In this document: positions 1 through 64,000 of the stretch, one piece after another
How positions within the stretch are numbered: the first letter of the stretch is position 1
Layout: each line of letters opens with the position of its first letter
Sequence record: DRR378314_1813
Strand: one strand, 5' to 3'
DNA: 64,000 bases
The notes under the pieces: generated by a model
Database searches by the model: none
Seen by the model: the letters and a program-made list of their open reading frames with translations, nothing else
Told to the model about the DNA's origin: nothing
Position numbers and translations under genes: made by a program

Positions 1-30
1 ACTCTAATCAGCGGTGCAACTGAAACAGGG

Positions 31-762
31 GTGTTTACAATATTGAGGAAAGCCTTCTTGGTCTTTATCAATGCCATAAATTCCGACGAGCTCATTGAGA
101 CCCTTCGGCAGACAGATATTTCGGTACCTGCCAGGACAAATGGTCGGAAAACAGAGCACTGTGAACTATGGTCCATATGCCGTTTTTTGGCGACCTTTGC
201 CAATACGGACCATATTTGCTTCCCACTAAGTATCGACCATAGGGACAGGCCGGATTTTCTGATGAACGTTGGTAGCAGCACTATAGGTGTTGAAATTACC
301 GAGGCCGTGTCGGAAAACGCTGCCGCAATGGACGCATACAGAGAACACAACGGCATTGATGGTCCTTTCCCAATGGTGCATCACCACCCAGAAGATGACC
401 GGCTGCGTGGAAGCCAACTTGCCGAAGCCGCGAGTACGCGGGAATTTGGCCCCGCATGGGCTGGAAATGCCTCCGAGAGAGAGTGGGTAGAAGCTATGCG
501 TGCCTTTATAAAACGCAAGGTTGATAAGGCTGATAAACCCGGCTTTGACAAGTACTCGAAAAATTGGCTGCTGATCTATGATTGTTGGTCGGTTCCCGCT
601 TTGGACCGAGATTTGGCAACGAAGATGTTATTTGAGTCTCTAATCGCTACAGACTTTGGTCATTTTCACGCTGTATTTATTGAGTCTTCAAATTTTATAT
701 GGGCATTCCGGCCAGAAACTTATGACGCTTTTCCAATCAATGACCTCTGGTACGATAGCTGA
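31..762 (+). CDS. Hypothetical protein, possible PD-(D/E)xK nuclease-like fold
   Basis: 243-aa ORF; DRPDF...GVEITE resembles the PD-(D/E)xK core; start uncertain. Confidence 0.5.
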   Translation: MFTILRKAFLVFINAINSDELIETLRQTDISVPARTNGRKTEHCELWSICRFLATFANTDHICFPLSIDHRDRPDFLMNVGSSTIGVEITEAVSENAAAMDAYREHNGIDGPFPMVHHHPEDDRLRGSQLAEAASTREFGPAWAGNASEREWVEAMRAFIKRKVDKADKPGFDKYSKNWLLIYDCWSVPALDRDLATKMLFESLIATDFGHFHAVFIESSNFIWAFRPETYDAFPINDLWYDS

Positions 763-780
763 CATGTCACCCTTCGTTCA

Positions 781-844
781 GCGTTATCGCTCCGTCCGAA
801 TGTCCGCTTTGCGGCCACACCCAACTTCGCTCTTAAGTCAGCAA
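781..844 (+). repeat. Dispersed ~64-bp element, copy A (GCGTTATC-N10-AATGTCCGCTTTGCG...)
   Basis: Aligns without gaps to 3100-3163; 36/46 identical over the distal part by my count. Confidence 0.65.
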
Positions 845-1060
845 GGCATCTCCAATAGCCATGAAATCCACGCTTGGTCGGTTAGAGTCTTCATATGAGT
901 TCCTCTGGAGGGGCAGGGCGCCTATCGGTGCCGGCGCTGACAACAAGACTCATGACAAGTGGGCTGAAAATTTTAACCTGTCAGGTACGCAAAACAGGGA
1001 ACACCCGAGGCGTTTGAACAATGAAAACGACTGCGCTTTAAAGTTCATTCGGTTGCTGGA

Positions 1061-1858
1061 CTAACCAACATACTTATACCCGGCATCCTGCAACGCTTCC
1101 TTCAGTGACTCTTCCGGAGGCTCTTCGTAAATGAGCGTTGTTGACGGTGAAACATGGCCAGCGATTTTTTGAGCGACTTTAACTGACTTCTTTTGTTCAT
1201 GAATGATATTCGTCATTAACGTCCTCCGGCCGCTGTGGGAGCTGGATCGCTCAATACCTGCCCAATGTCTCTGCATGAGAGCAAAGTGTTCCTGGAGAGT
1301 ATTGGGAGAATAGGCGCCTCCTTTTTGAGTCAGGAATAGAGGATCCGTCCTTTTCACTGAGGGTTGTGCTGCCAGGCGGATCGCAAGGTGATTTTCTATA
1401 GCCGTTCTCAGCGCAACGTCATTCATCGGAAGATCACGTGATTTACCACGATGTTTTTTGACCTCAGGATAAAAATCCTCCGGCTTGATCTCGGCACCAG
1501 CCTTGACCATGGTTTCAATTCGCTGAATAAGCTGATGGAAATCGTGGACACTAAAACTGATTCGACGCCGCTGGTACGTGGATTTGGATCGCTTTAACGC
1601 ATCGGCACCTTTAGTGTAGGCCGCAGGCAACGCCAGAATTTCTTTAAGCTTGAACGAGCGCTGACCAGAACTTTCAGGGCCGAGCTCGGCGACGTCCTTG
1701 ATCTGAAGAAGCGCGATCTCCTGAACTCGCAGTCCAAGCTTGAAGCTGATCTGAACCAGCGCCGTGTTCTTTTCCGGGTAGCGATGCTTCTGGATAACAC
1801 CTAAGAGGTGGGCGAACTGTTCGGGCGTGAGCACGCGTGCCTGGCCGGTTTTGCTCAT
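1061..1858 (-). CDS. Tyrosine recombinase, catalytic domain only (FimB/FimE-like architecture), copy 1
   Basis: 265 aa from MSKTGQ; GLRVQE (R), YTKG (K), HSGRR (HxxR), AGH, TLIY (Y); start chosen by agreement with copy 2. Confidence 0.9.
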   Translation of the reverse strand: MSKTGQARVLTPEQFAHLLGVIQKHRYPEKNTALVQISFKLGLRVQEIALLQIKDVAELGPESSGQRSFKLKEILALPAAYTKGADALKRSKSTYQRRRISFSVHDFHQLIQRIETMVKAGAEIKPEDFYPEVKKHRGKSRDLPMNDVALRTAIENHLAIRLAAQPSVKRTDPLFLTQKGGAYSPNTLQEHFALMQRHWAGIERSSSHSGRRTLMTNIIHEQKKSVKVAQKIAGHVSPSTTLIYEEPPEESLKEALQDAGYKYVG

Positions 1859-1891
1859 CGGATAAGCTCCTGGTAAGCCGCTCGGATAGAC

Positions 1892-2034
1892 GACCACACA
1901 AAGTACTAAACGTCTGCAACGAAATATCAGTACCTTACCGACCAAAATCCACACAAAGTACTAAAAATACTTAAAGTAAATTCTAGAATAGGGCACTAAT
2001 GCCGGTTTCCACGCAAAGTGCTAAATTCGGCGTC
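1892..2034 (+). repeat. Composite site 1: three 17-bp boxes + IHF site + conserved core
   Basis: Boxes at 1894, 1949, 2009; TATCAGTACCTTA 1925-1937; ACTTAAAGTAAATTCTAGAATAG 1969-1991. Confidence 0.9.
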
Positions 2035-2548
2035 CGACTCAGAGTTCGGAATAGTCTCGCTGGAACGGAAAGATTGGAGGCGAGCAACAAGCCTTGTTCG
2101 CAGGGGACGCAATTAAACACAAGCGAACTTTTGCAGCGCCCCAAATTTCCGACTTTTATTCCGCCTCGAACGGTAAAAACCAGCCCGTTAAGAATCTGGT
2201 AACCGGAGGTGTACTGACTGAGGGTCTGGTTCGCATGTTTCGTCAGATCCCGCGCTTCAGAATAGCGGCCGTGCCAACCGGCTAGCCCGTACGCAGCTCC
2301 TGATCTGGCGGGTGATCGCTGACAGTTCCTTGTGAGCTGGGCCCCTGTGCGGCTCGAGACTGGAAAATGCGGCATTTGCGGGGTAGTCTGAGTTAAATCA
2401 CCGTAAGGAATCGGCCAATGATGGATATAACGCGGCTAATGTTCACTGGTGCTGAGGTCCATCGGCAGCCAGCCTCACCCTTCCGAGCCTTGCCTCCTGA
2501 TTACTTTACCCTTATCCGTCACCTGACAGCTTCGGTGCCGGCGGCTTA

Positions 2549-2607
2549 GCCCAACAGACATTTAAAGGTCATGCTGCGCACGACCATTAAATGCTTAGGT
2601 GTTAGGT
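2549..2607 (+). other. attC-like site (imperfect) upstream of cassette
   Basis: GCCCAAC...CATTTAAAGGTC/GACCATTAAATG inverted repeat...GTTAGGT; 59 bp; right-hand spacer non-canonical. Confidence 0.6.
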
Positions 2608-2688
2608 GCCAAATGGAATTGGCACTCTGGAAACTACATTCAAGAGTTATGGACAATTTTTGAGTGATTAATTTTCGGAGAGTGTGAC

Positions 2689-3048
2689 ATGACTGACAAA
2701 GTGATCGAAGAAATAAAAAGGCAAATGATTGAAGAAGGAGGGTTAAGTGAAGAGGATGTATCCGGCATTAGTCAGGATTTGCTAGATGAATACGAACAGA
2801 AAGCTGTTGAGGACGACCGCAACAAAGACAGTTCAGCAGGTGCAGAGGTATTAAGGACAAACCAGGTAAATGACTTGGTTGTTACAAGAAGAGATGGGAA
2901 ACCGTGCTGGTACTATCGGGATTCTGCAGGCAGCCAGTGTGGTCGAGATCGGTATTGGTATTACTTTGTAGGTAGAGGAGACAGTTATGTGCGATCCGGT
3001 ACGTGTCCCCAAGGCTATCCTTGGTATACGTTGCAGCAGTACCACTAA
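2689..3048 (+). CDS. Integron-cassette-encoded hypothetical protein
   Basis: 119 aa with GGAGAG RBS; lies between two attC-like sites. Confidence 0.75.
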   Translation: MTDKVIEEIKRQMIEEGGLSEEDVSGISQDLLDEYEQKAVEDDRNKDSSAGAEVLRTNQVNDLVVTRRDGKPCWYYRDSAGSQCGRDRYWYYFVGRGDSYVRSGTCPQGYPWYTLQQYH

Positions 3049-3053
3049 ATCGC

Positions 3054-3108
3054 ACCTAACAAGAAAATTCAGGTGACGCCTTTGGCGCACCTGATTTAGG
3101 CGTTATCC
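3054..3108 (+). other. Integron attC site
   Basis: ACCTAAC-AAGAA-AATTCAGG-TGACGCCTTTGGCGCA-CCTGATT-TAGGC-GTTATCC: R''/L''/L'/R' layout with two extrahelical bases. Confidence 0.85.
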
Positions 3109-3163
3109 TCAAGCCTCAATGTTCGCTTTGCGACCAAACCTAACCTCGTCCTTTAGTTACCAA
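3100..3163 (+). repeat. Dispersed ~64-bp element, copy B
   Basis: Homologous to 781-844; overlaps the attC crossover GTT. Confidence 0.65.
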
Positions 3164-3298
3164 CACATTGACCTGCCTCCAACTTTCTAACTCTTTATGA
3201 TCAGAGTAGGCTAATAAAAAAAGGCACTCAGCGTTCGGGTTAACCTGACTCGCCCACACGCAGAATCGAATCATACGGAGATTGGCTTGTACCCACTC

Positions 3299-3667
3299 AT
3301 GAAAGCACTAGTTTACTTGTATGATCGATTGGCTGGAGTGCTCGAGAGAGAGGCCAATGGCTGGGTCGTATTCACCTATGACAAGGAATATGCCGCAATG
3401 TCAGGGCCCCCTCTAAGCTTAAGCTTGCCGGTGCGTCAGGAGCCATTTCGAACAAAAGGGCTTCCAGCTTACTTTCAGGGACTTTGTAGCGAGGGGTGGC
3501 TCCGGCGAATCCAGTGTTTCGAGCAAGGAATCCACCCGAAGGATGATTTCACTCTATTGGTACTGAATGGCCTTGATTGTGCTGGGGCTGTCAGCATCAA
3601 GCCACATTCAGAATTGCTCTCCATCGATAACAGCTCCTCAAGCCGCTACGATGCAAGGAGAGGGTAA
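3299..3667 (+). CDS. HipA N-terminal domain protein (HipS-like)
   Basis: LAGVL..FTYD..PLSLSLP..LPAYF..SEGWLR..DCAGAVSI pattern; no kinase domain. Confidence 0.85.
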   Translation: MKALVYLYDRLAGVLEREANGWVVFTYDKEYAAMSGPPLSLSLPVRQEPFRTKGLPAYFQGLCSEGWLRRIQCFEQGIHPKDDFTLLVLNGLDCAGAVSIKPHSELLSIDNSSSSRYDARRG

Positions 3668-3680
3668 GGATAAAATGGAC

Positions 3681-3823
3681 GACCACACAAAGTACTAAAC
3701 CCTTGCAGCGAGAAATCAATAGGTTACAGTGGGATTTCCACACAATGTGCTAAACAAACTTAAAGTAGTTTCTAGAATAGCCCGCCAGTTCGCAATTCCA
3801 CACAAAGTACTAAATTCGTCGGC
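3681..3823 (+). repeat. Composite site 2
   Basis: Boxes at 3683, 3738, 3798; AATCAATAGGTTA 3714-3726; core 3758-3780. Confidence 0.9.
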
Positions 3824-4008
3824 TAGGTCAGGGTCACGCCCAAGAGTGCATCTGGTATTCTGCCACCCAATCAAACCGAGGAATTAAAACGGTGCTGGGC
3901 TTATCCCGGTGCTGTAGACACTCCGGGCCTATTAAAAAAGCGGTGATCAGAAGTAGAATTTTCAGTAAAACTCATGGGAAAAGTGGTATCTATGAAGCCG
4001 AGGGTGGC

Positions 4009-4146
4009 ATGGTCCACACCAAGTTCCGGAGGAGGCTCTCTTTGGCTGAAGAAACGCACCGCTATCAGCAGTTGGAGCACTGGCTACTGCGAGGCATCAT
4101 TGAAGGGCGCTGGAAGCCGGGTGACCGCCTGCCATCCAGTTGTTAA
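4009..4146 (+). pseudogene. Truncated GntR-family wHTH regulator fragment
   Basis: RYQQLEHWLLRGIIEGRWKPGDRLPS followed almost immediately by a stop. Confidence 0.65.
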
Positions 4147-4662
4147 TTTCAAAGGAATGTAAGACTTGCGACTTCCAGAAATCAGGAGCTTATAGGCGAG
4201 TTTTAAATAGCGAAAATTTGAGCTGCAAATTCTTCATGCGATTTCCTGCCTGTTTTTCAAAATTAGGTGAGACTAATTTGAAAAGCATGCTGTAGTCGTC
4301 TGATTTGATTATTTAAATTTTAGTATTTTATAGCAGCGCGAATGCCAACTGTAAAGGACCCCGCGCTTATTCAGGGGGATTACCATCCCAATCTTGCAGT
4401 TTGGCTGGACTCTCTGCGATAGCATAAATTTCAGTGTCAGCTATATTTCAATGTAGGGCATCTGTGAAAGCCACTCACAGAACAAGGTTATCGACTCTCA
4501 GCATGTAGAGTTTAGAGTTTAATTTCTATTTTTGATGCCGATAATTATAAAATAAGTAGCGGAATACTAAATGACTTTGCAGGGCGCATATTTACTAAGA
4601 GCCTGGCATAATGATTTTTTATTAAATTGCGTTTTATGGATAAATGAAGAAAGGACATAATC

Positions 4663-5037
4663 ATGCATACGGAAGATGGTTTGTTGGACGTGGAGCAGGT
4701 TTCAATTGATTTTAAGGAACGGTATGGGCTTGAAGTTACTCAACCTGCAATGGAATTAATAAGAATCTTAATTTCTTCATATACCGAAGATGTGCCTGAG
4801 AGTTGGCAAATGATAAGCTCATACCTCCAGTTAGATTATGAAGAAGAAAGGACCTTGTTATTAAATAAGCGTTATTATGTTGAGGAAAATATAATTATTT
4901 TGATTAGGTCGATTGCTCTATACAATGAGTGTACTGAGAGAGTCAGTGTTCCAGATATCGTTCACTGGCTATCGTTGGAAGAGGTCCAGTCCATGCTGAA
5001 GCCCTTTCCAACAAGGGTTCCTCGAGAAGGGGGTTAA
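4663..5037 (+). CDS. Hypothetical protein
   Basis: 124-aa AT-rich ORF with AAGGA RBS; abuts next gene. Confidence 0.6.
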   Translation: MHTEDGLLDVEQVSIDFKERYGLEVTQPAMELIRILISSYTEDVPESWQMISSYLQLDYEEERTLLLNKRYYVEENIIILIRSIALYNECTERVSVPDIVHWLSLEEVQSMLKPFPTRVPREGG

Positions 5038-5039
5038 CA

Positions 5040-5432
5040 ATGATTCTTTGGCAAAGTGTAATTCATGAGTATTCAAAAAATATAGTGACTTTGTCGACAG
5101 CATTTTTAGCCTTGACCGTTTCTTTTGCTAGCAATCTTCTTCAGTTTGCAGACGAATATCGATGGCTTTTAATTGTGTCATGGATATTTTTTGGGATCGC
5201 AGTAATTCTTGCGTTATTGACCTTTGGCTCTCTAACTAAATATCTTATGGATGAAGATAAAAAAGCAGGAGATAGGGCATTATCATTATGCAATTTTTCT
5301 TTTTGGTCGGTAATGATTGCTATATCTTGTTTTACTGTTTTGGCGGTTTTGGCGTCAATTAACTTCAATCCTCAGGGCGTTGAAAATAACAATAATGACT
5401 CTACACACGAAACCTCGGAGGTCAAAGCCTAG
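5040..5432 (+). CDS. Small membrane protein (about 3 TM)
   Basis: Three hydrophobic stretches. Confidence 0.65.
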   Translation: MILWQSVIHEYSKNIVTLSTAFLALTVSFASNLLQFADEYRWLLIVSWIFFGIAVILALLTFGSLTKYLMDEDKKAGDRALSLCNFSFWSVMIAISCFTVLAVLASINFNPQGVENNNNDSTHETSEVKA

Positions 5433-5463
5433 GTGGCCAAGCTCGCCCGGTTCAAGCAACATG

Positions 5464-6075
5464 TCACATCCACGAGCGCGTCCCGTGCGGCCAATTCTTT
5501 TTCCTTTTTTGGCATTCAGTTCTTGACCGGATAGTACCCCCTAATAGAAGACCACATTCTTGACATTTCTGAGGCTTCTTTCGTGTCAACTCCATTTCCT
5601 CGGATCTCTCCGATGGATCTGGACTTTGTTCGACTACGCTGATTGTTCCGCCGCTTTCCCGCTCCAGTTCATCAGGCTTTTCGGGGCTATCACAACGTTT
5701 TCGTTCATTCTGATCCGTAGTCGTAACTGGGTTCTCTCTAGTCTTGTGATCTGCAGAGCTTAGATTTCCATCATTGGGTAACATGGATTCATTCATAAGA
5801 ACCGTTAATCTGAGATTTTTCTGATAATTTAAAGAAGCGATAACCTGATCAATATCTTCCCCTGTCGGACGTCTTTCGCAAGTAGGATTCGTAAGTGGCT
5901 GGATAAACTCTTCATTTTTTACCCGTTTATTGATATTCAACTGCTCATCGATACTTTTCTCACTGTTCAGAGAGGTTCGGTTGCTTGATGTAATAAAGTA
6001 AATGAATTGGTTAAGAATTTTCATTATAAAAATTTGAACTCCTTTGGATGGGAAAACAGTGTAGTCGCTGACCAT
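5464..6075 (-). CDS. Hypothetical protein
   Basis: 203-aa ORF, no recognisable motif. Confidence 0.4.
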   Translation of the reverse strand: MVSDYTVFPSKGVQIFIMKILNQFIYFITSSNRTSLNSEKSIDEQLNINKRVKNEEFIQPLTNPTCERRPTGEDIDQVIASLNYQKNLRLTVLMNESMLPNDGNLSSADHKTRENPVTTTDQNERKRCDSPEKPDELERESGGTISVVEQSPDPSERSEEMELTRKKPQKCQECGLLLGGTIRSRTECQKRKKNWPHGTRSWM

Positions 6076-6203
6076 GTTTCTCTTTAAGGGGGAAAGTCTC
6101 AGTTTTAACAGCTGTTTCTGAGCGGGACAGGAGATATACAGTAGGCTTTAACTATAAAGGTACACTTTCTGTTGCGAACGCATATGTTTATGGTTGTGGG
6201 CTT

Positions 6204-6497
6204 TTGCAGGCGTTTGATGTCCGTCAGGTATTCTATTCAGAAATGCCCGATGGCTCGGATTTTTGGGAAAAGCACATTGATTCTGAGCATGATTATGACC
6301 AGGTTGATTCGGAACGCGTAGATAAGCTTCTGTCAGAGCGAGGTGTCAGTGAGGATGACATTATGCTTTTGAAGCTTTCCCTGTCAGGCTGGAGTTATGT
6401 CGATCTTGCAAACAAGTACGGGGGGACGCCGGACAAATACCGAGTGAGAGTTGGTCGAGTGCTTAAAAAGGCCAATATCGATAGCGATCTGCTGTGA
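6204..6497 (+). CDS. Small protein with C-terminal sigma70-region-4-like HTH
   Basis: LSLSGWSYVDLANKYGGTPDKYRVRVGRVLKK; start uncertain. Confidence 0.55.
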   Translation: MQAFDVRQVFYSEMPDGSDFWEKHIDSEHDYDQVDSERVDKLLSERGVSEDDIMLLKLSLSGWSYVDLANKYGGTPDKYRVRVGRVLKKANIDSDLL

Positions 6498-6747
6498 GGC
6501 TATGTCTTTAGCTCGTTAGAGCGCTTGGCTGAAACCTTCGGTCAATGGGATAGCCAACCCAAAGAATTGATCTTTCGTGAGTTTCGGCACATAGCCTTTG
6601 CGCGAAGGGCAGCCAAGTGGCATGGATACCCGAATGAAGGAACCTCTTAACGTAAAATCATTACCACTTGAGCCAACGAAGGTGAAAGCCGCTTTTGGTT
6701 CCAGATTCTTTTGGTAGATGCCATCAGATGTGAAACGCTACCGTTGG

Positions 6748-8649
6748 TCATGTCGGAGTTGGGCACGCATGCACTCGAGCCAAGAGTATAGCCAATAAAT
6801 CCTTGACTCCAGTCGCGGGATAATGACGTTCGTCACCTGAGGATCGGCTCAATGTGGGCTCGCTGAGAAAGATGGCAGTTAGAAGAGACCCATGTGTTGA
6901 CCTAAAGGAAAAGCTGTCCATATCTCGGAACTCATCCAAATTGAAATCAACGTCAGCAATTGCAAGCTTCGCTCGCCCCAGGTGCAAGTTTGCTATTGGG
7001 AAAATAACGCCATTAGAGAGTTTTGTTATTTCTAACCTAAGCTTCACACTGGAATTCTCTAACCAACAAGTACCTCCAGAAGAATAACAACCGTAGTTCC
7101 ATCCATTGGAACTGAGAAGTTGCTTGTCCACGGATATCCCAAAATCTTGGGTAAAGCTACAATCATCATCCAGACTTTCAAGAAGAATATTGCTAAATTC
7201 AATTTCTTTTCCATTGTTATCATATTTATCGATTACTACCTGTGTTTCATTCTGGAATATCCTATAGCCATCGATTAGATATCCTTTTCTATACTTTCCT
7301 AAAAATGAGATTCTAGCAAAGCTATTTTTTGAAAAAGAAGCCTTGAGCTTCACTTCTTTTGGGGCAAAGTCCCCCGATTGATCCCAGCTTGTTATGGTCG
7401 AACTCTGGATTATATCCCCATCTGGAGTTTGAGAAATTTCATTTATGGTCCTAAAAACCTCGCCACTCTTCATGTATTTCGCATTGAGTAATTTTTCGGT
7501 TTCGGACACAAATATTCCAGTCCTGCGTATTCCACTATAAAGCCCATCGCAGTTAAAGTCTCCTGAATCGACGATAACCTGATTTTCGTCATACCAACTT
7601 CTATAACTATAGCTTCCATCGCCCGCCATGCAGAATTGAAAAGGTCCAATATTTTTTCGGTTGCCAGAAGAGATATTACCCGAATATTGACCATAGCCTA
7701 GATCAATTTTTTTGCATTTTCCGGATTCTAAAATACCCTCTTCAAATTCTACCGACTCGCAATTAATTCGCTCATGCGCATAAAGTCGACCAACGCCATG
7801 AGGAAGGCTATTTTTGACGGGGCCATGGAATTCGATTTCTTCCTCTTTGTCATAAGAAAGAAAGGTTAATTTTGCGTTTTCAGAGTTCACTAAGCCTTGA
7901 TTGTCAATTGGCCCAGAATATCTCATCCATTCATAGTAATTTGGCTTGTAAAGAGTCTCCGGTAATCTTAAGAGCGTACGATCGTTTGCACTGCTGTAAA
8001 AGATGTGCGACTGCTTACCTGACTCTCTAAATCCATCAGAGAAGTAATATGAAACGTTATATCCCTTTGCCGGCTCTAATTCATTAACTATCGAAAAAGA
8101 TGTTGAGTTCTGGGGAAAAGAAAATTCGCCATTTAACACCTCATGTCCTGTGTCCTTTCGATTAAGATTTAGGTTAATCATTGCATCTAAAGGGTAAGGC
8201 TTTTCAAAGTTTAAAATAGCGGACCGATCATCCGTATCAATGTTTTCTAGCGTTGGTGTCGGTAAAGGTTCCAGTAGCAATACAAACCAAGTCCCTTTTA
8301 AGAAATCCTTGTCCACGACCTTTTTTACTAGCACTGCTGAGAAAGAAATAGTCACAACGGTCAAGGCAATTATAAGGATAGTTAAGAATATGTGTCGATA
8401 AACACCGCCGTCTTTCCTTAATCGTTCAATTCCAATGAAACAGAGCACCAGAAGAAAGAATAGTGCTACCCCTTCAAGAAGGACATCGGTATTCGGCGAA
8501 AAAAATAGAGCAAAAGCTACCCAATAGAATACTAGGGCGACGCATTCAATATAATGTCGTATTTCTAGTTTAGGTTTGAGGTTCGGTGCAGGGGGGAATA
8601 CCCCTGATCCACCGTCATTTTCTTTTTCAGAATGGTTAATTTTAAGCAT
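6748..8649 (-). CDS. Membrane-anchored hypothetical protein (N-terminal TMs, beta-rich soluble part)
   Basis: 633-aa AT-rich ORF; 3 hydrophobic helices; MORN-like PHGVG/YSG motifs. Confidence 0.7.
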   Translation of the reverse strand: MLKINHSEKENDGGSGVFPPAPNLKPKLEIRHYIECVALVFYWVAFALFFSPNTDVLLEGVALFFLLVLCFIGIERLRKDGGVYRHIFLTILIIALTVVTISFSAVLVKKVVDKDFLKGTWFVLLLEPLPTPTLENIDTDDRSAILNFEKPYPLDAMINLNLNRKDTGHEVLNGEFSFPQNSTSFSIVNELEPAKGYNVSYYFSDGFRESGKQSHIFYSSANDRTLLRLPETLYKPNYYEWMRYSGPIDNQGLVNSENAKLTFLSYDKEEEIEFHGPVKNSLPHGVGRLYAHERINCESVEFEEGILESGKCKKIDLGYGQYSGNISSGNRKNIGPFQFCMAGDGSYSYRSWYDENQVIVDSGDFNCDGLYSGIRRTGIFVSETEKLLNAKYMKSGEVFRTINEISQTPDGDIIQSSTITSWDQSGDFAPKEVKLKASFSKNSFARISFLGKYRKGYLIDGYRIFQNETQVVIDKYDNNGKEIEFSNILLESLDDDCSFTQDFGISVDKQLLSSNGWNYGCYSSGGTCWLENSSVKLRLEITKLSNGVIFPIANLHLGRAKLAIADVDFNLDEFRDMDSFSFRSTHGSLLTAIFLSEPTLSRSSGDERHYPATGVKDLLAILLARVHACPTPT

Positions 8650-8730
8650 GTTGTGCCATCCAAGGATTTGATTTTTCAGCGCCGTTGGAACATCAAATAG
8701 TCGTAGTTGGGGATCATCAGGATGCTGACT

Positions 8731-9762
8731 TCACGAAGGTTTTAGGATTTTTGGCATGCTTGTTTCCGAATCAATTCGGCCAAGAGAATGGCCTGAATAC
8801 TGTTTGAGTAGGTGGTTTACAACATCATCACCGTATTTCTCAAACCAGAATTCACCCATCTTTTTCAATTTTCGGAGGTTGGATTGGCTGATATCATCCA
8901 TTGCATCGTCTGGTGGATTAGGAAGCCCGGTCTGTGCTTTCATTTCCGCATTCACCCTTATGTAGTTGCCATCAGATATAATCGTGGAGGCTTGATAGGC
9001 AACTACGCGTTCATCGGATAGAAGGTCGAGAATATGTCCTTTTAAAAACCACTCTAACGCACCCCATTTCTGTGATTCTGGGCCATTTATCTTTCGGGTA
9101 CGGTAGCCAGTACCGACAGAAAGCACGCGAATGTCTTGAACCGGGTTATCTGGCCATGCTCTTATGGTCTCAGCAATCGCACACATCGTAGGGTTATTTG
9201 CGGTCACGCCCCCGTCTACAAGCCAGAGCGCATTGTCAGATCCATGCACATTCGTTTCTTTAGTTGGAAAATAGGTCGGAGCAGCACTCGAGGCATCTGC
9301 AACGAGCCATGAAGCAAGTTTTCGATGGGAGGTATCGGTAGACTTGATGACAACTGGCTTGCGTTGCTCAATGCCGTAGGTCACGGCTAACACGTGCTTC
9401 TGTCGAGGAACACTTCCTACCTTTGCCGTTCCGAATTTACTTTTCAAAAGGCTTGCCTTGCCTTGCGACTCGTATTTGGGCGCGTTAATCCCGTCGAGTT
9501 CGAACCAACCTCGGTTCTCTTTGAAAATTCGTTTGGCGTTTTTGTAATTGTACAGTTCGCTTATTTCAGACATTTCTAGGCTGGTTGTGGATAGCGCAAG
9601 AGCGATAATGCTTCCTGTGCTGGTTCCAGCATAAAAATCGATACAGTCGCGAAGTGTTTTTTGATGATCTGATTTGAGCTTGTTCTCAATTAACGCGAGA
9701 AAATGCGCTGTTGCTGCGCCTCTGATTCCGCCGCCATCCAGTGACAAAATGAGCTTTGACAT
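8731..9762 (-). CDS. Patatin-like phospholipase
   Basis: LSLDGGGIRG, GTSTG, SAAPTYF, DGG motifs. Confidence 0.93.
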   Translation of the reverse strand: MSKLILSLDGGGIRGAATAHFLALIENKLKSDHQKTLRDCIDFYAGTSTGSIIALALSTTSLEMSEISELYNYKNAKRIFKENRGWFELDGINAPKYESQGKASLLKSKFGTAKVGSVPRQKHVLAVTYGIEQRKPVVIKSTDTSHRKLASWLVADASSAAPTYFPTKETNVHGSDNALWLVDGGVTANNPTMCAIAETIRAWPDNPVQDIRVLSVGTGYRTRKINGPESQKWGALEWFLKGHILDLLSDERVVAYQASTIISDGNYIRVNAEMKAQTGLPNPPDDAMDDISQSNLRKLKKMGEFWFEKYGDDVVNHLLKQYSGHSLGRIDSETSMPKILKPS

Positions 9763-10213
9763 GGAAAGACCTCCTTGTTTCTGTTCGATTGCTGCACTCT
9801 TCCTGAGATACTCCGCAGCCTGAGATTTGCTTCAATAGGTCAATTAATGATCAGCTTAGTCGAAATTCTCCATATGTGTAGAAACGGGTTTCGGCTCCGC
9901 ACTTGGATGCATATTTGGCTCAAAACGTCTGCGACTGGGCAATACGAACTACATGCGGTTAGGTTAGGCACGGAAATGGGCGCTAATGCGTCTATGTGCC
10001 GAAGAATTGATGGAGCACCGGTGCCATAACTTTCAAGAGTTTGTATTCTACGGCCAAGTGGGTATTGAACTGGTTTTTTCCTATAGATTTCAGTATATTG
10101 CTAACTTGCAAGGAGCATCCTCGGGACATGGATATCTGAATCCGAAAATCCATATTCGATACCTGTACCTCGCGCAATCCTAGGAAAGCCAAAAGCTAGA
10201 GGGGAGCAGGTCA

Positions 10214-10356
10214 GACCACAGAAAGTACTAAATTCCCAGCACGACAAATCAAGAAGTTGGGCGTGAAACTCCACAGAAAGTGCTAAAGAAACTTAAAGTA
10301 GATTCTAGAATAGGGCGATGGCCTTGTGTTCCACACAAAGTACTAAATTCGTCGTC
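10214..10356 (+). repeat. Composite site 3
   Basis: Boxes at 10216, 10271, 10331; AATCAAGAAGTTG 10247-10259; core 10291-10313. Confidence 0.9.
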
Positions 10357-10454
10357 TAGCTCACGAGCCGGATTTTTCCAATTCCGGCTGGACCTAATAC
10401 GGGGTCAGGGTCACCTAAAAAAACGACTTTGATGTTCCTCTGATACTGTGATAA

Positions 10455-10470
10455 CTGTATATACAGACAG
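10455..10470. promoter_or_regulatory. LexA (SOS) box
   Basis: CTGTATATACAGACAG = CTGT-N8-ACAG, 22 bp before ATG 10493. Confidence 0.75.
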
Positions 10471-10492
10471 TGCTTTTTCAGGAGCGAATCAA

Positions 10493-13207
10493 ATGCCCCG
10501 ACCCAGACAGAAGATTACCCCGGAGACTCTACCTCTAGGGTATGAAAACTTCGTACCACTTCCGGAGCGCCGCTTTCCCATTACACCGCCGGCACGCGAA
10601 AAGCGTGACTGGGAGTGCAAGGTATGTGGGTTCATCGATAACCTGTCCTTAAACAACATGAATCCAAAAAATAGAAAAGGTCGCCCGCTCGCAGAGGGAA
10701 TGGGCTGTAAAGCCTGTAAGTCAGCGGATATGATTCTGAGCAACTTCCAGGACCGAGGGTTGAATCCATGGCTAACGATATCGGGTTGCTATTTTGACCA
10801 CACGCACAAACTTGCAGAAGATCAAAAGCGCCGCTTCGAAGCAGTTGTGTTTAAGGGCCGATGTTTCCACGGACATCCACAAACGATCAGCAGACATGCG
10901 CTCACCTATTTATGTCGCAGGGCCGCTTTTTGCGATGATTGCAACGCGGAGAAACGTTGTTTAGAAGATGACCGTTTGGCGGCCCCCATCAGAGCGCACT
11001 GGCCATCCGCTGATATTCGTTTTGTTGAGAGGGACCACTTACAAAAACCGCACTATTTGGCTGAAATTCCAGGTAGCGATGGTTCACCAAATCCCAACGC
11101 GCCGGGACGGATTCGTGGGCCTATCAGCACTGCTGAAACTGGAAAAACGGTTTCAGTGATCGAGTTGCGCAGGATGGTGAAGCAAGACAAATTGGATAGA
11201 AAGAGGGTATTAAAGTTCATCCAAATCGGTAACGCTTTCGGCTCAACCGTCGAGGTGGTGGGTTTGATTCCTGGAACGAATGAATTGGGAGTGCAATACC
11301 GCAACGTCTTGGGAGAACTTAAGCCTTATTACACCCTTGAAAGGGCCAAGGAGTATTGCGCCGGTCGTCCAATAACAAAACAGGCGCAGACCCTGGTCCA
11401 GTGTGTCTTAGTTGCCGCTTTTCCTCAGAATGAGTGGCTTAGAGACGATCGTTCTTATCTCGCCGAGTTGCAGGTGACAAGTGAAACAGGCACGCCAATC
11501 TCTGAGAACTCTGAATTGGATATTGGCACGAGAGCAATCGTCGACGGTGGTCTCTGGGTTGAGTATCAGGGGCACCAGAGCCATCGAGAGGATCCCAAGA
11601 CCATTGAGTCCGATCGTCAGAAAGTTGCTATTTGCAGAGGGCGGTGCTTGCTGCTGGTAATCGATCAGATCAAACGCCCGAATGCTGAAAAGGCGATCAA
11701 AGCATTGAAGAATGCGCTTCAGGCTCACCCAGACAGGGAGCGAGTTCAGCATGCTATGGCGCAGATGATCGATCCTGATCCTGAGAGAGTCACCAAGCTC
11801 TGGCTTGCCAGCATAGAGGGTCTAGCAAAGAAGCGCGGAGAGCAGCTTACGGAATCGATGAAGCCTTATGGACACGAAGTGCTCACGCCCATGTTGGAAA
11901 TCTACTCCGGTGGGACCTTTTCCTATCGATGTGGATTCTGTCGGCAAATATCTGACAACAACAACGTCAAAGCCTACATCGATAGGCCGGCCAAGGGGTG
12001 CAAGCTCTGTGAAAGCCAAAGAATGTCGGAACAAAATACCCAAAAACGTCGCGAGCGATGGTCTGAGCATTCTCTATGGGAATCCTTGACCGAGGCAGCA
12101 CAGGATGCGTTGTGCGATGGCACAGACACGTACACCTGCCACCTTTGTAATGCCGTAGGATACAAGTCTACCCTGAGCAAACGGAACGAGTACTTCTGCC
12201 TTCAATGCCTGGACAGGGAGAGACGAATCACCGATTGCGCTGCAACTGCAGGGACGATTTATCAACACCTATCTTCGATTAAAACGTTGATCGCTATCTA
12301 TGACGAAGCTCCAACAGGGCGCTTCGAAGATCAGATAGCTGTCGAAAACAACGCGATAATGGTATCTATGACCGTGAACGGTAACAGGCACAGCCTGCCT
12401 TTGACTCGATGGCAAAAAGAAGCCGCAAAAACTCGTAGCGATATATTCCACAGGCCTGAAGAGCAACATTCTGTTTTGTTCAAGGCCTTCCCAAACTATC
12501 GCCTCATAGAATCAGACGACCCGGCAACCGTTTTCTTTCAGACTGGATGTGGAACCCTGGCACCAAACGGTGAAATCGTAATCCATCCGATTACACGCTA
12601 TCCCCTCAGAAAATTGTCGCCATTACACAATCAGGCCGGTGGAGTTCAGCGCAGCAGCAAGAACGCCGAGCGAGGGCAAGGGCATGTTGACTGGACACTG
12701 ATTCGCAGTCGTCTTTCCTACATGCATGACCTAAAGAACGCCACCAGTTCGAGCTCGACAAAGACGCTGGGAGACATTGAAGCGCGTTATAAGTTCCGGG
12801 CAGCCTGTGTCGGGACCGATCATATTCCTCCCGAATTCAAGCGAGAGATACGCGTGACTAGAGAGAACACGACTTCAACGGATGCCGTGGAAACCACTGA
12901 CCCCACGCTGCATTTCTATTGCTCGGACAGCCGGCACGCGCCAGAGGTCACAAAAGCCGACTCTCGATTTAGCACCTCGGGTGCTAAACGAGGCTTCTGC
13001 ACAAAATGCCTAAAAGCTTCTGGGATCAACGAAATGGATTTTCGACAACTTGAAACAGAGGCAGATATAGTCCATCTAACGGAACTTCAGCCACCGAACT
13101 CTGCGGGTATCAGAAACCAATCCCAATCAGAAGAGGTCAATTGCTATGACAGGAAGACGGCGAGCAACGATGAGTTTCTGCGCCAAAGCCAGCTAAAATT
13201 GCTCTAA
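10493..13207 (+). CDS. Large multi-zinc-ribbon protein with putative endonuclease domain
   Basis: 904 aa from ATG after GGAG; eight CxxC pairs; ELDI...VEYQGHQSH nuclease-like motif. Confidence 0.7.
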   Translation: MPRPRQKITPETLPLGYENFVPLPERRFPITPPAREKRDWECKVCGFIDNLSLNNMNPKNRKGRPLAEGMGCKACKSADMILSNFQDRGLNPWLTISGCYFDHTHKLAEDQKRRFEAVVFKGRCFHGHPQTISRHALTYLCRRAAFCDDCNAEKRCLEDDRLAAPIRAHWPSADIRFVERDHLQKPHYLAEIPGSDGSPNPNAPGRIRGPISTAETGKTVSVIELRRMVKQDKLDRKRVLKFIQIGNAFGSTVEVVGLIPGTNELGVQYRNVLGELKPYYTLERAKEYCAGRPITKQAQTLVQCVLVAAFPQNEWLRDDRSYLAELQVTSETGTPISENSELDIGTRAIVDGGLWVEYQGHQSHREDPKTIESDRQKVAICRGRCLLLVIDQIKRPNAEKAIKALKNALQAHPDRERVQHAMAQMIDPDPERVTKLWLASIEGLAKKRGEQLTESMKPYGHEVLTPMLEIYSGGTFSYRCGFCRQISDNNNVKAYIDRPAKGCKLCESQRMSEQNTQKRRERWSEHSLWESLTEAAQDALCDGTDTYTCHLCNAVGYKSTLSKRNEYFCLQCLDRERRITDCAATAGTIYQHLSSIKTLIAIYDEAPTGRFEDQIAVENNAIMVSMTVNGNRHSLPLTRWQKEAAKTRSDIFHRPEEQHSVLFKAFPNYRLIESDDPATVFFQTGCGTLAPNGEIVIHPITRYPLRKLSPLHNQAGGVQRSSKNAERGQGHVDWTLIRSRLSYMHDLKNATSSSSTKTLGDIEARYKFRAACVGTDHIPPEFKREIRVTRENTTSTDAVETTDPTLHFYCSDSRHAPEVTKADSRFSTSGAKRGFCTKCLKASGINEMDFRQLETEADIVHLTELQPPNSAGIRNQSQSEEVNCYDRKTASNDEFLRQSQLKLL

Positions 13208-13350
13208 ATGAATGGCGAGCTCGCGGATTCGGGTCAGAGTCAGTGCTTCGTCAGGGGTATCCCACAGAGCCAAGATCTCCCGGCAAACAGAGCGAATGGG
13301 ATTCCACCTCAGGCCCTGTGTAAACATCCCCGTTTTAGTTGCACTGATGA

Positions 13351-14622
13351 TTAGAGTTTTCCACCTGTTGGGGCTGTCGGGATCCCTTCATCGAAGCTTT
13401 CCACCGTGTACTGGCCTTGGTACTGCTTTAACGCCTTCAGAGCCGCTTCGGACCCGATATTGAAAAATTCTTTGCGACGGTTGACGAGATTTACCCGGTG
13501 CTCACTGAAATGATGGTGGAAATACTTTTCCAGCATTGGTGCATCGTCGGTATAGATAAACGCATGCACCTGGAATGATTCTGGCACGGATGCATCACCG
13601 AGCTCCTTAACCCTGTCGTTCGGGTCCAGCCGTCGAGTCATCCCGATCTTACAAACCCCTTCACCAAAAGACGCTGGATTAGAAATCACGTACACGTAAC
13701 CGGCCCTGGTTTGTCGCGCCAAAGATATTGCCCTTGCTTCCTTTTGCCTCAAGAGGTCCAGCTCTTTTTGGTGCAGTTCCAGCTGTGCCTTTTGCCCTTC
13801 TGTAGCCTCGTTGATCCTGGCCAGTTCTCGTTCAACCAATTTCTCCATGCGCTCCCGGTCGCGCTTTGCCTTTTCAAGCTGCTGTCGAACGCGCTCTTCG
13901 TCCCGTTCTTCTTCTCGAATCCTCTGACGTTCCTCTCTTTCTTCTTCTTTCAGATCGGCTTTTAGCTGCTTTATTTCGTAGTTCAGGCGAAGCTCTCGCA
14001 CCTTGAGGTCAAGATAATTCTGCTCCAGGAAGATCTTTACTAGCCGACTGTCCGTGTTGATCTCATCGAACTTGTTCTTGATGCGCTGAACGAGGCGGTT
14101 GATATTGTTCCATTCCACTGCAGCAATGGCAGCCTTCACTTCATTATCAAAGCACCGGATGCGAAGCTTGATCTCACGATTGACAAACTTTTTTGCTTCG
14201 CTCTTTTTCCCGTTGATGGCCGTATCGGCTGGTAGATGAGACAAGCAGGCGCGTTTGTTTTTGACCAGCTCCTTTGCTTCTTCCTTGATCCGTGCCAGTT
14301 CATCCTCCAACACCGACTCATCCCGCGTATTGAATAGGGGCTTGTAGGCGTTGGCATCGATGGTACCCACCCCCAAATCGTAGGTTCGAATGATGCTTTC
14401 AAATTTCTTTAAGGCGTCCCGCTTCTCCTGATACCGTTCCTGCAGATTTCTGTATGTTCCAGAGAGGTCTTTCAACTCTGCTTTCAAGTCCGCTGCAGGC
14501 CGGTAATCGAGCATGATCGCGTCATACTGCGCCTGATTCTTATTTCGAAGGTTTAAACTAAAAGCGAATAACGCCAGCCCGGCGACCAAAGCAATTGCAG
14601 CCACTATAAGCATCAAATTCAC
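13351..14622 (-). CDS. DUF4041 + T5orf172 (GIY-YIG-like) protein
   Basis: N-terminal TM, coiled coil, AGYVYVISN..KIGMTRRLDP..ELGDASVP..RKEFF. Confidence 0.88.
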   Translation of the reverse strand: MNLMLIVAAIALVAGLALFAFSLNLRNKNQAQYDAIMLDYRPAADLKAELKDLSGTYRNLQERYQEKRDALKKFESIIRTYDLGVGTIDANAYKPLFNTRDESVLEDELARIKEEAKELVKNKRACLSHLPADTAINGKKSEAKKFVNREIKLRIRCFDNEVKAAIAAVEWNNINRLVQRIKNKFDEINTDSRLVKIFLEQNYLDLKVRELRLNYEIKQLKADLKEEEREERQRIREEERDEERVRQQLEKAKRDRERMEKLVERELARINEATEGQKAQLELHQKELDLLRQKEARAISLARQTRAGYVYVISNPASFGEGVCKIGMTRRLDPNDRVKELGDASVPESFQVHAFIYTDDAPMLEKYFHHHFSEHRVNLVNRRKEFFNIGSEAALKALKQYQGQYTVESFDEGIPTAPTGGKL

Positions 14623-14633
14623 GACTTATTTCC

Positions 14634-15992
14634 TCATACGGATTCTGGAAGTTCTGAGGAAGCTTCCTTTGGTTGCCGGCGTGCTTGCTGCATCGCCCCA
14701 CGTACTAGCTCCGACTCCCGATACTCTTTCGCTTCGCAGTCGTAAAACCAGGAGGACTTGATGCCAAGATCACTCATAACGGCTTTTGCCTCTTCAGGCG
14801 AGACGTGGAAGAACTCTTTGCGGTGATTCTCTTTGTTCACTCGATTGTCGATTAGGGCTCTGTGGATTTCCTTTTCTAGCCGTGGAGTATCCTCCACAAA
14901 GGCGAGGGTATGGACATCAAATCGATAGGGGACGCTGGCGTCGCCCAGCTCAACCACTCTGTCCATTGGCTCAAGGCGGCGAGTCATACCGATTTTGCAA
15001 ATACCTTCTCCGAAGCTGCCGATGTTGGATATAACGTACAAATAACCGGCCCGGGTAATTTGAGCTTGGGAGGTGGCACGCTCGAACTTTGCTTCAAGTT
15101 CACGCTTTTCTTCTTCGATTTGCTCAATCTTAAGTTCCAGCTCGGCGAGGTCATCGCCAGCAATCTGCCTGGCCAACTCACGGGCCCTGGCAAGCTCCTT
15201 TGCACAAGCCTCCAGTTCATTGCCAACCTCTTCATCTTCGTCGTCATCACTCGATCCACGACCGAGGGTTTGATTCTGCTCACGAAGCAAGGCCCTCTGA
15301 CGTTTTCGGGCCTCTTTCTCCTCATGCCTTCGCAAAAGATCGGCGTGCCAGATTTTCAGCTCTTCTTCTTTAGCCAATAGGTATTCCGGAGAGATCTTGA
15401 TGTGCACCGTCTCAGCGAGTTTCTCCAGCGCCTTCACACTGGCTTCAAGCTTGTTAATGGCGGTGTCGAAGCTGCCATGGCGCATTTTGCTTCGAGCCAT
15501 GTCCACTTCGGCATTCAACGCACCAATCATTAGCTTGTTGTAGTTTCGGATGAGTATGTTGCCGTCAGATTTGCTGCCAAACCACTCCCAATTGGATAGG
15601 GACCTAGTAGCATCATTGAGATCGATGAGCCGGTATTGCTTGCTGCGGATATCGCGAATGGCTGACTTCAGATCTTCATCGTCATCCACTTTAAAATTGG
15701 GGGGTGGCAGGCCCGCTTTGATTTTCTGAACTTTCTTCTCGGCCTCAGCATGGATTTCAGTCAGTCTGGCCATTGCAGAGCGGCCCTTTGCGAGCTTTTC
15801 CTCAAGCGACGTTTTTTGTTGACTGAGTTCCTCGACGAGTACTGAAACCGGCGTTTCTTTCAACTCAACATTAATCTTGGCGCATTTACGCTTCAAACCG
15901 GTGGAGCGGACATAGAGACTCAATGAGATTGCGAGCAATATCAGAGCCCCAGCGCTTAGTCCGAAAATCAGTTGTTGTGTATAGGGTTCCAC
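14634..15992 (-). CDS. DUF4041 + T5orf172 (GIY-YIG-like) protein, paralog
   Basis: N-terminal TM, coiled coil, AGYLYVISNIGSFG..KIGMTRRLEP..ELGDASVP..RKEFF. Confidence 0.88.
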   Translation of the reverse strand: MEPYTQQLIFGLSAGALILLAISLSLYVRSTGLKRKCAKINVELKETPVSVLVEELSQQKTSLEEKLAKGRSAMARLTEIHAEAEKKVQKIKAGLPPPNFKVDDDEDLKSAIRDIRSKQYRLIDLNDATRSLSNWEWFGSKSDGNILIRNYNKLMIGALNAEVDMARSKMRHGSFDTAINKLEASVKALEKLAETVHIKISPEYLLAKEEELKIWHADLLRRHEEKEARKRQRALLREQNQTLGRGSSDDDEDEEVGNELEACAKELARARELARQIAGDDLAELELKIEQIEEEKRELEAKFERATSQAQITRAGYLYVISNIGSFGEGICKIGMTRRLEPMDRVVELGDASVPYRFDVHTLAFVEDTPRLEKEIHRALIDNRVNKENHRKEFFHVSPEEAKAVMSDLGIKSSWFYDCEAKEYRESELVRGAMQQARRQPKEASSELPESV

Positions 15993-16292
15993 TCTTCCAT
16001 TTCCTTTTGCCGTGCGGACATCGAAAGTACCGCTGCTCCACTATGCCAGTAGCTTCTTAACAACTAAACAGTCTATGGGTGAGTAACGGCTAGGTAGCAT
16101 CAGGTGCCCCTCTTGAGGTCATCCAGTAAGGTCCGTGTCGGGGCATCGGTCAAGTTGCCGATTTGGGAAACATCGGCATCCGTAGCCAGATCGATATGCT
16201 GGCCCTGCTAAGTGCGCCTTTCCCTGAAATTGCAGATCTATCGTTCTCATGCTGTACTCGGGAGATAACATTCTATTGAGACAGATGCATTC

Positions 16293-17672
16293 ATGAAGCT
16301 ATTTATTGCCGCCTCCGTTCTGTCCTGTGCAACTCTGATTTCCGCTTGCCAGTCAAAACCTAGCGAATCAAAGATGCAGAAAGTTTCCCGGGCCCCAGCC
16401 GTTACTGAAGCTCAACAACAGGCGCTGGAAGAACAAAAGCGAAGGACATTGCTGACGGAAATCGAGGCTGGTTTACCGAGTTTGTCACTTGATCTTCAAT
16501 CAGTAGGTAGCAAGGAATATCGAGGATTCGCTAATGCTTATGCCCACATGCGTTGGACCTTCGAAAAACTGGAAGGGATGCCGAAAGCTGGTCCCAGGGA
16601 GTTCCGGGCATGGGGCGAGTACTTCAATAGCGGTTTGGATGCTCTGACGCTGGGAATCGCCGATGACAACCTGAGCCTCCTCCATTCCGACCGTATATAC
16701 TCCGCTGCGCAATCAGCCAACGAAGTATATGAGAGGCGCTCGCGCTCCTTCAGTAACGATATAACCGCTGCCCCAGATGGTTACCTCGGTGCTTATATTG
16801 CCAGCCATCTGCTTATTTGCGGGGTGCCACAGCGTCTTTCTGCTGCACACCATAGAAGAAGTAGCGCTTCTGAGATCCCAACTAAAATGGAGGAGGCGAT
16901 TGATGCTCTCATCAAGAATAAATGTAGTGCCTCGCTTTCAAACTCTCCAATGGAGCAGCTTTACTACTACGTCCGAGTTGATGGACCAAAAACTGATCGG
17001 CTTTTAGAGCGGGTCAAGCGTTACAATATGGGAACATCAAAGCCTTGGTTGTATCTGATAGAAAACTGGATTGGTGAAACAACTAAAATAGACCTTCCTT
17101 TTGAGCAGATCAACGCAGACTTGGCCTTATTCCGGCTGGATGAGGCGATGAAATTGGCCAAGTCGCAATTAACTGATGTGGTGACAGAGATCGACGATCA
17201 GTTCGTGTTTTACCACGAACAACAGCATGCATATTATTCGAACGCAAAGCGTCACCTCGTATGTAAAAATGAGATAATGTCTCCGTCTTCGAACGACTAC
17301 TATTGGCTTGGATATAGCTTCGAATTTGATGAAGCCTTCAGAGGATTTATTAATTCTCTACCGGAATATAAAAACCATAAGCCACAGAGCGATTTCTTCA
17401 TTGCCCAAAACTTGATCACCCGAATGCTCGATTCCGCAAAAAGGGCACCGGAATCTCGGGACAAAGGCAATTGGGTCGGACTGGCCAACGACCTTTTGTC
17501 GGCTACTGAACTGTATCAGGAAGGGGCCTACCTCTATGACACGAATGCCTACAGAGGCGAGGTGGAGAAAGCTACTGCCGCATTGCAAGAGGTAATTGTA
17601 CGGTTCAACAACATGCAGAATCAGATCAAGCCGAAAACAAGTTGCGGCCGATTCATGATACCAAAAGAATGA
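16293..17672 (+). CDS. Hypothetical lipoprotein
   Basis: Signal peptide with lipobox ISAC; 459 aa. Confidence 0.7.
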   Translation: MKLFIAASVLSCATLISACQSKPSESKMQKVSRAPAVTEAQQQALEEQKRRTLLTEIEAGLPSLSLDLQSVGSKEYRGFANAYAHMRWTFEKLEGMPKAGPREFRAWGEYFNSGLDALTLGIADDNLSLLHSDRIYSAAQSANEVYERRSRSFSNDITAAPDGYLGAYIASHLLICGVPQRLSAAHHRRSSASEIPTKMEEAIDALIKNKCSASLSNSPMEQLYYYVRVDGPKTDRLLERVKRYNMGTSKPWLYLIENWIGETTKIDLPFEQINADLALFRLDEAMKLAKSQLTDVVTEIDDQFVFYHEQQHAYYSNAKRHLVCKNEIMSPSSNDYYWLGYSFEFDEAFRGFINSLPEYKNHKPQSDFFIAQNLITRMLDSAKRAPESRDKGNWVGLANDLLSATELYQEGAYLYDTNAYRGEVEKATAALQEVIVRFNNMQNQIKPKTSCGRFMIPKE

Positions 17673-17693
17673 AAGTTGCTTCGGGTTTTGAGT

Positions 17694-19049
17694 ATGGCAA
17701 TGCAGTTGACGTTACAGGTTTACTGGGATTTTCAGTGGCACGACGCTGGAAATGTAGTCTTTCGGGAGCCCGAGTCGGGTCTAATAGGTGCACCAAGCTT
17801 CAGTTACCACGTTGCTTACATACTTAAGGCGCTGGAGCGGGCGGGTAATCTCGAGAAAGAAGATCTAGCCAATCAGATGGCTATCGGCCTGAACCTGCCG
17901 TGTAACTTTTGTAGAGACTATCTGGGGGGAGAAATCGCACCAGTGTTGAGAGATATTATTCCGCAGGGCGCGGCGCGTCGACTGTGGGTGAACTTGCTTG
18001 GGTACCGCCGGGATCCAGAGCAGCGAATTGATACACAGTTACTGTCTTTGGGCTGCGTCGCCCCGATCGGCAATGTGCGAATCAAGGAAGCAGCGGATCT
18101 GTTTGAGTCGAACCGTAGAAAGTGGTCACCAATTAACTTTGGCCGTGCCGACATTTCCACATTGGTGGACGACACTCTTGCGTATATGCGTGAAAAGCCG
18201 CATCTCATTGCCGGGGCGCTTGGCGCCGGCGGTGATGCGCCGAAGTTGCTGCTCGTTGAAACGTGCGATGGACGCTATGCGTTGGAGGGTACAGCGTCCG
18301 ATGCCCAGGTACTGAGGCATTGGCTGGTAAAGTTACCTCGTGGCAGAAGAACCAAGTCGGACATTGAGGTATTGGAAGGGGAAGCGGCAATCTACCGCCT
18401 TCTCTCTGAGCGAGGGTTTAACTCTATCCCGGACTCCTTCCTAGACCAAACCGGGAGAGAGGTTTCCTTGTGGCTACCGAGATTTGATCGACTATCAACC
18501 GCAGAAGGGGTCGTTCGTCACGGTGTCGAATCCATATACTCGCTGATGGGGCAGATTGGGGACGGGGCCAGGCTCAGTCATGTCGATGTGATGACCAAAC
18601 TCCGAGCCTCCGTCACATATCCTGCAGAATGGGATGAACTGCTTGTTGACTACCTAGTACGAGACATCCTCAATACAGCCGTGGGCAACCGGGACAATCA
18701 TGGTCGCAATACAGCCCTGCTAAAGAGAAACTTCGAGATCGAGTTGGCACCGGCTTACGATGTCGCCCCCATGGTTCTGGATCCGGAGGGCATTGCGTCG
18801 TCTACGTGGTGGCCAATCCGTTTTCTCAATCATCAGAGGAACCCTGACTACCGTGAGATCCTGACTGAGTATGCGGACCATCCAGAGTCAGCTGCTTTAT
18901 GTATGATTCGGACGCTTGATAAATTAGTTGACCTGAAAGAGGGTCTGAGAAGGCACGGAGCACCGACAATTATGTTAAACCATCCAGCGATAAGGATGCA
19001 TGAGCCTGAGCGGGTGCTCGAAGCGCTCAGTCAGTGGATTTCCTGCTAG
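17694..19049 (+). CDS. HipA-family Ser/Thr kinase toxin
   Basis: GAGGDAPK, WLVK, RFDR, GNRDNHGRN, LAPAYD. Confidence 0.9.
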   Translation: MAMQLTLQVYWDFQWHDAGNVVFREPESGLIGAPSFSYHVAYILKALERAGNLEKEDLANQMAIGLNLPCNFCRDYLGGEIAPVLRDIIPQGAARRLWVNLLGYRRDPEQRIDTQLLSLGCVAPIGNVRIKEAADLFESNRRKWSPINFGRADISTLVDDTLAYMREKPHLIAGALGAGGDAPKLLLVETCDGRYALEGTASDAQVLRHWLVKLPRGRRTKSDIEVLEGEAAIYRLLSERGFNSIPDSFLDQTGREVSLWLPRFDRLSTAEGVVRHGVESIYSLMGQIGDGARLSHVDVMTKLRASVTYPAEWDELLVDYLVRDILNTAVGNRDNHGRNTALLKRNFEIELAPAYDVAPMVLDPEGIASSTWWPIRFLNHQRNPDYREILTEYADHPESAALCMIRTLDKLVDLKEGLRRHGAPTIMLNHPAIRMHEPERVLEALSQWISC

Positions 19050-19131
19050 GATTGTAGGGGGTCGTTGCGTTATTGGCGCCGCAGACCGAATGGCAAATAG
19101 ACCGGAAGCAATGTCTTTATAAGGAATACCC

Positions 19132-19353
19132 ATGTCACTGATCCTTAAGCGAATCAAAAAGGTCAATGAGGTCAACCGTCAGAACATCGAAAAGACGTTG
19201 GCTGAATTCAACGAAAAAGCCAAGGCCGAGATGAATGGCACGCCTATGAGAGCCACTCGTCGTAACGGTTTCTACGTGTGGCGAGACGGAGAACTCAGAG
19301 AAATCTATCCGGCTGACTCGGGCAGTGCCTTGAATCGATCTGGCACCAAATAA
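19132..19353 (+). CDS. Small hypothetical protein
   Basis: 73 aa with AAGGA RBS. Confidence 0.55.
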   Translation: MSLILKRIKKVNEVNRQNIEKTLAEFNEKAKAEMNGTPMRATRRNGFYVWRDGELREIYPADSGSALNRSGTK

Positions 19354-19584
19354 CCCCGCCCCGCATTGCGGCGTTGCTCAATAAACGGCGCCGACCGTGA
19401 GACGCCTGGCAACCGGAATAAACCGTACACTCAAGGCCTAGAACAAGTGTCCGCATTCAGTGTTTCCTCCAACGATTGTCCAGAGATGGAAGCGTAACGG
19501 CGGGGTAGACCAATCCTTCCCGTGTTGGAATCCATAATAGAGATAGACAGCCTGGATGTTCTCCAGCAAAAAGGGACTGATTCC

Positions 19585-21156
19585 TCATCGTGCAAACGGT
19601 GGATAGTGATGCGACCAGGGCCGCTCTAGGATCGTCCATGAGTCTCTTCTGGGCTGGGATTCGAACCCACCGTCGTGGAATAGTGCACCTATCTCAAGAA
19701 TTCTGTCGCGTGAGACCTTGACGTTGAGTTCGTGACTGAGGTCAGATAACAATGCTCCAGCTCTAGGCTTGAGCGTCGTGGGCCAAGTGCCTCCGCATAT
19801 CCGTTGTCTTGTTGAGGACCGGGGCGGATTAAGCTCCGCGAGAGGGTCAACGTCCGGCCAAAGCCACTCCATCACTTGGTTTTCTGTAATGCGCCACAGA
19901 CATTGACTCGCTGTGAACTGGTTAGGGGAATAAATGTTCGCAGGATCCCATGTTGGTCGATAGGGGGGGGTAGCTGTAATGACACGATCCATCAAATGAA
20001 TTCCAGATTGGTAGAGTTCCGCGAACAGCAGCATGAGACTTCGCTCAAAATAGCGCTCCTCAAATTTGGCACCCGGTCGCCAATACGAATCATCTTGCCA
20101 ATATTTTTCACGCTGTCCCACGATGAGTAACCGATCTGAAGCGTCCGGCCATACGGTCCAATTCACGACGTTTGTCCACCAATACTCAATCGGTAGCGAA
20201 CATTGCCAGGGGCTGAAATATTTCTGCGTAACCGCATCCCACCATGCAGAGATCGCAAAGCAGAACGGACAGAGATAGTAGTCAGCGCTGGCGAGCGATT
20301 GGAAGGAATGGTGCCTGAAATCACCCAGCCTGAGTTGATGGCCTTTTTCATGATGGCAGTTACACCACACCAGGATGTCGTTGTAGCACTGTTCAATGAT
20401 CCGCTGGGCCTTTTCGGGAGGACGTCTAATCGGGTCTTCTCGTTTAAGGCGATCATACCAGGAGGCCTCGGACGGCGGACGTAGATTTAGAGGGCGTAAT
20501 GGGGATGTGAGGCTCTCTATGGAGAATTCAGGGAACACCACCCCCAACTTTTCGAGCTCGACTTGGGAGTGGCCGGATGTGGTGGCCAGTTGAAAAACTG
20601 GGAAAGCGGCACTGGATTTAGTAACGAGCCGGGGCCAAGCGTATCGTAGATTCGAGTCCCACAGATACGTAAAACAAAGGTCGAAGATTTCAACCTCATC
20701 TAAAAGGGCGTTTTCATCAAAGGCGTTGTCTTTAAGAAAGCACTGTACTCGCTCAATTGGTGCGATAAGCTCTGCGTGAAGCCTGGGATCTAACGGAAGG
20801 AAGTCCCATTCAGGCACGCCGCAACTCGGGCAGGAGCGTTCGCGTAATTTCGAACTTTGGGGCCACGGGTGGCCGCACCGCTCACAGAGATTTTGGAGGA
20901 GCGTGCCATGGGCTGGGCACCGATGAAGCCAGCAATAATCAAACAAAGTGTTGTGGTATAGGCATTTCGCGCATTCAGGGCAGTGTTTTCGGGGGGAATA
21001 GTCCCACAGGGCTTGGTTGTGGCCAAAGGTCTCGCGAAACACGGTAGAGAGCGCCACACCTGGGTTTGCGATCAGGCGCTGTCGAAATTCCGCGTAGAAA
21101 CTTTGAAAGGGTGATGCCATCCATTGCCCTGAGTTAAAGCGGCTGATTTTGTCCAT
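19585..21156 (-). CDS. tniQ: TniQ/TnsD-family target selector
   Basis: CPEC..CPAH..CERC..CPSC zinc motifs; downstream of the AAA ATPase; true start uncertain. Confidence 0.75.
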   Translation of the reverse strand: MDKISRFNSGQWMASPFQSFYAEFRQRLIANPGVALSTVFRETFGHNQALWDYSPRKHCPECAKCLYHNTLFDYCWLHRCPAHGTLLQNLCERCGHPWPQSSKLRERSCPSCGVPEWDFLPLDPRLHAELIAPIERVQCFLKDNAFDENALLDEVEIFDLCFTYLWDSNLRYAWPRLVTKSSAAFPVFQLATTSGHSQVELEKLGVVFPEFSIESLTSPLRPLNLRPPSEASWYDRLKREDPIRRPPEKAQRIIEQCYNDILVWCNCHHEKGHQLRLGDFRHHSFQSLASADYYLCPFCFAISAWWDAVTQKYFSPWQCSLPIEYWWTNVVNWTVWPDASDRLLIVGQREKYWQDDSYWRPGAKFEERYFERSLMLLFAELYQSGIHLMDRVITATPPYRPTWDPANIYSPNQFTASQCLWRITENQVMEWLWPDVDPLAELNPPRSSTRQRICGGTWPTTLKPRAGALLSDLSHELNVKVSRDRILEIGALFHDGGFESQPRRDSWTILERPWSHHYPPFAR

Positions 21157-21203
21157 GGGGCACTCTGATGCGCAATACTCGCGAAACAGCCACGGGCAGC
21201 GCC

Positions 21204-22178
21204 TTAATTGTCATTGCTTTGAATCCGTTGCCCAGCCAGTGTGACGTTGGATGACACCAGGCCTGAGATCCGGATGGCCTCCTCTACCATCTCCTCACTG
21301 AGATTCTCAATACCGTAACGAGGGAGAAAGTCGGCCAACAGTGGGTTGGTGGTGATGGTGAACGACTCCATCCCCCAGCCCGTCAACTTGTACCGTTTTT
21401 GGTAGTCGCGAAACACACGCCAGAACAGCGGAGCGGCGCTGGCCAACCGGAAGCCCGAGTCTTTTTCCTCCAACAAAATGCCTTGAACGATACTACAATT
21501 GGATTCGAACGGGTGCGGCAATGTGTCGTATTGGGCGAGGCAGTCACGAACCTCATTGAGCGACCTCAAACCATGGAAGGTCAAACGCTCGCGAAAGAAG
21601 CGTCCATCAATGTGGGCATAGGCGCTTGAGGTCATCGTCTCGTCCAGCCGAGCGGTTTCCTGATCATTGCCAACGAATACCGTCAACAGCAACCTCTTTT
21701 TCACACGCAATTTATTGTAGAGGTCAGCGAACGCGTCAAATTGATCCGGAGTTAGGCGCTGGCACTCGTCGACCAATAACACGATTTGTGCAACGCCACC
21801 GAGATCGGCCGCATCCATTAACCAGTGGGCAAAACTGATCGACAACTGATAGGAACTTTGCCATTGGCTCGTTTTGATGCCTGCATCTGCACACAATTGC
21901 CAGTTTAGGGACTTGACGCTGGGTTTATCGAGCCGCTCCACGGATGTGACAAACACCGGTACCGGGCGTTGACGTCGATCACGGAGCTGACGGCCAAGGG
22001 TTTCGAGGGCAGTGGTTTTGCCGACACGCGCCGGCCCGGTGACGATCGCCCCCACTTTGCCGGTCCAAAGCCATTGCGTTAGTTTTTGGAAAAATTCCGC
22101 CGCTGGCGCCGTTCCTAAGGTCGGGTTAAACGGGGAAAGTAACGGCAAGTCGTAATTTTGAAAGGGCTGCCTGTCCAT
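21204..22178 (-). CDS. tnsC: TnsC/TniB-like AAA+ ATPase
   Basis: GPARVGKT Walker A, LLVDECQ Walker B; context. Confidence 0.8.
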   Translation of the reverse strand: MDRQPFQNYDLPLLSPFNPTLGTAPAAEFFQKLTQWLWTGKVGAIVTGPARVGKTTALETLGRQLRDRRQRPVPVFVTSVERLDKPSVKSLNWQLCADAGIKTSQWQSSYQLSISFAHWLMDAADLGGVAQIVLLVDECQRLTPDQFDAFADLYNKLRVKKRLLLTVFVGNDQETARLDETMTSSAYAHIDGRFFRERLTFHGLRSLNEVRDCLAQYDTLPHPFESNCSIVQGILLEEKDSGFRLASAAPLFWRVFRDYQKRYKLTGWGMESFTITTNPLLADFLPRYGIENLSEEMVEEAIRISGLVSSNVTLAGQRIQSNDN

Positions 22179-24077
22179 CTATAGCCTCCTTGGGTCCGGG
22201 TAGGGTGTTGGGGACCAGCTGTATGAGGGTTGTCGTTTCGGTTGCGCAGACGGACTGTCCGCAACTTCAACGGTCATTGCAGCTTTGGCTTCTTCACCGG
22301 TCGCCAGCCACGATTGGCCATCGGGCGTGACTTCGAGATACAACGAGAGCAAATGAGCTGCGACACTGGGGGTGCGTTTTTGATCGAGTAGCGCCCGGAA
22401 ATAACCGGTGATGGGATCACTTTCAACATATCGAGAGACGCGTTTCTCTTTGAATAGCCAACTTCTCGTCGCATAGCTGTGCGCAAACCGACGCCAGGTC
22501 CGGGGCCCTTCAAGTGAACCGAGCGATCGTCCCTGCAGGGTTCGGGCGCTCAGGGTACGAATGTCACGGCGGTCAAACTCAACAACGATACGAGTGTCGT
22601 CGGGTGCCAGAGACAGCAGCCCATTGCCCGAATAACGGCAGTAACAAAAATGTACGTAAGGGTGTCGACGTTCCTTGGCCGAACGATGGACCGGCAAGGT
22701 CATTGAAGAGCGAAACGGTTGCCACCCAGCCTGTTGGCCGCCGCGTGGCCAGCGTATCCAGTGTTGCCTCAGGTGTTGATCGAACACCTCCATCGGACGT
22801 TGGCCCGCCAGGTTAGGCATGGCCGAGTGATTGTAGTTGGCGATCTGCAGGTAAAGTGCCTCGATGAGACTCTGAAAGCCCAGCGGCGGCACCTTCTTGG
22901 CGTTCTTTGCCGATTCTCGCCTTGCATCTTTCGGCTGAGTGCCCGTAGTTGAGTCGAAGCGGTGGCCCAGTTTCTGCTCGAGATAGTCAAAGACATGCTC
23001 CACCAGCCACCGGGTTTTGGGCTGGCCGGCCAAACCGAATGAGACCGTAGCGCCCATGGTGTTGCATAGAAACTGCTCGACCGTATTAGCATGGTGAATC
23101 CAAGCGTTGTCAAACTGCACAGTACCGAAGGTCATGGGCCAAGGGCGCTTCAGGTGCGCTGGAATCGCGGGGAGGACCAGATCGTCGAAGCCTGGGGTCT
23201 GGATGGTGGGAATTTCCCGAAGCGTCAGACATCGGTCAAAGAGAGCCAGAACATCGTCTTGGTTCGGGGCGGTCGTGGGGCGCAGTTCAAACCCTAGTAT
23301 GCCTTGGCTGGCCACATCGATGGCCAGCAATAGAGTGCATCGTTTCAAGCGCAGCTCAATCACTTCATCGTTGAATTGAATCGCGATGTTCGAATGCAGA
23401 TGCATCAGGTGTTCGTCGATCTGCACGGTGGCCAGGGCACGGTGCGCGGAGAGGGATGCCCCCATGCCGATAAATCGTTCTTTACGTGGCGTTGGCATCT
23501 GCAGCTCAAGTTGGCGGCGCCTAAAATACCGCCTCACGGATTCCGCCGCCCGGGAGTCACTGGTGAAGGGGTAACGAGTCATCGGCCAATGGGCTTCCCG
23601 CAGACACCGCAAAAAGATGTGGTGAAGCCGGCTGGCTGTCATGCGCTGGGACGTTGGGGTACGGCGGTGATCTTCCAGGATGGCAGTGTCCAACTTGGCT
23701 TTGAGAGAGGGTTGCTGTGCCAGCAGTGCGGTAAATGCACCGGTCGCGCCGGTGCTCTGGTCCAGTTGCGGTAGGTCCTGCTGCCTCTTCGGGGCGGACA
23801 GTCGGACGTGGGGAATCAGAGCGCGGGTTAATGGTGCGGGCTCGTTCAGGTCTCCACCCAGGCAACGCTTCATGAGTTGGCTGACATACCCGCGAGAGTA
23901 GCCCAATGCCTCGGATACGCGAATGCAGGATCCAGTCGCCAGCACCCGGGCTACGATGCGCTTGTTTCTCAGAAAGCCCTTGCGCCTCGCAGCCGGTAAC
24001 GAGCTCTCATCGATGATCGGCCACCGGTTCATATCCACCAAAGCGGGCTCCCGGATCAGCCGCTCCCGCCAACTCAT
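22179..24077 (-). CDS. tnsB: TnsB-like DDE transposase
   Basis: VQIDEH...QFDNA...LVEHVF DDE triad; YNHS..P motif. Confidence 0.8.
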   Translation of the reverse strand: MSWRERLIREPALVDMNRWPIIDESSLPAARRKGFLRNKRIVARVLATGSCIRVSEALGYSRGYVSQLMKRCLGGDLNEPAPLTRALIPHVRLSAPKRQQDLPQLDQSTGATGAFTALLAQQPSLKAKLDTAILEDHRRTPTSQRMTASRLHHIFLRCLREAHWPMTRYPFTSDSRAAESVRRYFRRRQLELQMPTPRKERFIGMGASLSAHRALATVQIDEHLMHLHSNIAIQFNDEVIELRLKRCTLLLAIDVASQGILGFELRPTTAPNQDDVLALFDRCLTLREIPTIQTPGFDDLVLPAIPAHLKRPWPMTFGTVQFDNAWIHHANTVEQFLCNTMGATVSFGLAGQPKTRWLVEHVFDYLEQKLGHRFDSTTGTQPKDARRESAKNAKKVPPLGFQSLIEALYLQIANYNHSAMPNLAGQRPMEVFDQHLRQHWIRWPRGGQQAGWQPFRSSMTLPVHRSAKERRHPYVHFCYCRYSGNGLLSLAPDDTRIVVEFDRRDIRTLSARTLQGRSLGSLEGPRTWRRFAHSYATRSWLFKEKRVSRYVESDPITGYFRALLDQKRTPSVAAHLLSLYLEVTPDGQSWLATGEEAKAAMTVEVADSPSAQPKRQPSYSWSPTPYPDPRRL

Positions 24078-24748
24078 GACCGTCGGACCTTGGTTGAGTA
24101 ATCCAGGGGAGCATCGTCCAGGTTAGCCGTCAATTCACCCGCATGAAGCAAACGGAGCAGGGCAATTTCCTGTTCCAAAGTGCCGTCCCGGTCTCCGGGG
24201 TCCACGATTTCGCCGAAGGGCAACGGGGATTCGACTTGAAACCGCTCCAGCAGTTGGGATTCGGCAGCCAAGGTGTCCAGGTCGCGATTCAGGTAAAGCG
24301 CACGCACAATCTCCAGCCAGTTTTGCGCTTCCACGATTCGAGCAATTACCGATTCGTTGCTGATGACCTGAAATTGCAGCCCCTGGCTCGAAAAGAACGC
24401 TTCCAGCGGCCCCCATAACGCCGGATCAAGCTCCCCTCCAGGCTTGAGTTCGACTACGTGTCGTTGATTGCCGTCCACCACATAAAAATCCGGCTTATAT
24501 CGACGTTTGCCGACCTGCAGGGCAAAGGGCTGGGGGACGTAAGCACTAACCGTGGGATTGCCTTCAAGGAGCCCTGCGTACAAGTGCTCCGCATGGGAGT
24601 GGAATTCACTGACGTGTGGGTGTTTGAGCATCCGTTGCACGCGCACATCGGCGGCAATACGAAACGACCGGTCGGCACGGTGCTGGACCGGCACCAGCGC
24701 ATCGATCCGGACCCGTGGGGCATTGGGGTGGGAAAGTGCTCGCGACAT
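24074..24748 (-). CDS. tnsA: TnsA-like endonuclease
   Basis: SHAE..YVPQP..YKPDF..VELK; GAGGAGG RBS; ATGA overlap with tnsB. Confidence 0.8.
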   Translation of the reverse strand: MSRALSHPNAPRVRIDALVPVQHRADRSFRIAADVRVQRMLKHPHVSEFHSHAEHLYAGLLEGNPTVSAYVPQPFALQVGKRRYKPDFYVVDGNQRHVVELKPGGELDPALWGPLEAFFSSQGLQFQVISNESVIARIVEAQNWLEIVRALYLNRDLDTLAAESQLLERFQVESPLPFGEIVDPGDRDGTLEQEIALLRLLHAGELTANLDDAPLDYSTKVRRS

Positions 24749-25013
24749 GGGGCCTCCTCGACAAACCGGTCGATAACTGGGGGCCATGGCGCACGTCTTC
24801 ATCGGTGCGGAGGGTGTCCTTCTTATTGTGATCAATTATTAATCAATTTGCGTACTCTGTCCAGAGTCGGTGGTTTGACGATTGTGGGTAGTTCGTCAAC
24901 CGGCCCCCGTTTCTTGCGGTTTTCCCGCTGGTTGCCATACTTAGGGGACCGGAAGAGGGCGCTTGGCCAGGCCTTTAATTCCACCCGATAATTGACAGAA
25001 CCCCGGAGGGGAA

Positions 25014-25754
25014 ATGTCAAAATCCATCACCAGCGCGCGATCATTTCCCCGCCCGTCTCGAAACAAGCGTTCGCTCGGGTTTCAGGAACGTCCCCTGGTG
25101 TCGTTCCCGATCACCGAAGTGACCATCGATTGGGACCGGCTCATCGACAAGCGGCCGTTGCTGATGGAGACCCTCGACACCATGCCCAAGTACCTGCTCA
25201 AGCCCGAGGTACTGACGCTGTTGGAGGCCGAGACCCACCCCATGCACCGGCTGATCCTGGATCTGATGTGGTGCACCGGCGCCCGGGTCTCCGAGGTGCT
25301 GGCGATCACGCCGGCGAGTTTCCACGACGACGGCTACGACTTCGGGGTGGTGCTCAAGACACTCAAGCAAGGGGCAGGGCGGCCGAGCAAACGCAGCCTG
25401 CAACGCTCGCCCAAACGCTTCATCCCGATCCTCGACCGGGACTTCCAGACCCGGATCCAGAGCTACCTGTGGCTGGGGAAGTTTCGGAAGGACGAGCGGA
25501 TCTTTCCGATCACGCGCCAGGCGGTCAGCGCCAACATCGATCGGCTGATCGACCAGGTGGGGGGAGAGCCGCCATTCAAGATCGGCTGCCATACCTTTCG
25601 GCACAGCTTTGCGGTGCATCTGCTGCTGCACGGGCGGCCGCTGAAGTTTGTGAGCCAGCTCCTCGGTCATCGGAGCGTGGAATCGACGGAGGTGTATACG
25701 AATGTGCTAACGTTCGATGGGGCGCATTTTTTGGAAGGCGTGGATTTTCACTGA
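25014..25754 (+). CDS. Tyrosine recombinase / resolvase-like
   Basis: GARVSE, TLKQ, HTFRH, LGH, VY; visibly GC-richer than its flanks. Confidence 0.9.
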   Translation: MSKSITSARSFPRPSRNKRSLGFQERPLVSFPITEVTIDWDRLIDKRPLLMETLDTMPKYLLKPEVLTLLEAETHPMHRLILDLMWCTGARVSEVLAITPASFHDDGYDFGVVLKTLKQGAGRPSKRSLQRSPKRFIPILDRDFQTRIQSYLWLGKFRKDERIFPITRQAVSANIDRLIDQVGGEPPFKIGCHTFRHSFAVHLLLHGRPLKFVSQLLGHRSVESTEVYTNVLTFDGAHFLEGVDFH

Positions 25755-25923
25755 TCCTCTGAGCAAAAAGGAAGTTCGCGAACAAAAATTGAGGTCGCTA
25801 AGTCAACCGTGGTAGTTGGACGCTCTCTACTGACTAAGCTTTTATATCACCGTTTTATAATGCTGCAGGCATTGGGCGGGCAAAACGTACAAAGCTTCGG
25901 ACGAAACCAAGTTGGGAGTAGGA

Positions 25924-28900
25924 ATGAGTCTCTTGAGAACAGAGATCGAAACGGCACTCGATGAGCTCATCTCCCAAGAGGAAGGGATGCGTTTTCAAGG
26001 GCTCGCGGTTGTCATCGGTAAGTTACGCTGTCCCGAACTCGTTGCCCGCCAGCGCAAGAAAGATTTGGGGCTTGATGCCTACGCTCGGGCAAGCCTAACG
26101 CGGGAAAATTTGGGCAAGGGGCTCGCCGCGTCAATCACTCCAACCCTGAAAAAGATTTCTCACGATGTAGTGACCGCCAAAGCGAACTTTCCTGATCTGA
26201 GAACGCTTTTCTTCGTGACACCCGCGAAAGTTGGCAACGCCGAGCGCAAAAGATGGGAAGATGAAATAGAGCAAGAGCACGGTGTCGAGCTGCATGTCAT
26301 CGAGCGCGAGGAAATTATCACTCTCATGCTGATGCCAGGGAACGCCTCGCTCCTAGCAAGCTTCCTCTATCTTAAACGCGATGCCGAATCACCTGCTGAA
26401 GATATTGTTGTCAGAGCAAAGCGAGCGGCTGACGTAGTCGCGCGAAATTGGTTTTTCAAGACAAAAAACCAGCCCCTTATTAACCTTTTGACGGTCCGCT
26501 TAGATCACAACGGAGCAGAATCTGACGACTTGCTGTCACTAGAACAAATCGACCAAGCGTTGTCCCAAAGCCGTCGCATTGTTCTCGACGGGCCTGCCGG
26601 CCGGGGCAAAACTACAACATTGATACAACTAGCGTTAAAGCAGCGATTCGCCGGAATACCCTTTATGATTGAGCTTCCGGCCTGGACATCCTCACGCCGG
26701 GAAATTCTTGAATATATTGCAGGCATGCCTGCGTTTCAGGCGGAAGGTCTCACCTCCGCCGACTTGGCGCAAGTACAGGCAATGGAGCCTTTCTTGTTCC
26801 TACTAAACGGGTGGAACGAGATCGCAGAGTCAAACTCTGCACAGGCTGTAGAGGCGCTTCAATCGCTCGAACGAGATTTTCCTAGCGCTGGCATCATAGT
26901 CGCAACGCGCAAACACCACTTCACGCCCCCTTTGCCTGGCGCAGTACAGTTGAGATTGCTTCGCCTCCGACATTCCGAGAGGGTCAGTTATTTAGAGGCT
27001 CGGCTTGGGGAAAACGGCATAGGCCTTCGTGCCCGTATCGAATCTGAACTCGCTCTCGACGATCTAACCCTCACGCCATTCGTGCTGTCAGAAGTAGCCT
27101 CACTCTTTGAAGCCGGCGCGGACATCCCATCCACAAAAATTGGCATTCTTTCTGAAGTTCTTCGACTGCAAGAACAACGAGACGAGCATAGAAGCGCTCT
27201 GCTCACTGCACCTATCTTCGGGCGCCAAACGGATTTCCTAAAGACTCTAGCAACGGAGATGACTCGCCGGGGAGCAGTGTATCTCGCTGAGGCAGAGGCC
27301 CGCTCTTTCACGGCCGACGTAACAAAAGAGCTGGTAGCCTCCGGACAGCTCTCCCCCGCTGGATCACCCGAGGTACTCTCGGGGCTGACAGCACACCATG
27401 TACTCGAACGAATTGATTATCCCAAAACAGCGTTTCAGTTTGAGCATCAACAGGTGCAAGAATATTACACTGCGCTGGATCTTTTCGAGCGACTTCTCGA
27501 TATTGGTGAGGATCAAGAAGCGATCGACCGTTTCAAGGAGCAATACGTCAACGACCCAGTGTGGAGCGAACCGGTTCGAATGATCGCCGAGATGTGTGCA
27601 GAGTCTACTGGGGACGAGGCTCTGCATGAAAGAATCCTCTGTGCCGGCGTGAAGCTTGTGGAGATGACGTTGACCGTCGATATCGTGTTCGCTGGAGAAC
27701 TTGCTAGACTCTGTGGCACGGTTGTCTGGAAGAAGGTTCGTGATTCAGTAGGAGAGCGACTCCGAAACGTTTACACATCTCAAGAGGAAACTTTTCAACT
27801 CATTGCCCTAGCAGCAATGCTCGGCACCGGCTCCGACGATTTCAGAGACATCATTGTCCCAGTTCTTTCAGGATCAGACCAACAATCTCGCCTTAAGACC
27901 TATCGGCTCTTCCCATCTATCCAAACCTCATCGCTTGGACCGAACTGGCGCGATGAAGTGCGAGGCTGGAGCGAGGAGGCTAGATCCGATTTTATTGCCG
28001 AATTGCTTCACCATCGCGTTGATGTCGAGATTGCTACCTTTTCTGCTGAAGATGAAAGTAGGGCAGTGAAGAGTGCGGCGGTTTCTGGCCTCCTATGGAC
28101 AGGATCGGAGGAAGTCCTGGTTCAAGTTCTCGAGTCCTTAGATACGGAAACCTTCAAGGAGTTCGCCTGCCAATATTCCCAAGAATTTCCAGAGGCGCTG
28201 AGGCCCAAGCAAATCCTTGCGATCCGTAATCGTCTAGATACGACCAAAGGTCCTTCTACTCGCCTTAGAACTGCTCTGAAGTTGATAGATTTAGGAGAAG
28301 GGGGGCTAGCTGACATTATAAAAGATGCCATGACCGCGCTCTCTGATAGTGAAATGAGGCAAGTTGGTTCACCGACTTTTAAACAGGCTCTCGAGCACAT
28401 TTGGCGAACCGATCCAGAGTGGGCAAGCGATTGGGTTGCTACCAGGATTGCTGAAGGCTCTCTGTGGGAGCCCAAGTACTGGTTGCCTTTTGCTACATCT
28501 GTCTCCGATGACTTAGTCGAAAATCTCCTGAAACGCCTTGAAACCGGGGATCTACGGAAAGAGCGCATTGACGGCCTCATTTTTGCAGTCTCCCAACTAT
28601 CAAACGAAAAGATATCGGCCCGTGTCTTTGCGAAACTGCGTGAACTGAGTGGAAGAGTAGACGAAGATCCCCACCAAAGGCACGAATTGGAGCCCCAGAT
28701 AATTTGGCAGCTGAAAGCTTTGTTTCGCAGTTTTCCAGGCGACATCGCCGCAGCTGGAATTCTCTCCTCTGCGTCCTGTGGAGATCCTCTGGACCTCAAG
28801 GTTGCATCTCAAGTTTTAAGCAGAATAGCCTCGGATATGGAGCCGCTGAACATCTCCGATGATGATCTAAGATTGCGGCTCCGCGATTATCTGAGAAGCA

Positions 28901-30468
28901 ACGTAGATATCGTACTGGGGCAGGACGATTTTAGCGGCAAGGAAAAGGCCGACATGGCTTCTTCGATTGCACAAACAGGAGAACCCGCAGACATTGAGCT
29001 CCTGGTGAGGCTCATCCACGCCGATATAGAAAGAATTCGCCGGGGGCAGGCTGCCCGTGCTTCCGGAGATTCTGGTCCTCGCGTTAATGGCGCATGCATG
29101 AGCTATTCCCGGTGGCATATTGCCTCTGTCAGGTTACTCGACTCGGATAGCGCCAAGGAGGTGCTCATTGACCTACTCACCGAGCCGGAGTACCGCTCCG
29201 ACGCGGCGGCTGCAATGGCAGCCGATTTTCTACCAAAGTCGAATCACTCTTTCTCTCGCACCTTCCGATCCGACATAATGTGGGCTGCGCGCGAAGGCTG
29301 CGCTACGCTGCCGGACGACGACCAATGGCGCGCACGGTTTGCAGCCGCACTCAATTCCGAAATCAAGCGTCTGCGAGTACAAGCCCCTGAAGGGAAACCC
29401 TTCTCAGTGCTAGCAGAGCTGGCAAATGCGCTCGCTGCCGTTGATGGCTACGGTTCCGCGGCAGCGGTGCTCGACGTCATTGGAATGCCTCACGAATGGA
29501 ACCAATACACTTGTCTCGGCGCCGCCGAGCGTTTACTAATGGCTGGAGTCCTACTGCCGGTGGATACTCTATTGGCGCTGATGGATCCCATCCTCGAGCG
29601 AACTGAAAACAGGCTCCATCAATCAGACAGGGATTTACTACGACGCGCACTCGTGCTTTGTCCATTCGTAGATGACCCAAGGGCCGGAATCGCCAAGATG
29701 CGGGATGTGCTTGGCAAACGCCAATTCCGAGGATACGAGCTACGAGAGCATGTAGCGGCTCTTGGGGAGAGTCGATCGGAGGCCGCCGTAGAGCTCCTAC
29801 ACGAACTCGCAACTGATCCGCAGATGTTTGGGGAATGCGATTATTACCTCATCAATGCCCTCTCTACACTCAATACGCCGCTCTCGCGGGAACTGCTCCT
29901 CAGTTTTGTCGATCCGGATATTCCTGGCCTCTCAGTAACACGCCGTCTTCATCGCGAGGATGTTCTGGTGGAGCGGCTTGCCGAACTGGCTCAGAACGAT
30001 GCCGAAGTGGGCGAACGGCTGCGGGAGTTGTGCGAGCGTGATCTTCCGGAACTTGGTCGAGATATCCTTTCGAAAGTAATGGACTTGATTGGGACGCCAG
30101 AGGCCTTTGCCGCGAGCCTAAACCTGATTGACGACACCAAGCAATCAGCGATTCCGCAAGGTATTTGGAGACAACTCGACAATGCTTTTATGAATCGAAG
30201 CCCCCACGCCCAGAATTCCAGCGTCTTCGTGCTGACTCCAAGCTCGTCAAATCAATTGCGTATTAAGCTGTTCCAAATGGTGGTTAGGGATGAAAAACGA
30301 TCGAAGTCTGCCTTAATGCTTCTCGGTAAGATTGAGGAATTGCGCTTGGAGCAGGGTAGGCCGACAAGTGAACCGCGTCACCCCGATCTTACATCTGGCC
30401 AACCATGGCCGCCAATGGAGCCTTTCCTCCATCCTAATAAGAGCTCAACGCTCGCCGGGCCCATATAA
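25924..30468 (+). CDS. NACHT/STAND NTPase with N-terminal restriction-endonuclease-like domain and C-terminal helical repeats (candidate defence protein)
   Basis: GPAGRGKTT, LLNGWNE, ATR, TPF, FQFEHQQVQEY; N-terminal FQGL..DLGLDA. Confidence 0.8.
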   Translation: MSLLRTEIETALDELISQEEGMRFQGLAVVIGKLRCPELVARQRKKDLGLDAYARASLTRENLGKGLAASITPTLKKISHDVVTAKANFPDLRTLFFVTPAKVGNAERKRWEDEIEQEHGVELHVIEREEIITLMLMPGNASLLASFLYLKRDAESPAEDIVVRAKRAADVVARNWFFKTKNQPLINLLTVRLDHNGAESDDLLSLEQIDQALSQSRRIVLDGPAGRGKTTTLIQLALKQRFAGIPFMIELPAWTSSRREILEYIAGMPAFQAEGLTSADLAQVQAMEPFLFLLNGWNEIAESNSAQAVEALQSLERDFPSAGIIVATRKHHFTPPLPGAVQLRLLRLRHSERVSYLEARLGENGIGLRARIESELALDDLTLTPFVLSEVASLFEAGADIPSTKIGILSEVLRLQEQRDEHRSALLTAPIFGRQTDFLKTLATEMTRRGAVYLAEAEARSFTADVTKELVASGQLSPAGSPEVLSGLTAHHVLERIDYPKTAFQFEHQQVQEYYTALDLFERLLDIGEDQEAIDRFKEQYVNDPVWSEPVRMIAEMCAESTGDEALHERILCAGVKLVEMTLTVDIVFAGELARLCGTVVWKKVRDSVGERLRNVYTSQEETFQLIALAAMLGTGSDDFRDIIVPVLSGSDQQSRLKTYRLFPSIQTSSLGPNWRDEVRGWSEEARSDFIAELLHHRVDVEIATFSAEDESRAVKSAAVSGLLWTGSEEVLVQVLESLDTETFKEFACQYSQEFPEALRPKQILAIRNRLDTTKGPSTRLRTALKLIDLGEGGLADIIKDAMTALSDSEMRQVGSPTFKQALEHIWRTDPEWASDWVATRIAEGSLWEPKYWLPFATSVSDDLVENLLKRLETGDLRKERIDGLIFAVSQLSNEKISARVFAKLRELSGRVDEDPHQRHELEPQIIWQLKALFRSFPGDIAAAGILSSASCGDPLDLKVASQVLSRIASDMEPLNISDDDLRLRLRDYLRSNVDIVLGQDDFSGKEKADMASSIAQTGEPADIELLVRLIHADIERIRRGQAARASGDSGPRVNGACMSYSRWHIASVRLLDSDSAKEVLIDLLTEPEYRSDAAAAMAADFLPKSNHSFSRTFRSDIMWAAREGCATLPDDDQWRARFAAALNSEIKRLRVQAPEGKPFSVLAELANALAAVDGYGSAAAVLDVIGMPHEWNQYTCLGAAERLLMAGVLLPVDTLLALMDPILERTENRLHQSDRDLLRRALVLCPFVDDPRAGIAKMRDVLGKRQFRGYELREHVAALGESRSEAAVELLHELATDPQMFGECDYYLINALSTLNTPLSRELLLSFVDPDIPGLSVTRRLHREDVLVERLAELAQNDAEVGERLRELCERDLPELGRDILSKVMDLIGTPEAFAASLNLIDDTKQSAIPQGIWRQLDNAFMNRSPHAQNSSVFVLTPSSSNQLRIKLFQMVVRDEKRSKSALMLLGKIEELRLEQGRPTSEPRHPDLTSGQPWPPMEPFLHPNKSSTLAGPI

Positions 30469-30710
30469 CCAAGCTGTTATCAAGAGCATCTATTATTTGG
30501 GCAACGCCTGAGAGCTGACGCCAGGGAAATTCTTAATCGGAGCGATATGCGATTCGACGCCGCCCCCTTGTCTCGAAGGCGTCGACCTTCCTCTAAACTA
30601 TACTCTGAAACCATAAATATGGGCATATTTTAGGTTTAAACCACTATATATTGATTTTTGTGACGATGTGTGTTTAAAATTTCCTGTAGTCTGAATAGTG
30701 GGGTAGCAAG

Positions 30711-30935
30711 ATGTCAGGCAAAAACCAGCATGTTGTGCAACGGGAAAATGGTTGGGCCGTAAAGGGCGAAGGCAACACTCGGGATACGTCACATCACTCA
30801 ACCCAGGCAGAAGCTGCCGAGGCGGCACGGGAAATTGCCCGTCGCCAAAGTAGCGAAGTTTTAATCCATGGGCGTGATGGCCGTATACGGGAGAGAGATT
30901 CTTACGGGAACGATCCCTATCCTCCAAAGGGGTAA
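30711..30935 (+). CDS. DUF2188-family protein
   Basis: NQHVV..GWAVKGEG..TQAEA..IHGRDGRIRERDSYGNDP. Confidence 0.88.
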   Translation: MSGKNQHVVQRENGWAVKGEGNTRDTSHHSTQAEAAEAAREIARRQSSEVLIHGRDGRIRERDSYGNDPYPPKG

Positions 30936-31047
30936 GAACCGATAGGCAGACAAACTAGTTCTACGAAGGGCTATTGACAGCGAGCGCGTATAGGTCCGAG
31001 CACCCTCCTGTTGAGAGCAGTCGTTCAGTCAGCGCAAGAGGCACAAT

Positions 31048-32220
31048 ATGAGGCAACGGTTTACCATCCAAAAGCTACTGAACAACAGACTCGCAGATTC
31101 GGCATTCTTGGACTGCCTGTCCGTTGATGCGACGGAGAAGGAGCAGCTCTTACTGTACCGGGAGACAATAAGAAATCGGTTAAAATTAGGCTTTAGAGAT
31201 TTTGAGGAAAGAGCTAGTGAATTAGCCCCCACACTCAGGGAAATAAGTTCGCTAAAACCGAAGTTCTGGACTCAAGGCAGTGTTTCCTACCGCACTCTCA
31301 ATAATCCGGCCCATAATCCACCTCAACAAATAGACTTGGATGACGGGGTCTATTTCCCCATGGAATTAGTCAATGGGAAGCCGAAGGCTGCAAAGAAAGC
31401 ACTTTTGCAAAGTGTTTGGGTAATACTCGAAACGATCTGTGAGGAAAATGGTTGGGAACTCTCCGAGAAGCCCACTTGTGCGCGAATCAGGATCAACCAA
31501 CGAATGCACATCGATATTCCTGTATACGCTATTCCGCGTGAACGATATCTTGTCATGAAAGACGCACTGTCCGCCAATGCTCGATCAGGAGTGATGAGTG
31601 ATTCGGATACCACGTTACTCGATCCCAATGAAGTTTATTTGGCTATGTGGGACGACAAGGACGATTGGGTCCAGTCAGACCCCAAAGAGCTTGAAAAGTG
31701 GTTCAAGAAAGAGCTTTCAATACATGGAGAACGGTTGCGGCGGACTTGCCGTTATTTGAAAGCATGGCGTGACTACACATGGAAGAAAGGCGGTCCTTCA
31801 TCCATCGCACTCATGGCAGCCTCAGCTCAGGTTTTCGACGATCACATGCACGAAATCAATCAAGAATTCAACACGGACTGTCAGGCGCTACTTGAAGTAG
31901 CAAATCGATTGCCGGGTATATTTTCGCAGCAGCTCCTCAATCCAGTCGGTACTTCCGAATTGTTCCCAAATGGCTTGGATGAGGATCAAGTTGCAGATAT
32001 TCAGAATGGAGTTGCCAAATTTTCACTTCAAATTCAGACCGCACTTTGCGCTTCAAAGGACAATCTAGAGGTTGTTGCCAATCTTGAGCAGTGTTTTGGG
32101 TCTCGCATTCCATCACGACCCGATTGGGTTTTGCTTATGTCTGTCGCAGATTTAGTGAAAAGCACTCCCACCGAACCGCAGACCAAACCTAAACCCTCTG
32201 AGTCACACCGCTCTGCATGA
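31048..32220 (+). CDS. CBASS CD-NTase, DncV-like
   Basis: FWTQGS..TLN..DLDDGVY, HIDIP, RYLKAWRD. Confidence 0.92.
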   Translation: MRQRFTIQKLLNNRLADSAFLDCLSVDATEKEQLLLYRETIRNRLKLGFRDFEERASELAPTLREISSLKPKFWTQGSVSYRTLNNPAHNPPQQIDLDDGVYFPMELVNGKPKAAKKALLQSVWVILETICEENGWELSEKPTCARIRINQRMHIDIPVYAIPRERYLVMKDALSANARSGVMSDSDTTLLDPNEVYLAMWDDKDDWVQSDPKELEKWFKKELSIHGERLRRTCRYLKAWRDYTWKKGGPSSIALMAASAQVFDDHMHEINQEFNTDCQALLEVANRLPGIFSQQLLNPVGTSELFPNGLDEDQVADIQNGVAKFSLQIQTALCASKDNLEVVANLEQCFGSRIPSRPDWVLLMSVADLVKSTPTEPQTKPKPSESHRSA

Positions 32221-33977
32221 ATGGAGTAGAGTTGAAAGAGGGGGCGATCGCTTCAATAACTCGCGTGTTTATCAGCCGAGGATTGAGGTTGATTCCTGGG
32301 GCTGAGCTCGCCTTTAGCTGGAAAGTAACGATTGAAGGCGTAGTCTTCAAACTCCGTGTCTGTGAAATAGATCCTTCATTCAGAATGCTTCCACTCGTTC
32401 AACTTCAGGAAATACCCGACGAACTTCCTTTTGTACTGCCCCATGTCATTGGAAAGGATCGATTTCTCTGCTACTTGGATACGACAGGGAAATACTTCGA
32501 TCCGTTCGAACCAGAAATCAGTGGACGTATGATCCTCGATGCGATTGAGCAAACACTCCTGATTCTTCTGGACGAACCGACTAGTAGTCGAGATTTTGGG
32601 ATTGAGTTCGGTACATATTGGGAACCGAAATGCGCTGGCTATTTAATGACAACAGAGACAATCGCAGAGGCTTCGCTGCTACGTACTTGCGGAGTGGATG
32701 AGCGTGAGAGGCTGGAGGCTGTGATTTATTCGGGAAAGGACGCCCTGGACCAATGGTGCAAGAATCGTAGTCTTCAGGAATGCATAGCGTCCTTTCCCGC
32801 GTTGGTCATTCAACTGAAGGAATCTACTCGTATCCCTCACGATAGAGACTGGCCACCGACATTATGGAGCGATTTCTTGAGTTGGTTGTACAAGTATCAC
32901 CCTGGTGCGGAACTTAACCTGCTTGAAAGACTCATCGGTACTATTAATCGGTCTCTGACGATGTTTATCGTTCTGATTCATCCTGCTAGTGGACCGTTTG
33001 GCATCGCTGTTTCCTTTAAGCCTACGGTGAAAAAAGTCACTTCGCGGTTTCGGAAGGGAAAACCGAAAGGGAAGAACAATCTAGGTCTTGGACAGCTACG
33101 CCAAGTTCTAAAAAGTCCTATGCATGTGCACAGTTTCGAACGATGGGGTATCGAAAACGTAACCGACCTTTTCCTTACAAATCGAAACCTAGTGACGCCT
33201 TCACTTGAGAATAAAAAAATCGCTGTAATGGGCTGTGGCACGGTTGGCGCCCATGTTGCAAATCTACTGACAAAAGTTGGGGCCGGGGCTGGAAAGGAAG
33301 GGGAATTAGCCCTTTTTGATGGTGATATGCTTAGGCCATCAAATATCGGGCGACACTTCCTCGGTGTCGAATATCTTGGTGAAAACAAGGCCGCAGGTGT
33401 CGCCGATAAGCTTAAAAAGCTTTGCTTGCACCCGCGGACTGTTCCGGCACATGGATATCTAGAGCCCGATAAGTTCGCTACGGTATTTGACTATAGCTTG
33501 ATCATTGATGCGACGGGGGATGAGCAGATATCTACGTTGTTATCGTTTGCAGCCCAACGAGCGAGGCAAACAGGCAGAAGTGTCGCCATATTACATGTGT
33601 GGATAGACGCTAACGGATTGGCTACTAGAGCGCTGTTAGATGATGGCAACGGGGGATGCTATCGATGCTTAAAAATCTACGAAACCTCGGGTGGACAACA
33701 CCAATTGATGGAGAGGTTTGGGCTTTTTCGTAACGATGATCAGGTACCGGAAGTTGCCAGGATCCATTATCAATGCGGAGAAAGCTATGTTCCTTTTTCG
33801 GAAGGTGTTTCCGTTATAGCAGCTGGGATGGGACAGCAAATGGCCACAGAGTATCTCTCTGGGGAGACTGGCCCCAGATTTAGGCACATTAGCTTACATT
33901 CAGAGGTCAAACATACCAAGTCACAGAATCTCTCGAGGTATTCAAATTGCCCATGCTGCAGCCCAAGAAGGAATTAG
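32217..33977 (+). CDS. cap2: CBASS Cap2 (E2-E1/ThiF fusion)
   Basis: LPHV..LCY E2 part; GCGTVG, SNIGRH, DATG, CYRC, CPCC. Confidence 0.9.
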   Translation: MNGVELKEGAIASITRVFISRGLRLIPGAELAFSWKVTIEGVVFKLRVCEIDPSFRMLPLVQLQEIPDELPFVLPHVIGKDRFLCYLDTTGKYFDPFEPEISGRMILDAIEQTLLILLDEPTSSRDFGIEFGTYWEPKCAGYLMTTETIAEASLLRTCGVDERERLEAVIYSGKDALDQWCKNRSLQECIASFPALVIQLKESTRIPHDRDWPPTLWSDFLSWLYKYHPGAELNLLERLIGTINRSLTMFIVLIHPASGPFGIAVSFKPTVKKVTSRFRKGKPKGKNNLGLGQLRQVLKSPMHVHSFERWGIENVTDLFLTNRNLVTPSLENKKIAVMGCGTVGAHVANLLTKVGAGAGKEGELALFDGDMLRPSNIGRHFLGVEYLGENKAAGVADKLKKLCLHPRTVPAHGYLEPDKFATVFDYSLIIDATGDEQISTLLSFAAQRARQTGRSVAILHVWIDANGLATRALLDDGNGGCYRCLKIYETSGGQHQLMERFGLFRNDDQVPEVARIHYQCGESYVPFSEGVSVIAAGMGQQMATEYLSGETGPRFRHISLHSEVKHTKSQNLSRYSNCPCCSPRRN

Positions 33978-34471
33978 ACTTTTTCACAATGCTTCCTTCC
34001 GGGGGATTTCTACTGGTTCCAAATAGACTGATGAGTATCTTCGACAGCTATCGACAGTTGAACTCAATGGACCTAGAGGCAGGGGGTGTACTGATTGGTT
34101 CCTGGCGGGGAGCCTGGGCATCATCAAGACAAGGCCATATCGAACTAACACAATGTTCCCAGCCATGTATGAATGACCTAAGGTCGCGAGATGGTTTCGA
34201 AAGGCGATGCAAACACCATCTCAATACTGCAGAGATGGCGTGGCACCAGTCTAACGGACTTGAGTCATACCTTGGCGAATGGCATACCCATCCAGAAGGC
34301 AACCCCATACCATCTTCAGAAGATATGCGGCAGTGGAGAAAGAACCTCCGAGGAAAAGAGAGTGTGGTGATTATTGTTGGCATTTACGCACTATGGGTCG
34401 GGTTCTGGGATGGCAAAAATGCTATTTCCCTGCCAAAACTCAAAGAAGACTCCCACAATATTAGTAATTAA
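33947..34471 (+). CDS. cap3: CBASS Cap3 JAB peptidase
   Basis: EAGGVL..YLGEWHTHPE..PSSED. Confidence 0.9.
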   Translation: MPMLQPKKELDFFTMLPSGGFLLVPNRLMSIFDSYRQLNSMDLEAGGVLIGSWRGAWASSRQGHIELTQCSQPCMNDLRSRDGFERRCKHHLNTAEMAWHQSNGLESYLGEWHTHPEGNPIPSSEDMRQWRKNLRGKESVVIIVGIYALWVGFWDGKNAISLPKLKEDSHNISN

Positions 34472-34510
34472 ATTCGTAAGTCTATTACCCATCATCTCCG
34501 GAATTGATTT

Positions 34511-35179
34511 ATGTGGAAGGTGCTACCGAAATCCATCGTGTTCAAGATTATCGTCGCAATTGTTGCCACTATCGCCACATCGATATTCCTCTGGAGTACC
34601 GAAGGTTGGTTTGGACTTGTTTCCTTTTTCACTGACGGCGGTCTTATAGACCTTCTAAAAGTATTAACTCCAATATTTTTGACTTTCCTTATTACGACCT
34701 GGTTTTTAGGGTCTGTGGCGTGGAAAGCTGCTTGGAAACTCCCTTGGTTAGGCCAGGCTTTGAACCAGAAAGTATGCCCAAATCTCAATGGTGTTTGGAC
34801 AGGGTGCACGGAATCGAGCCACAGAGATGAAGTCGGCAACAAAGTAAAAACTCCGGTTGAGATGATAATCAAGGCAACGTTTTTCGGATTCGATATGAGT
34901 TTCAGATCGATTGATGACTATCACCAGAGCAAGGTCATACAAAGCGAAATATACAAAGATCCAAGAGATGGGGAATTCTTAGTTTCATATATATTTGAAG
35001 CGGAAGTCCAAAGCCCGGTAAATACTGACGATTCGAAGTTTGATGGAGCAGCAAAACTCAAAGTTAAATTTAGCAAAGAAAATGAAATTGAACTGTCTGG
35101 GATCTACTGGACCAACCGCGCCTGGCAGAGGGGAATGCAAACAGCAGGGACTATACGTCTTTCACGGTGCAAAGACTGA
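34511..35179 (+). CDS. SMODS-associated 2TM beta-rich effector (Cap15-like)
   Basis: Two TM segments, then PNLNGVWTG and a beta-rich domain ending G.YWTNR. Confidence 0.8.
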   Translation: MWKVLPKSIVFKIIVAIVATIATSIFLWSTEGWFGLVSFFTDGGLIDLLKVLTPIFLTFLITTWFLGSVAWKAAWKLPWLGQALNQKVCPNLNGVWTGCTESSHRDEVGNKVKTPVEMIIKATFFGFDMSFRSIDDYHQSKVIQSEIYKDPRDGEFLVSYIFEAEVQSPVNTDDSKFDGAAKLKVKFSKENEIELSGIYWTNRAWQRGMQTAGTIRLSRCKD

Positions 35180-35245
35180 TTTGTGGTAGCTTGCGACTAA
35201 GTAACATACCTAAATCTATTATCACTATTCATCCTTGTAGGTACG

Positions 35246-35986
35246 TCATAATTCTGAGGCAGCATTGTCCATCCACTGCTTATCAATTTTGCTGACTTTG
35301 ACTGTTGAAGTTTCGGAACCAAACAACCTAAGTTCACCTTCTTGTATTATTCCTGCCAATTCCATACGTGATATTGGGTCATGAACCCATGTAAATACAG
35401 GGCAACCGCTGATTCCACCTAAAGCGGTAAGTTCATCCCACCGTCGATCAGATTCAATTTCTTCCTCCAGTTCCTTTTCCATCAAACATGAAAAAGTTGA
35501 ATGATCCACGCTCGTGACCAGGCAGCCACCATGTGAAAATGTATCGAATTGGTAGCCATGTTCAGTTTTTGACCTAAAGCAACCAGGATAACCGCCGAAA
35601 TTTACGTATTGATCGGGCTTGATGATTACTTCAGATTGAGGGACTTGAATAAAGTTTGGATGCGTTCCAGATATATGGAAATTGTCAGCTATATTTTGAT
35701 CGACTTCGAAACAACAGAGATCATTCGCCGCGTCAGTAAATTTTTTGGTCTCTATAAGACCAAACCGACTGTTACCAATCTGACAGTAGTTTTGATCACT
35801 AATTTGCTTTTCAATTTCCTCAATGACGTGCTGATTCGTTATACAAAAATACCGGTCGTGGTTCTTCACAAGGGTTACAGTGGCGTTGCCGGGGAATAAG
35901 ATCCCTTTTTCTGATAGGCAGCAGATTGGCAGGGTATACCGCAATGGCACCCTGTTAAGTTCTTTTTTGAGTTCTAATTCATCCAT
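35246..35986 (-). CDS. Trypsin-like serine protease
   Basis: TNQHV (His), DLC (Asp), GYP, GGISGCPVF (Ser). Confidence 0.75.
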   Translation of the reverse strand: MDELELKKELNRVPLRYTLPICCLSEKGILFPGNATVTLVKNHDRYFCITNQHVIEEIEKQISDQNYCQIGNSRFGLIETKKFTDAANDLCCFEVDQNIADNFHISGTHPNFIQVPQSEVIIKPDQYVNFGGYPGCFRSKTEHGYQFDTFSHGGCLVTSVDHSTFSCLMEKELEEEIESDRRWDELTALGGISGCPVFTWVHDPISRMELAGIIQEGELRLFGSETSTVKVSKIDKQWMDNAASEL

Positions 35987-36045
35987 GACACCAAATCTCG
36001 AGTTAAACTAGTTTCCTGAATGTCGTCGGTATTTCCAACAATCGT

Positions 36046-36843
36046 CTATCCAATATAGTTAAAGCCAGCATCTTGCAAAGCTTCTTTTAAGGAGTCTTCC
36101 GGCGGCTCCTCATAGATCAGCGTTGTGGAAGGGGAGACGTGACCAGCAATTTTCTGGGCGACTTTTACCGATTTTTTTTGGTGGTGAATAATATTGGTCA
36201 TTAGCGTTCGACGACCACTATGTGAACTTGCACGCTCAATCCCAGCCCAATTTCTCTGCATCAACGCCAGATGTTCTTGTAACGTGTTGGGGGAGTAAGA
36301 GGCACCTTTTTGAGTCAGGAAGAGGGGATCGGTCCTCTTCACCGACCGATTTCTGTTCAGGCGGACTGAGAGATAACTCTCTAGAGCCGTTCTTAAAGCA
36401 CAGTCGTTCATCGGTAGGTCTCTAGACTTTCCGCGGTGCTTTTTTATCTCAGGATAAAAATCCCCTGGGTAGATCTCGGCGCCAGCCTTGGCCATAGTCT
36501 CGATTCGTCGTACAAGCTGGTCGAATTCATGAACACTGAAACTAATACGACGCCGTTGGTACGTTGATTTAGATCGCTTCAACGCATCGGCACCTTTTGT
36601 GTAAGCCGCCGGCAACGCGAGAATTTCCTTCAACTTAAACGAACGCTGACCGGAAGTTTCGGGGCCGAGTTCGGCGACGTCTTTGATCTGAAGAAGCGCA
36701 ATTTCTTGGACTCGCAGTCCGAGCTTGAAGCTGATCTGAACCAGTGCCGTGTTCTTTTCCGGGTAGCGGTGCTCCTGGATTACGCTCAAGAGGTGGGCGA
36801 ACTGATTGGGCGTGAGTACCCGGGCCTGGCCGGTTTTGCTCAT
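36046..36843 (-). CDS. Tyrosine recombinase, catalytic domain only, copy 2
   Basis: 265 aa; about 32 differences from copy 1 (~88% identity); all catalytic residues intact. Confidence 0.9.
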   Translation of the reverse strand: MSKTGQARVLTPNQFAHLLSVIQEHRYPEKNTALVQISFKLGLRVQEIALLQIKDVAELGPETSGQRSFKLKEILALPAAYTKGADALKRSKSTYQRRRISFSVHEFDQLVRRIETMAKAGAEIYPGDFYPEIKKHRGKSRDLPMNDCALRTALESYLSVRLNRNRSVKRTDPLFLTQKGASYSPNTLQEHLALMQRNWAGIERASSHSGRRTLMTNIIHHQKKSVKVAQKIAGHVSPSTTLIYEEPPEDSLKEALQDAGFNYIG

Positions 36844-36927
36844 AGGAAAAGCTCCTGGAAAGCCGCTTGAGCGCATGGATAGGGTGGAAATTAAAATCCG
36901 TAATAATGTTATTTCAACGCATATCGT

Positions 36928-36955
36928 ACTGCGCATAATGTATATTATGTTAAAT
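36928..36955 (+). other. dif: Chromosomal dif site (XerC/XerD)
   Basis: ACTGCGCATAA-TGTATA-TTATGTTAAAT, 26/28 identical to E. coli dif; the KOPS seen converge on it. Confidence 0.93.
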
Positions 36956-37079
36956 GCTATAGGGAGAGACACGTGTCGATCTCTACAAATGGTCACCGCC
37001 TCTTGCTGCGCACATGCACCTGCTAGTGCGAGTTCCCTACACGAACCTTATTGACTCTATAGGTACTACAGGGTTTTTC

Positions 37080-37463
37080 ATGACGACTGAACAGTTGGAT
37101 TCGTTTGGGAGCGCTTTGGTAATGAAAGGTGAACTGAGAGAATTCTATCGCGCGGAACTGACTGCTGCGCGCCACGCTGAGAAGATGGACGACTTTCGAA
37201 AAGCATTCGCCCACCTTGAACGCGCTCATATCCTGAGCCAGAAATACGCTCTGGCGCACGCTGCGACTCATATCCGCATGCTCAGACTTGGTTGGCGAAC
37301 ACGCGAGATCCTTGGGCAGCCCACTCGAGCCATTGCGGCCCTGCTCTTTTCACGCATCTGGGTTCCTTCGGGAAATACCGGGCGTGCGAACGTCAGCGCG
37401 TTTGCACCAATGCCTTTGCCTGAAGACCTGGCCAAGGTGCTAAGAGGGTCTTCGGCGGGCTGA
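37080..37463 (+). CDS. DUF3703-family protein
   Basis: HLERAHILSQ..H..ML..GNTGRANV. Confidence 0.8.
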   Translation: MTTEQLDSFGSALVMKGELREFYRAELTAARHAEKMDDFRKAFAHLERAHILSQKYALAHAATHIRMLRLGWRTREILGQPTRAIAALLFSRIWVPSGNTGRANVSAFAPMPLPEDLAKVLRGSSAG

Positions 37464-37490
37464 GGAAGTCATTCTTCATTGTGCCCAGCG

Positions 37491-38198
37491 TCAATCGACG
37501 TAACCGCCTGCGGCCTGGAGGATCGCCTGGGAGTCCTTTGGGGTAACCCAGATCGCAATAGCACTGCGCTCCTGTCCCTTATCAGGGAATTCTGGAATCG
37601 TCATGGTCCAGCTTTTCTCACCAGGCACTGTCATCATCTCCAACACCACAAAATCGTGTGAGAGCTCTCGGCCACGATTTTCGCCCGCTTTTATGGAGGT
37701 CGTCAGGCCCATTCCGAGTATGGCTATGTGCAGCTGACCAGCCTTTTCACCATCAAATTCCGCTGTTAGCCGTCGAGTCTCGTCAAGTTGGGCCTTGAGT
37801 ATGCCTACTTCTCGGCTGTCATCTGCCCAGGTTCGTTTCCCCCGGAACCACTGCCGCCATTCGCCACTATTGACCACAATACCCGGCGTGTAAGACTGGC
37901 TAACAAGGCCTTCCCGAACGTATTGGCGCTGGCGTTGGCTAAAGGCGGGTTTTGCAAACGGGTCTTTCCAGCCTATGTAATCCCAGTAGTCAACGTGGAA
38001 CGCCATCGGAACGAATCCATTGAAGAGCTCTGGATGACTCTTCAATGAGCTAAGCCATCGATCCGCAGGCGGGCAACTGCTACACCCCTCTGACGTGAAC
38101 AGTTCTACCACGTCGGTCCTGGTTGCTTCGCTGCTCCACTCAGTGGCATGAGCGAATGAGGACGCGAAGAACAGAAGCACTATCCACCATGTTTTCAT
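37491..38198 (-). CDS. DUF1223-family exported protein
   Basis: VVELFTSEGCSSCPPAD, HVDYWDYIGWKDPF. Confidence 0.9.
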   Translation of the reverse strand: MKTWWIVLLFFASSFAHATEWSSEATRTDVVELFTSEGCSSCPPADRWLSSLKSHPELFNGFVPMAFHVDYWDYIGWKDPFAKPAFSQRQRQYVREGLVSQSYTPGIVVNSGEWRQWFRGKRTWADDSREVGILKAQLDETRRLTAEFDGEKAGQLHIAILGMGLTTSIKAGENRGRELSHDFVVLEMMTVPGEKSWTMTIPEFPDKGQERSAIAIWVTPKDSQAILQAAGGYVD

Positions 38199-38412
38199 GG
38201 AACCCTTCCTCTAAACGGTCGTGTATTAGTACGTCAGAGCAAAAGGCACTGGCTTGGTTCCGTTCCAGATATAACGTTTCTATAACGCCTGGAGAGCTTT
38301 GTCCCCGGCAGGCATTTACACGATGTTTCGAGAAATTTCGCCCGGTTGTTGTTTGCCAGGTTCGCTAGCGGTATAAACTGGCAACACTTCAGCACAGGAA
38401 ACCCAGGATGTC

Positions 38413-39261
38413 ATGTTGATGAATGGCCAGCGGTGGTTGATGTGCCTACTGGTGGCGATGCTGGTTTCGCTTAGTCAGGCCCTGTCTGCGGCGACGACCA
38501 TCAGGATAAGCACTGGTCACTGGCCGCCCTATCTTAGCGAAGACCTGCCAGAAGATGGCTTTCTTTCCCAGATTGTTCGTGAATCCTTTGCCCACGAGGG
38601 TATCGAGGTAGAATTTTCGTTCCTTCCTTGGTCACGTGCATTGGCAATGGTTAAGGCTGGGACCTACCAGGCCTCTGCCGTTTGGTCCTGCACGGAATCA
38701 AGAAGCCGCGACTTTCTATATTCTTCACCAATCCTGCCTTATCAGTATGTGTTCTATCATCGCGCTGCTGAGCCTTTTGAGTGGCAGTCCTTCAATGAGC
38801 TCAAGGGGAAGCGTATCGGCCTTACCCAGGACTACAGTTATGGCGAGACGCTCAGTGACGTCATTGAAAGTGGCCTCGTTACCGCCGATGTGACGACTTC
38901 CGATACCGCAAACTTCAAGAAGTTGCTTCTCAATCGCATTGATTTGTTCCCCATGGACCCGGTTGTGGGAGAAGCCATGATACGGAACCAGTTTCCTACA
39001 CAGTCTGATCGGCTTACCTTCCATCCTAAGTCTCTTCGGAGTGCCTTTTACCATCTTGTTTTCAACGCGGAAGAAGCCGATCTCAGACAGGCCTTCGACA
39101 ATGGATTCGCCAAGTTGCTCGAGAGCGGGCGATACAGCGCCATCATTGAGAAAGCGGTTTCCGAAAACAGCACGCCAGTGATGGCGCGGATACTGAAGGA
39201 CAAGCTTATCAACTGGGACCCTACGTCAGCCCCCTGCTCCCCTCCTCCAGCACGTGAATGA
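38413..39261 (+). CDS. Periplasmic substrate-binding protein (family 3-like)
   Basis: WPPY, PWSRAL, LKGKRIG, RIDL. Confidence 0.85.
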   Translation: MLMNGQRWLMCLLVAMLVSLSQALSAATTIRISTGHWPPYLSEDLPEDGFLSQIVRESFAHEGIEVEFSFLPWSRALAMVKAGTYQASAVWSCTESRSRDFLYSSPILPYQYVFYHRAAEPFEWQSFNELKGKRIGLTQDYSYGETLSDVIESGLVTADVTTSDTANFKKLLLNRIDLFPMDPVVGEAMIRNQFPTQSDRLTFHPKSLRSAFYHLVFNAEEADLRQAFDNGFAKLLESGRYSAIIEKAVSENSTPVMARILKDKLINWDPTSAPCSPPPARE

Positions 39262-39465
39262 CTGTTTAGTACCAACGTTGCCTGCCAGCCCCGTTTAAGA
39301 CTTGCTTCTACGATGAATGCAGCTAAACTCCTATTCAGCTTGCATTTTTCGTCACTGTTTGGCTAACAAACATCCTTTTTTGTCGGTATGGCGATCAGGG
39401 TGGCCAGTATCGGGTCTCGGAGTGCAGTCATTGACTGAATTGTTTCAACCAATGTTAAGAAAAAA

Positions 39466-41610
39466 GTGCTGAGATTGCGCATGCAGCAACGTCCATTCTC
39501 CCGGTTCCGGCCCTCGCTCCCTGAAACGCTTCCAAGGGTGTTTTTCGCCGCTGTTTGCTGCTCATTAGCCAACAACGCGCTCGCAGCCGATGATTCTCTT
39601 TGGGACATCCCACTGGAGGAGCTGGGCCAGATTCGTGTTGTTTCGATAGCCTCCGGAACCGAGACCCCGCTGGATAAAGCCGCAGCAATCACGTCAGTTA
39701 TCAACGCAGAAGACATCGCCGCCATGGGCGCCACGGACCTGGACCACGTTCTTGAAACCGTGCCGGGGCTCCATGTAAATCACTCTGATCAGGCATTTTC
39801 ACCGAAGTATGTGTTTCGTGGTATTACGTCGAGTAACAACGCCCAGGCGCTTCTTCTGATTAACGGTATTCCTACCACAACCATGATGTATGGAAATCGT
39901 GGTAACGCCTGGGGAGGAATGCCAGTAAAGGCCATCGAAAGGATCGAGGTCATCAGGGGACCAGGTTCGGCACTCTATGGTGCTGATGCCTATTCCGGTG
40001 TCATCAGCATCACCACCAAAAACTACCAGACGATTGACGGTCAAACCGTTGGTGGCAGAGTCGGTAGCTTTGACACCCAAGGAGCTTGGCTCGAATCGGG
40101 GCGCCAAATTGGTGATATCGGTCTTAGTTTGGTTTTGGAGTACCAAACTACTGATGGCTGGGATGAAACCATCGAACGCGACGCGCAAACCAATTTTGAT
40201 GAGACATTTGGTACCTCCGCGTCATTGGCGCCTGGCCCGGTCAATACGGGAGTGGACCAACTCGACGCCCGATTTGAAATGGGCGGGCCACAATGGACGT
40301 TTCGGGCGGGCTTGCAGGACCGTAGCAACCTTGGCACCGGCCCTGGCGTAGCGCAGGCACTGGACCCCAAGGGGAACTTTTCATCCAGACGAGTGAATGC
40401 GGATTACAGCTACCGATGGTCTGATCTGGCCGAGGGCCTTGATGTCGAAGCAAGACTGTCTTACTTCAATATCACTCAGGATCCGGAGAACGACATTGTA
40501 CTCTACCCTCCCGGCGCCTTTGACGGTGCTTTTCCCGAAGGTTTGATTGGCAGCCCGGGGTATAAAGAGCATCAGGCGCGATTTGATCTGAGCGCCATTT
40601 ATCGTGGCTTCACTAATCACCGTGTACACACGGGAATAGGGACGTTCTGGGCGGATCTGTATGAAGTTACTGAACGCAAGAACTTCAACCCGGATTTCAG
40701 CCCGAAGGGTAGCGTCGTGGATGTCTCTGATGACCCGAGTGAAGTCTGGATGCCTGAGGAAGATCGCATCAACTATTATGCGTTTGTGCAGGATGAATGG
40801 CAGTTTGCGCAGAACTGGCAATTGGTGAGTGGTATCCGGTTCGACGACTATTCTGACTTCGGCAGCACGATAAACCCTCGAGCTGCCCTCATTTGGGCCA
40901 CGACTGACAACATCACAACCAAGCTCCTCTATGGTCGGGCGTTTCGGGCCCCGTCATTGAATGAATTGTATGTGGATAACAATCCCGTATTCGTGGGTAA
41001 CGAAGAGCTTGACGCAGAAACCATCGACACCTTTGAGATAGGTGTGTCTCACCAAATCACCTCGGACCTCTTATACGGGGTCAACCTGTTCTATTATGAA
41101 ATAGATGACCTCATCAATGCGGTTCCAACTTCAGGGCTGATCGCTAACCAATACAGAAACGCAGGTCAACGCACCGGACACGGGGGCGAACTGGAGGTGA
41201 CGTACCAAGCGTCTGAAGAACTGTCTCTGCAAGCCAACTATGCTTACCAAACTGCAAAAGACGAAGGTACCGACCAATCAGTTGGTGAAGCGCCTAATCA
41301 CCAGATTTACTCGCGTGCTGATTGGAGCATATCGCCACATTGGTTATTCAGTTCGCAAGTGAATTGGGTAGGCAAACAAAAGAGAACTGCTGCAGACCAG
41401 AGAGAGCCTGTATCAGACTATGTCACCGTCGATATGACCCTACGTACCCGTGGGCTATGGCAGGGGCTGGATCTATCGCTATCCGTTCGTAACATTTTCG
41501 ACGAGGACGTAAGGGACCCCAGCCCGTTTGCGGACCCGGCCCCACCTGTTCCAAATGACTTTCCCATGCCGGGACGCGTTGTCGTTGGTGAGCTCTCTTA
41601 CAGCTTCTGA
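39466..41610 (+). CDS. TonB-dependent receptor
   Basis: IERIEVIRGPGSALYG plug motif, AFRAPS, C-terminal YSF; start may be 39481. Confidence 0.92.
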   Translation: MLRLRMQQRPFSRFRPSLPETLPRVFFAAVCCSLANNALAADDSLWDIPLEELGQIRVVSIASGTETPLDKAAAITSVINAEDIAAMGATDLDHVLETVPGLHVNHSDQAFSPKYVFRGITSSNNAQALLLINGIPTTTMMYGNRGNAWGGMPVKAIERIEVIRGPGSALYGADAYSGVISITTKNYQTIDGQTVGGRVGSFDTQGAWLESGRQIGDIGLSLVLEYQTTDGWDETIERDAQTNFDETFGTSASLAPGPVNTGVDQLDARFEMGGPQWTFRAGLQDRSNLGTGPGVAQALDPKGNFSSRRVNADYSYRWSDLAEGLDVEARLSYFNITQDPENDIVLYPPGAFDGAFPEGLIGSPGYKEHQARFDLSAIYRGFTNHRVHTGIGTFWADLYEVTERKNFNPDFSPKGSVVDVSDDPSEVWMPEEDRINYYAFVQDEWQFAQNWQLVSGIRFDDYSDFGSTINPRAALIWATTDNITTKLLYGRAFRAPSLNELYVDNNPVFVGNEELDAETIDTFEIGVSHQITSDLLYGVNLFYYEIDDLINAVPTSGLIANQYRNAGQRTGHGGELEVTYQASEELSLQANYAYQTAKDEGTDQSVGEAPNHQIYSRADWSISPHWLFSSQVNWVGKQKRTAADQREPVSDYVTVDMTLRTRGLWQGLDLSLSVRNIFDEDVRDPSPFADPAPPVPNDFPMPGRVVVGELSYSF

Positions 41611-41625
41611 GCCGACATTGATTGG

Positions 41626-42423
41626 TTAATCGTCCCAATCCCGCTTGTCTCTCCCATGGTACACAATGCTTTCACAGCGTATTGGGAAGAAGCTACCTTC
41701 ACGACGACTTTTAGTATCTCGGAAGCACGGTGTCATGCCGGCAACGAAGCAAGGCGTCAGGATGAGTTGGTACTCTTCGCAACTGAACCCCATATCTGCA
41801 GCCAGTGCAGCATGTACAGCGGCAACGTTCATTGAGTATCCATACGTCGTATTCAGATGTTCATACACGGCAAAGGCCATCTTGAGGTAGTGTCCCTCGG
41901 AAAAGCCGTACTCTTTCGCCTTCTCCAATGTGAAAGCAATGCGCTCGTCTGTCGTCGCGAGCGGCCGTCCATATCCGTATAGGATTCGACCAAGGGACTT
42001 CTCATGGTCCACGAACTCCTCCAACTTTCCGCCGTCATCGCACCACTTGCCTGCCCTGTAGAAGAAATCGAGCGCCCTGACCTCGGGCCGACGGCCGTAT
42101 ATGGAGGCTTCTGAAATACTCAATCCTGCCATGAGCCCCAAAGATGGGGTAGTGCGAACGGAGCCCGCTAAAGCCGCGACGTGATTGGGCCAGATAGACG
42201 GATCAGGATAGCTGGTGCCGACCCAATAGGAGTTCAGCATCTTGGCGACGTTCTCCCCTGGATCTTTTCCAAGGATGGAGTACAGGTAAAGATGTAACCA
42301 TTCCAGATGGTCCAGTTCATGGTGGAGGTCTTTTCCATGCATGACCACCCGTTCTGTAAGAAAGGCTTTACCGATCCGGGTCAACCAGTGGCTTTCTGTT
42401 TCAAGCAGCTGCTCATGATTCAT
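41626..42423 (-). CDS. Citrate-synthase/citryl-CoA-lyase-like protein
   Basis: HGKDL, GYGRP..DER, NV..A pattern. Confidence 0.65.
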   Translation of the reverse strand: MNHEQLLETESHWLTRIGKAFLTERVVMHGKDLHHELDHLEWLHLYLYSILGKDPGENVAKMLNSYWVGTSYPDPSIWPNHVAALAGSVRTTPSLGLMAGLSISEASIYGRRPEVRALDFFYRAGKWCDDGGKLEEFVDHEKSLGRILYGYGRPLATTDERIAFTLEKAKEYGFSEGHYLKMAFAVYEHLNTTYGYSMNVAAVHAALAADMGFSCEEYQLILTPCFVAGMTPCFRDTKSRREGSFFPIRCESIVYHGRDKRDWDD

Positions 42424-43250
42424 TGCCCGCCCTCCTGATCACTCTGTTTGAATGGGCCCGGATCATCCTCTAACTCAATAGCAGAGCTGTAAAACGGAAA
42501 CTTTTTCCATCCCATTTTACGTTGCTCCAGCGCATGGACCGCGGCACCGGGTAGTCTGAGCATCAGATAGAGCATGCTGCCCTGGTCTCGATCCAGGCCA
42601 AGATCAACGAACGTTGCCGCCGCAACAGATGTGATCGATATGGGACATCCGAAGAATTGCTCTAAGGGAATGCGTTGTTCCTGCAACCAGTGCAACGCTC
42701 CACCCTTCGGTGCAAATTGCACCATAAGATCCAGCGACTGGAGGAGTGTGGTTGGAATCTGGTCACCATTAGGGTCAAACCCTGGAGGATGCTCTATCGC
42801 GGGCCAGATATCAGCCCGCTCGTCCTCTTCCGGAGCTTGCAACCTGATCTTCCAGCGATCAACGTCCTGGCCGCACTCTTCCCATAAGCGGATACAGATC
42901 TCCAGCTCCTGGGAGCCACCATACAAACCAGAGCCTACTGCAAGTGCTGACATCAAGGCAGAGCTGTGGTTTGTCGCCGCAACCCCGCCGTTCATAGCGG
43001 CACGGATACTTGCTTCCTTGGGCCCTAAATTGGCGAGGATCATCGCAAGCTTCTCAAGCAATATTGCGTCGTCCGCCTGAGGTCTCTCGCCTTTAAACAT
43101 CAGTAGTAGGTATTCGAACCAACCTGCCTTGGCTATCACCTGACCATACACGTCATAGCCATGACAGTAGCTCGCCTTAGCGGCAAAGGGATTGGATTCT
43201 TCTGGCTCTTCAAACCAGAAGTCAGAGTGATAGACATATTCTGAGGGCAC
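42420..43250 (-). CDS. Citrate-synthase/citryl-CoA-lyase-like protein
   Basis: HGYDV, PPGF, RLPGAAVHALEQ. Confidence 0.65.
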   Translation of the reverse strand: MPSEYVYHSDFWFEEPEESNPFAAKASYCHGYDVYGQVIAKAGWFEYLLLMFKGERPQADDAILLEKLAMILANLGPKEASIRAAMNGGVAATNHSSALMSALAVGSGLYGGSQELEICIRLWEECGQDVDRWKIRLQAPEEDERADIWPAIEHPPGFDPNGDQIPTTLLQSLDLMVQFAPKGGALHWLQEQRIPLEQFFGCPISITSVAAATFVDLGLDRDQGSMLYLMLRLPGAAVHALEQRKMGWKKFPFYSSAIELEDDPGPFKQSDQEGGQ

Positions 43251-43260
43251 GCGATTTCCC

Positions 43261-45003
43261 CTAATATTCGTTGTCGGTCGGTATTGAACGGGTTAACACT
43301 TTCATTCTTGAGCCCAATGGCGGTACCTGATCACCATCGACGATGACATCGAGCAAACAGGGGCCAGGGCGTGAGAGAATTCCCGGCACGTCCAGCTCCA
43401 TCAGCTGTTCCATCGTCTCAACCCTATGGGACTCTACGCCCAGTGCCCTTGCCATCATGGCAAAATCAACACCAGGCAGCTGCGTGGCTACCTGCTCTCC
43501 CCCACTCAGTTTCTGTCCGTGATTAACCATGCCCAATGAAGCATCGTTCAGAACAAGCATTAAGACATTCAGATTCTCCTGCAGGGCGATCGTCAGTTCC
43601 TGGCCTGACATCAGATAACTGCCGTCTCCCGTAAAGCATACAACCGGTTTCTCCCGATTAGCCGTGGCCATCCCAATAGACGTACCAATCGCCCAACCCA
43701 TGGCCGCAAATCCCAGCCCGATATTGAACAGATTTCTCTGTGGTGGCATGCCTGACGGGCGGTGAACGTTCCAATAATGGATACCCCAGAGAAAGCTGTT
43801 CCCGGTATCCATGAGAACCCGTGTGTCCTGGGGGCATATATCGCTCATAAAAGTCATCAGTGCCTGAGCTTTAATTCGCCCAGACCTCTCAAGGCACACC
43901 CCAGGTTCATCAAAGCGCGTATTCTCTGGTAATAGGCTATCGCTAGTAACAGTCTGCCTAGGTTCCTCGGCGGCGGCACCCATGAAGTTGGTTGCGAGAG
44001 GTCCGAAAACGAGCTTCGGGGAACCGAGTACGACCAATCTCGCCATAGTCGACCGACTCAGGTGCGACGGGTTGGTGGAAATGTGGATCAGCCGGTCAGA
44101 CAGTATAGTCGTGGGATCCCAACCACACGTGGATACCTCATCCAGCGCTGTACCGATCGCGATCACGCGATCCGCATGCTCCACCTTCAACGCATCAGTA
44201 GCGCTATTGTGACCAGCGAAGCCAAATACCCCCCTGTAAAGTGGATGAAAGCTATCGACGAGCCCTTTTCCACGTGGTGTAGTAACGAGCAACCAACGAC
44301 GTGATTCTGCAAGCGTTACGAGTAGATCACTTGCCTCAGCAGCGCCTTCACCCAATACAAGCGTGACTTTATCGACGTCCTTTAAATCATCCAGTAGCAG
44401 TTGGAGGGAGGCCGGGTTGGGAGCCACTTCGTGATTGACGAAAGCATTGAGCGCCTGATCCTTCACAGTATCCGGTATGCGATGTCGCATGACGTCCAGG
44501 GGAATAGCCAGGTGAGCCGGTCCTGGCTGATTACCCATCGCATGACTCACAGCCTGGAGCAGCTTCGTTTCAAGTTGTGCTGGATGCGATACGAGCGTGT
44601 TATAGCGGGTGCACCTGGAGAACATCTCAACCGTATGAATGCCCGTGCAAGAGGTTTCCTGCAATGAACCCTGTCCAAACTTGTCGAGAGCTGTTTGAGC
44701 CGTAATGACCAGAATGGGAATACCGTCCGCGTAAGCCGAGGCAACGCCCGTGAGGAGGTTTGTTGCGCCCGGGCCGGCTGTGGAACAACAGACACCTATT
44801 TTTCCGGTTTCTCGAGCATAGCCTTCCGCCATAAACGCCGCGCCGGACTCGTGGCGAGCGGTAATGGTCCGAATACCACCCCTGCGCTCACTTCGTGCCA
44901 AGGCATCGTAGAAAGGCTCAATGCTCCCACCAGGAACCCCAAACACATACTCGACACCCAAGCGCTCCAAATAGCGCAGAATCAAATCACCATTTTCGAG
45001 CAT
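43261..45003 (-). CDS. Thiamine-diphosphate-dependent enzyme (acetolactate synthase-like)
   Basis: FGVPGG, RHESGAAFMA, GPGATN, GDGS..LND. Confidence 0.9.
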   Translation of the reverse strand: MLENGDLILRYLERLGVEYVFGVPGGSIEPFYDALARSERRGGIRTITARHESGAAFMAEGYARETGKIGVCCSTAGPGATNLLTGVASAYADGIPILVITAQTALDKFGQGSLQETSCTGIHTVEMFSRCTRYNTLVSHPAQLETKLLQAVSHAMGNQPGPAHLAIPLDVMRHRIPDTVKDQALNAFVNHEVAPNPASLQLLLDDLKDVDKVTLVLGEGAAEASDLLVTLAESRRWLLVTTPRGKGLVDSFHPLYRGVFGFAGHNSATDALKVEHADRVIAIGTALDEVSTCGWDPTTILSDRLIHISTNPSHLSRSTMARLVVLGSPKLVFGPLATNFMGAAAEEPRQTVTSDSLLPENTRFDEPGVCLERSGRIKAQALMTFMSDICPQDTRVLMDTGNSFLWGIHYWNVHRPSGMPPQRNLFNIGLGFAAMGWAIGTSIGMATANREKPVVCFTGDGSYLMSGQELTIALQENLNVLMLVLNDASLGMVNHGQKLSGGEQVATQLPGVDFAMMARALGVESHRVETMEQLMELDVPGILSRPGPCLLDVIVDGDQVPPLGSRMKVLTRSIPTDNEY

Positions 45004-45058
45004 TGGGAATCCTTGTGGAGATAACGTCCATTGGTGTGTGAATAAAACTGAAGGTTAA

Positions 45059-46750
45059 CTATTCCAGTGGCCGGGGCTTGGCAATTCCATAACCTTGGGC
45101 GTAATCGAGCCCCAACTCGACAAGACGGGCTTTCACCTCGTCATTCTCAACAAACTCTGCGACCGTTTTAAGACCGGCTGAGTGGGCGATACGATTGCAG
45201 GCGTCGACAATGGACAGATCAATCGGGTCGTCCAGCAGGTTACGGACGAAGCCACCATCGATCTTCAGGTAGTCAACGGGCAGTGCTTTCAGATAGGAGA
45301 ACGAGCTCATGCCGGCGCCGAAATCATCCAGCGCGAATTTGAACCCTCTCCTCTTGGCGGAACTGATGAAACGTTGGGTAACGTTCAGGTTGGCGATGGC
45401 GGATGTTTCAGTGATCTCAAAGCAGATACGTCCGGGTTTGAGTTTGTAACGCTCAGCCAGTTGACTGATGTAGAGGAACAACTCCGGTTCGTTGAAGGAA
45501 CTGCCTGACAGGTTGATAAAGAACGTTCCTGTGTCCTCTCGTCCCAAGCCTGTGCGATCAAGGTACTGGAACGCCATCTGGATGACTTTTCGATCGATTT
45601 TTGTCATCAGATTAAAGCGTTCTGCCGCGGGGATAAAGGCGCCCGGGGGCACGATGTCGTCCCCTTCCATCAAGCGAACCAGAAATTCCGTTCGATAACC
45701 ATCAGCGGCGTGGGGCTGGAGTGCAACCATCTCTTGCTGCCAGAGGCAGAAGCTGTCTTTCTGCAGTGCCTGCTGGATTCGGCTGGTCCAGTTCATGTCC
45801 CGTTGGCGCTGCTGCATATCAACGTCATTGGTTTCGTACAGCTGAACGTTGTTGCGGCCCCGATCCTTGGCGGCGTAGCACGCCAGGTCGGCATGGCTGA
45901 GAAGCTCACCGGCACTGTGGTAGCTTTTGTTGATCAAAACCATGCCAATGCTCAGTGACACTGAAAATGGCTTGTTTTTCCACACGAACCGAAATTCGTT
46001 GACCTCTTCGCACAGCTTCTCAGCGACTTTCTGCGCGTGGAGCACGTCGCAACCTCGCAGTAGCACCCCGAACTCATCGCCGCCGAGTCGTGCCAGCGTA
46101 TCGTCAGACCGAACCTGATGTGACAGCAAACCGGCCACCTGCTTCAACAAGTGGTCACCGGCCACATGGCCACAGGTATCGTTTATGATCTTGAACTGGT
46201 CGAGGTCGAGATACAGCAATACATGCTGGCTTCCGTTCTTGTGGGTATCTTCAAGCGCCTGGACCAACCGCTGTTCAAATTCCCGGCGATTCACAAGGTC
46301 CGTCAGGCTGTCGTGGTAGGCCATGTGTGCAAGGGCGCTTTCAGCCACGCGCTTGGCCTGGCGCATGAAACCTTCACGCACTTCCCGATCAATGGCTGGG
46401 ATCAGTCGGGACAGGTTGTCCTTCATGATGTAATCCTGCGCACCCGCTTTCATGGCGTTAACCGCAACGCCTTCACCGATGGTGCCGGACACAATGATCA
46501 CTGGCAGGTCTTTGCAATATTTTTTGGTCAGCTCCAACACTCGAAATGACGAAAATCCGGGCATGTTGTGATCGGTAATAACGATATCCCACTTGCCCCG
46601 GCGAAGGGCGTGGGACAGGCGGTCCTCGCTATCGACCAACTCATGATAGGGGGCGATGCCACCTTTACGCATCTCGCGCAGAAGCAGCAGGGCATCGTCT
46701 TCCGAATCTTCGACGATCAACATCCGTAGAGGGCTGGCTGTGTCTGTCAA
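45059..46750 (-). CDS. REC-GGDEF-EAL response regulator
   Basis: Receiver domain, RLGGDEF, EFLVR, DDFGAG. Confidence 0.92.
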   Translation of the reverse strand: MTDTASPLRMLIVEDSEDDALLLLREMRKGGIAPYHELVDSEDRLSHALRRGKWDIVITDHNMPGFSSFRVLELTKKYCKDLPVIIVSGTIGEGVAVNAMKAGAQDYIMKDNLSRLIPAIDREVREGFMRQAKRVAESALAHMAYHDSLTDLVNRREFEQRLVQALEDTHKNGSQHVLLYLDLDQFKIINDTCGHVAGDHLLKQVAGLLSHQVRSDDTLARLGGDEFGVLLRGCDVLHAQKVAEKLCEEVNEFRFVWKNKPFSVSLSIGMVLINKSYHSAGELLSHADLACYAAKDRGRNNVQLYETNDVDMQQRQRDMNWTSRIQQALQKDSFCLWQQEMVALQPHAADGYRTEFLVRLMEGDDIVPPGAFIPAAERFNLMTKIDRKVIQMAFQYLDRTGLGREDTGTFFINLSGSSFNEPELFLYISQLAERYKLKPGRICFEITETSAIANLNVTQRFISSAKRRGFKFALDDFGAGMSSFSYLKALPVDYLKIDGGFVRNLLDDPIDLSIVDACNRIAHSAGLKTVAEFVENDEVKARLVELGLDYAQGYGIAKPRPLE

Positions 46751-46762
46751 TGACCTTACCTT

Positions 46763-47218
46763 TTAAAGCGAGCGAACGGCGCCTGCCTTGGGCACCTTGT
46801 TTACAAAGAGCCAGTATTGAGCAAGCAACTTCATTTGTTCCGTAAACTCCCGATAATTGATCGACTTGGTGATGAAACTGTTGGCCCCAAGACGATACGC
46901 GTCCAACAGGTCTGCCGGCTCATCAGAGGACGTTACCATCACGACCGGCAGCCAGTTGGTCAGTGGCGAGGAACGAATGCTTTTGAGCACTTCCAGGCCA
47001 CTCACCTTGGGGAGCTTTACATCAAGTAGAACGATACCGAGCGAATCCAGGTTTTTACATGGGTGTTTGCCATCACTGCCAAACAAGAAATCAAGGGCCT
47101 CTTGCCCGTCTTCCAATACGATGACCGGGCTATTCTCGCTCGCACTCTTAAGAGCGCGCACCGCAAGAACCTGATCATCCGGGTTATCTTCAACCACAAG
47201 GATTGAATGACCTTCCAT
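46763..47218 (-). CDS. Single-domain response regulator
   Basis: VEDNPDD, LLDVKLP, GANSFITK. Confidence 0.9.
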   Translation of the reverse strand: MEGHSILVVEDNPDDQVLAVRALKSASENSPVIVLEDGQEALDFLFGSDGKHPCKNLDSLGIVLLDVKLPKVSGLEVLKSIRSSPLTNWLPVVMVTSSDEPADLLDAYRLGANSFITKSINYREFTEQMKLLAQYWLFVNKVPKAGAVRSL

Positions 47219-47272
47219 GTTTTTATTTGCCCTTTCAATGAATTGCAATAACAGGTGGAACTTGACTACAGT

Positions 47273-48727
47273 CTAGCCCTGATCTTTGGAAACAGGCAAC
47301 TTCACAATAAAACTCGCGCCCTCGCCCAATTCGGACGTCGCGGAAATATCGCCGTGATGACGGCGAATCACCCGGTATACCGTGGCCAGGCCTATCCCCG
47401 TGCCACCAAATTCCGACGGTGTGTGAAGCCGATTGAACGCCACGAACAATTTGTCGATGTATCTCATATCGAAGCCTACGCCGTTATCGCGGACCTCAAT
47501 GGCCATCCAGCGCCCTTCCCTTTTCGCCAACACTTCAACGACCCGCTTCTCTTCCTTGGCACTGTACTTCCAAGCGTTGGCGAGTAGGTTCTGAAAGGCA
47601 ACACGCAGCATGCGGCTGTCTCCCACAACCTGCATACCCGGCTGTATATGGATTTCGGTGGGCACTTCGTCGCTGATGTCCTGCAGTTCTTCCGCCACTT
47701 CCTGCACCAACTGACTCAAATCGACGATCTGATTCTCCATGGACTGTCGGCTGACGCGGGAAAGAATCAACAGCCCATCGATCAATCCCGCCATACGCAC
47801 ACTCGCCGCCCGAATACGCTTCAGGTAATCCTTGCCCGTTTCATTGAGTTGGTCACCGCAGTCTTCTTCCAGGGCCTGTCCAAACCCTTCAACGGCCCTC
47901 AACGGCTGCCTGAGGTCATGGGACACCGAATAACTGAACGCTTCCAGTTCGCGGTTCGCCATGCTCAGTTCGGAGGTTCTGGCCTCAACGGTTCTTTCCA
48001 GGCTATCGCGGCTCTCCAGGATACGGCGGTTCTGCTGTTGGATCGTGCTGATCATCTCATTGAAGGTGTTGCCAAGAATCCCGAGTTCATCGGTGCCTGT
48101 GACCGGGGCGCGAATGGAGTAATCGTGATCCTGTGCGATTCGCTCGGCCGTCTCCGACAGCTTGAGCATGGGCTCTGAAACGATTCTCTGCAGCCTCAGC
48201 GCGAGGAAGACCAGGGCGATAAGAATCACCGCCCCAATACCGGACGCAACAAACACAAAGGTTCGGATATGGCCTCGAAGGACTTCCAGATGCGAGGTCA
48301 GGAACAGTTGCCCAACCACTTCGTTATCCAGGGTAACTGGCATCAGTAACCGATAGACGTCGTCGACAAAACCGACTTCGAGCGCCGGATCGATCGCGGG
48401 ACACTGCCGTTTGTTCATGTTTGCCAGGGCGGTCATTACATTCCCTTGGGAGTCATAAACACACGCCTGCCGAATGGTATTAATCCGCTTGAGGCTGGAG
48501 ATGATACTGCTAAGTTGTTCGTTGTCCTCGAACACCAACGCCGCGGCGGACTGCTCAGCCAGAATGCCGGCAATGACATGAAGCTCGGATTCGAGTTGCT
48601 TTCGGTAATTCTGGTTTTCAACGAAGATCAGGCTCGCGCAGACCAGGGCAATCCCCAGAGCACTGGTGAATAATGTGAGGAACAACAGTTTGGTTTTAAG
48701 CCGCCAATATCGCCAACGCCAAATCAT
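47273..48727 (-). CDS. Sensor histidine kinase (periplasmic sensor, HAMP)
   Basis: SHDLRQP, NAWKY, DNGVG, GTGIGL. Confidence 0.92.
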   Translation of the reverse strand: MIWRWRYWRLKTKLLFLTLFTSALGIALVCASLIFVENQNYRKQLESELHVIAGILAEQSAAALVFEDNEQLSSIISSLKRINTIRQACVYDSQGNVMTALANMNKRQCPAIDPALEVGFVDDVYRLLMPVTLDNEVVGQLFLTSHLEVLRGHIRTFVFVASGIGAVILIALVFLALRLQRIVSEPMLKLSETAERIAQDHDYSIRAPVTGTDELGILGNTFNEMISTIQQQNRRILESRDSLERTVEARTSELSMANRELEAFSYSVSHDLRQPLRAVEGFGQALEEDCGDQLNETGKDYLKRIRAASVRMAGLIDGLLILSRVSRQSMENQIVDLSQLVQEVAEELQDISDEVPTEIHIQPGMQVVGDSRMLRVAFQNLLANAWKYSAKEEKRVVEVLAKREGRWMAIEVRDNGVGFDMRYIDKLFVAFNRLHTPSEFGGTGIGLATVYRVIRRHHGDISATSELGEGASFIVKLPVSKDQG

Positions 48728-49257
48728 CGTACGACCCTCACCGCCAGCTCCAGAAGCCTGGAGTTAATGGTCAGTCCTGCTTCTGTCGCGGCTTCCAGGC
48801 TGATTTCGAAACGGATCACATTGCCCTGTTTCACATAACCGACGATTCCACCTTTACGAACAAAGTCCGGTAAATCGCTGACCGTCAGCACACCTTTCTG
48901 GCTTTGCGCCATGGCAAGCAGAGTTTCGACATCTCTGGACTGCGATTGCCCTATGTACAGGACGTCGCAACCAACGAGGCCAGCCTTGTCTTCCGGGTAT
49001 CGGAGCTGAAGTTCCCTGCCCTGGGATTTACGTCCGCGCAAGGGGTCCAGGAGGTCGCCAAAAGGATCATCGCCATAGACGCACACCTCGAGGGGCGCAG
49101 CCGCCGTTTCGCCATTAGACCAGGTGACAAAGCGTGTGAAGTTGTAGAGGAACGCAGCTTTGACTTCGTATTCCGAGCGGATGGAAGCATGCGCTGACGC
49201 CAGACTGAAACACAGGCTGAGAACCAGGGAAATAAGGTATTTCAGGTGATCCCTCAC
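48724..49257 (-). CDS. YfiR-family periplasmic regulator
   Basis: EYEVKAAFLYNFTRFVTW..SRLLELA. Confidence 0.9.
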   Translation of the reverse strand: MRDHLKYLISLVLSLCFSLASAHASIRSEYEVKAAFLYNFTRFVTWSNGETAAAPLEVCVYGDDPFGDLLDPLRGRKSQGRELQLRYPEDKAGLVGCDVLYIGQSQSRDVETLLAMAQSQKGVLTVSDLPDFVRKGGIVGYVKQGNVIRFEISLEAATEAGLTINSRLLELAVRVVR

Positions 49258-49446
49258 AAGTCGGCCACGAAACGAATAGTCATGTTGAAAAATAAATCAT
49301 ATGGGAGTCCGGCACCTACGGAAGGTTAGCACCCGTTTGGCTGCCGTCAACTGTACCTCAACTCTGTGCTCCCCCAATACCACCAATCTGTGTCTGTTCC
49401 AGCGATACCGGACGAATAGAATTTCAGGAAGCCCTGGAGGTGAGAC

Positions 49447-49638
49447 ATGAACATCGACACAGCCCTGTTTCGAAGACTGAAGCGTTATATTGAAAACCAG
49501 AAAACCCGCAAACGCCTACAAAAGCGCATGCGGGGTATGCCGACAAGAGAGTTGGATCGGTTGGCGTGGGACATCGGCACAACTAGGGCCGAGCTCATGC
49601 GGGAGGCGCGCAGGCCGTTCTGGAAGACCTGTCGCTGA
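49447..49638 (+). CDS. DUF1127-like small protein
   Basis: DIG..R..EARRPFW. Confidence 0.65.
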   Translation: MNIDTALFRRLKRYIENQKTRKRLQKRMRGMPTRELDRLAWDIGTTRAELMREARRPFWKTCR

Positions 49639-49664
49639 GCCCTGGTCGGGGCTCAGCGCAGGGA

Positions 49665-49913
49665 CTATTCGCGCCAGAAAGGCTTGCTTGCTTCCTCTGA
49701 CAGGCTGCCGTAAGGCACACCGATGTCCTTCTCGATCAAGCGGGTATCCATTTCAAACAGAGAATTGCGCAGACGGTAACGGCGTATCCAGCGCTCTGCG
49801 TAGAGTTTGAGGGTCGCCCGCACCCGCTTGAGAATTCCGATTCGGGCCGAGCCGTTTGCTGCTGGTTGCGATTGGACAAAGGACGGGGTTACGAAGCTGG
49901 CTTTCATTTTCAT
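49665..49913 (-). CDS. DUF1127-like small protein
   Basis: KDIG..EASKPFWR. Confidence 0.7.
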   Translation of the reverse strand: MKMKASFVTPSFVQSQPAANGSARIGILKRVRATLKLYAERWIRRYRLRNSLFEMDTRLIEKDIGVPYGSLSEEASKPFWRE

Positions 49914-50010
49914 CTTCCTTTAAATATGAACGATGACTACAATGAAACCATTCTCGACCCGCACTAATCGGTCGTCCATCGACAATATATGAACCCGGTG
50001 TTCGGAAAAT

Positions 50011-50895
50011 ATGAACATAAAACTGGACAGGCTCAAATCGTTTTTGTTGGTGGCTGAAGAGGCCAATCTGACTCGCGCAGCCGCACGCCGTCATTCCACG
50101 CCATCGGCGGTGAGTGAACACCTGCGGCAACTTGAGGATGAGTTCCAGGTTCTGTTATTCGAGCGAAGCAAGCAGGGTATGTCCCTGACGAGCGCAGGCG
50201 AGCGGTTGCTGTTACCGGTTCGACAGGTCTTTTCGGCTGTAGAGGATGTGCGTAATACCGCGCTGTCATTGCGCTCCGTACCCCACTCGACACTCCGGCT
50301 TGGGCTCAATTCGCCGCCCGAGTACCTGCGGGTCGACCAATTGCTGCGACAGAAAGCGGCCTCCTTGCCCCATCTCAACCTGGAAATGAAAACCCGCTCA
50401 TCAAACCAGGTGATCGAACAAGTGCTGACGGAAGAGCTGGATCTGGGGTATGTCTACGGCAACTGGGACGATCCCCGGCTCCATGTGGTGCCGCTTACGC
50501 CAGTCAGTGTTTCAGTTGTCGGCCCTGCGGATTCAGGGATCGATGTGCTACCGGCCGACTTTGAGTCCCGCCGCCTCCTACCCTGGGTATGGCCCAATCG
50601 GGAATGTCCGTTCTTCGATTTCATGGAAGAGCTGCTAGGCCCACAGGCCAGTCTTTCCGATGCAACCACCAGTTCCGACGACGAGTACTCCACGGTCGTC
50701 ATGGTTAAATCCGGTTTGGGGTTTGGCCTGGTCGAGAGGGAGTTTGCCGAGCAGTCCCAGGGGCGTGGCGGGATTCGCATCTACGATGATCCTGAGATGA
50801 TCACAAACCTCAACCTGGTGTGCGGCGTGCGGAGCTATGAGCGGTCTGAACTGCGAGCGCTGTTCGACCTTATCGTCAGTGAATGGCAACCGTAA
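50011..50895 (+). CDS. LysR-family regulator
   Basis: N-terminal HTH TRAA..PSAVS..LE..LFER. Confidence 0.92.
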   Translation: MNIKLDRLKSFLLVAEEANLTRAAARRHSTPSAVSEHLRQLEDEFQVLLFERSKQGMSLTSAGERLLLPVRQVFSAVEDVRNTALSLRSVPHSTLRLGLNSPPEYLRVDQLLRQKAASLPHLNLEMKTRSSNQVIEQVLTEELDLGYVYGNWDDPRLHVVPLTPVSVSVVGPADSGIDVLPADFESRRLLPWVWPNRECPFFDFMEELLGPQASLSDATTSSDDEYSTVVMVKSGLGFGLVEREFAEQSQGRGGIRIYDDPEMITNLNLVCGVRSYERSELRALFDLIVSEWQP

Positions 50896-50906
50896 CGGCT
50901 GTCAGC

Positions 50907-51599
50907 TTATGCCCGGGTAAATTTATTCACGGAACTGATTTCCTCACCATTCCAGATGAACTCGAAATGCGCCGTCTGGATAACGCTGCGGACATGCCTC
51001 GGAGTGAACAGCCCCCAGCAGGTATCACCCGGTTTCCGGACAGAATGGTAGTGAAGCCCTTTCGAGCCCGCCTTGTATAGCCTGCGGCCGAATGCCTGTG
51101 ATGCACTGTAACTGTCCGGGTCGTAAATGGCGTTCCCGAAAGAGAGGGTTGTGGCATCGTGCAGGTCCATGGCTCCGACTTTGCACTTTAATCCCCGGAA
51201 AACCAATCGATCGTAATCGAGGCCATGAACACCCCGCCAGTAACGTGACTGGTGATAGGAAACTTCCGCAATCGCCGTATCGATGCTCTCACCCATGTAG
51301 AGAACGCCATACTGACCATCACTGAAGCGACTGCCTTCGGGGCTTACGTGGGTAAATGGCCCGGTGGCATATGAGCAGCCGGGGATGCCGAACGGAATGT
51401 CAGTCCTAGGAATCAGGTTGAGATTACCCAACTCGGTTTGCAAACGGGGGTTGGTGAGTGCCTGGAGCTCATAGAGGGCGTCAAACTCATCCGGATCCGC
51501 TACATCATCAAACAGACTGATGGGCGGAAACCTTGAGTTGATAAGGCGAAAGCCGGTAACACTCTCAGGGGAGACGATTGGCGGCAGCTCCCGACTCAC
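50907..51599 (-). CDS. RES-domain toxin
   Basis: SRFSDG.YGVLY..AIAE..Y.SVR. Confidence 0.88.
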   Translation of the reverse strand: MSRELPPIVSPESVTGFRLINSRFPPISLFDDVADPDEFDALYELQALTNPRLQTELGNLNLIPRTDIPFGIPGCSYATGPFTHVSPEGSRFSDGQYGVLYMGESIDTAIAEVSYHQSRYWRGVHGLDYDRLVFRGLKCKVGAMDLHDATTLSFGNAIYDPDSYSASQAFGRRLYKAGSKGLHYHSVRKPGDTCWGLFTPRHVRSVIQTAHFEFIWNGEEISSVNKFTRA

Positions 51600-51997
51600 C
51601 AGAGCCCTCCACGCAATACGTCGATCCGCCTGAACGTCTCATACAGCGCAGAAAACTGACCCGAGCTGATGATCTCAAGGGGGCTCTTGCCATTAAAGTA
51701 CGGATTGTCGTTCTTCAGAGCCATAAAGCCGTAAACGTTCTTCGGGTTCTCGAAGATCATCCGCAAGCAGCCATGAATGTTCACCAGATAGCTGAGCCGT
51801 TCAACCTGGTCGTGGGTCAGGCTCGCCTGCTCCGGTGCCTTGCGATACTTGTAATACGCTGGACGCGAGATCTGCAGGATTTTCTGCACTTGCTCCGGTG
51901 TGCAGCCCCAACGGTCCATAATCCTGAACACGGTCTTGAGGCCAACGCCGGACACATTGTTTTTTTCAACAGTTGCAAGTTTCTGCGCGTTACTCAT
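51596..51997 (-). CDS. Xre/MbcA/ParS antitoxin
   Basis: ERLSYL..N..F.G.SPL; overlaps the RES gene. Confidence 0.85.
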   Translation of the reverse strand: MSNAQKLATVEKNNVSGVGLKTVFRIMDRWGCTPEQVQKILQISRPAYYKYRKAPEQASLTHDQVERLSYLVNIHGCLRMIFENPKNVYGFMALKNDNPYFNGKSPLEIISSGQFSALYETFRRIDVLRGGLW

Positions 51998-52117
51998 AAC
52001 GGATACCACCGATTTCGGGTTCCCCCCTTTGCGGGGTGCCACCCTCTGCTCTGAACACAGTATCAGTGTAGAGTACTCATGGCATTTTGTCTATATAGAG
52101 AAAGCGGCGAAATTGAC

Positions 52118-52708
52118 TCAGCCGGAATGCTCTTCAGCGAGGTCCGCCAGGCTCCTGTGCTCGCATTCCTGCTTCGCCATGAAGGCATCCGCGGAGTCGA
52201 TCAGGATATTGTCATCCCGCATAAACCGCCGCCCCAGCAAGGCCGGATAGGAGAACTTTCCACGGTCAGTGAGGGAAAACTCCGTCTCGTGACTGGTGCC
52301 TGCGATACAGAACTCCATAACGACAACAAAGCGACGCTGTGACGGTGCGCCTTTGCGCTTGATTTTTACCGTACGCTCAACAGGTAGACTGAACTCCAGG
52401 ATCACCTCTTCCAGGTCTTTGCCCTCGGCATCGTCCTCATCCTGATGATCGGCCAGTGGCAGCTGAAAACTGACCCACTCTTCCTCGCCCTTCTTGAAAG
52501 GTTCGACGTTGATTGCGTGCAACGACGAGGTTTTCGCTCCGGTGTCCAGCCGCGCCTTCATTCGCAAGCCGGTACCATCAAGCACCATCCATTCTACGAA
52601 GCCAAGTGTTTCGGGAATCGACGAGTCGCTTTCAGCCTCCTCGGCCATGGCAATGGCAGGAATCAGAAAAAGCGCTGCGACAACGTATTTTTTGCAGTCC
52701 GTCAACAT
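52118..52708 (-). CDS. Putative protease (RimK-associated retropepsin-like / Zn_protease family)
   Basis: ARLDTGAKTSS, LTDR..Y..LLGR. Confidence 0.85.
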   Translation of the reverse strand: MLTDCKKYVVAALFLIPAIAMAEEAESDSSIPETLGFVEWMVLDGTGLRMKARLDTGAKTSSLHAINVEPFKKGEEEWVSFQLPLADHQDEDDAEGKDLEEVILEFSLPVERTVKIKRKGAPSQRRFVVVMEFCIAGTSHETEFSLTDRGKFSYPALLGRRFMRDDNILIDSADAFMAKQECEHRSLADLAEEHSG

Positions 52709-53283
52709 TCAAAATCCTTAGTTGCGAAGTGTTTGAGTTCGGGAAAGAAGCTCAGAAACCGGCGCTCGAGCTCCTGATCGTGCGTTTTTATCTCCTCAAT
52801 GATCCCACCGAACCCGTTCCTGAACCGTATACGGTTGGCAACCCGATCCAGAGCATACCCAATGTTGTCCAGGTCCCTGTAGGAGTGGAACCAATCGTGG
52901 TGGACGATCTGCTGGGTAACCTTCTGCATCCGATCCGGCATCAGCGAGGTATTGGCATCAAGTTCCCGGTATACCTGGGCGATGAAGATACCGGAATCCA
53001 CATGACTGAAGTGTTGCCAGTTTCTTAACAGGTAGTGATCGTAGAGGATGTCCAGGGCAACGCCTGCGAAGCGTCGGCGCTGGGGAGAGAACAGCTTTTT
53101 GCTGGCTATGACTTGCGGGTGCTGGTCGGTAAACGCATCCACGGCCCTGTGATGCCGTAACCCCACCCTGACCTCCCTGGGTAGCTCTTCCGGCACAATA
53201 CCCCGTGCAAAGTCCCCAAGCAGGCTTCCAACGCGAGCCTCAGGGCTGTCTGGCGCTAAGAATAGATGGGCGAGGTGGTTCAA
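52702..53283 (-). CDS. acpH: ACP phosphodiesterase
   Basis: NHLAHL..GDF..HRAVDAFTD..DILYDH. Confidence 0.85.
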   Translation of the reverse strand: MNHLAHLFLAPDSPEARVGSLLGDFARGIVPEELPREVRVGLRHHRAVDAFTDQHPQVIASKKLFSPQRRRFAGVALDILYDHYLLRNWQHFSHVDSGIFIAQVYRELDANTSLMPDRMQKVTQQIVHHDWFHSYRDLDNIGYALDRVANRIRFRNGFGGIIEEIKTHDQELERRFLSFFPELKHFATKDFEC

Positions 53284-53352
53284 ATTCGCTCCCGTTACGT
53301 TGACGACGAACCGGCCCCGCCGACAACGTAGCGATTGACCCGGCAACCTGGA

Positions 53353-53898
53353 TCAGAAGTTGAAGGTTACGCCCAGCCCAAGGCCGTCAACGGTGGAGCC
53401 GTCTTTGTCATAGTAACGCATGTATTCAACGTTGCCAGACACATCAGGTGACAGTTCAACATTTACACCCGCGCCGTAGGAAAAATCCGACTCATCCTCC
53501 GTGGTTGTGCCCAAAAAAGACTCCGCTTCCACTTCAACCCGGGTAAAGCCAAAAATGGCGTAGGGAGTTGCGGGCGATTCGTTCGCAAGATTCAGCGTGG
53601 CATAGCCACCGAAGAAATTGTCCAGCGAGTAATCGACGCCACCTATGCGGTCATCATCAACCCCGAAGCCGGCACGGGCTTCCAGGCCGAAAAAGGGCGT
53701 CACCAAACCACCCACTTTCGCAGACAGCGTTCCAACATCCACATCATCACGGCCGTTTTCGATATTGATGAAGCTGTAGTTCAGGCCTGCATAAAGATCG
53801 GCACCGCCGGATTTGTAGACATCGGCTGATGCACTCTGTGAGGCGACCGCCAGGGGCAAGGTGGCAAGGCCAACCATCAGTGCAATGGGCTTATTCAT
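53353..53898 (-). CDS. Outer-membrane beta-barrel protein
   Basis: Signal peptide, amphipathic strands, C-terminal FNF. Confidence 0.85.
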   Translation of the reverse strand: MNKPIALMVGLATLPLAVASQSASADVYKSGGADLYAGLNYSFINIENGRDDVDVGTLSAKVGGLVTPFFGLEARAGFGVDDDRIGGVDYSLDNFFGGYATLNLANESPATPYAIFGFTRVEVEAESFLGTTTEDESDFSYGAGVNVELSPDVSGNVEYMRYYDKDGSTVDGLGLGVTFNF

Positions 53899-54067
53899 AG
53901 TGAACACTCCTGTTGATATCAGAACCGGACTCTTAATCCGAAATTGCACCATGCTGACGACAAACACCAGCAGCCGGATCCTCATTTACGCGGAATTTAC
54001 AGTGATTTAATGTATCTGTAAGACCCTGACACACCGCGGGTTCCACCTTGCGAAAGCCTGAAGCCGC

Positions 54068-55567
54068 ATGTATTCTGACGCCGTCTCTCTGTTCAGCCGG
54101 CTAGAGCGTCCTTTGAGAAACCTGAACCCCGTCATCTTTATCATGAGCGTCATGTTTATACTCCTGAGTATTTTCATGACCTTGCCAGTGCTTCTTCTTA
54201 TAAGCTCTGAGTCGCCGAATGCCATGGCGTTCGCGGAATCTGCGGCCATCTGTTTCGGCATCGGACTGCTTGGCATCCTGGCAACCTACCGCCAGGCTCG
54301 GGATCTGAAGCCGCGTTACATGTTTGTTCTGACGGTCTCTAGCTGGTTTATCATCGCCCTGCTTTCCTCCTTGCCGTTCTACCTCAGTGATCTCGGGCTT
54401 ACATTGGGCGAAGCCTTTTTTGAAGGCACCTCGGGCATCACCACCACCGGCGCTACTGTGCTGACCGGCCTGGACACCATGGATCAGGACCTGCTGCTCT
54501 GGCGATCGGTACTGCAGTGGATCGGCGGTATCGGGATCATCGGCATGTTCGTTGCGGTCCTGCCCTTCCTTCGAGTGGGCGGTATGCGGCTTTTTGCAAC
54601 GGAGTCGTCGGAATGGACCGACAAGGCCCTGCCGCGGATGAAAACCCTCAGCCGCGGCCTGCTGTTCGTTTACCTGGTGTTTTCGGTGCTTGCAGTAACC
54701 ATCTACTGGTTGTCGGGCATGAGCCTGTTTGACGCCTTTAACCACGGCCTGACCAGCATTGCGACCGGCGGCTTCTCGACGTCCGACCTTTCCATGGGCA
54801 AGTTCGACTCCAACCTCATCCTGCTGGAAGCCACGCTGTTCATGATGATTGGCAGCATGCCCTTCTTCCTGTTCGTGCGGGAAATGCACGGCCAACATGG
54901 CGTGTTGTTCCGGGACCAGCAGGTGCGGCTATTCGTCACCATTCTATTGGTGATCCCAGCGTTGCTGACGCTTCATCGCTGGTATGTGTCGCCAAGCGGA
55001 TTTGACGTGGTTGATGGGTACGTCTCGACCCTGTTCAACGTTACGTCGGTGGTCACCACCACGGGCTATGCTTCGGAAGATTATTCGGCCTGGGGGCCCC
55101 TTGCATTCGTGGTGTTTTTCTTCCTGATGTTCATCGGTGGCTGTTCCGGCTCAACCGCTGGCGGCATGAAGATCTTCCGTTTCCAGCTTTCACTGATCGT
55201 TCTGCGTGAACAGCTCATGCGTCTTCTGCACCCCAGGGCCGTGTTCACACGCAACTACAACGGGCGCGCCGTCAGTGACGAAATCATCTCCTCGATGATC
55301 GCGTACACCTTCATCTTCCTGCTGTGCCTGCTGATCATTACCGTGGCATTGGCCGCGCTTCAGCTCGACTTTATCACCAGCCTGTCTGGCGCCCTGACGG
55401 TTCTGACGAATGTTGGCCCGGGGCTTGGTGGCACAATCGGGCCGGCGGGTAACTTCGCGCCCCTGCCGGAATTGGCAAAATGGATACTGTCGGTGGGTAT
55501 GCTGATGGGCCGTCTGGAAATTCTGAGTGTGGTGATCGTGCTGTCACCCGCGTTCTGGCGGAGCTGA
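54068..55567 (+). CDS. trkH: Trk potassium uptake membrane protein
   Basis: SGITTTGA, ATGGFS, TTTGY, GSTAGGMK, GRLE. Confidence 0.93.
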   Translation: MYSDAVSLFSRLERPLRNLNPVIFIMSVMFILLSIFMTLPVLLLISSESPNAMAFAESAAICFGIGLLGILATYRQARDLKPRYMFVLTVSSWFIIALLSSLPFYLSDLGLTLGEAFFEGTSGITTTGATVLTGLDTMDQDLLLWRSVLQWIGGIGIIGMFVAVLPFLRVGGMRLFATESSEWTDKALPRMKTLSRGLLFVYLVFSVLAVTIYWLSGMSLFDAFNHGLTSIATGGFSTSDLSMGKFDSNLILLEATLFMMIGSMPFFLFVREMHGQHGVLFRDQQVRLFVTILLVIPALLTLHRWYVSPSGFDVVDGYVSTLFNVTSVVTTTGYASEDYSAWGPLAFVVFFFLMFIGGCSGSTAGGMKIFRFQLSLIVLREQLMRLLHPRAVFTRNYNGRAVSDEIISSMIAYTFIFLLCLLIITVALAALQLDFITSLSGALTVLTNVGPGLGGTIGPAGNFAPLPELAKWILSVGMLMGRLEILSVVIVLSPAFWRS

Positions 55568-55612
55568 GGCAATACGCCCCGGGCTCCGCCGACGTGCGGC
55601 AGGAAACGTTCG

Positions 55613-56272
55613 CTAGAGCACGTTTTCGCGAAGGAATTGGCCAATATCGACAATCTCCTCCATGCACACGCTGTGTTCCATCGGATAGGTCTGATACGTT
55701 GGCTCAAACCCCATCTCGGTTAATGTCTCAACGCTCTGCCGCCCCAGTGCCTCGGGCACCATCGGATCAAAGGTGCCATGATAGATTCTGATGGGGATAT
55801 CACGGTTGGCCTCAGACCGCTTCACGGTCTTGGCTGTGGCGAAGTACGTTGACAGTGCAATCAGGCCCGCCAGGCGCTTGGGGTAGCTCAACCCCAGTTC
55901 GTAAGCCACTGCGCCACCCTGGGAAAAGCCGGCGATGACAATATTCTCGCTTTTTACCCCGCGCTCGATTTCCCGGTCCACCAACTTGGCGACGGCATCA
56001 GACGAGGCCATCAACTGGTCAGTGTCCACCACCCGGTCAATATCCATTGCCTTGATGTCGTACCAGGCCGGCATGGTCATTCCACCATTGATGGTGACCG
56101 GCATATTCGGGGCGTGGGGAAAGATGAATCGAACCGCAGCATCCTCCGGCAGACCTAGTTCCGGCACAACCGGCTCGAAATCGTGGCCGCTGGCCCCCAG
56201 GCCATGAAGCCAGATAACTGACGCCGTTGGATTAGGGTTGGTTTCCAACTCGATATATTGAAGTTCTTGCAC
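55613..56272 (-). CDS. Carboxylesterase (alpha/beta hydrolase)
   Basis: HGLGA, GFSQG, HG..D, H. Confidence 0.9.
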   Translation of the reverse strand: MQELQYIELETNPNPTASVIWLHGLGASGHDFEPVVPELGLPEDAAVRFIFPHAPNMPVTINGGMTMPAWYDIKAMDIDRVVDTDQLMASSDAVAKLVDREIERGVKSENIVIAGFSQGGAVAYELGLSYPKRLAGLIALSTYFATAKTVKRSEANRDIPIRIYHGTFDPMVPEALGRQSVETLTEMGFEPTYQTYPMEHSVCMEEIVDIGQFLRENVL

Positions 56273-56287
56273 AAAATACCTCGGATA

Positions 56288-57493
56288 TCAGGAGTGTTCC
56301 GTTTGTGTGTCCGTCGAGCCGTTATGGGCTTCAAGTGCCGTGACCACCGGGTTGGCATACATGTCCAACAGATAAGGGCGAATGGCCGGGTCGCAGGCGT
56401 CCAGGCGCCGCTCCATCTCAGCTTCGGCAGCGTCTATCTCCGCCGCTGACCATGCCTCTGCCGTGACCACTGCATCGGTCACTGAATCCCTGCTGGCGTG
56501 TGAGTCCGGGTGAATGCCGCGTTGCTGATACGCCACCAGATTGGATGTGTGGAGATGGTAGTTCGCATGCATCTCCCGATCGATCCTGGCCGCCAGTTCC
56601 TTGGGGGTGTTCTCGGCGTCCGCAATGGGCGCGCCGAAATGAACGTGAACATGCCCCTTGAAGCCGGTCAGGCCACGCATGATCTGTTCGGTATCCTCAC
56701 CTTCCGCCTTGATGTACTTGCCGGTTCGCGCGCGGGTTTCCAGTTCCCGCGCCTTGTCGACATCACAGGGATCGTACTCATAGGCAATGGAGACCGGCAC
56801 GATGTGCAGCCGGTTCATGGCGTCCCCGAAATCCAGGCCGCTTTTCTTCTGGCTCATGTAAAACATCTTGATAATGGCGGGATCGGTAAAATCCAACCCG
56901 TCCTTGGCGCGCCCTTCGCGCTGGGCAATCCAGATGCTTTCGTTGTTCTCGATACTGTGGTTGATAAACGCCGAGAGCATGATGTAGGCGTCCCGCATTT
57001 CACGGGGGCTGGTCATACTGCGGCGCACCACAAAGCTTTTGTTCAGCCGCATCATCTCGGCAAACACGCGATTGGCCAGCAAGTTGTCGCCAATGGCGAT
57101 ACGGGTGGTGTTAAAGCCATTCGCAAACAGCAGGTAGTTGACCACCATCGGGTCGAACACAATGTCCCGGTGGTTGGAAATGAACAGATGGGCCGTCTTT
57201 TTGTCGAGGTTATCCAGGCCGCTGTGGGTCACCCGAGTGGTGGTATGGTCGACCAGTTCACCCACGTAACCTGACAATTGGGCCTGAAGGTCGTCAATGC
57301 GGGTAAGCCCGCCAAAATGGCTGGTCAGCCAGCGCCTGACCCATACCCTGAGCACGGCGGGCGCCCACTTGGCCAATGTAGGCGACTTGAAGCGGCCAAT
57401 CATATCCAGAAATTCCGGATCTCTGACCAGATTATTGATGGCCGTTCCGGTTTCCTCGTCCGAATAGGGACGAATGGCGTCAAATTCCTGCAT
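56288..57493 (-). CDS. Glycerolipid acyltransferase
   Basis: NHRDIVFD (HX4D), QREGR. Confidence 0.88.
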   Translation of the reverse strand: MQEFDAIRPYSDEETGTAINNLVRDPEFLDMIGRFKSPTLAKWAPAVLRVWVRRWLTSHFGGLTRIDDLQAQLSGYVGELVDHTTTRVTHSGLDNLDKKTAHLFISNHRDIVFDPMVVNYLLFANGFNTTRIAIGDNLLANRVFAEMMRLNKSFVVRRSMTSPREMRDAYIMLSAFINHSIENNESIWIAQREGRAKDGLDFTDPAIIKMFYMSQKKSGLDFGDAMNRLHIVPVSIAYEYDPCDVDKARELETRARTGKYIKAEGEDTEQIMRGLTGFKGHVHVHFGAPIADAENTPKELAARIDREMHANYHLHTSNLVAYQQRGIHPDSHASRDSVTDAVVTAEAWSAAEIDAAEAEMERRLDACDPAIRPYLLDMYANPVVTALEAHNGSTDTQTEHS

Positions 57494-57587
57494 GGAGTTC
57501 CTGTTTGTTGGGTGCAGAAAAAAGGCGCATTGTAGCGTTTATAAGGTTTGTTTGTCTCCGCCGATTCCGTGACAGGATTCTGGTATC

Positions 57588-59501
57588 ATGGCTCGCCTGC
57601 CAGAACGGCATGTTCTACCGTCAACCAACACCGCCGGCCAAGTCATGGATTTTGCACAACTGAGCACAGAGCGCCCCCGTGTTTCCGATCAGGACCCGGA
57701 AGAGGTCCTGCACCGCGTTTTCGGCTACGAAACCTTCCGGCCCCTTCAGGGGGATATTATCCGCGAGGTCGTCAATGGGGGCGATGCGCTGGTATTGATG
57801 CCCACCGGCGGTGGTAAATCCCTGTGCTACCAAGTACCGGCACTGGTCCGTACCGGAACGGCTATCGTGATTTCCCCGCTGATCGCGCTGATGCAGGATC
57901 AGGTAGCGGCACTGAGGGAGTTGGGCGTAAAGGCCGCCTTTCTCAACTCCACCATGGATTTCGAGCAGGCCCGGGACACCGAAAACGCGCTCATGACGGG
58001 TGAGCTTGATCTGCTTTACTGCGCACCTGAACGTCTCATCCAGCCACGCACGCTGGATCTGTTGCATGATGCCAATATTTCCCTGTTTGCCATCGATGAG
58101 GCCCACTGCGTATCCCAGTGGGGGCATGACTTCCGCTCCGACTACCTGGAGCTGAGCCGGCTGGCCCATGAATTTCCCGGCATACCTCGCATTGCCCTCA
58201 CGGCCACCGCGGACGAACGCACTCGAAAGGAAATCGCCGAACGACTCTCCCTCACAGAGGCCCGGCACTTCATCAGCGGTTTCGACCGACCGAACATCCA
58301 ATATCGCATTGCGCCAAAAACCAATGCGAACAAGCAATTACTCGACTTTATTAAAGCCGAACATGAGGGTGATTGCGGCATCGTGTACTGCCTGTCCCGC
58401 AATAAAGTAGACAATACCGCGAAGATGCTCAGCGACAAAGGCTACACCGCTCTGCCCTACCATGCCGGCCTTAGCGGCGTTGATCGCGCGCGACACCAGG
58501 AACGCTTCCTTCGGGAAGACGGTGTGATCATCGTGGCCACCATTGCCTTTGGCATGGGCATCGACAAACCCGATGTGCGATTCGTGGCCCACCTGGATCT
58601 GCCAAAAAGCCTGGAGGCCTATTACCAGGAAACTGGCCGCGCCGGCCGTGATGGCAAGCCCTCCACCGCCTGGATGGTTTATGGTCTGCAGGATGTGATC
58701 AAACTCCGCCAGATGCTAGAGGGGTCCATGGGCAATGACCACTTCAAACGTGTTGAACGTCAGAAGCTGGACGCCATGCTGGGCCTGTGCGAAGTTACAA
58801 GCTGCCGGCGCCAGGTGCTGTTGCGCTACTTTGGCGACACCCTGGAACAGCCCTGCGGCAATTGCGACACCTGCCTGACCCCACCGGAAACCTGGGACGG
58901 CAAGGTCGCCGTTCAGAAGGCGCTTTCCTGCGTATTCCGCACCGGCCAGCGATTCGGCGTCACCTACCTGATTGACGTTCTGCGTGGCTCTGAGAATGAA
59001 CGCATTCTTCAGTCCGGTCACCAAAAGGTATCCACCTACGGCATCGGCACCGAGCTGTCGGCCAACGACTGGAAGTCGGTCTACCGGCAGCTTGTGGCCA
59101 ATGGTTACCTGAGGGCGGACCCGGAGGGCTACGGCGCGCTGCAGCTCACCGAAGAGTGCCGCCCGCTGCTCAAGGGCGACGTGCCTATCCAGTTGCGCAA
59201 AGACCCTGTGGTAAAAGCGTCAGGCAGCCGTGGTCCTTCCGGATCTGGCCGCCGCAAGATCGCTGATCAGATCACCGACAAGGTGGGCTGGGAAGCCCTG
59301 CGGGCCTGCCGGAAGTCTCTTGCGGACGACAAGGGCGTTCCGCCCTATGTGATTTTCCACGATGCCACCTTGTTCGAAATCCTTGAAAAACGGCCGAACA
59401 GTCTGGCGGAAATGGCGGAGATCAACGGTGTCGGCGCCGCAAAGCTGGAGAAGTATGGGGAGACATTCCTCGCCGCCCTGCAGGAGCTGGACGGCGCCTG
59501 A
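57588..59501 (+). CDS. recQ: DNA helicase RecQ
   Basis: [25 protein letters not shown] Cys, HRDC; start may be 57645. Confidence 0.96.
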
Positions 59502-59516
59502 TCCAGGCGGCCCGGG

Positions 59517-60068
59517 CTATTGGGCCGCGAGTCCCTTCTTGCGAACGCGATAATGGGCGATTGAAGTCGCAACGTGATTGCCGTCGCTGTCGTACAGAGT
59601 CCCTTCCAACTCAAAGGCCGCCCTGCCTGTCTGATCAGCGTCAGCCTTGATGGCTTCCACCGTGGCGGCGTCCAATGAGAACTCCACAAATACATCCGAA
59701 TTGGCCGGCTGAAGAAACTGAAGCGTCATTTCCTTGAGAATGGGCGTATAGGCCGGGCCCAGATCGAACAGCGTCAATACGCCACCAGGAATTTCCGCCA
59801 CCAGGAAATAGGCCCCCGCGTACAGGCTACCAAAGTGGTTCTTGTTTCCTTTCAGGCGTATTCGGGCCTTCACAAACCCCGGGCGGACTTCTTCAACCCG
59901 GAACCCATTACGTGGCGCAAAGGGGATCGACAAGCCAATAATCCGGTTGACCGCCGCGTAGCCGCTGGTTTTGCGGAGCCAGGCTAACGGTTGGGTCATT
60001 TTCGCCCCAGGATCCGAAGCAGACACCCATTGGCCGGTTGCACCAATCAGATTATCGATCAACGCCAT
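59517..60068 (-). CDS. Hotdog-fold thioesterase-like protein (DUF4442)
   Basis: NKNHFGSLYAGA..AE. Confidence 0.8.
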   Translation of the reverse strand: MALIDNLIGATGQWVSASDPGAKMTQPLAWLRKTSGYAAVNRIIGLSIPFAPRNGFRVEEVRPGFVKARIRLKGNKNHFGSLYAGAYFLVAEIPGGVLTLFDLGPAYTPILKEMTLQFLQPANSDVFVEFSLDAATVEAIKADADQTGRAAFELEGTLYDSDGNHVATSIAHYRVRKKGLAAQ

Positions 60069-60186
60069 GCTTTTTACCTTTTGTCGTAAAACTTTCATGA
60101 TTGCAGGCGCTCGAATGATATCGCAACTGTTTTCGGGATTTTTTCCGACAAACCCTTCCCCGGAGTTGAAATTCACCTAAACTGTT

Positions 60187-61191
60187 TTGGTATCGAAAAA
60201 GGTCATAATAAGAAACTCGAATGGACGCGGGAGTTGGTATTTGATGAAAGCGAGGCGAGCGTACGGCTGGCTGCCGGCCCTGGCATTAGCGCTGGTTGGC
60301 CCAGGTATTGGCGTGTCTTCGGAGTACAGCCGGGCGGAGACACAGGAAACGGAATATCACCTGTGGTATCGGAACTACGACAGCCCGCCCATAAGAGCGC
60401 TGGTCGCCCTCGCCTTCGACAAGACACCGGAATACGGCCCCTACCGAATCATCCGCACGCCGGAGATGGCTCAGGGCCGGGTTGTTCGTGAGCTTGAGCA
60501 AGAGCAATCAGAGCTGGTCGACCTCGCCAACGTTGCCACCTCCAGCCAAAGAGAAAAGGACCTGAGAGCCATCCCCATTCCTATCGATGGTGGTCTGCTG
60601 GGGCTTCGGGTTTGCGTAGTGCTTAAAGAAACGCTGCCCGAGTTCGAGAACATCCGCAGCATTGACGATATGCGGGATGCCGGTATCCGCATTGGCCAGG
60701 GCACACACTGGCCGGATTCATCAATTCTGCAGACCAACGGCGTCAATGTGGTGACTCACTCGCGGTATGAAATTCTTTTCCGCATGCTGGAGAATCATCG
60801 TTTTGAATGCTTTGCTCGCGGCGTGAGCGAGGTCCTGTTCGATCTCAAGCTCGAAAACAACGAGGATTTCGTCATCGAACCTGACCTGCTCCTGGCGTAC
60901 CCCATGCCCTCCTACTTCTTCGTCAACCGCAATGACCATGAAACCGCCCAACGGCTGGAGCTGGGTATGGAGCGGGCCATTTTCGACGGCAGCTTCGGCG
61001 CCTATCTCCATCAATACTACGGGCGCGCCATCGAAGAACTGGAACTGGAAAGCAGGAACGTCCTTGTCCTGGATAATCCCTATCTTACGAATGATTCCTG
61101 GGAGATTGGCAGCCGTGCTCTCAGCGAACTCCGGCGGCGCATTCAGCTGTTATCCGGCCCCGAGGAGACCTCGTCAGACCCGGAATCGTGA
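60187..61191 (+). CDS. Periplasmic substrate-binding-like protein
   Basis: GLLGLR, GQG.HWPD, FARG, LAYP..YFFV; start uncertain. Confidence 0.8.
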
Positions 61192-63078
61192 CACGTTCTG
61201 ACTGAGCGTGTGGCCAATCGATTCAATCTGGCCGCTGTACACATCGTTTTCGCTGGCCGCCCTGGCCGCCTCCTGCCCCTGGTCGGCAATTCGGGTAATG
61301 GACGAATTCAGCTCTTCCGTCACCGAGGTCTGTTCTTCAGACGCTGTGGCGATCTGCGAGGTCATTTGGCTGATTGACGTTATGGCATCGGCGATGCGGT
61401 TGAGTGATTCCATCGCATCCTGGGCCTTCTCCATGCTCACATTCGACACCGCAGTTGACGCCTTCATGACGTCCACGGCCTGGTTTGCGCCACTTTGAAG
61501 GCGTTCGATCATGTTGTTGATTTCTTCCGTGCTGTCCTGGGTGCGACGGGCAAGGTTTCGTACTTCATCCGCCACCACCGCAAAGCCGCGGCCTGCGTCT
61601 CCAGCCCTGGCGGCTTCAATGGCCGCGTTCAGTGCCAGCAGGTTGGTCTGTTCCGCAATGCCCTGAATGACTTCAAGGACGGAGGTGATATCCGTCACAT
61701 CCTTGCCAAGCTTGTCGATGACTTCCGCAGCCGCATTAATCTCCTTCGACAATTTTTGAACCGCATCCCGGGACGCGGCGACGGTTTCAAGTGAAGCGCG
61801 GCTATCCGCGTCTGCGGTGTTTGAGGCGTCCGCGGTCTGTTGGGCATTCTGCGCAATTTCGCCGGCTGCAGCGGACATCTCATTAATCGCAGTAGCCACC
61901 ATATCAATCTCGGCCTGCTGCTTTTCAACGCTGTCACGGCTGGTGCTGGCGGTGTCCCGCAGGGACAGCACGTTTTCACCCAACTCGGAAGTGCCCCGCT
62001 GAACGTCTCGAACCACATTCTGGATATTCTCTACAAAACTGTTGAATTCGGCCGCAAGCTTACCGAACTCGTCGTTGGCGCTGTCGTCCAGACGCTTGGT
62101 GAGGTCCGCGTCGCCACTGGCAATGGAGGCCATGGCAGCATTCAGCCTGCGAACCGGAGACATCAGGAACCGAATGCCAAAATGCAGGATCACCAGCGAC
62201 ACCAGCAAACCAATGACCGCAATGATCAGGCCCGTCACGCGGGCAGCGTGGACCGGTGCGTTGATCTTGTCCTCATTGATAAACGTGCCGAGATACCACT
62301 CCACGCCACGCGCTCCCTGAATGCGATGGAAGGCCGCGGACCAGTTGGCTTCTTCAGTGTCGTAGCGGTGGACCTCGCCACTGAGTCGGGGTGCCTCGCC
62401 CAACAGACCGCTGATTTTCTTGCCGACCAGCTCCTTGTTCGGGTGAAACAGCACCGTGCCATCGCGACTGATCAAAGCCGCATAGCCGGTGTCGGCCAGC
62501 GTAATGGTGGAGAGCGTCTGCTCGATCGTCTTAAGAGCAATATCACCGCCGATGACACCCTGGTAGGGCCCGCGCTTGACGGGCGCCAGGGTGGAAATAA
62601 TTGTGCCGCCGGTGCCAGCATCGAGATACGGTTCTGTGAACGACGCCGAGCCTTTCTGCTTCGCCTGTTTGAACCAGGGGCGCGTACGTGGGTCAAAATC
62701 CGCTGGCAACGTGGCTTCTGACGCGTCGTCCTTCATCAGCATGTAGCCGTCGTCACGGCCAACGTACACATCAATGAATCCACCGCCGGTTGTTGCGGCG
62801 GCAAGGATAACCCGGGCTTCCGCGTCGGTTTCCACCGACTCCAGCGCTTTTGCGGTTGCTTCGGTCATGGCAAGGCGGGTATTGAGCCAATCAGCGATGC
62901 TCGACGTACTCTGGGCCACGGTGTCTTCAATCAGCGCATCGACATAGGTATCCGTGGTGTTTTGCAGCCGGAGGTTGCCGCTAATAGTAAACGCCCCCAT
63001 AACAAGTAAGAGCAAGATACCGAAGGCAATGAGCAACTTCTGGCCGAAACTCAGGTTCATTTTCCAGGTCCTTATCAA
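61174..63078 (-). CDS. Methyl-accepting chemotaxis protein (Cache, HAMP)
   Basis: [26 protein letters not shown]. Confidence 0.95.
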
Positions 63079-63240
63079 GACATTCTTAACGGGGGCGGAC
63101 GCAAACGGCGTGTCGTCGGCCTATTATTCTTATAGTGGTTTTCGGCGTTTGCTGCGAAGTCTTTAGCGCTATCTGATAAAATACCCAAGACTATCAAGGA
63201 TTCGTGTCACCACTTTCACGCCCAACGGGAGCTGCCGTAT

Positions 63241-64000
63241 ATGGCCCACGAAGAACTGCACCTCAACCTTCGTAACCTGACCAGCAACGATTACCCTCAG
63301 TTGCAGCGACTAATGGACAGGGTTTACGACGATATCGGCGGTGCCTGGCCGGAAGACACCATCGAGGCGCTGGTTGAGCAGTTTCCAGACGGACAGATCT
63401 GCATAGAGGAGTCTGGAGAGCTGGTGGCCGTCGCCCTCACGGTGTGTGTCAAGTATGAGCGGTTCAGCAACCCGCATACCTACGACGACCTGATCCTGCG
63501 CAACGAAAAAATCTGGCACAACGCCAAAGGCGACTCGCTGTACGGCCTGGATGTGTTCATCCACCCCGACTATCGTGGTTACCGTCTTGGCCGGCGGCTT
63601 TACGAAGCCCGCAAGGAGCTTTGTCGCTCCATGAACCTGCGCGCCATTCTGGCCGGCGGTCGTATTCCCGGATATCACAAGTATTCCGACCAGCACTCCC
63701 CGGAAGACTACATCCAGCGCGTTGACCGCAAGGACATTTACGACCCTATCCTGAGTTTCCAGCTGTCCAACGATTTCCAGGTCACCCGTTTGATGCACAA
63801 ATATCTGCCGGAAGACGAGAAGTCTCTCGGTTACGCCACGCTGCTGGAGTGGCGGAATATTCTGTACACACCGCCCTCACCGGTGCTCAGTGTCAAGAAA
63901 ACACAGGTACGTCTGGGCGCGGTTCAGTGGCAGATGCGTGAATTCACATCCGTGGAGGAAGTGCTGGAGCAGGTGGAGTACTTCGTGGATGCGCTCTCGG
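63241..64000 (+). CDS. Bifunctional GNAT acetyltransferase / carbon-nitrogen hydrolase (runs off the window)
   Basis: Translated by hand: MAHEELHL..HPDYRGYRLGRRLYEARK..GGRIPGY..RLGAVQWQMR; absent from the ORF track because no stop lies in the window. Confidence 0.88.
   Translation, partial: MAHEELHLNLRNLTSNDYPQLQRLMDRVYDDIGGAWPEDTIEALVEQFPDGQICIEESGELVAVALTVCVKYERFSNPHTYDDLILRNEKIWHNAKGDSLYGLDVFIHPDYRGYRLGRRLYEARKELCRSMNLRAILAGGRIPGYHKYSDQHSPEDYIQRVDRKDIYDPILSFQLSNDFQVTRLMHKYLPEDEKSLGYATLLEWRNILYTPPSPVLSVKKTQVRLGAVQWQMREFTSVEEVLEQVEYFVDALS

Follow-up and report, generated by a model that had tools for sequence, protein, structure and literature searches.

Composite sites in a genomic island beside dif are probably the left ends of dif-homing Tn7-like transposons

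Introduction

The dif site, at which chromosome dimers are resolved, is present as a single copy in almost all circular bacterial chromosomes and is read by conserved host proteins. Sites with a comparable task attract transposons elsewhere: the "res hunters" of the Tn5053/Tn402 group, which encode TniA, TniB and TniQ and their own resolvase and have no TnsA, are led by the complex of a recombinase with its resolution site to insert next to that site in another replicon. Their targets are the res sites of serine resolvases on plasmids and transposons. In Tn7, the binding sites of the TnsB transposase are spaced apart at the left end and packed at the right. One account assigns three TnsB sites to the left end and four to the right, and describes insertion beside or inside a resident Tn7-like element as giving rise to multiple left and right ends (PMC8649781).

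Three further systems bear on the locus described here. Transposons of the Tn6022/AbaR type, which target comM, use as target selector TniQ together with TnsF, a XerH-like protein derived from a tyrosine recombinase that has lost its catalytic site (PMC10293859, PMC11014353). The IS1202 family, called "dif site hunters", has a TnsB-related DDE transposase and shows oriented insertion beside dif or pdif (PMC10132070). Elements that exploit the Xer machinery, such as the pdif modules of Acinetobacter, have dif-like borders and are moved by Xer recombination (PMC11014353, PMC8754128).

Here we analyzed a 64-kb stretch of DNA (the window) that contains dif and three copies of a composite site built from 17-bp boxes. 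An original prediction had taken these copies for working sites of a DNA-rearrangement system and had offered, as one model, an undescribed system in which a recombinase, together with IHF, adds cargo modules to an island. We conclude instead that the composite sites, each about 150 bp long, are very probably the left ends of dif-homing Tn7-like (heteromeric DDE) transposons. The literature that we searched, which left out subscription journals and supplements such as attachment-site tables, yielded no published description of a Tn7-like element homing to dif or of this family.

Results

We examined the anatomy of the three sites by searching the window for the 17-bp boxes. All nine were present on the plus strand with 0–2 mismatches each to CCACACAAAGTACTAAA, against a chance expectation of 0.05 matches in the window, and nine matches were reached in none of 100 shuffles; the minus strand of the 64-kb window contained no box. 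The start-to-start distances are exactly 55 and then 60 bp in all three copies. Each copy also has a match to the IHF consensus, WATCAR-N4-TTR, 31 bp past the start of box 1, and the motif TTCG(G/T)CG 3′ of box 3. A 23-mer lies 75 bp past the start of box 1 in each site; it occurs three times in the window (1969, 3758 and 10291; chance expectation 0.00). Since the three sites are only 68–74% identical pairwise over 160 nt, their linkers have diverged. The arrangement put forward in the original prediction, same-orientation copies with this fixed geometry and diverged linkers, was reproduced in every one of these respects. Its extents were not: comparison with relatives moved the starts from 1892, 3681 and 10214 to about 1887, 3676 and 10209, giving units of approximately 1887–2040, 3676–3830 and 10209–10365.

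As redrawn, each unit opens 7 bp ahead of box 1 with T(G/A)GACGA, the first three bases being TAG at site 1 and TGG at site 2. All three units are on the plus strand. Left end 1 (1887..2040) has boxes at 1894, 1949 and 2009, the IHF-consensus match at 1925–1937, the 23-mer at 1969–1991 and TTCGGCGTCC after box 3; relatives are homologous from 1887–1889 onward, and its terminus reads TAGACGACC, with TG changed to TA. Left end 2 (3676..3830; boxes 3683, 3738 and 3798; IHF-consensus match 3714–3726; 23-mer 3758–3780; homology of relatives from 3676) is the best preserved of the three, with an intact terminus, TGGACGACC, and is the sole site in the window that keeps TG. Left end 3 (10209..10365; boxes 10216, 10271 and 10331; IHF-consensus match 10247–10259; 23-mer 10291–10313; homology of relatives from 10214) has lost its terminal ~5 nt (GGTCAGACC). 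Neither a right end nor an inverted box was found in the 64-kb window, and the termini of sites 1 and 3 are damaged; current mobility therefore cannot be shown at this locus.

We then compared the window sites with about 35 Marinobacter loci. Homology opens precisely at the TG(G) terminus and runs inward for about 150 bp. Of 191 Marinobacter genomes, 39 have the left-end pattern, and the consensus of 40 distinct copies begins 5′-TGGACGACC. The 55/60-bp spacing is kept in 40 of 41 distinct copies, and 32 of 40 have the IHF-consensus match at an identical position. The partner right end consists of two or three inverted boxes, packed at 20–23 bp and finishing ...GGTCGTCCA-3′, and the left-end consensus and the right ends of relatives together define element termini of the form 5′-TG...CA-3′. 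Elements of the family are 2–47 kb long and bear cargo. In one genome (G004), 160 kb separate a left end from the dif-adjacent right end.

Thirteen left/right pairs were inspected for target duplications. Four are flanked by a perfect 5-bp duplication, which a given pair would show by chance about once in 1024 cases: ATCCT at a 33-kb element with tns genes (G018), CCCAA at 2.85 kb (L011), ATTCT at 7 kb (L123) and ATTTG at a 14.3-kb element in another genus (G373). One more pair matches at four of five bases. In the remaining eight the duplication is absent, and we assume that these pairs combine ends from different events. Termini of the form 5′-TG...CA-3′, an inverted and packed partner end and 5-bp duplications are the marks of Tn7/Mu-type DDE transposition. 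The broader proposal, in which the composite sites are of the working type and serve DNA rearrangement, is upheld, as is the fixed position of the IHF-consensus match. In kind, the ends match a described architecture, that of Tn7-like elements; for this particular family we found no such match.

Consistent with this assignment, complete elements encode TnsA-, TnsB-, TnsC- and TniQ-like proteins. In the window the four genes lie on the minus strand. The TnsB-like DDE transposase (22179..24077, 632 aa) matches phrog_310 transposase (3.8e-12), and its profile found TnsB chains as the best PDB matches, at weak values of 1.2e-4 and ~1e-3, followed by retroviral integrases; the Pfam rve model did not match it. 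Its invariant residues include D221/D254, D323 and E360 (D...D-x36-E). The neighboring gene encodes a putative TnsA-like endonuclease (24074..24835, start codon uncertain), whose matches to the TnsA-like model NF033179 (1.5e-5; 24.6 bits, with the cut-off at 110) and to PF08722 (1.3e-3) are below the curated cut-offs; a TnsA-like gene adjoins tnsB in relatives too. The TnsC-like AAA+ ATPase (21204..22178, 324 aa) matches AAA_22 (3.3e-13) and phrog_296, "DNA transposition protein". The TniQ/TnsD-like target selector (19585..21156, 523 aa) has an invariant CxxC-x17-CxxH motif and a second pair of CxxC motifs. It matched no Pfam model, TniQ included, and had only seven homologues in a set of 5.8 billion proteins; the top three PDB matches of its profile were TniQ chains, at weak E values of 9e-4 to 5e-3 and in the zinc-finger region.

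Divergent from tnsA, on the plus strand, lies a gene for a Xer-like tyrosine recombinase of 246 aa that comprises the catalytic domain only (25014..25754; its reading frame was set by third-codon-position mismatches). The protein matches PF00589 (2.4e-17) and the XerD model (1.1e-22), has XerC-like proteins and XerD as its PDB matches, and retains the R, HxxR, H and Y residues. The gene is found in 23 of 191 genomes, mostly at 84–98% identity; the remainder are some fragments and a single paralogue at 49%. Of the 16 genomes with tnsB, 15 have it, and it is a conserved core gene of the transposon family. The succession of left end, tnsB and the MSKTGQ recombinase gene described below recurs on one contig, in the order and orientation of the window, in six genomes.

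The ends themselves follow tnsB: a left end or a dif-side right end is present in 14 of 16 genomes with tnsB compared with 46 of 175 without it (Fisher p = 2e-6). A tnsB homologue is nevertheless absent from 28 of the 39 genomes with the left-end pattern, and the TnsB of the window shares only 30–48% identity with those of Marinobacter elements that have nearly the same boxes. Both observations would fit ends of a DDE transposon that is moved by an enzyme encoded elsewhere and not by the TnsB-like protein of the island. We consider this improbable, because the elements in G018 and G373, with perfect duplications and full gene sets (partly annotated), encode the TnsB family of the island, because so large a share of the tnsB genomes have the ends, and because the boxes differ where TnsB changes genus. 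Across genera, boxes and TnsB co-vary: in G373 and G249 the boxes are other ones in the same layout and at the same position at dif. Many invariant positions of TnsB fall within its N-terminal ~90 residues. We suggest that the three 17-bp boxes would be binding sites for the TnsB-like transposase. The IHF-consensus match between boxes 1 and 2 would probably allow the host bending protein to fold the end, and the 23-mer between boxes 2 and 3 is a conserved element specific to left ends that may serve as an inward promoter.

The position of the elements was examined relative to dif. The window has a single dif, ACTGCGCATAATGTATATTATGTTAAAT (36928..36955, plus strand), which is identical to E. 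coli dif (PMC3025954) at 26 of 28 positions and coincides with the peak of the cumulative GC skew. Across the 191 Marinobacter genomes, 156 have one copy per genome. After a right end, dif comes next in 15 of 21 cases inspected. The string TGTGG, 40–50 nt and dif was found in 39 of the 191 genomes, a right-terminus-like 7-mer following TGTGG in all 39; with distances of 31–41 bp allowed, the right terminus is 35–37 bp from dif in 33 of them. Right ends are also seen at the other dif arm, 34–35 bp away, and the terminus in G373 is 35 bp from dif. The exception is L056, in which it is the left end that lies 35 bp from dif. In total, at least 60 of the 191 Marinobacter species genomes have a left end or a dif-side right end. 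The family thus homes to the chromosomal dif, placing its right end about 36 bp from either arm.

The window encodes two copies of a 265-aa tyrosine recombinase that begins MSKTGQ, both on the minus strand. Left end 1 begins 29 bp upstream of the start codon of copy 1 (1061..1858), which is part of an older element to the left. Copy 2 (36046..36843) is that of the youngest, dif-proximal element; its upstream region (36844..36927) leads directly to dif without an intervening right end ("state B"), and has no composite site. In relatives this gene normally lies 0.3–1.2 kb inside the right end, and in L079 a segment of 586 bp that includes the right end separates it from the next left end.

At its 3′ end, the HipA-N ORF is fused to a recombinase-gene remnant made up of the first bases and the upstream region (3608..3675); this remnant stops at ...GATAAAA, the point where left end 2 starts. 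It aligns locally with both recombinase-upstream regions (p ~0.003–0.007), and blastn matched it to the flanks upstream of the recombinase gene in L051 and L091. In the arrangement of copy 2, the ...GATAAAA point is 31 nt from dif; counting a 5-bp duplication, the distance becomes 36. Site 1 is preceded on its left by recombinase-upstream sequence, which ends at the point where the right end of L147 stands, 59 bp from dif; homology of the site 3 flank to this region was not significant (p ~0.07). Matching right junctions, in which CCA is followed by AAAATCCGTAAT... and then dif, are present in G031, G066 and G084, where a further copy of these ~30 bp precedes the recombinase gene that belongs to the element. 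The cuts at 59 and 36 bp from dif in the flanks of sites 1 and 2 indicate that successive elements came to lie between dif and the recombinase gene of a resident. That copy 1 adjoins site 1 is accordingly no more than the result of an insertion 29 bp ahead of the start codon of copy 1.

We propose that this phage-defense island grew by repeated insertion at one spot beside dif, each newcomer probably entering the interval that separates dif from the recombinase gene of the resident. Later the resident would have lost its right-end segment by deletion, probably between the ~30-bp direct repeat made by the insertion, and solo left ends would have been left as scars between cargo modules. In this form the predicted accretion holds: the sites do bound separately acquired cargo modules, as stacked left ends.

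What does not survive is the machinery that had been proposed for it, which treats the sites as att-like or arm-type and has the MSKTGQ recombinase, with IHF, add and remove modules there by site-specific recombination. The conserved place of the IHF-consensus match and the short distance from site 1 to copy 1 had spoken for it, and 21 of 30 recombinase-bearing genomes have the site. Co-occurrence, which the original prediction had offered as a check, gave similar values for tnsB (site in 11 of 16 genomes) and for the recombinase, against 39 of 191 overall; tnsB and the recombinase belong to the same element family, so co-occurrence cannot tell them apart. TG...CA termini, an inverted packed partner end, 5-bp duplications of varying sequence with no common crossover core, and tns genes inside the elements do not suit a site-specific recombinase. 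Moreover, the recombinase of relatives adjoins the right end and not the left, copy 2 lacks an upstream site, 18 of the 39 site-bearing genomes lack the recombinase, and insertion at the 59-bp position accounts for the junction of copy 1 with site 1. The protein, whose 265 aa by our reading start at the catalytic domain, has no arm-binding domain. This explanation is largely ruled out and very unlikely to be correct. A lambda-type att site or integrative element of a tyrosine recombinase was likewise rejected, given the absence of an identical core at the borders and of an arm-binding domain.

A regulatory role, with a repressor on the boxes, the 23-mer as promoter of each module and transposon origin incidental, has in its favor a −35/−10-like pair (TAAACA, 16 nt, TAGAAT) that at site 2 overlaps both box 2 and the 23-mer, and whose bases are kept in the 40-copy consensus, and a plus-strand ORF downstream of each window site. 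We give it little credence as the main present function: a promoter scan showed no excess (3 sites compared with 2.1 expected from shuffles), and the TG terminus, inverted partner ends, target duplications and position at dif would all be left unexplained. Least credible of all is entry of the modules by Xer recombination at dif with the box arrays as passengers, for although the island abuts dif and encodes two Xer-like or tyrosine recombinases, the window has one dif-like site only (searched to 9 mismatches of 28), so that the modules are not flanked by such sites, and element ends lie 35–37 bp from dif, not at it, with 5-bp duplications flanking complete elements.

Discussion

Left ends of dif-homing Tn7-like transposons thus explain the composite sites best. 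The family shares with Tn7 and Tn7-like elements its arrays of ~20-bp transposase sites at both ends, its TG...CA termini and 5-bp duplication, a fixed distance from the recognized site, and defense cargo. It differs in that the attachment site is dif, with insertion on either side; TnsB is too divergent for Pfam rve and the selector for Pfam TniQ; the stretch from tnsA to the right end contains cargo and a recombinase gene; next to tnsA there is a gene for a Xer-like recombinase; and right ends have been lost repeatedly, leaving stacked left ends. With Tn5053/Tn402 it has in common a multimer-resolution site as landing pad, here the chromosomal XerCD site.

Islands of the Tn6022/AbaR type also grow by repeated insertion (PMC10293859, PMC11014353). 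Measured against the Tn6022 described there, the present family has dif itself as its target, and its Xer-like protein retains the R, HxxR, H and Y residues; unlike TnsF, this protein has 246 aa, consists of the catalytic domain only and is encoded outside the tniQ operon, and its role in targeting is putative. The IS1202 family resembles the present one in its TG...CA ends and 5-bp duplications, and its ends have an extra internal binding site (PMC10132070). IS1202 elements, however, are 1.5-kb, single-gene insertion sequences that insert 5 bp from the XerC arm (PMC10132070), whereas those described here are 2–47 kb long, carry cargo and TnsA-, TnsC- and TniQ-like genes, and lie 35–37 bp from either arm. 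Like the pdif modules as summarized above, modular cargo gathers here at dif or dif-like sites; unlike theirs, the borders are transposon left ends and dif is single.

How dif is recognized can be addressed only tentatively. The conserved Xer-like gene beside tnsA suggests a recombinase borrowed as target selector, after the manner of TnsF of Tn6022. It is conceivable, though we rate it as rather doubtful in its entirety, that the catalytically intact Xer-like recombinase and the divergent TniQ of this Tn7-like family read dif or XerCD-bound dif and set the right end 35–37 bp from either arm, and that the second recombinase (or the ~30-bp repeat) then removes the right end, freezing the element and rebuilding the landing pad. 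If this reading were true, dif would be a one-way stacking point for defense cargo, and solo left ends its growth rings.

A cargo-carrying transposon that lands at a fixed 36 bp from dif would give the Tn7-like repertoire a very general attachment site, and the family would take its place naturally alongside the Tn5053 family, which hunts res, and the small "dif hunters" of IS1202. With ends in at least 60 of 191 Marinobacter genomes, it is a main route by which defense systems reach the replication terminus there. Stacked solo left ends would also explain sharply bounded "modules" without a cassette recombinase, a point that annotators of genomic islands could use.

The cargo of the window includes CBASS, PD-Lambda-1 and a NACHT protein.

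The composite sites and their partner end

Sites 1, 2 and 3 extend over 1887-2040, 3676-3830 and 10209-10365 of the window. Their common unit is the box CCACACAAAGTACTAAA, of which the window holds nine copies with 0-2 mismatches each, all on the plus strand and arranged as triplets beginning at 1894/1949/2009 (site 1), 3683/3738/3798 (site 2) and 10216/10271/10331 (site 3), with a start-to-start spacing of exactly 55 and then 60 bp in all three. Chance would give 0.05 box matches, and nine were reached in 0 of 100 shuffles. Each site also carries WATCAR-N4-TTR 31 bp past the start of box 1, a copy of the 23-mer ACTTAAAGTARWTTCTAGAATAG 75 bp past the same point, and TTCG(G/T)CG after box 3, while the sites are mutually only 68-74% identical (160 nt compared). 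All these features had been described in the original prediction, which was borne out in this respect at a level far above chance. Rfam at gathering scores gave zero matches in window 1-38000, including the sites, and no public sequencing run contains more than 10% of the words sampled from window 1000-10999.

A search for distant DNA relatives led to two plasmids of Marinobacter nauticus VT8. pMAQU01 (locus L001, 8001-8233) carries a 236-bp mini-element whose boxes are spaced at one end, while two inverted boxes are packed at the opposite end; both end types are present, without a target duplication. On pMAQU02 (locus L002, 300-470 and 2898-3042) there are degenerate left-end remnants. The mini-element and the remnants together indicate that the family reaches plasmids too. 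When one genome per species was scanned for the pattern, at least 120 stretches were obtained, which with the two plasmid stretches make 122 loci. Among the matches listed, 37 of the 122 have two or more boxes, comprising 35 loci from Marinobacter genome records, the plasmid locus and one locus from a metagenome-assembled genome labelled Alcanivoracaceae; the remaining 85 listed loci are single chance matches in unrelated taxa.

When the three sites were compared with these loci by blastn, homology began exactly at 1887-1889, 3676 and 10214 and ended about 150 bp inward. The left-end consensus, built from the 40 distinct copies among the matches listed, has the 55/60 spacing in every copy and reads, in order, TGGACGACC plus box 1, 14 nt, wATCAr-N4-TTA, box 2, cAAACTTAAAGTAaATTCTAGAATAG, about 16 nt, box 3 and TTCGTCGTCC; an IHF-consensus match lies at one position in 32 of the 40. 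At many loci a matching second end follows 2-47 kb downstream, consisting of two or three inverted boxes packed 20-23 bp apart, with the terminus ...CTGTGGTCGTCCA. Since this second end is inverted and ends in this way, the whole is an element of the form 5'-TG...CA-3', with spaced sites at one end and packed sites at the other. Tn7 likewise has spaced transposase sites at one end and packed sites at the other. The available text of PMC8649781 gives three TnsB sites for the left end of Tn7 and four for the right end.

Several smaller details of the ends were seen. Following box 3, the sequence TTCGTCGTCCA (2026-2036, 3815-3825 and 10348-10358) is the terminal TGGACGA in reverse complement, so that an 8-nt inverted repeat flanks each left end; in loci L079 and L143 the innermost site of the right end has the same extension as the left ends, GGGCGACGAATTTAG. 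At window 3751-3778 a promoter-like pair that faces inward (TAAACA, 16 nt, TAGAAT) overlaps box 2 and the 23-mer and occupies the same columns in the 40-copy consensus. Within the 23-mer there is a 10-nt palindrome, ATTCTAGAAT.

Target duplications and transposition genes

We compared the flanking sequences of 13 left/right pairs. Four have perfect 5-bp repeats: ATCCT around a 33-kb element (genome G018), CCCAA around one of 2.85 kb (locus L011), ATTCT around one of 7 kb (locus L123) and ATTTG around one of 14.3 kb (genome G373). As a 5-bp match is expected about once in 1024 by chance, these four are not accidental. One of the other nine pairs matches at 4 of 5 bases and eight mismatch; we assume that, in these eight, rearranged arrays have brought together ends of separate events.

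Complete elements with target duplications contain homologues of the minus-strand tns block of the window, which encodes TniQ-like (19585-21156), TnsC-like (21204-22178), TnsB-like (22179-24077) and TnsA-like (24074-24835) proteins. The TnsB-like protein gave zero Pfam rve matches and matched phrog_310, 'transposase', at 3.8e-12; a 15-sequence profile of it found TnsB chains as the top PDB matches, followed by retroviral integrases, and its invariant acidic residues are spaced D...D-x36-E. For the 523-aa TniQ-like protein no Pfam domain was found, and a set of 5.8 billion proteins yielded only seven homologues; its profile has TniQ chains as the three top PDB matches, and an invariant CxxC-x17-CxxH is accompanied by two further CxxC motifs. 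The TnsA identity of the 24074-24835 product is weakly indicated.

Across 191 Marinobacter species genomes, tnsB was found in 16, the left-end pattern in 39, the MSKTGQ recombinase (a 265-aa tyrosine recombinase present twice in the window) in 30 and a gene for a second, Xer-like recombinase in 23. The left-end pattern is present in 11 of the 16 tnsB genomes, 21 of the 30 with the MSKTGQ recombinase and 13 of the 23 with the Xer-like gene. In six genomes a single contig bears left end, tnsB and recombinase in this order, oriented relative to one another as they are in the window. Because 28 of the 39 genomes with left ends lack tnsB, many copies are non-autonomous or relics.

We conclude that the sites are very probably the left ends of a Tn7-like family, so that in kind they are already known as Tn7-like ends. 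The original prediction had read them as working sites of a DNA-rearrangement system and had offered module accretion by an undescribed recombinase/IHF system as one model: the accretion of modules stands, and the recombinase mechanism gives way to the TG...CA ends and the 5-bp duplications of the relatives.

Elements of the family end next to dif

The sequence beyond 21 right ends was inspected, and after 15 of them the same 28-mer, ACTGCGCATAATGTATATTATGTTAAAT, follows; four others directly adjoin a further element's left end, and the last two are the plasmid mini-element or remnants. This 28-mer (window 36928-36955) is dif, the chromosome dimer-resolution site: it is identical to E. coli dif, as printed in the available text of PMC3025954, at 26 of 28 positions, it is the sole such site within the window, and it coincides with the peak of cumulative GC skew there. 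It occurs exactly once per genome in 156 of the 191 Marinobacter genomes, and its separation from dnaA is 48.6-52% of the chromosome in three of the four genomes with both on one contig (26% in the fourth).

TGTGG followed by 40-50 nt and dif is present in 39 of the 191 genomes, and in all 39 a 7-mer like the right terminus comes after TGTGG. With the pattern permitting terminus-to-dif distances of 31-41 bp, the distance is 33 bp in two genomes, 34 in two, 35 in 11, 36 in 15, 37 in seven, 39 in one and 41 in one; larger distances of 39, 46, 59 and 64 bp also occur. In loci L123 and L147, with a pair of elements facing each other across a single dif, right ends lie 34-35 bp from dif on its XerD-arm side. 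A left end, or else a right end at dif, is present in 14 of the 16 tnsB genomes compared with 46 of the 175 others (p = 2e-6). It is very likely that the family homes to dif.

Known systems differ in where they insert. As far as the available texts show, the single-gene 'dif hunters' of the IS1202 family insert 5 bp from the XerC arm (PMC10132070), whereas the present family lies mostly 35-37 bp from dif, and Tn6022 targets comM rather than dif, with an XerC-like/dif-like diversification system that is separate (PMC11014353). The word 'dif' is nowhere in the available text of PMC10293859. Within our reach of the literature, outside which lay supplementary tables and subscription journals, we found neither the family nor its homing to dif, an Xer-like core gene or the stacking of solo left ends.

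A left end at dif was seen in a single case, locus L056. Here two left ends on one contig (L029 6472 and L056 3625) face each other 5 kb apart, one of them 35 bp from dif, which suggests an inversion across dif. In contig 1 of genome G004, 160 kb separate the right end found at dif from the closest left end. In the window, TGGTCACCGCC (36990-37000) lies 34 bp past the XerD arm of dif, the distance at which relatives bear an end, and agrees with the element terminus at 7 of 10 positions; it may be the relic of an element across dif, or chance.

The TnsB family is not confined to Marinobacter. TnsB relatives are present in 16 genomes of a 401-genome sample of the order, 11 of which were absent from the Marinobacter searches and are therefore taken as non-Marinobacter. 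Genome G373 has a complete 14.3-kb element with genes for recombinase, Xer-like protein, tnsA, tnsB, tnsC and tniQ, a perfect ATTTG duplication and boxes different from those of Marinobacter; its terminus is 35 bp from dif. In G249, where the box sequence differs again, three packed boxes lie 33 bp from dif. Linkage to dif is doubtful in G503, at a distance of 66 kb, and in G273, at 149 kb from a site with 3 mismatches; the dif patterns gave zero matches in G226, G320, G353 and G437.

Proposed stacking of elements and loss of right ends

The region between the MSKTGQ gene and dif was found in three arrangements. In state A (genomes G031, G066 and G084), the recombinase and its upstream region are followed by about 520 bp, the right end, a flank AAAATCCGTAATAATGTTATTT...CGT and dif, and the dif-adjacent 30 bp or so repeat the element's own recombinase-upstream sequence. 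In state B (window copy 2, G061, G153 and G171), the upstream region is followed by dif without a right end. In state C (window site 2 and loci L051, L091, L034, L035 and L147), the recombinase or its remnant and the upstream region, cut at ...ATAAAA, run into a left end. The corresponding cut point ...AAAA in the window's state B is 31 nt from dif, so that insertion there with a 5-bp duplication would set the right terminus at the modal distance from dif, 36 bp. For site 1, the flank stops where L147 has its right end, 59 bp from dif. No significant match to the recombinase-upstream region was obtained with the left flank of site 3 (p ~0.07).

The simplest history, and one that we moderately favour, is as follows. 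An element would insert between the resident's recombinase gene and dif, at 36 (or 59) bp from the latter, giving state A or C. The right-end segment would then be deleted between direct repeats, giving state B, and the landing pad would be regained for the next arrival. Older cargo modules would come to lie leftward, each with a solo left end at its head, as in the window. Right-end loss could come about by short-repeat deletion or by the recombinase acting on the palindrome upstream of its gene. A simple crossover between palindrome and dif is excluded, as the window's dif is intact beside the palindrome; deletion between the direct repeats of about 30 bp in G031, G066 and G084 would fit better.

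Solo left-end arrays in a single orientation recur among the relatives. In locus L012 there are three left ends, of which two, 1908 bp apart, are identical, and in contigs with two or more pattern matches the direction is uniform in six of seven genomes.

The two recombinases

The MSKTGQ recombinase is encoded on the minus strand at 1061-1858 (copy 1) and 36046-36843 (copy 2), the latter followed by ordinary host genes. In every complete element inspected it lies 0.3-1.2 kb inside the right end, with a conserved upstream region containing the palindrome AAAATCCGT...ACGGATTTT. The palindrome AAAATCCGTAATAATGTTATTTTAACGGATTTT, 55-90 bp upstream of the gene (window 36895-36927; L079 3948-3980; L153 1836-1866), could be the recombinase's own site; the window copy has a degenerate right arm that lies 4 bp from dif.

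The reading of 24992-25762 as an unknown 256-aa ORF was ruled out by internal stops in relatives and by a codon-position test, in which mismatches to three relatives sit on the third codon position of the frame 25014-25754 (plus strand). The 246-aa product of that frame is an Xer-like tyrosine recombinase comprising the catalytic domain only (PF00589, 2.4e-17; XerD model, 1.1e-22; XerC-like and XerD chains in PDB), with the R, HxxR, H and Y residues retained and no sequence relationship to the MSKTGQ recombinase. Full-length copies in the 23 genomes are 88-98% identical (there are also a few fragments and one 49% paralogue), and the gene adjoins tnsA in 15 of the 16 tnsB genomes; in other genera the protein is 61-65% identical and its position unchanged. 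That it is the reader of dif seems rather doubtful. Its gene is 86-93% identical in DNA across elements whose TnsB is 30-48% identical to the window's, which reflects either exchange between elements or much stronger constraint.

Cargo of the window and minor observations

Pfam, NCBIfam, PHROGs and PADLOC scans of the window also identified a HipA-N ORF (3287-3667), a patatin-type effector (8731-9762, minus strand), a 919-aa ORF (10448-13207), two PD-Lambda-1-like genes (13351-15992), a HipA_C-like kinase (17676-19049), a NACHT protein (25912-30468) and a type II CBASS (31048-35179). About 1 kb inward of the left end, both the first module of the window and an element of genome G001 (L124 9023-9322) have an ORF with only the HipA N-terminal domain, which may be a regular passenger of the family.

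Window 1-39 and 13319-13371 form a 39-nt inverted pair, 87% complementary and beginning TGTAAACATCCCC. This repeat (1-39 against 13319-13357, starting TGTAAACA) had been considered as Tn7-like ends and was dropped: at locus L115 the same 39-nt end is followed by what, by eye, we take to be the C-terminus of an IS3-type transposase, which identifies the repeats as remnants of insertion-sequence ends. The first base of the window may fall within a full copy of the insertion sequence. The palindrome AACTGTATATACAGAC (10446-10478), a CTGT...ACAG motif immediately upstream of the 919-aa ORF, looks like an SOS-box-like operator.

Follow-up and report, generated by a model that had tools for sequence, protein, structure and literature searches.

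A defence island at the chromosomal dif site as a probable member of a Tn7-like transposon family

The window analysed here, a stretch of 64,000 nucleotides from sequence record DRR378314_1813, contains a dif site at which an island of mobile and defence genes gives way to ordinary genes, raising the question of what anchors such an island at dif. The dif site occurs once in almost every circular bacterial chromosome, and the polarity of DNA inserted there matters for FtsK and XerCD. An initial annotation had described a defence hotspot anchored at dif, whose own small recombinase might target the site or sit beside it. We find that the island is probably one member of a family of Tn7-like transposons that home to dif, with the Tn7-like transposition system as the most likely anchoring agent.

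The dif site and the chromosome terminus

The 28-nt site at 36928..36955 on the + strand (ACTGCGCATAATGTATATTATGTTAAAT) is made up of an XerC-type arm, a 6-nt centre and an XerD-type arm; the naming of the arms, XerC on the left and XerD on the right, follows the layout of E. coli dif. Its 26-nt core (TGCGCATAATGTATATTATGTTAAAT, 36930-36955, + strand) was present as a single perfect copy in the window, where shuffling (100 shuffles of the window) gave an expectation of 0, and no second dif-like site was detected in the window at ≤3 mismatches of the 26-nt core. Among 5426 complete E. coli genomes, 5420 had a match to the same core at one chromosomal place, the location of E. coli dif. A database search identified the source of the window as a Marinobacter. 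A search of 151 Marinobacter genomes with a 25-nt core (≤1 mismatch) found dif exactly once in 126 and twice in none. The cumulative GC skew peaked at 34-38 kb of the window, and the orientation of KOPS motifs switched at dif. The site is thus a real dif and marks the terminus, as had been proposed, with no sign from the skew of a terminus elsewhere. To the left of dif lie CBASS, a NACHT-like gene, PD-Lambda-1, transposition genes and recombinases, and to the right DUF3703, DUF1223, a solute-binding protein, a TonB receptor and metabolic and signalling genes. The change in gene content at dif and the anchoring of a defence-rich island on the XerC-arm side were both borne out.

An exhaustive scan for KOPS (GGGNAGGG) detected six copies in the window, three on the + strand to the left of dif and three on the − strand to its right. 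This number is not above chance (8.3 expected), while the polarity toward dif is perfect, so that the convergence first noticed by eye held up, with the copy at 22198 as an addition to the earlier list. Across 33 dif-linked loci, which are mutually related and whose counts are not independent, copies pointing toward and away from dif numbered 39:5 on the element side (32:5 without shared contexts) and 39:1 on the core side. A fixed orientation of the elements relative to dif would let KOPS polarity persist on either arm, and the 39:5 ratio suggests mobile DNA that has been shaped by the chromosome-segregation machinery.

Elements of the IMEX type (the CTX and TLC phages, the gonococcal island) are integrated through recombination by XerCD within dif, which leaves a dif-like site on either side. 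The initial annotation had pointed to such elements, which usually encode no integrase. In this frame, host XerCD would have integrated the island at dif and the adjacent recombinase would be incidental. Residence at dif is a shared feature, and two related loci (L006 and L013) have dif-like sites altered in the centre or the XerD arm. The IMEX frame was nevertheless not supported: the window has a single dif-like site, in keeping with the one copy per genome in most of the Marinobacter set (126/151), the element encodes three recombinases together with a transposase set, and the 35-39-nt offset of the element from an intact dif (see below) is unlike the product of an Xer crossover. We consider an XerCD-integrated island extremely improbable.

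The recombinase gene rec and its site S

The gene beside dif, recB (36046..36843, − strand), is an intact ORF encoding a 265-aa tyrosine recombinase that consists of the catalytic domain only. Its match to PF00589 (E 2.6e-15) is confined to the C-terminal half of that profile. The ATG at 36843 is separated by 84 nt from base 36928 of the 28-nt dif, confirming the minimal recombinase initially described. The residues R44, H208, R211, H235 and Y244 were invariant in 16 homologues of this recombinase, here called rec. The N-terminal core-binding domain is missing, such that rec aligns only to positions 168-285 of 295 in XerC and scores 52.7 bits against the XerC family (cut-off 335). When the rec profile was compared with solved structures, XerA was the sole match, over its C-terminal part, and AlphaFold2, given 16 sequences, modelled rec poorly (mean pLDDT of 58.5). 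Copies of rec also occur on plasmids, and no homologues were found in phage records.

Located 15-59 nt before the rec ATG is a 29-bp palindrome, S, with the canonical form AATCCGT-N15-ACGGATT in 64 of 71 loci. The arms of S are nearly invariant and positions 14-16 are the most variable, which, judged from the sequence, is the layout of a putative tyrosine-recombinase core site. S and dif are distinct, with the inner TTAT as the sole part common to S half-sites and dif arms. A reading of S as a degenerate dif was dropped, as the arms differ apart from this motif. In the window, the site is present as a variant, S* (36895..36923, − strand), in which the rec-proximal arm is the canonical ACGGATT and the dif-side arm is TATGCGT, not AATCCGT. 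The distance between S* and the 26-nt dif core is 6 nt, and no second S was found in the window with ≤8 mismatches allowed. Given that rec has a conserved site of its own that is distinct from dif, the suggestion that the recombinase targets dif was not supported.

The distance to dif was then determined for rec homologues, taking one genome per species, which gave 80 loci. A full-length start was available for 71 of these, and 64 of the 71 had at least 1.5 kb of upstream DNA. In half of the testable loci (32/64), dif was found within 1.5 kb upstream of the rec start (≤4 mismatches of 26), whereas random placement would put dif there at a rate of about 1.5 kb in 4 Mb for each locus; the XerC arm faced the gene in 25 of the dif-adjacent cases and the XerD arm in 7. 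No dif was detected within 1.5 kb for the other 32 loci, and a looser dif model gave none within 3 kb for the 31 dif-less loci examined, nor was dif present within 3 kb of the copy on a Halioglobus plasmid. On a quick tree, the dif-adjacent copies were scattered over a main clade that spans seven families, and the basal Halieaceae and Paraglaciecola copies had no dif. The placement of rec is thus clearly non-random. As to whether the recombinase sits beside dif, the strong association of the family with dif stands, while the 84-bp geometry is a derived, end-deleted state restricted to six genomes, as described below.

A second, displaced copy of the gene, recA (1061..1858, − strand), is present near the left edge of the window, with neither an S site nor dif beside it. 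This older copy is 88% identical to recB and 98% identical to the rec of another species (L008), and the two window copies belong to different lineages. These relationships bear on the idea that rec and S constitute a third Xer system of the host, inherited vertically beside dif and later joined by hitch-hiking transposons. The very high conservation of the protein (65-89% identity across several gammaproteobacterial families) fits such a system, as do the inner TTAT that S half-sites have in common with dif arms and the gene-beside-site layout, which resembles that of single-recombinase Xer systems. The distribution of rec is patchy, however, with a copy within 1.5 kb of dif in only 11 of 30 Marinobacter dif loci picked by dif alone. 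Also arguing against a host system are the different lineages of the two window copies, the occurrence of plasmid copies, and the location of rec inside both transposon ends of two small non-autonomous elements (L001 and L015). In addition, the hosts already have other recombinases: elsewhere, all three host genomes examined (3/3) encode a canonical XerD, scoring above the cut-off at 371-380 bits, along with a second Xer. A vertically inherited third system is thus very unlikely.

Transposon ends, transposition genes and the architecture of the island

In most loci, three direct repeats of ~16 nt, set at ~22/20-nt spacing, form a compact array that begins TGGACGACCAC, faces dif and stands between dif and S. 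The same repeats, 55 and 60 nt apart and inverted, close the element farther out as a spaced end. Both ends start with TG and are inverted relative to each other. We detected 20 compact ends beside dif across 19 loci, 14 of them at 35-39 nt from the core and the rest at 43-58 nt. The compact end pointed toward dif in every one of these cases; 17 of the ends flank the XerC arm and 3 the XerD arm, and in L015 both sides of the same dif are occupied. Sampling by dif alone gave a similar picture, as 14 of the 30 Marinobacter dif loci mentioned above had a compact end at 36-55 nt on the XerC side. The elements range from 7 to 27 kb in size. For one of four complete elements inspected, L015, a 5-bp duplication (AGAAT) was detected at the flanks; none was apparent for L001, L070 and G001. 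In the common state, a transposon end plus 0.4-1.2 kb separates dif from S, and the DNA from the compact end to S contains varied small ORFs or none, with no conserved gene. We had also considered the 160-nt units as integron-like cassette borders or iterons, a reading that was dropped on the basis of the inverted compact/spaced pairs and the 5-bp duplication.

The transposition genes of the island form an operon (19585..24835, − strand) for TnsA-, TnsB-, TnsC- and TniQ-like proteins. The TnsA-like protein (24074-24835, − strand) had matches to NCBIfam TnsA_like (E 1.5e-5) and to Pfam Tn7_TnsA-like_N (E 1.3e-3) that fall short of the curated cut-offs, and its E..PD..ExK motif (E91, P-D116, E129-x-K131) was invariant in 9/9 homologues. 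The TnsB-like protein (22179-24077, − strand) had no Pfam or NCBIfam match; it was tentatively assigned by a PHROG transposase match (E 3.8e-12) and by Atlas neighbours annotated as Mu-transpos_C, HTH_TnsB or rve (scores 0.94-0.98). The TnsC-like AAA+ protein (21204-22178, − strand) matched AAA_22 (E 3.3e-13) and a PHROG DNA transposition protein (E 8e-4). For the TniQ-like protein (19585-21156, − strand), there was again no Pfam or NCBIfam match, and the tentative assignment comes from conserved Cys/His clusters and from Atlas neighbours labelled 'TniQ protein family', with PF06527 on 14% of one cluster. Searches against solved structures with the TnsB-, TnsC- and TniQ-like sequences and the TnsA-like profile returned nothing.

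The gene order of a whole element could be read in M. nauticus (G001), where the 18.9-kb sequence runs from dif through the compact end, S, rec, cargo, rec3 (a second recombinase gene, described below), TnsA, TnsB, TnsC, the TniQ-like gene and further cargo to the spaced end. In 18 loci, a rec3 gene is located downstream of rec on the opposite strand, with TnsA (9 loci) and TnsB (9 loci) coming next. Read leftward from dif, the window follows the same order. The first cargo gene after recB is a 246-aa ORF (35246..35986, − strand) with no family match. It is followed by a four-gene type II CBASS (31048..35179, + strand; cyclase 31048-32220, E1/E2 32217-33977, JAB 33947-34471 and a 2TM/Cap15-type effector 34511-35179) and by a 1518-aa protein with a NACHT C-terminal alpha/beta 2 domain (25912..30468, + strand). 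Beyond the transposition operon, the distal cargo (10448..19049) comprises a 459-aa ORF and a HipA-like kinase (16293-19049), two PD-Lambda-1 (T5orf172/DUF4041) genes (13351-14622 and 14634-15992) and a 919-aa protein (10448-13207). A left-type end with three spaced repeats (10208..10367, + strand) closes the resident element. It is likely that the island at 10208-36927 is a single Tn7-like transposon of ~26.7 kb, from a family that homes to dif. The offset of the compact ends (14/20), the Tns genes and the inverted spaced end make the transposition system a more likely anchor than a recombinase that targets dif.

Two further left-type ends lie outside the resident element. One (3675..3834, + strand) belongs to an older, truncated element whose remaining cargo (3835-10207) includes a patatin-like effector. 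The other (1886..2045, + strand) belongs to a still older, truncated element and abuts the upstream region of recA, 30 nt from the ATG; L003 and L070 have the same type of junction as this end, which cuts the recA upstream region. The older spaced ends and recA fit repeated insertion at dif with older copies pushed outward. Members of the family would insert with the compact end toward dif, ~36 nt from the 28-nt site and on either arm, and successive insertions of this kind could build up a defence hotspot. In such elements, rec and S would belong to the transposon as a conserved component, positioned directly inward of its dif-proximal end.

The resident element departs from this architecture at one place, as a search for inverted copies of the end repeats detected no compact end in the window. 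The arrangement with S 6 nt from dif and no transposon end between is found in the window and in L004, L013, L073, L075/L110 and L103, with L073 having it on the XerD side. This geometry could suggest that the island was integrated by its recombinase, with rec inserting a circle at a pseudo-site in the dif flank (S*) and the Tn7-like genes as passengers. The exact 6-nt spacing in six genomes and on either arm, the full set of catalytic residues in rec and the construction of S like a core site are all consistent with that possibility. Yet neither a second S nor a hybrid site is present at the far end of the island, and dif and S are more commonly separated by a transposon end and 0.4-1.2 kb. 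A 68-kb metagenome contig (run X6) differs from the window at 29 positions over 34000-36919 (99% identical) and carries 671 nt before dif in place of the 8 nt of the window; its core side is far more diverged from the window than its element side. The presence of 671 nt at this place in a 99%-identical copy indicates that S* is derived and that the geometry in the window reflects a recent end deletion of ~0.66 kb, in an element that is also found at dif in a different host. In three other loci (L019, L101 and L102), S* is next to dif and has been overlaid by a new compact end, which comes immediately after it at 37-43 nt. We consider integration by rec unlikely.

The favoured reading is thus a Tn7-like element that would have lost its dif-proximal end together with ~0.66 kb, bringing S to 6 nt from the core and rec to 84 nt from the 28-nt site; rec would be next to dif because of this deletion. 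One endpoint of the deletion coincides with the outer edge of S and the other is ~10 nt from dif. As the former is at the edge of S and not at its centre, the deletion does not correspond to a textbook S x S crossover. Without a dif-proximal end, the window copy is predicted to be unable to transpose. Its own arrival by transposition, given the missing end, is judged from its relatives.

Proposed exchange at S3, reading of dif and known systems

The second recombinase gene of the resident element, rec3 (25014..25754, + strand), is divergent from tnsA and encodes a 246-aa Xer-like tyrosine recombinase (PF00589, E 2.4e-17). Among its residues, R91, H193, R196 and H219 do not vary and Y228 hardly does, and the protein aligns to positions 98-274 of 290 in XerD at 80.7 bits (cut-off 329.6). 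Between rec3 and tnsA lies an inverted repeat, S3 (24875..24899), which has the form TTGACG-N13-CGTCAA in Marinobacter and TGCACCA-N15-TGGTGCA elsewhere. For six Marinobacter elements, homology breaks inside the S3 spacer, such that the rec3 side is near-identical and the tnsA side is unrelated. Across this break, the rec3 proteins are 91-98% identical, compared to 35-54% for TnsA and 33-35% for TnsB. Read from the alignments, the breakpoint in the S3 spacer appears to be the footprint of site-specific module exchange at S3.

By analogy with S3, and in view of its variable centre, S together with rec might act likewise at the other border of the rec-cargo-rec3 segment; for this proposed role of rec and S we see roughly even chances. 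Both pairs, rec/S and rec3/S3, would then recombine element with element (exchange, deletion and resolution of modules) and would not serve integration at dif. Resolution of cointegrates need not be required, because the TnsA-like protein, with its motif intact, is predicted to be active.

S and S3 could instead be mere operators, for autoregulation of rec and of rec3/tnsA, with the recombinases otherwise employed, for example in cointegrate resolution only. S does end shortly before a start codon (15-59 nt from the ATG) and S3 is in a divergent promoter region, and tyrosine resolvases have been tied to replicative transposition in one Tn7-like clade in the portion of PMC8649781 consulted. The homology breakpoint inside the S3 spacer in six elements is difficult to reconcile with operator function, as is the concentration of variability at the three central positions of S, which is what crossover regions show. 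Likewise, the intact nuclease motif of the TnsA-like protein in 9/9 homologues argues for cut-and-paste transposition and not for cointegrates. A purely regulatory function of the two sites is doubtful, and we regard it as quite unlikely.

Candidates for the component that reads dif are the TniQ-like protein, the conserved rec3 with its Xer-like catalytic domain, and the host XerCD-dif complex. The TniQ-like proteins are only 24-33% identical among elements at dif. A modelled complex of the TniQ-like protein and rec3 scored 0.00, which speaks neither for nor against a pairing. The TnsB proteins are only 33-35% identical among elements with near-identical end repeats, an odd divergence if TnsB reads these repeats. 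A fuller scheme can tentatively be drawn, in which a heteromeric Tn7-like family would use dif as its homing site at ~36 nt from either arm, dif would be read by rec3/rec or by XerCD-dif, KOPS pointing toward dif would be kept for FtsK-driven dimer resolution, and private recombinase/site pairs would exchange defence cargo and transposition modules. As a whole, this scheme is possible but has less than even odds.

If the family homes to dif as proposed, its fixed offset and orientation would explain defence islands at the termini of marine Gammaproteobacteria, dif would join the short list of Tn7-type attachment sites, and a protein-guided insertion system would be aimed at a widely conserved bacterial site. 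The catalytic-domain-only recombinases, the private palindromes and the S3 breakpoint would also provide a testable case for natural cassette exchange between transposons. Full-text searches of the main text of openly readable papers did not turn up any heteromeric Tn7-like family reported to home to dif.

Several known systems have parts of this arrangement. In Tn7, the tns genes are beside the compact end, whereas here they are in the middle of the element. The Tn5053/Tn402 transposons ('res site hunters') are TniA/B/Q elements found beside a site occupied by a site-specific recombinase; they are without TnsA, have a serine resolvase and target the res sites of plasmids. A recombinase gene directly beside its own palindrome-like core site is known from XerS/difSL and XerH/difH, where the recombinase has a core-binding domain and is the only dimer-resolution system of the host. 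Unlike these, the hosts here keep a separate XerD, a second Xer and dif.

A parallel for the target is the IS1202 family, whose ISAjo2 group has been described as 'dif site hunters' inserted 5 bp from the XerC arm in Acinetobacter (PMC10132070, in part). In the text consulted, these elements have a TnsB-related transposase, TG(T) ends with extra internal binding repeats, a 5-bp duplication and orientation-specific insertion next to dif or pdif (PMC10132070). The ends and the oriented insertion are like those described here, as would be the transposase, given the tentative TnsB likeness, and the duplication, seen here for one element. They are, on the same partial account, single-gene insertion sequences of 1.5 kb that insert 5 bp from the XerC arm, in contrast to the multi-gene elements of 19-27 kb described here, with TnsA-, TnsC- and TniQ-like proteins, two recombinases and defence cargo, located 35-39 nt from dif on both arms.

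For the recombinases, one Tn7-like clade almost always has tyrosine resolvases (PMC8649781), and the main text of that paper does not mention dif or Xer. TnsF/Tsy, a protein derived from a tyrosine recombinase and tied to TniQ as a target selector of Tn7-like elements, provides precedent for a recombinase fold that reads a target (PMC10293859, in the excerpts consulted). As described there, TnsF is ~500 aa long, with zinc fingers, an inactivated catalytic domain and comM as the target, whereas rec and rec3 are 246-265 aa long with catalytic residues intact. Tn6022 is likewise a Tn7-like element with its own Xer-type recombinase and a private site: it encodes an XerC-like protein and carries a hybrid dif-like site, and recombination of elements by this means, generating diversity, has been proposed and shown (PMC11014353, in part). 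According to the portion of that report consulted, Tn6022 targets comM, and its full-length XerC-like protein works with host XerD on a half-dif (PMC11014353). In the family described here, by contrast, the target would be dif itself, the recombinases have no N-terminal domain, and their sites are palindromes unlike dif.

A third recombinase and its site

Besides the two copies of the family's 265-aa tyrosine recombinase (rec), the window carries rec3 (25014-25754, + strand), which encodes a third tyrosine recombinase, of 246 aa. Rec3 has an inverted-repeat site of its own, S3, located between rec3 and tnsA (24875-24899). Inside S3 lies the point where homology breaks from one transposon module to the next.

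Defence genes, HipA genes and core DNA

Defence genes in the window include a type II CBASS locus with cyclase, E1/E2, JAB and 2TM effector genes (31048-35179), two PD-Lambda-1 genes in tandem (13351-15992), and a gene for a NACHT-type protein of 1518 aa (25912-30468). An orphan patatin-like, CBASS-type effector gene (8731-9762) lies within an older element remnant. The resident Tn7-like element holds a full HipA-like kinase gene with a gene for a 459-aa partner upstream (16293-19049). An N-terminal HipA fragment (3287-3667) stops 8 nt short of the left-type transposon end at 3675-3834. In core DNA on the right side of dif, there is a cluster encoding a YfiR/HmsC-like protein, a CHASE8 histidine kinase, a response regulator and a GGDEF-EAL response regulator (45059-49257).

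Sequences around dif

At least nine Marinobacter loci share a KOPS motif, GGGNAGGG, that points to dif and lies ~80-150 nt beyond the stop codon of rec, although its sequence context varies from locus to locus. In the window, the motif at 911-918 follows recA, the displaced older rec copy, and a version with seven of the eight bases follows recB, the copy beside dif. Outside both dif arms, at a distance of 5-7 nt, most of the loci compared keep a TAT (ATA on the opposite flank), prolonging the dif palindrome past 28 nt. The altered dif-side arm of S*, the form that the 29-bp palindromic rec site takes in the window (36895-36923) and in some other genomes, begins exactly at this conserved TAT/ATA.

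Dif-like sites in which the centre or the XerD arm is changed adjoin element copies at three rec homologue loci in other genomes: L006 (1063-1088), L013 (52-77) and L064 (~190 nt upstream of rec). In M. flavimaris, a true dif (L063) and the variant site of L006 are both present. Xer crossover with other elements could have given rise to these variant sites.

Junctions between neighbouring elements

At locus L001 (16480-16640), a degenerate compact end, the type that faces dif, lies past one element's left end and runs straight into another rec copy at codon ~7; a 13-nt repeat (TTTTGGTTCGGTT) flanks the two ends in place of a 5-bp duplication. At locus L011 (6316-6352), only 4 bp (CCGT) separate the left end of one element from the compact end of the next, and ends abutted in this way might themselves be a transposase substrate.
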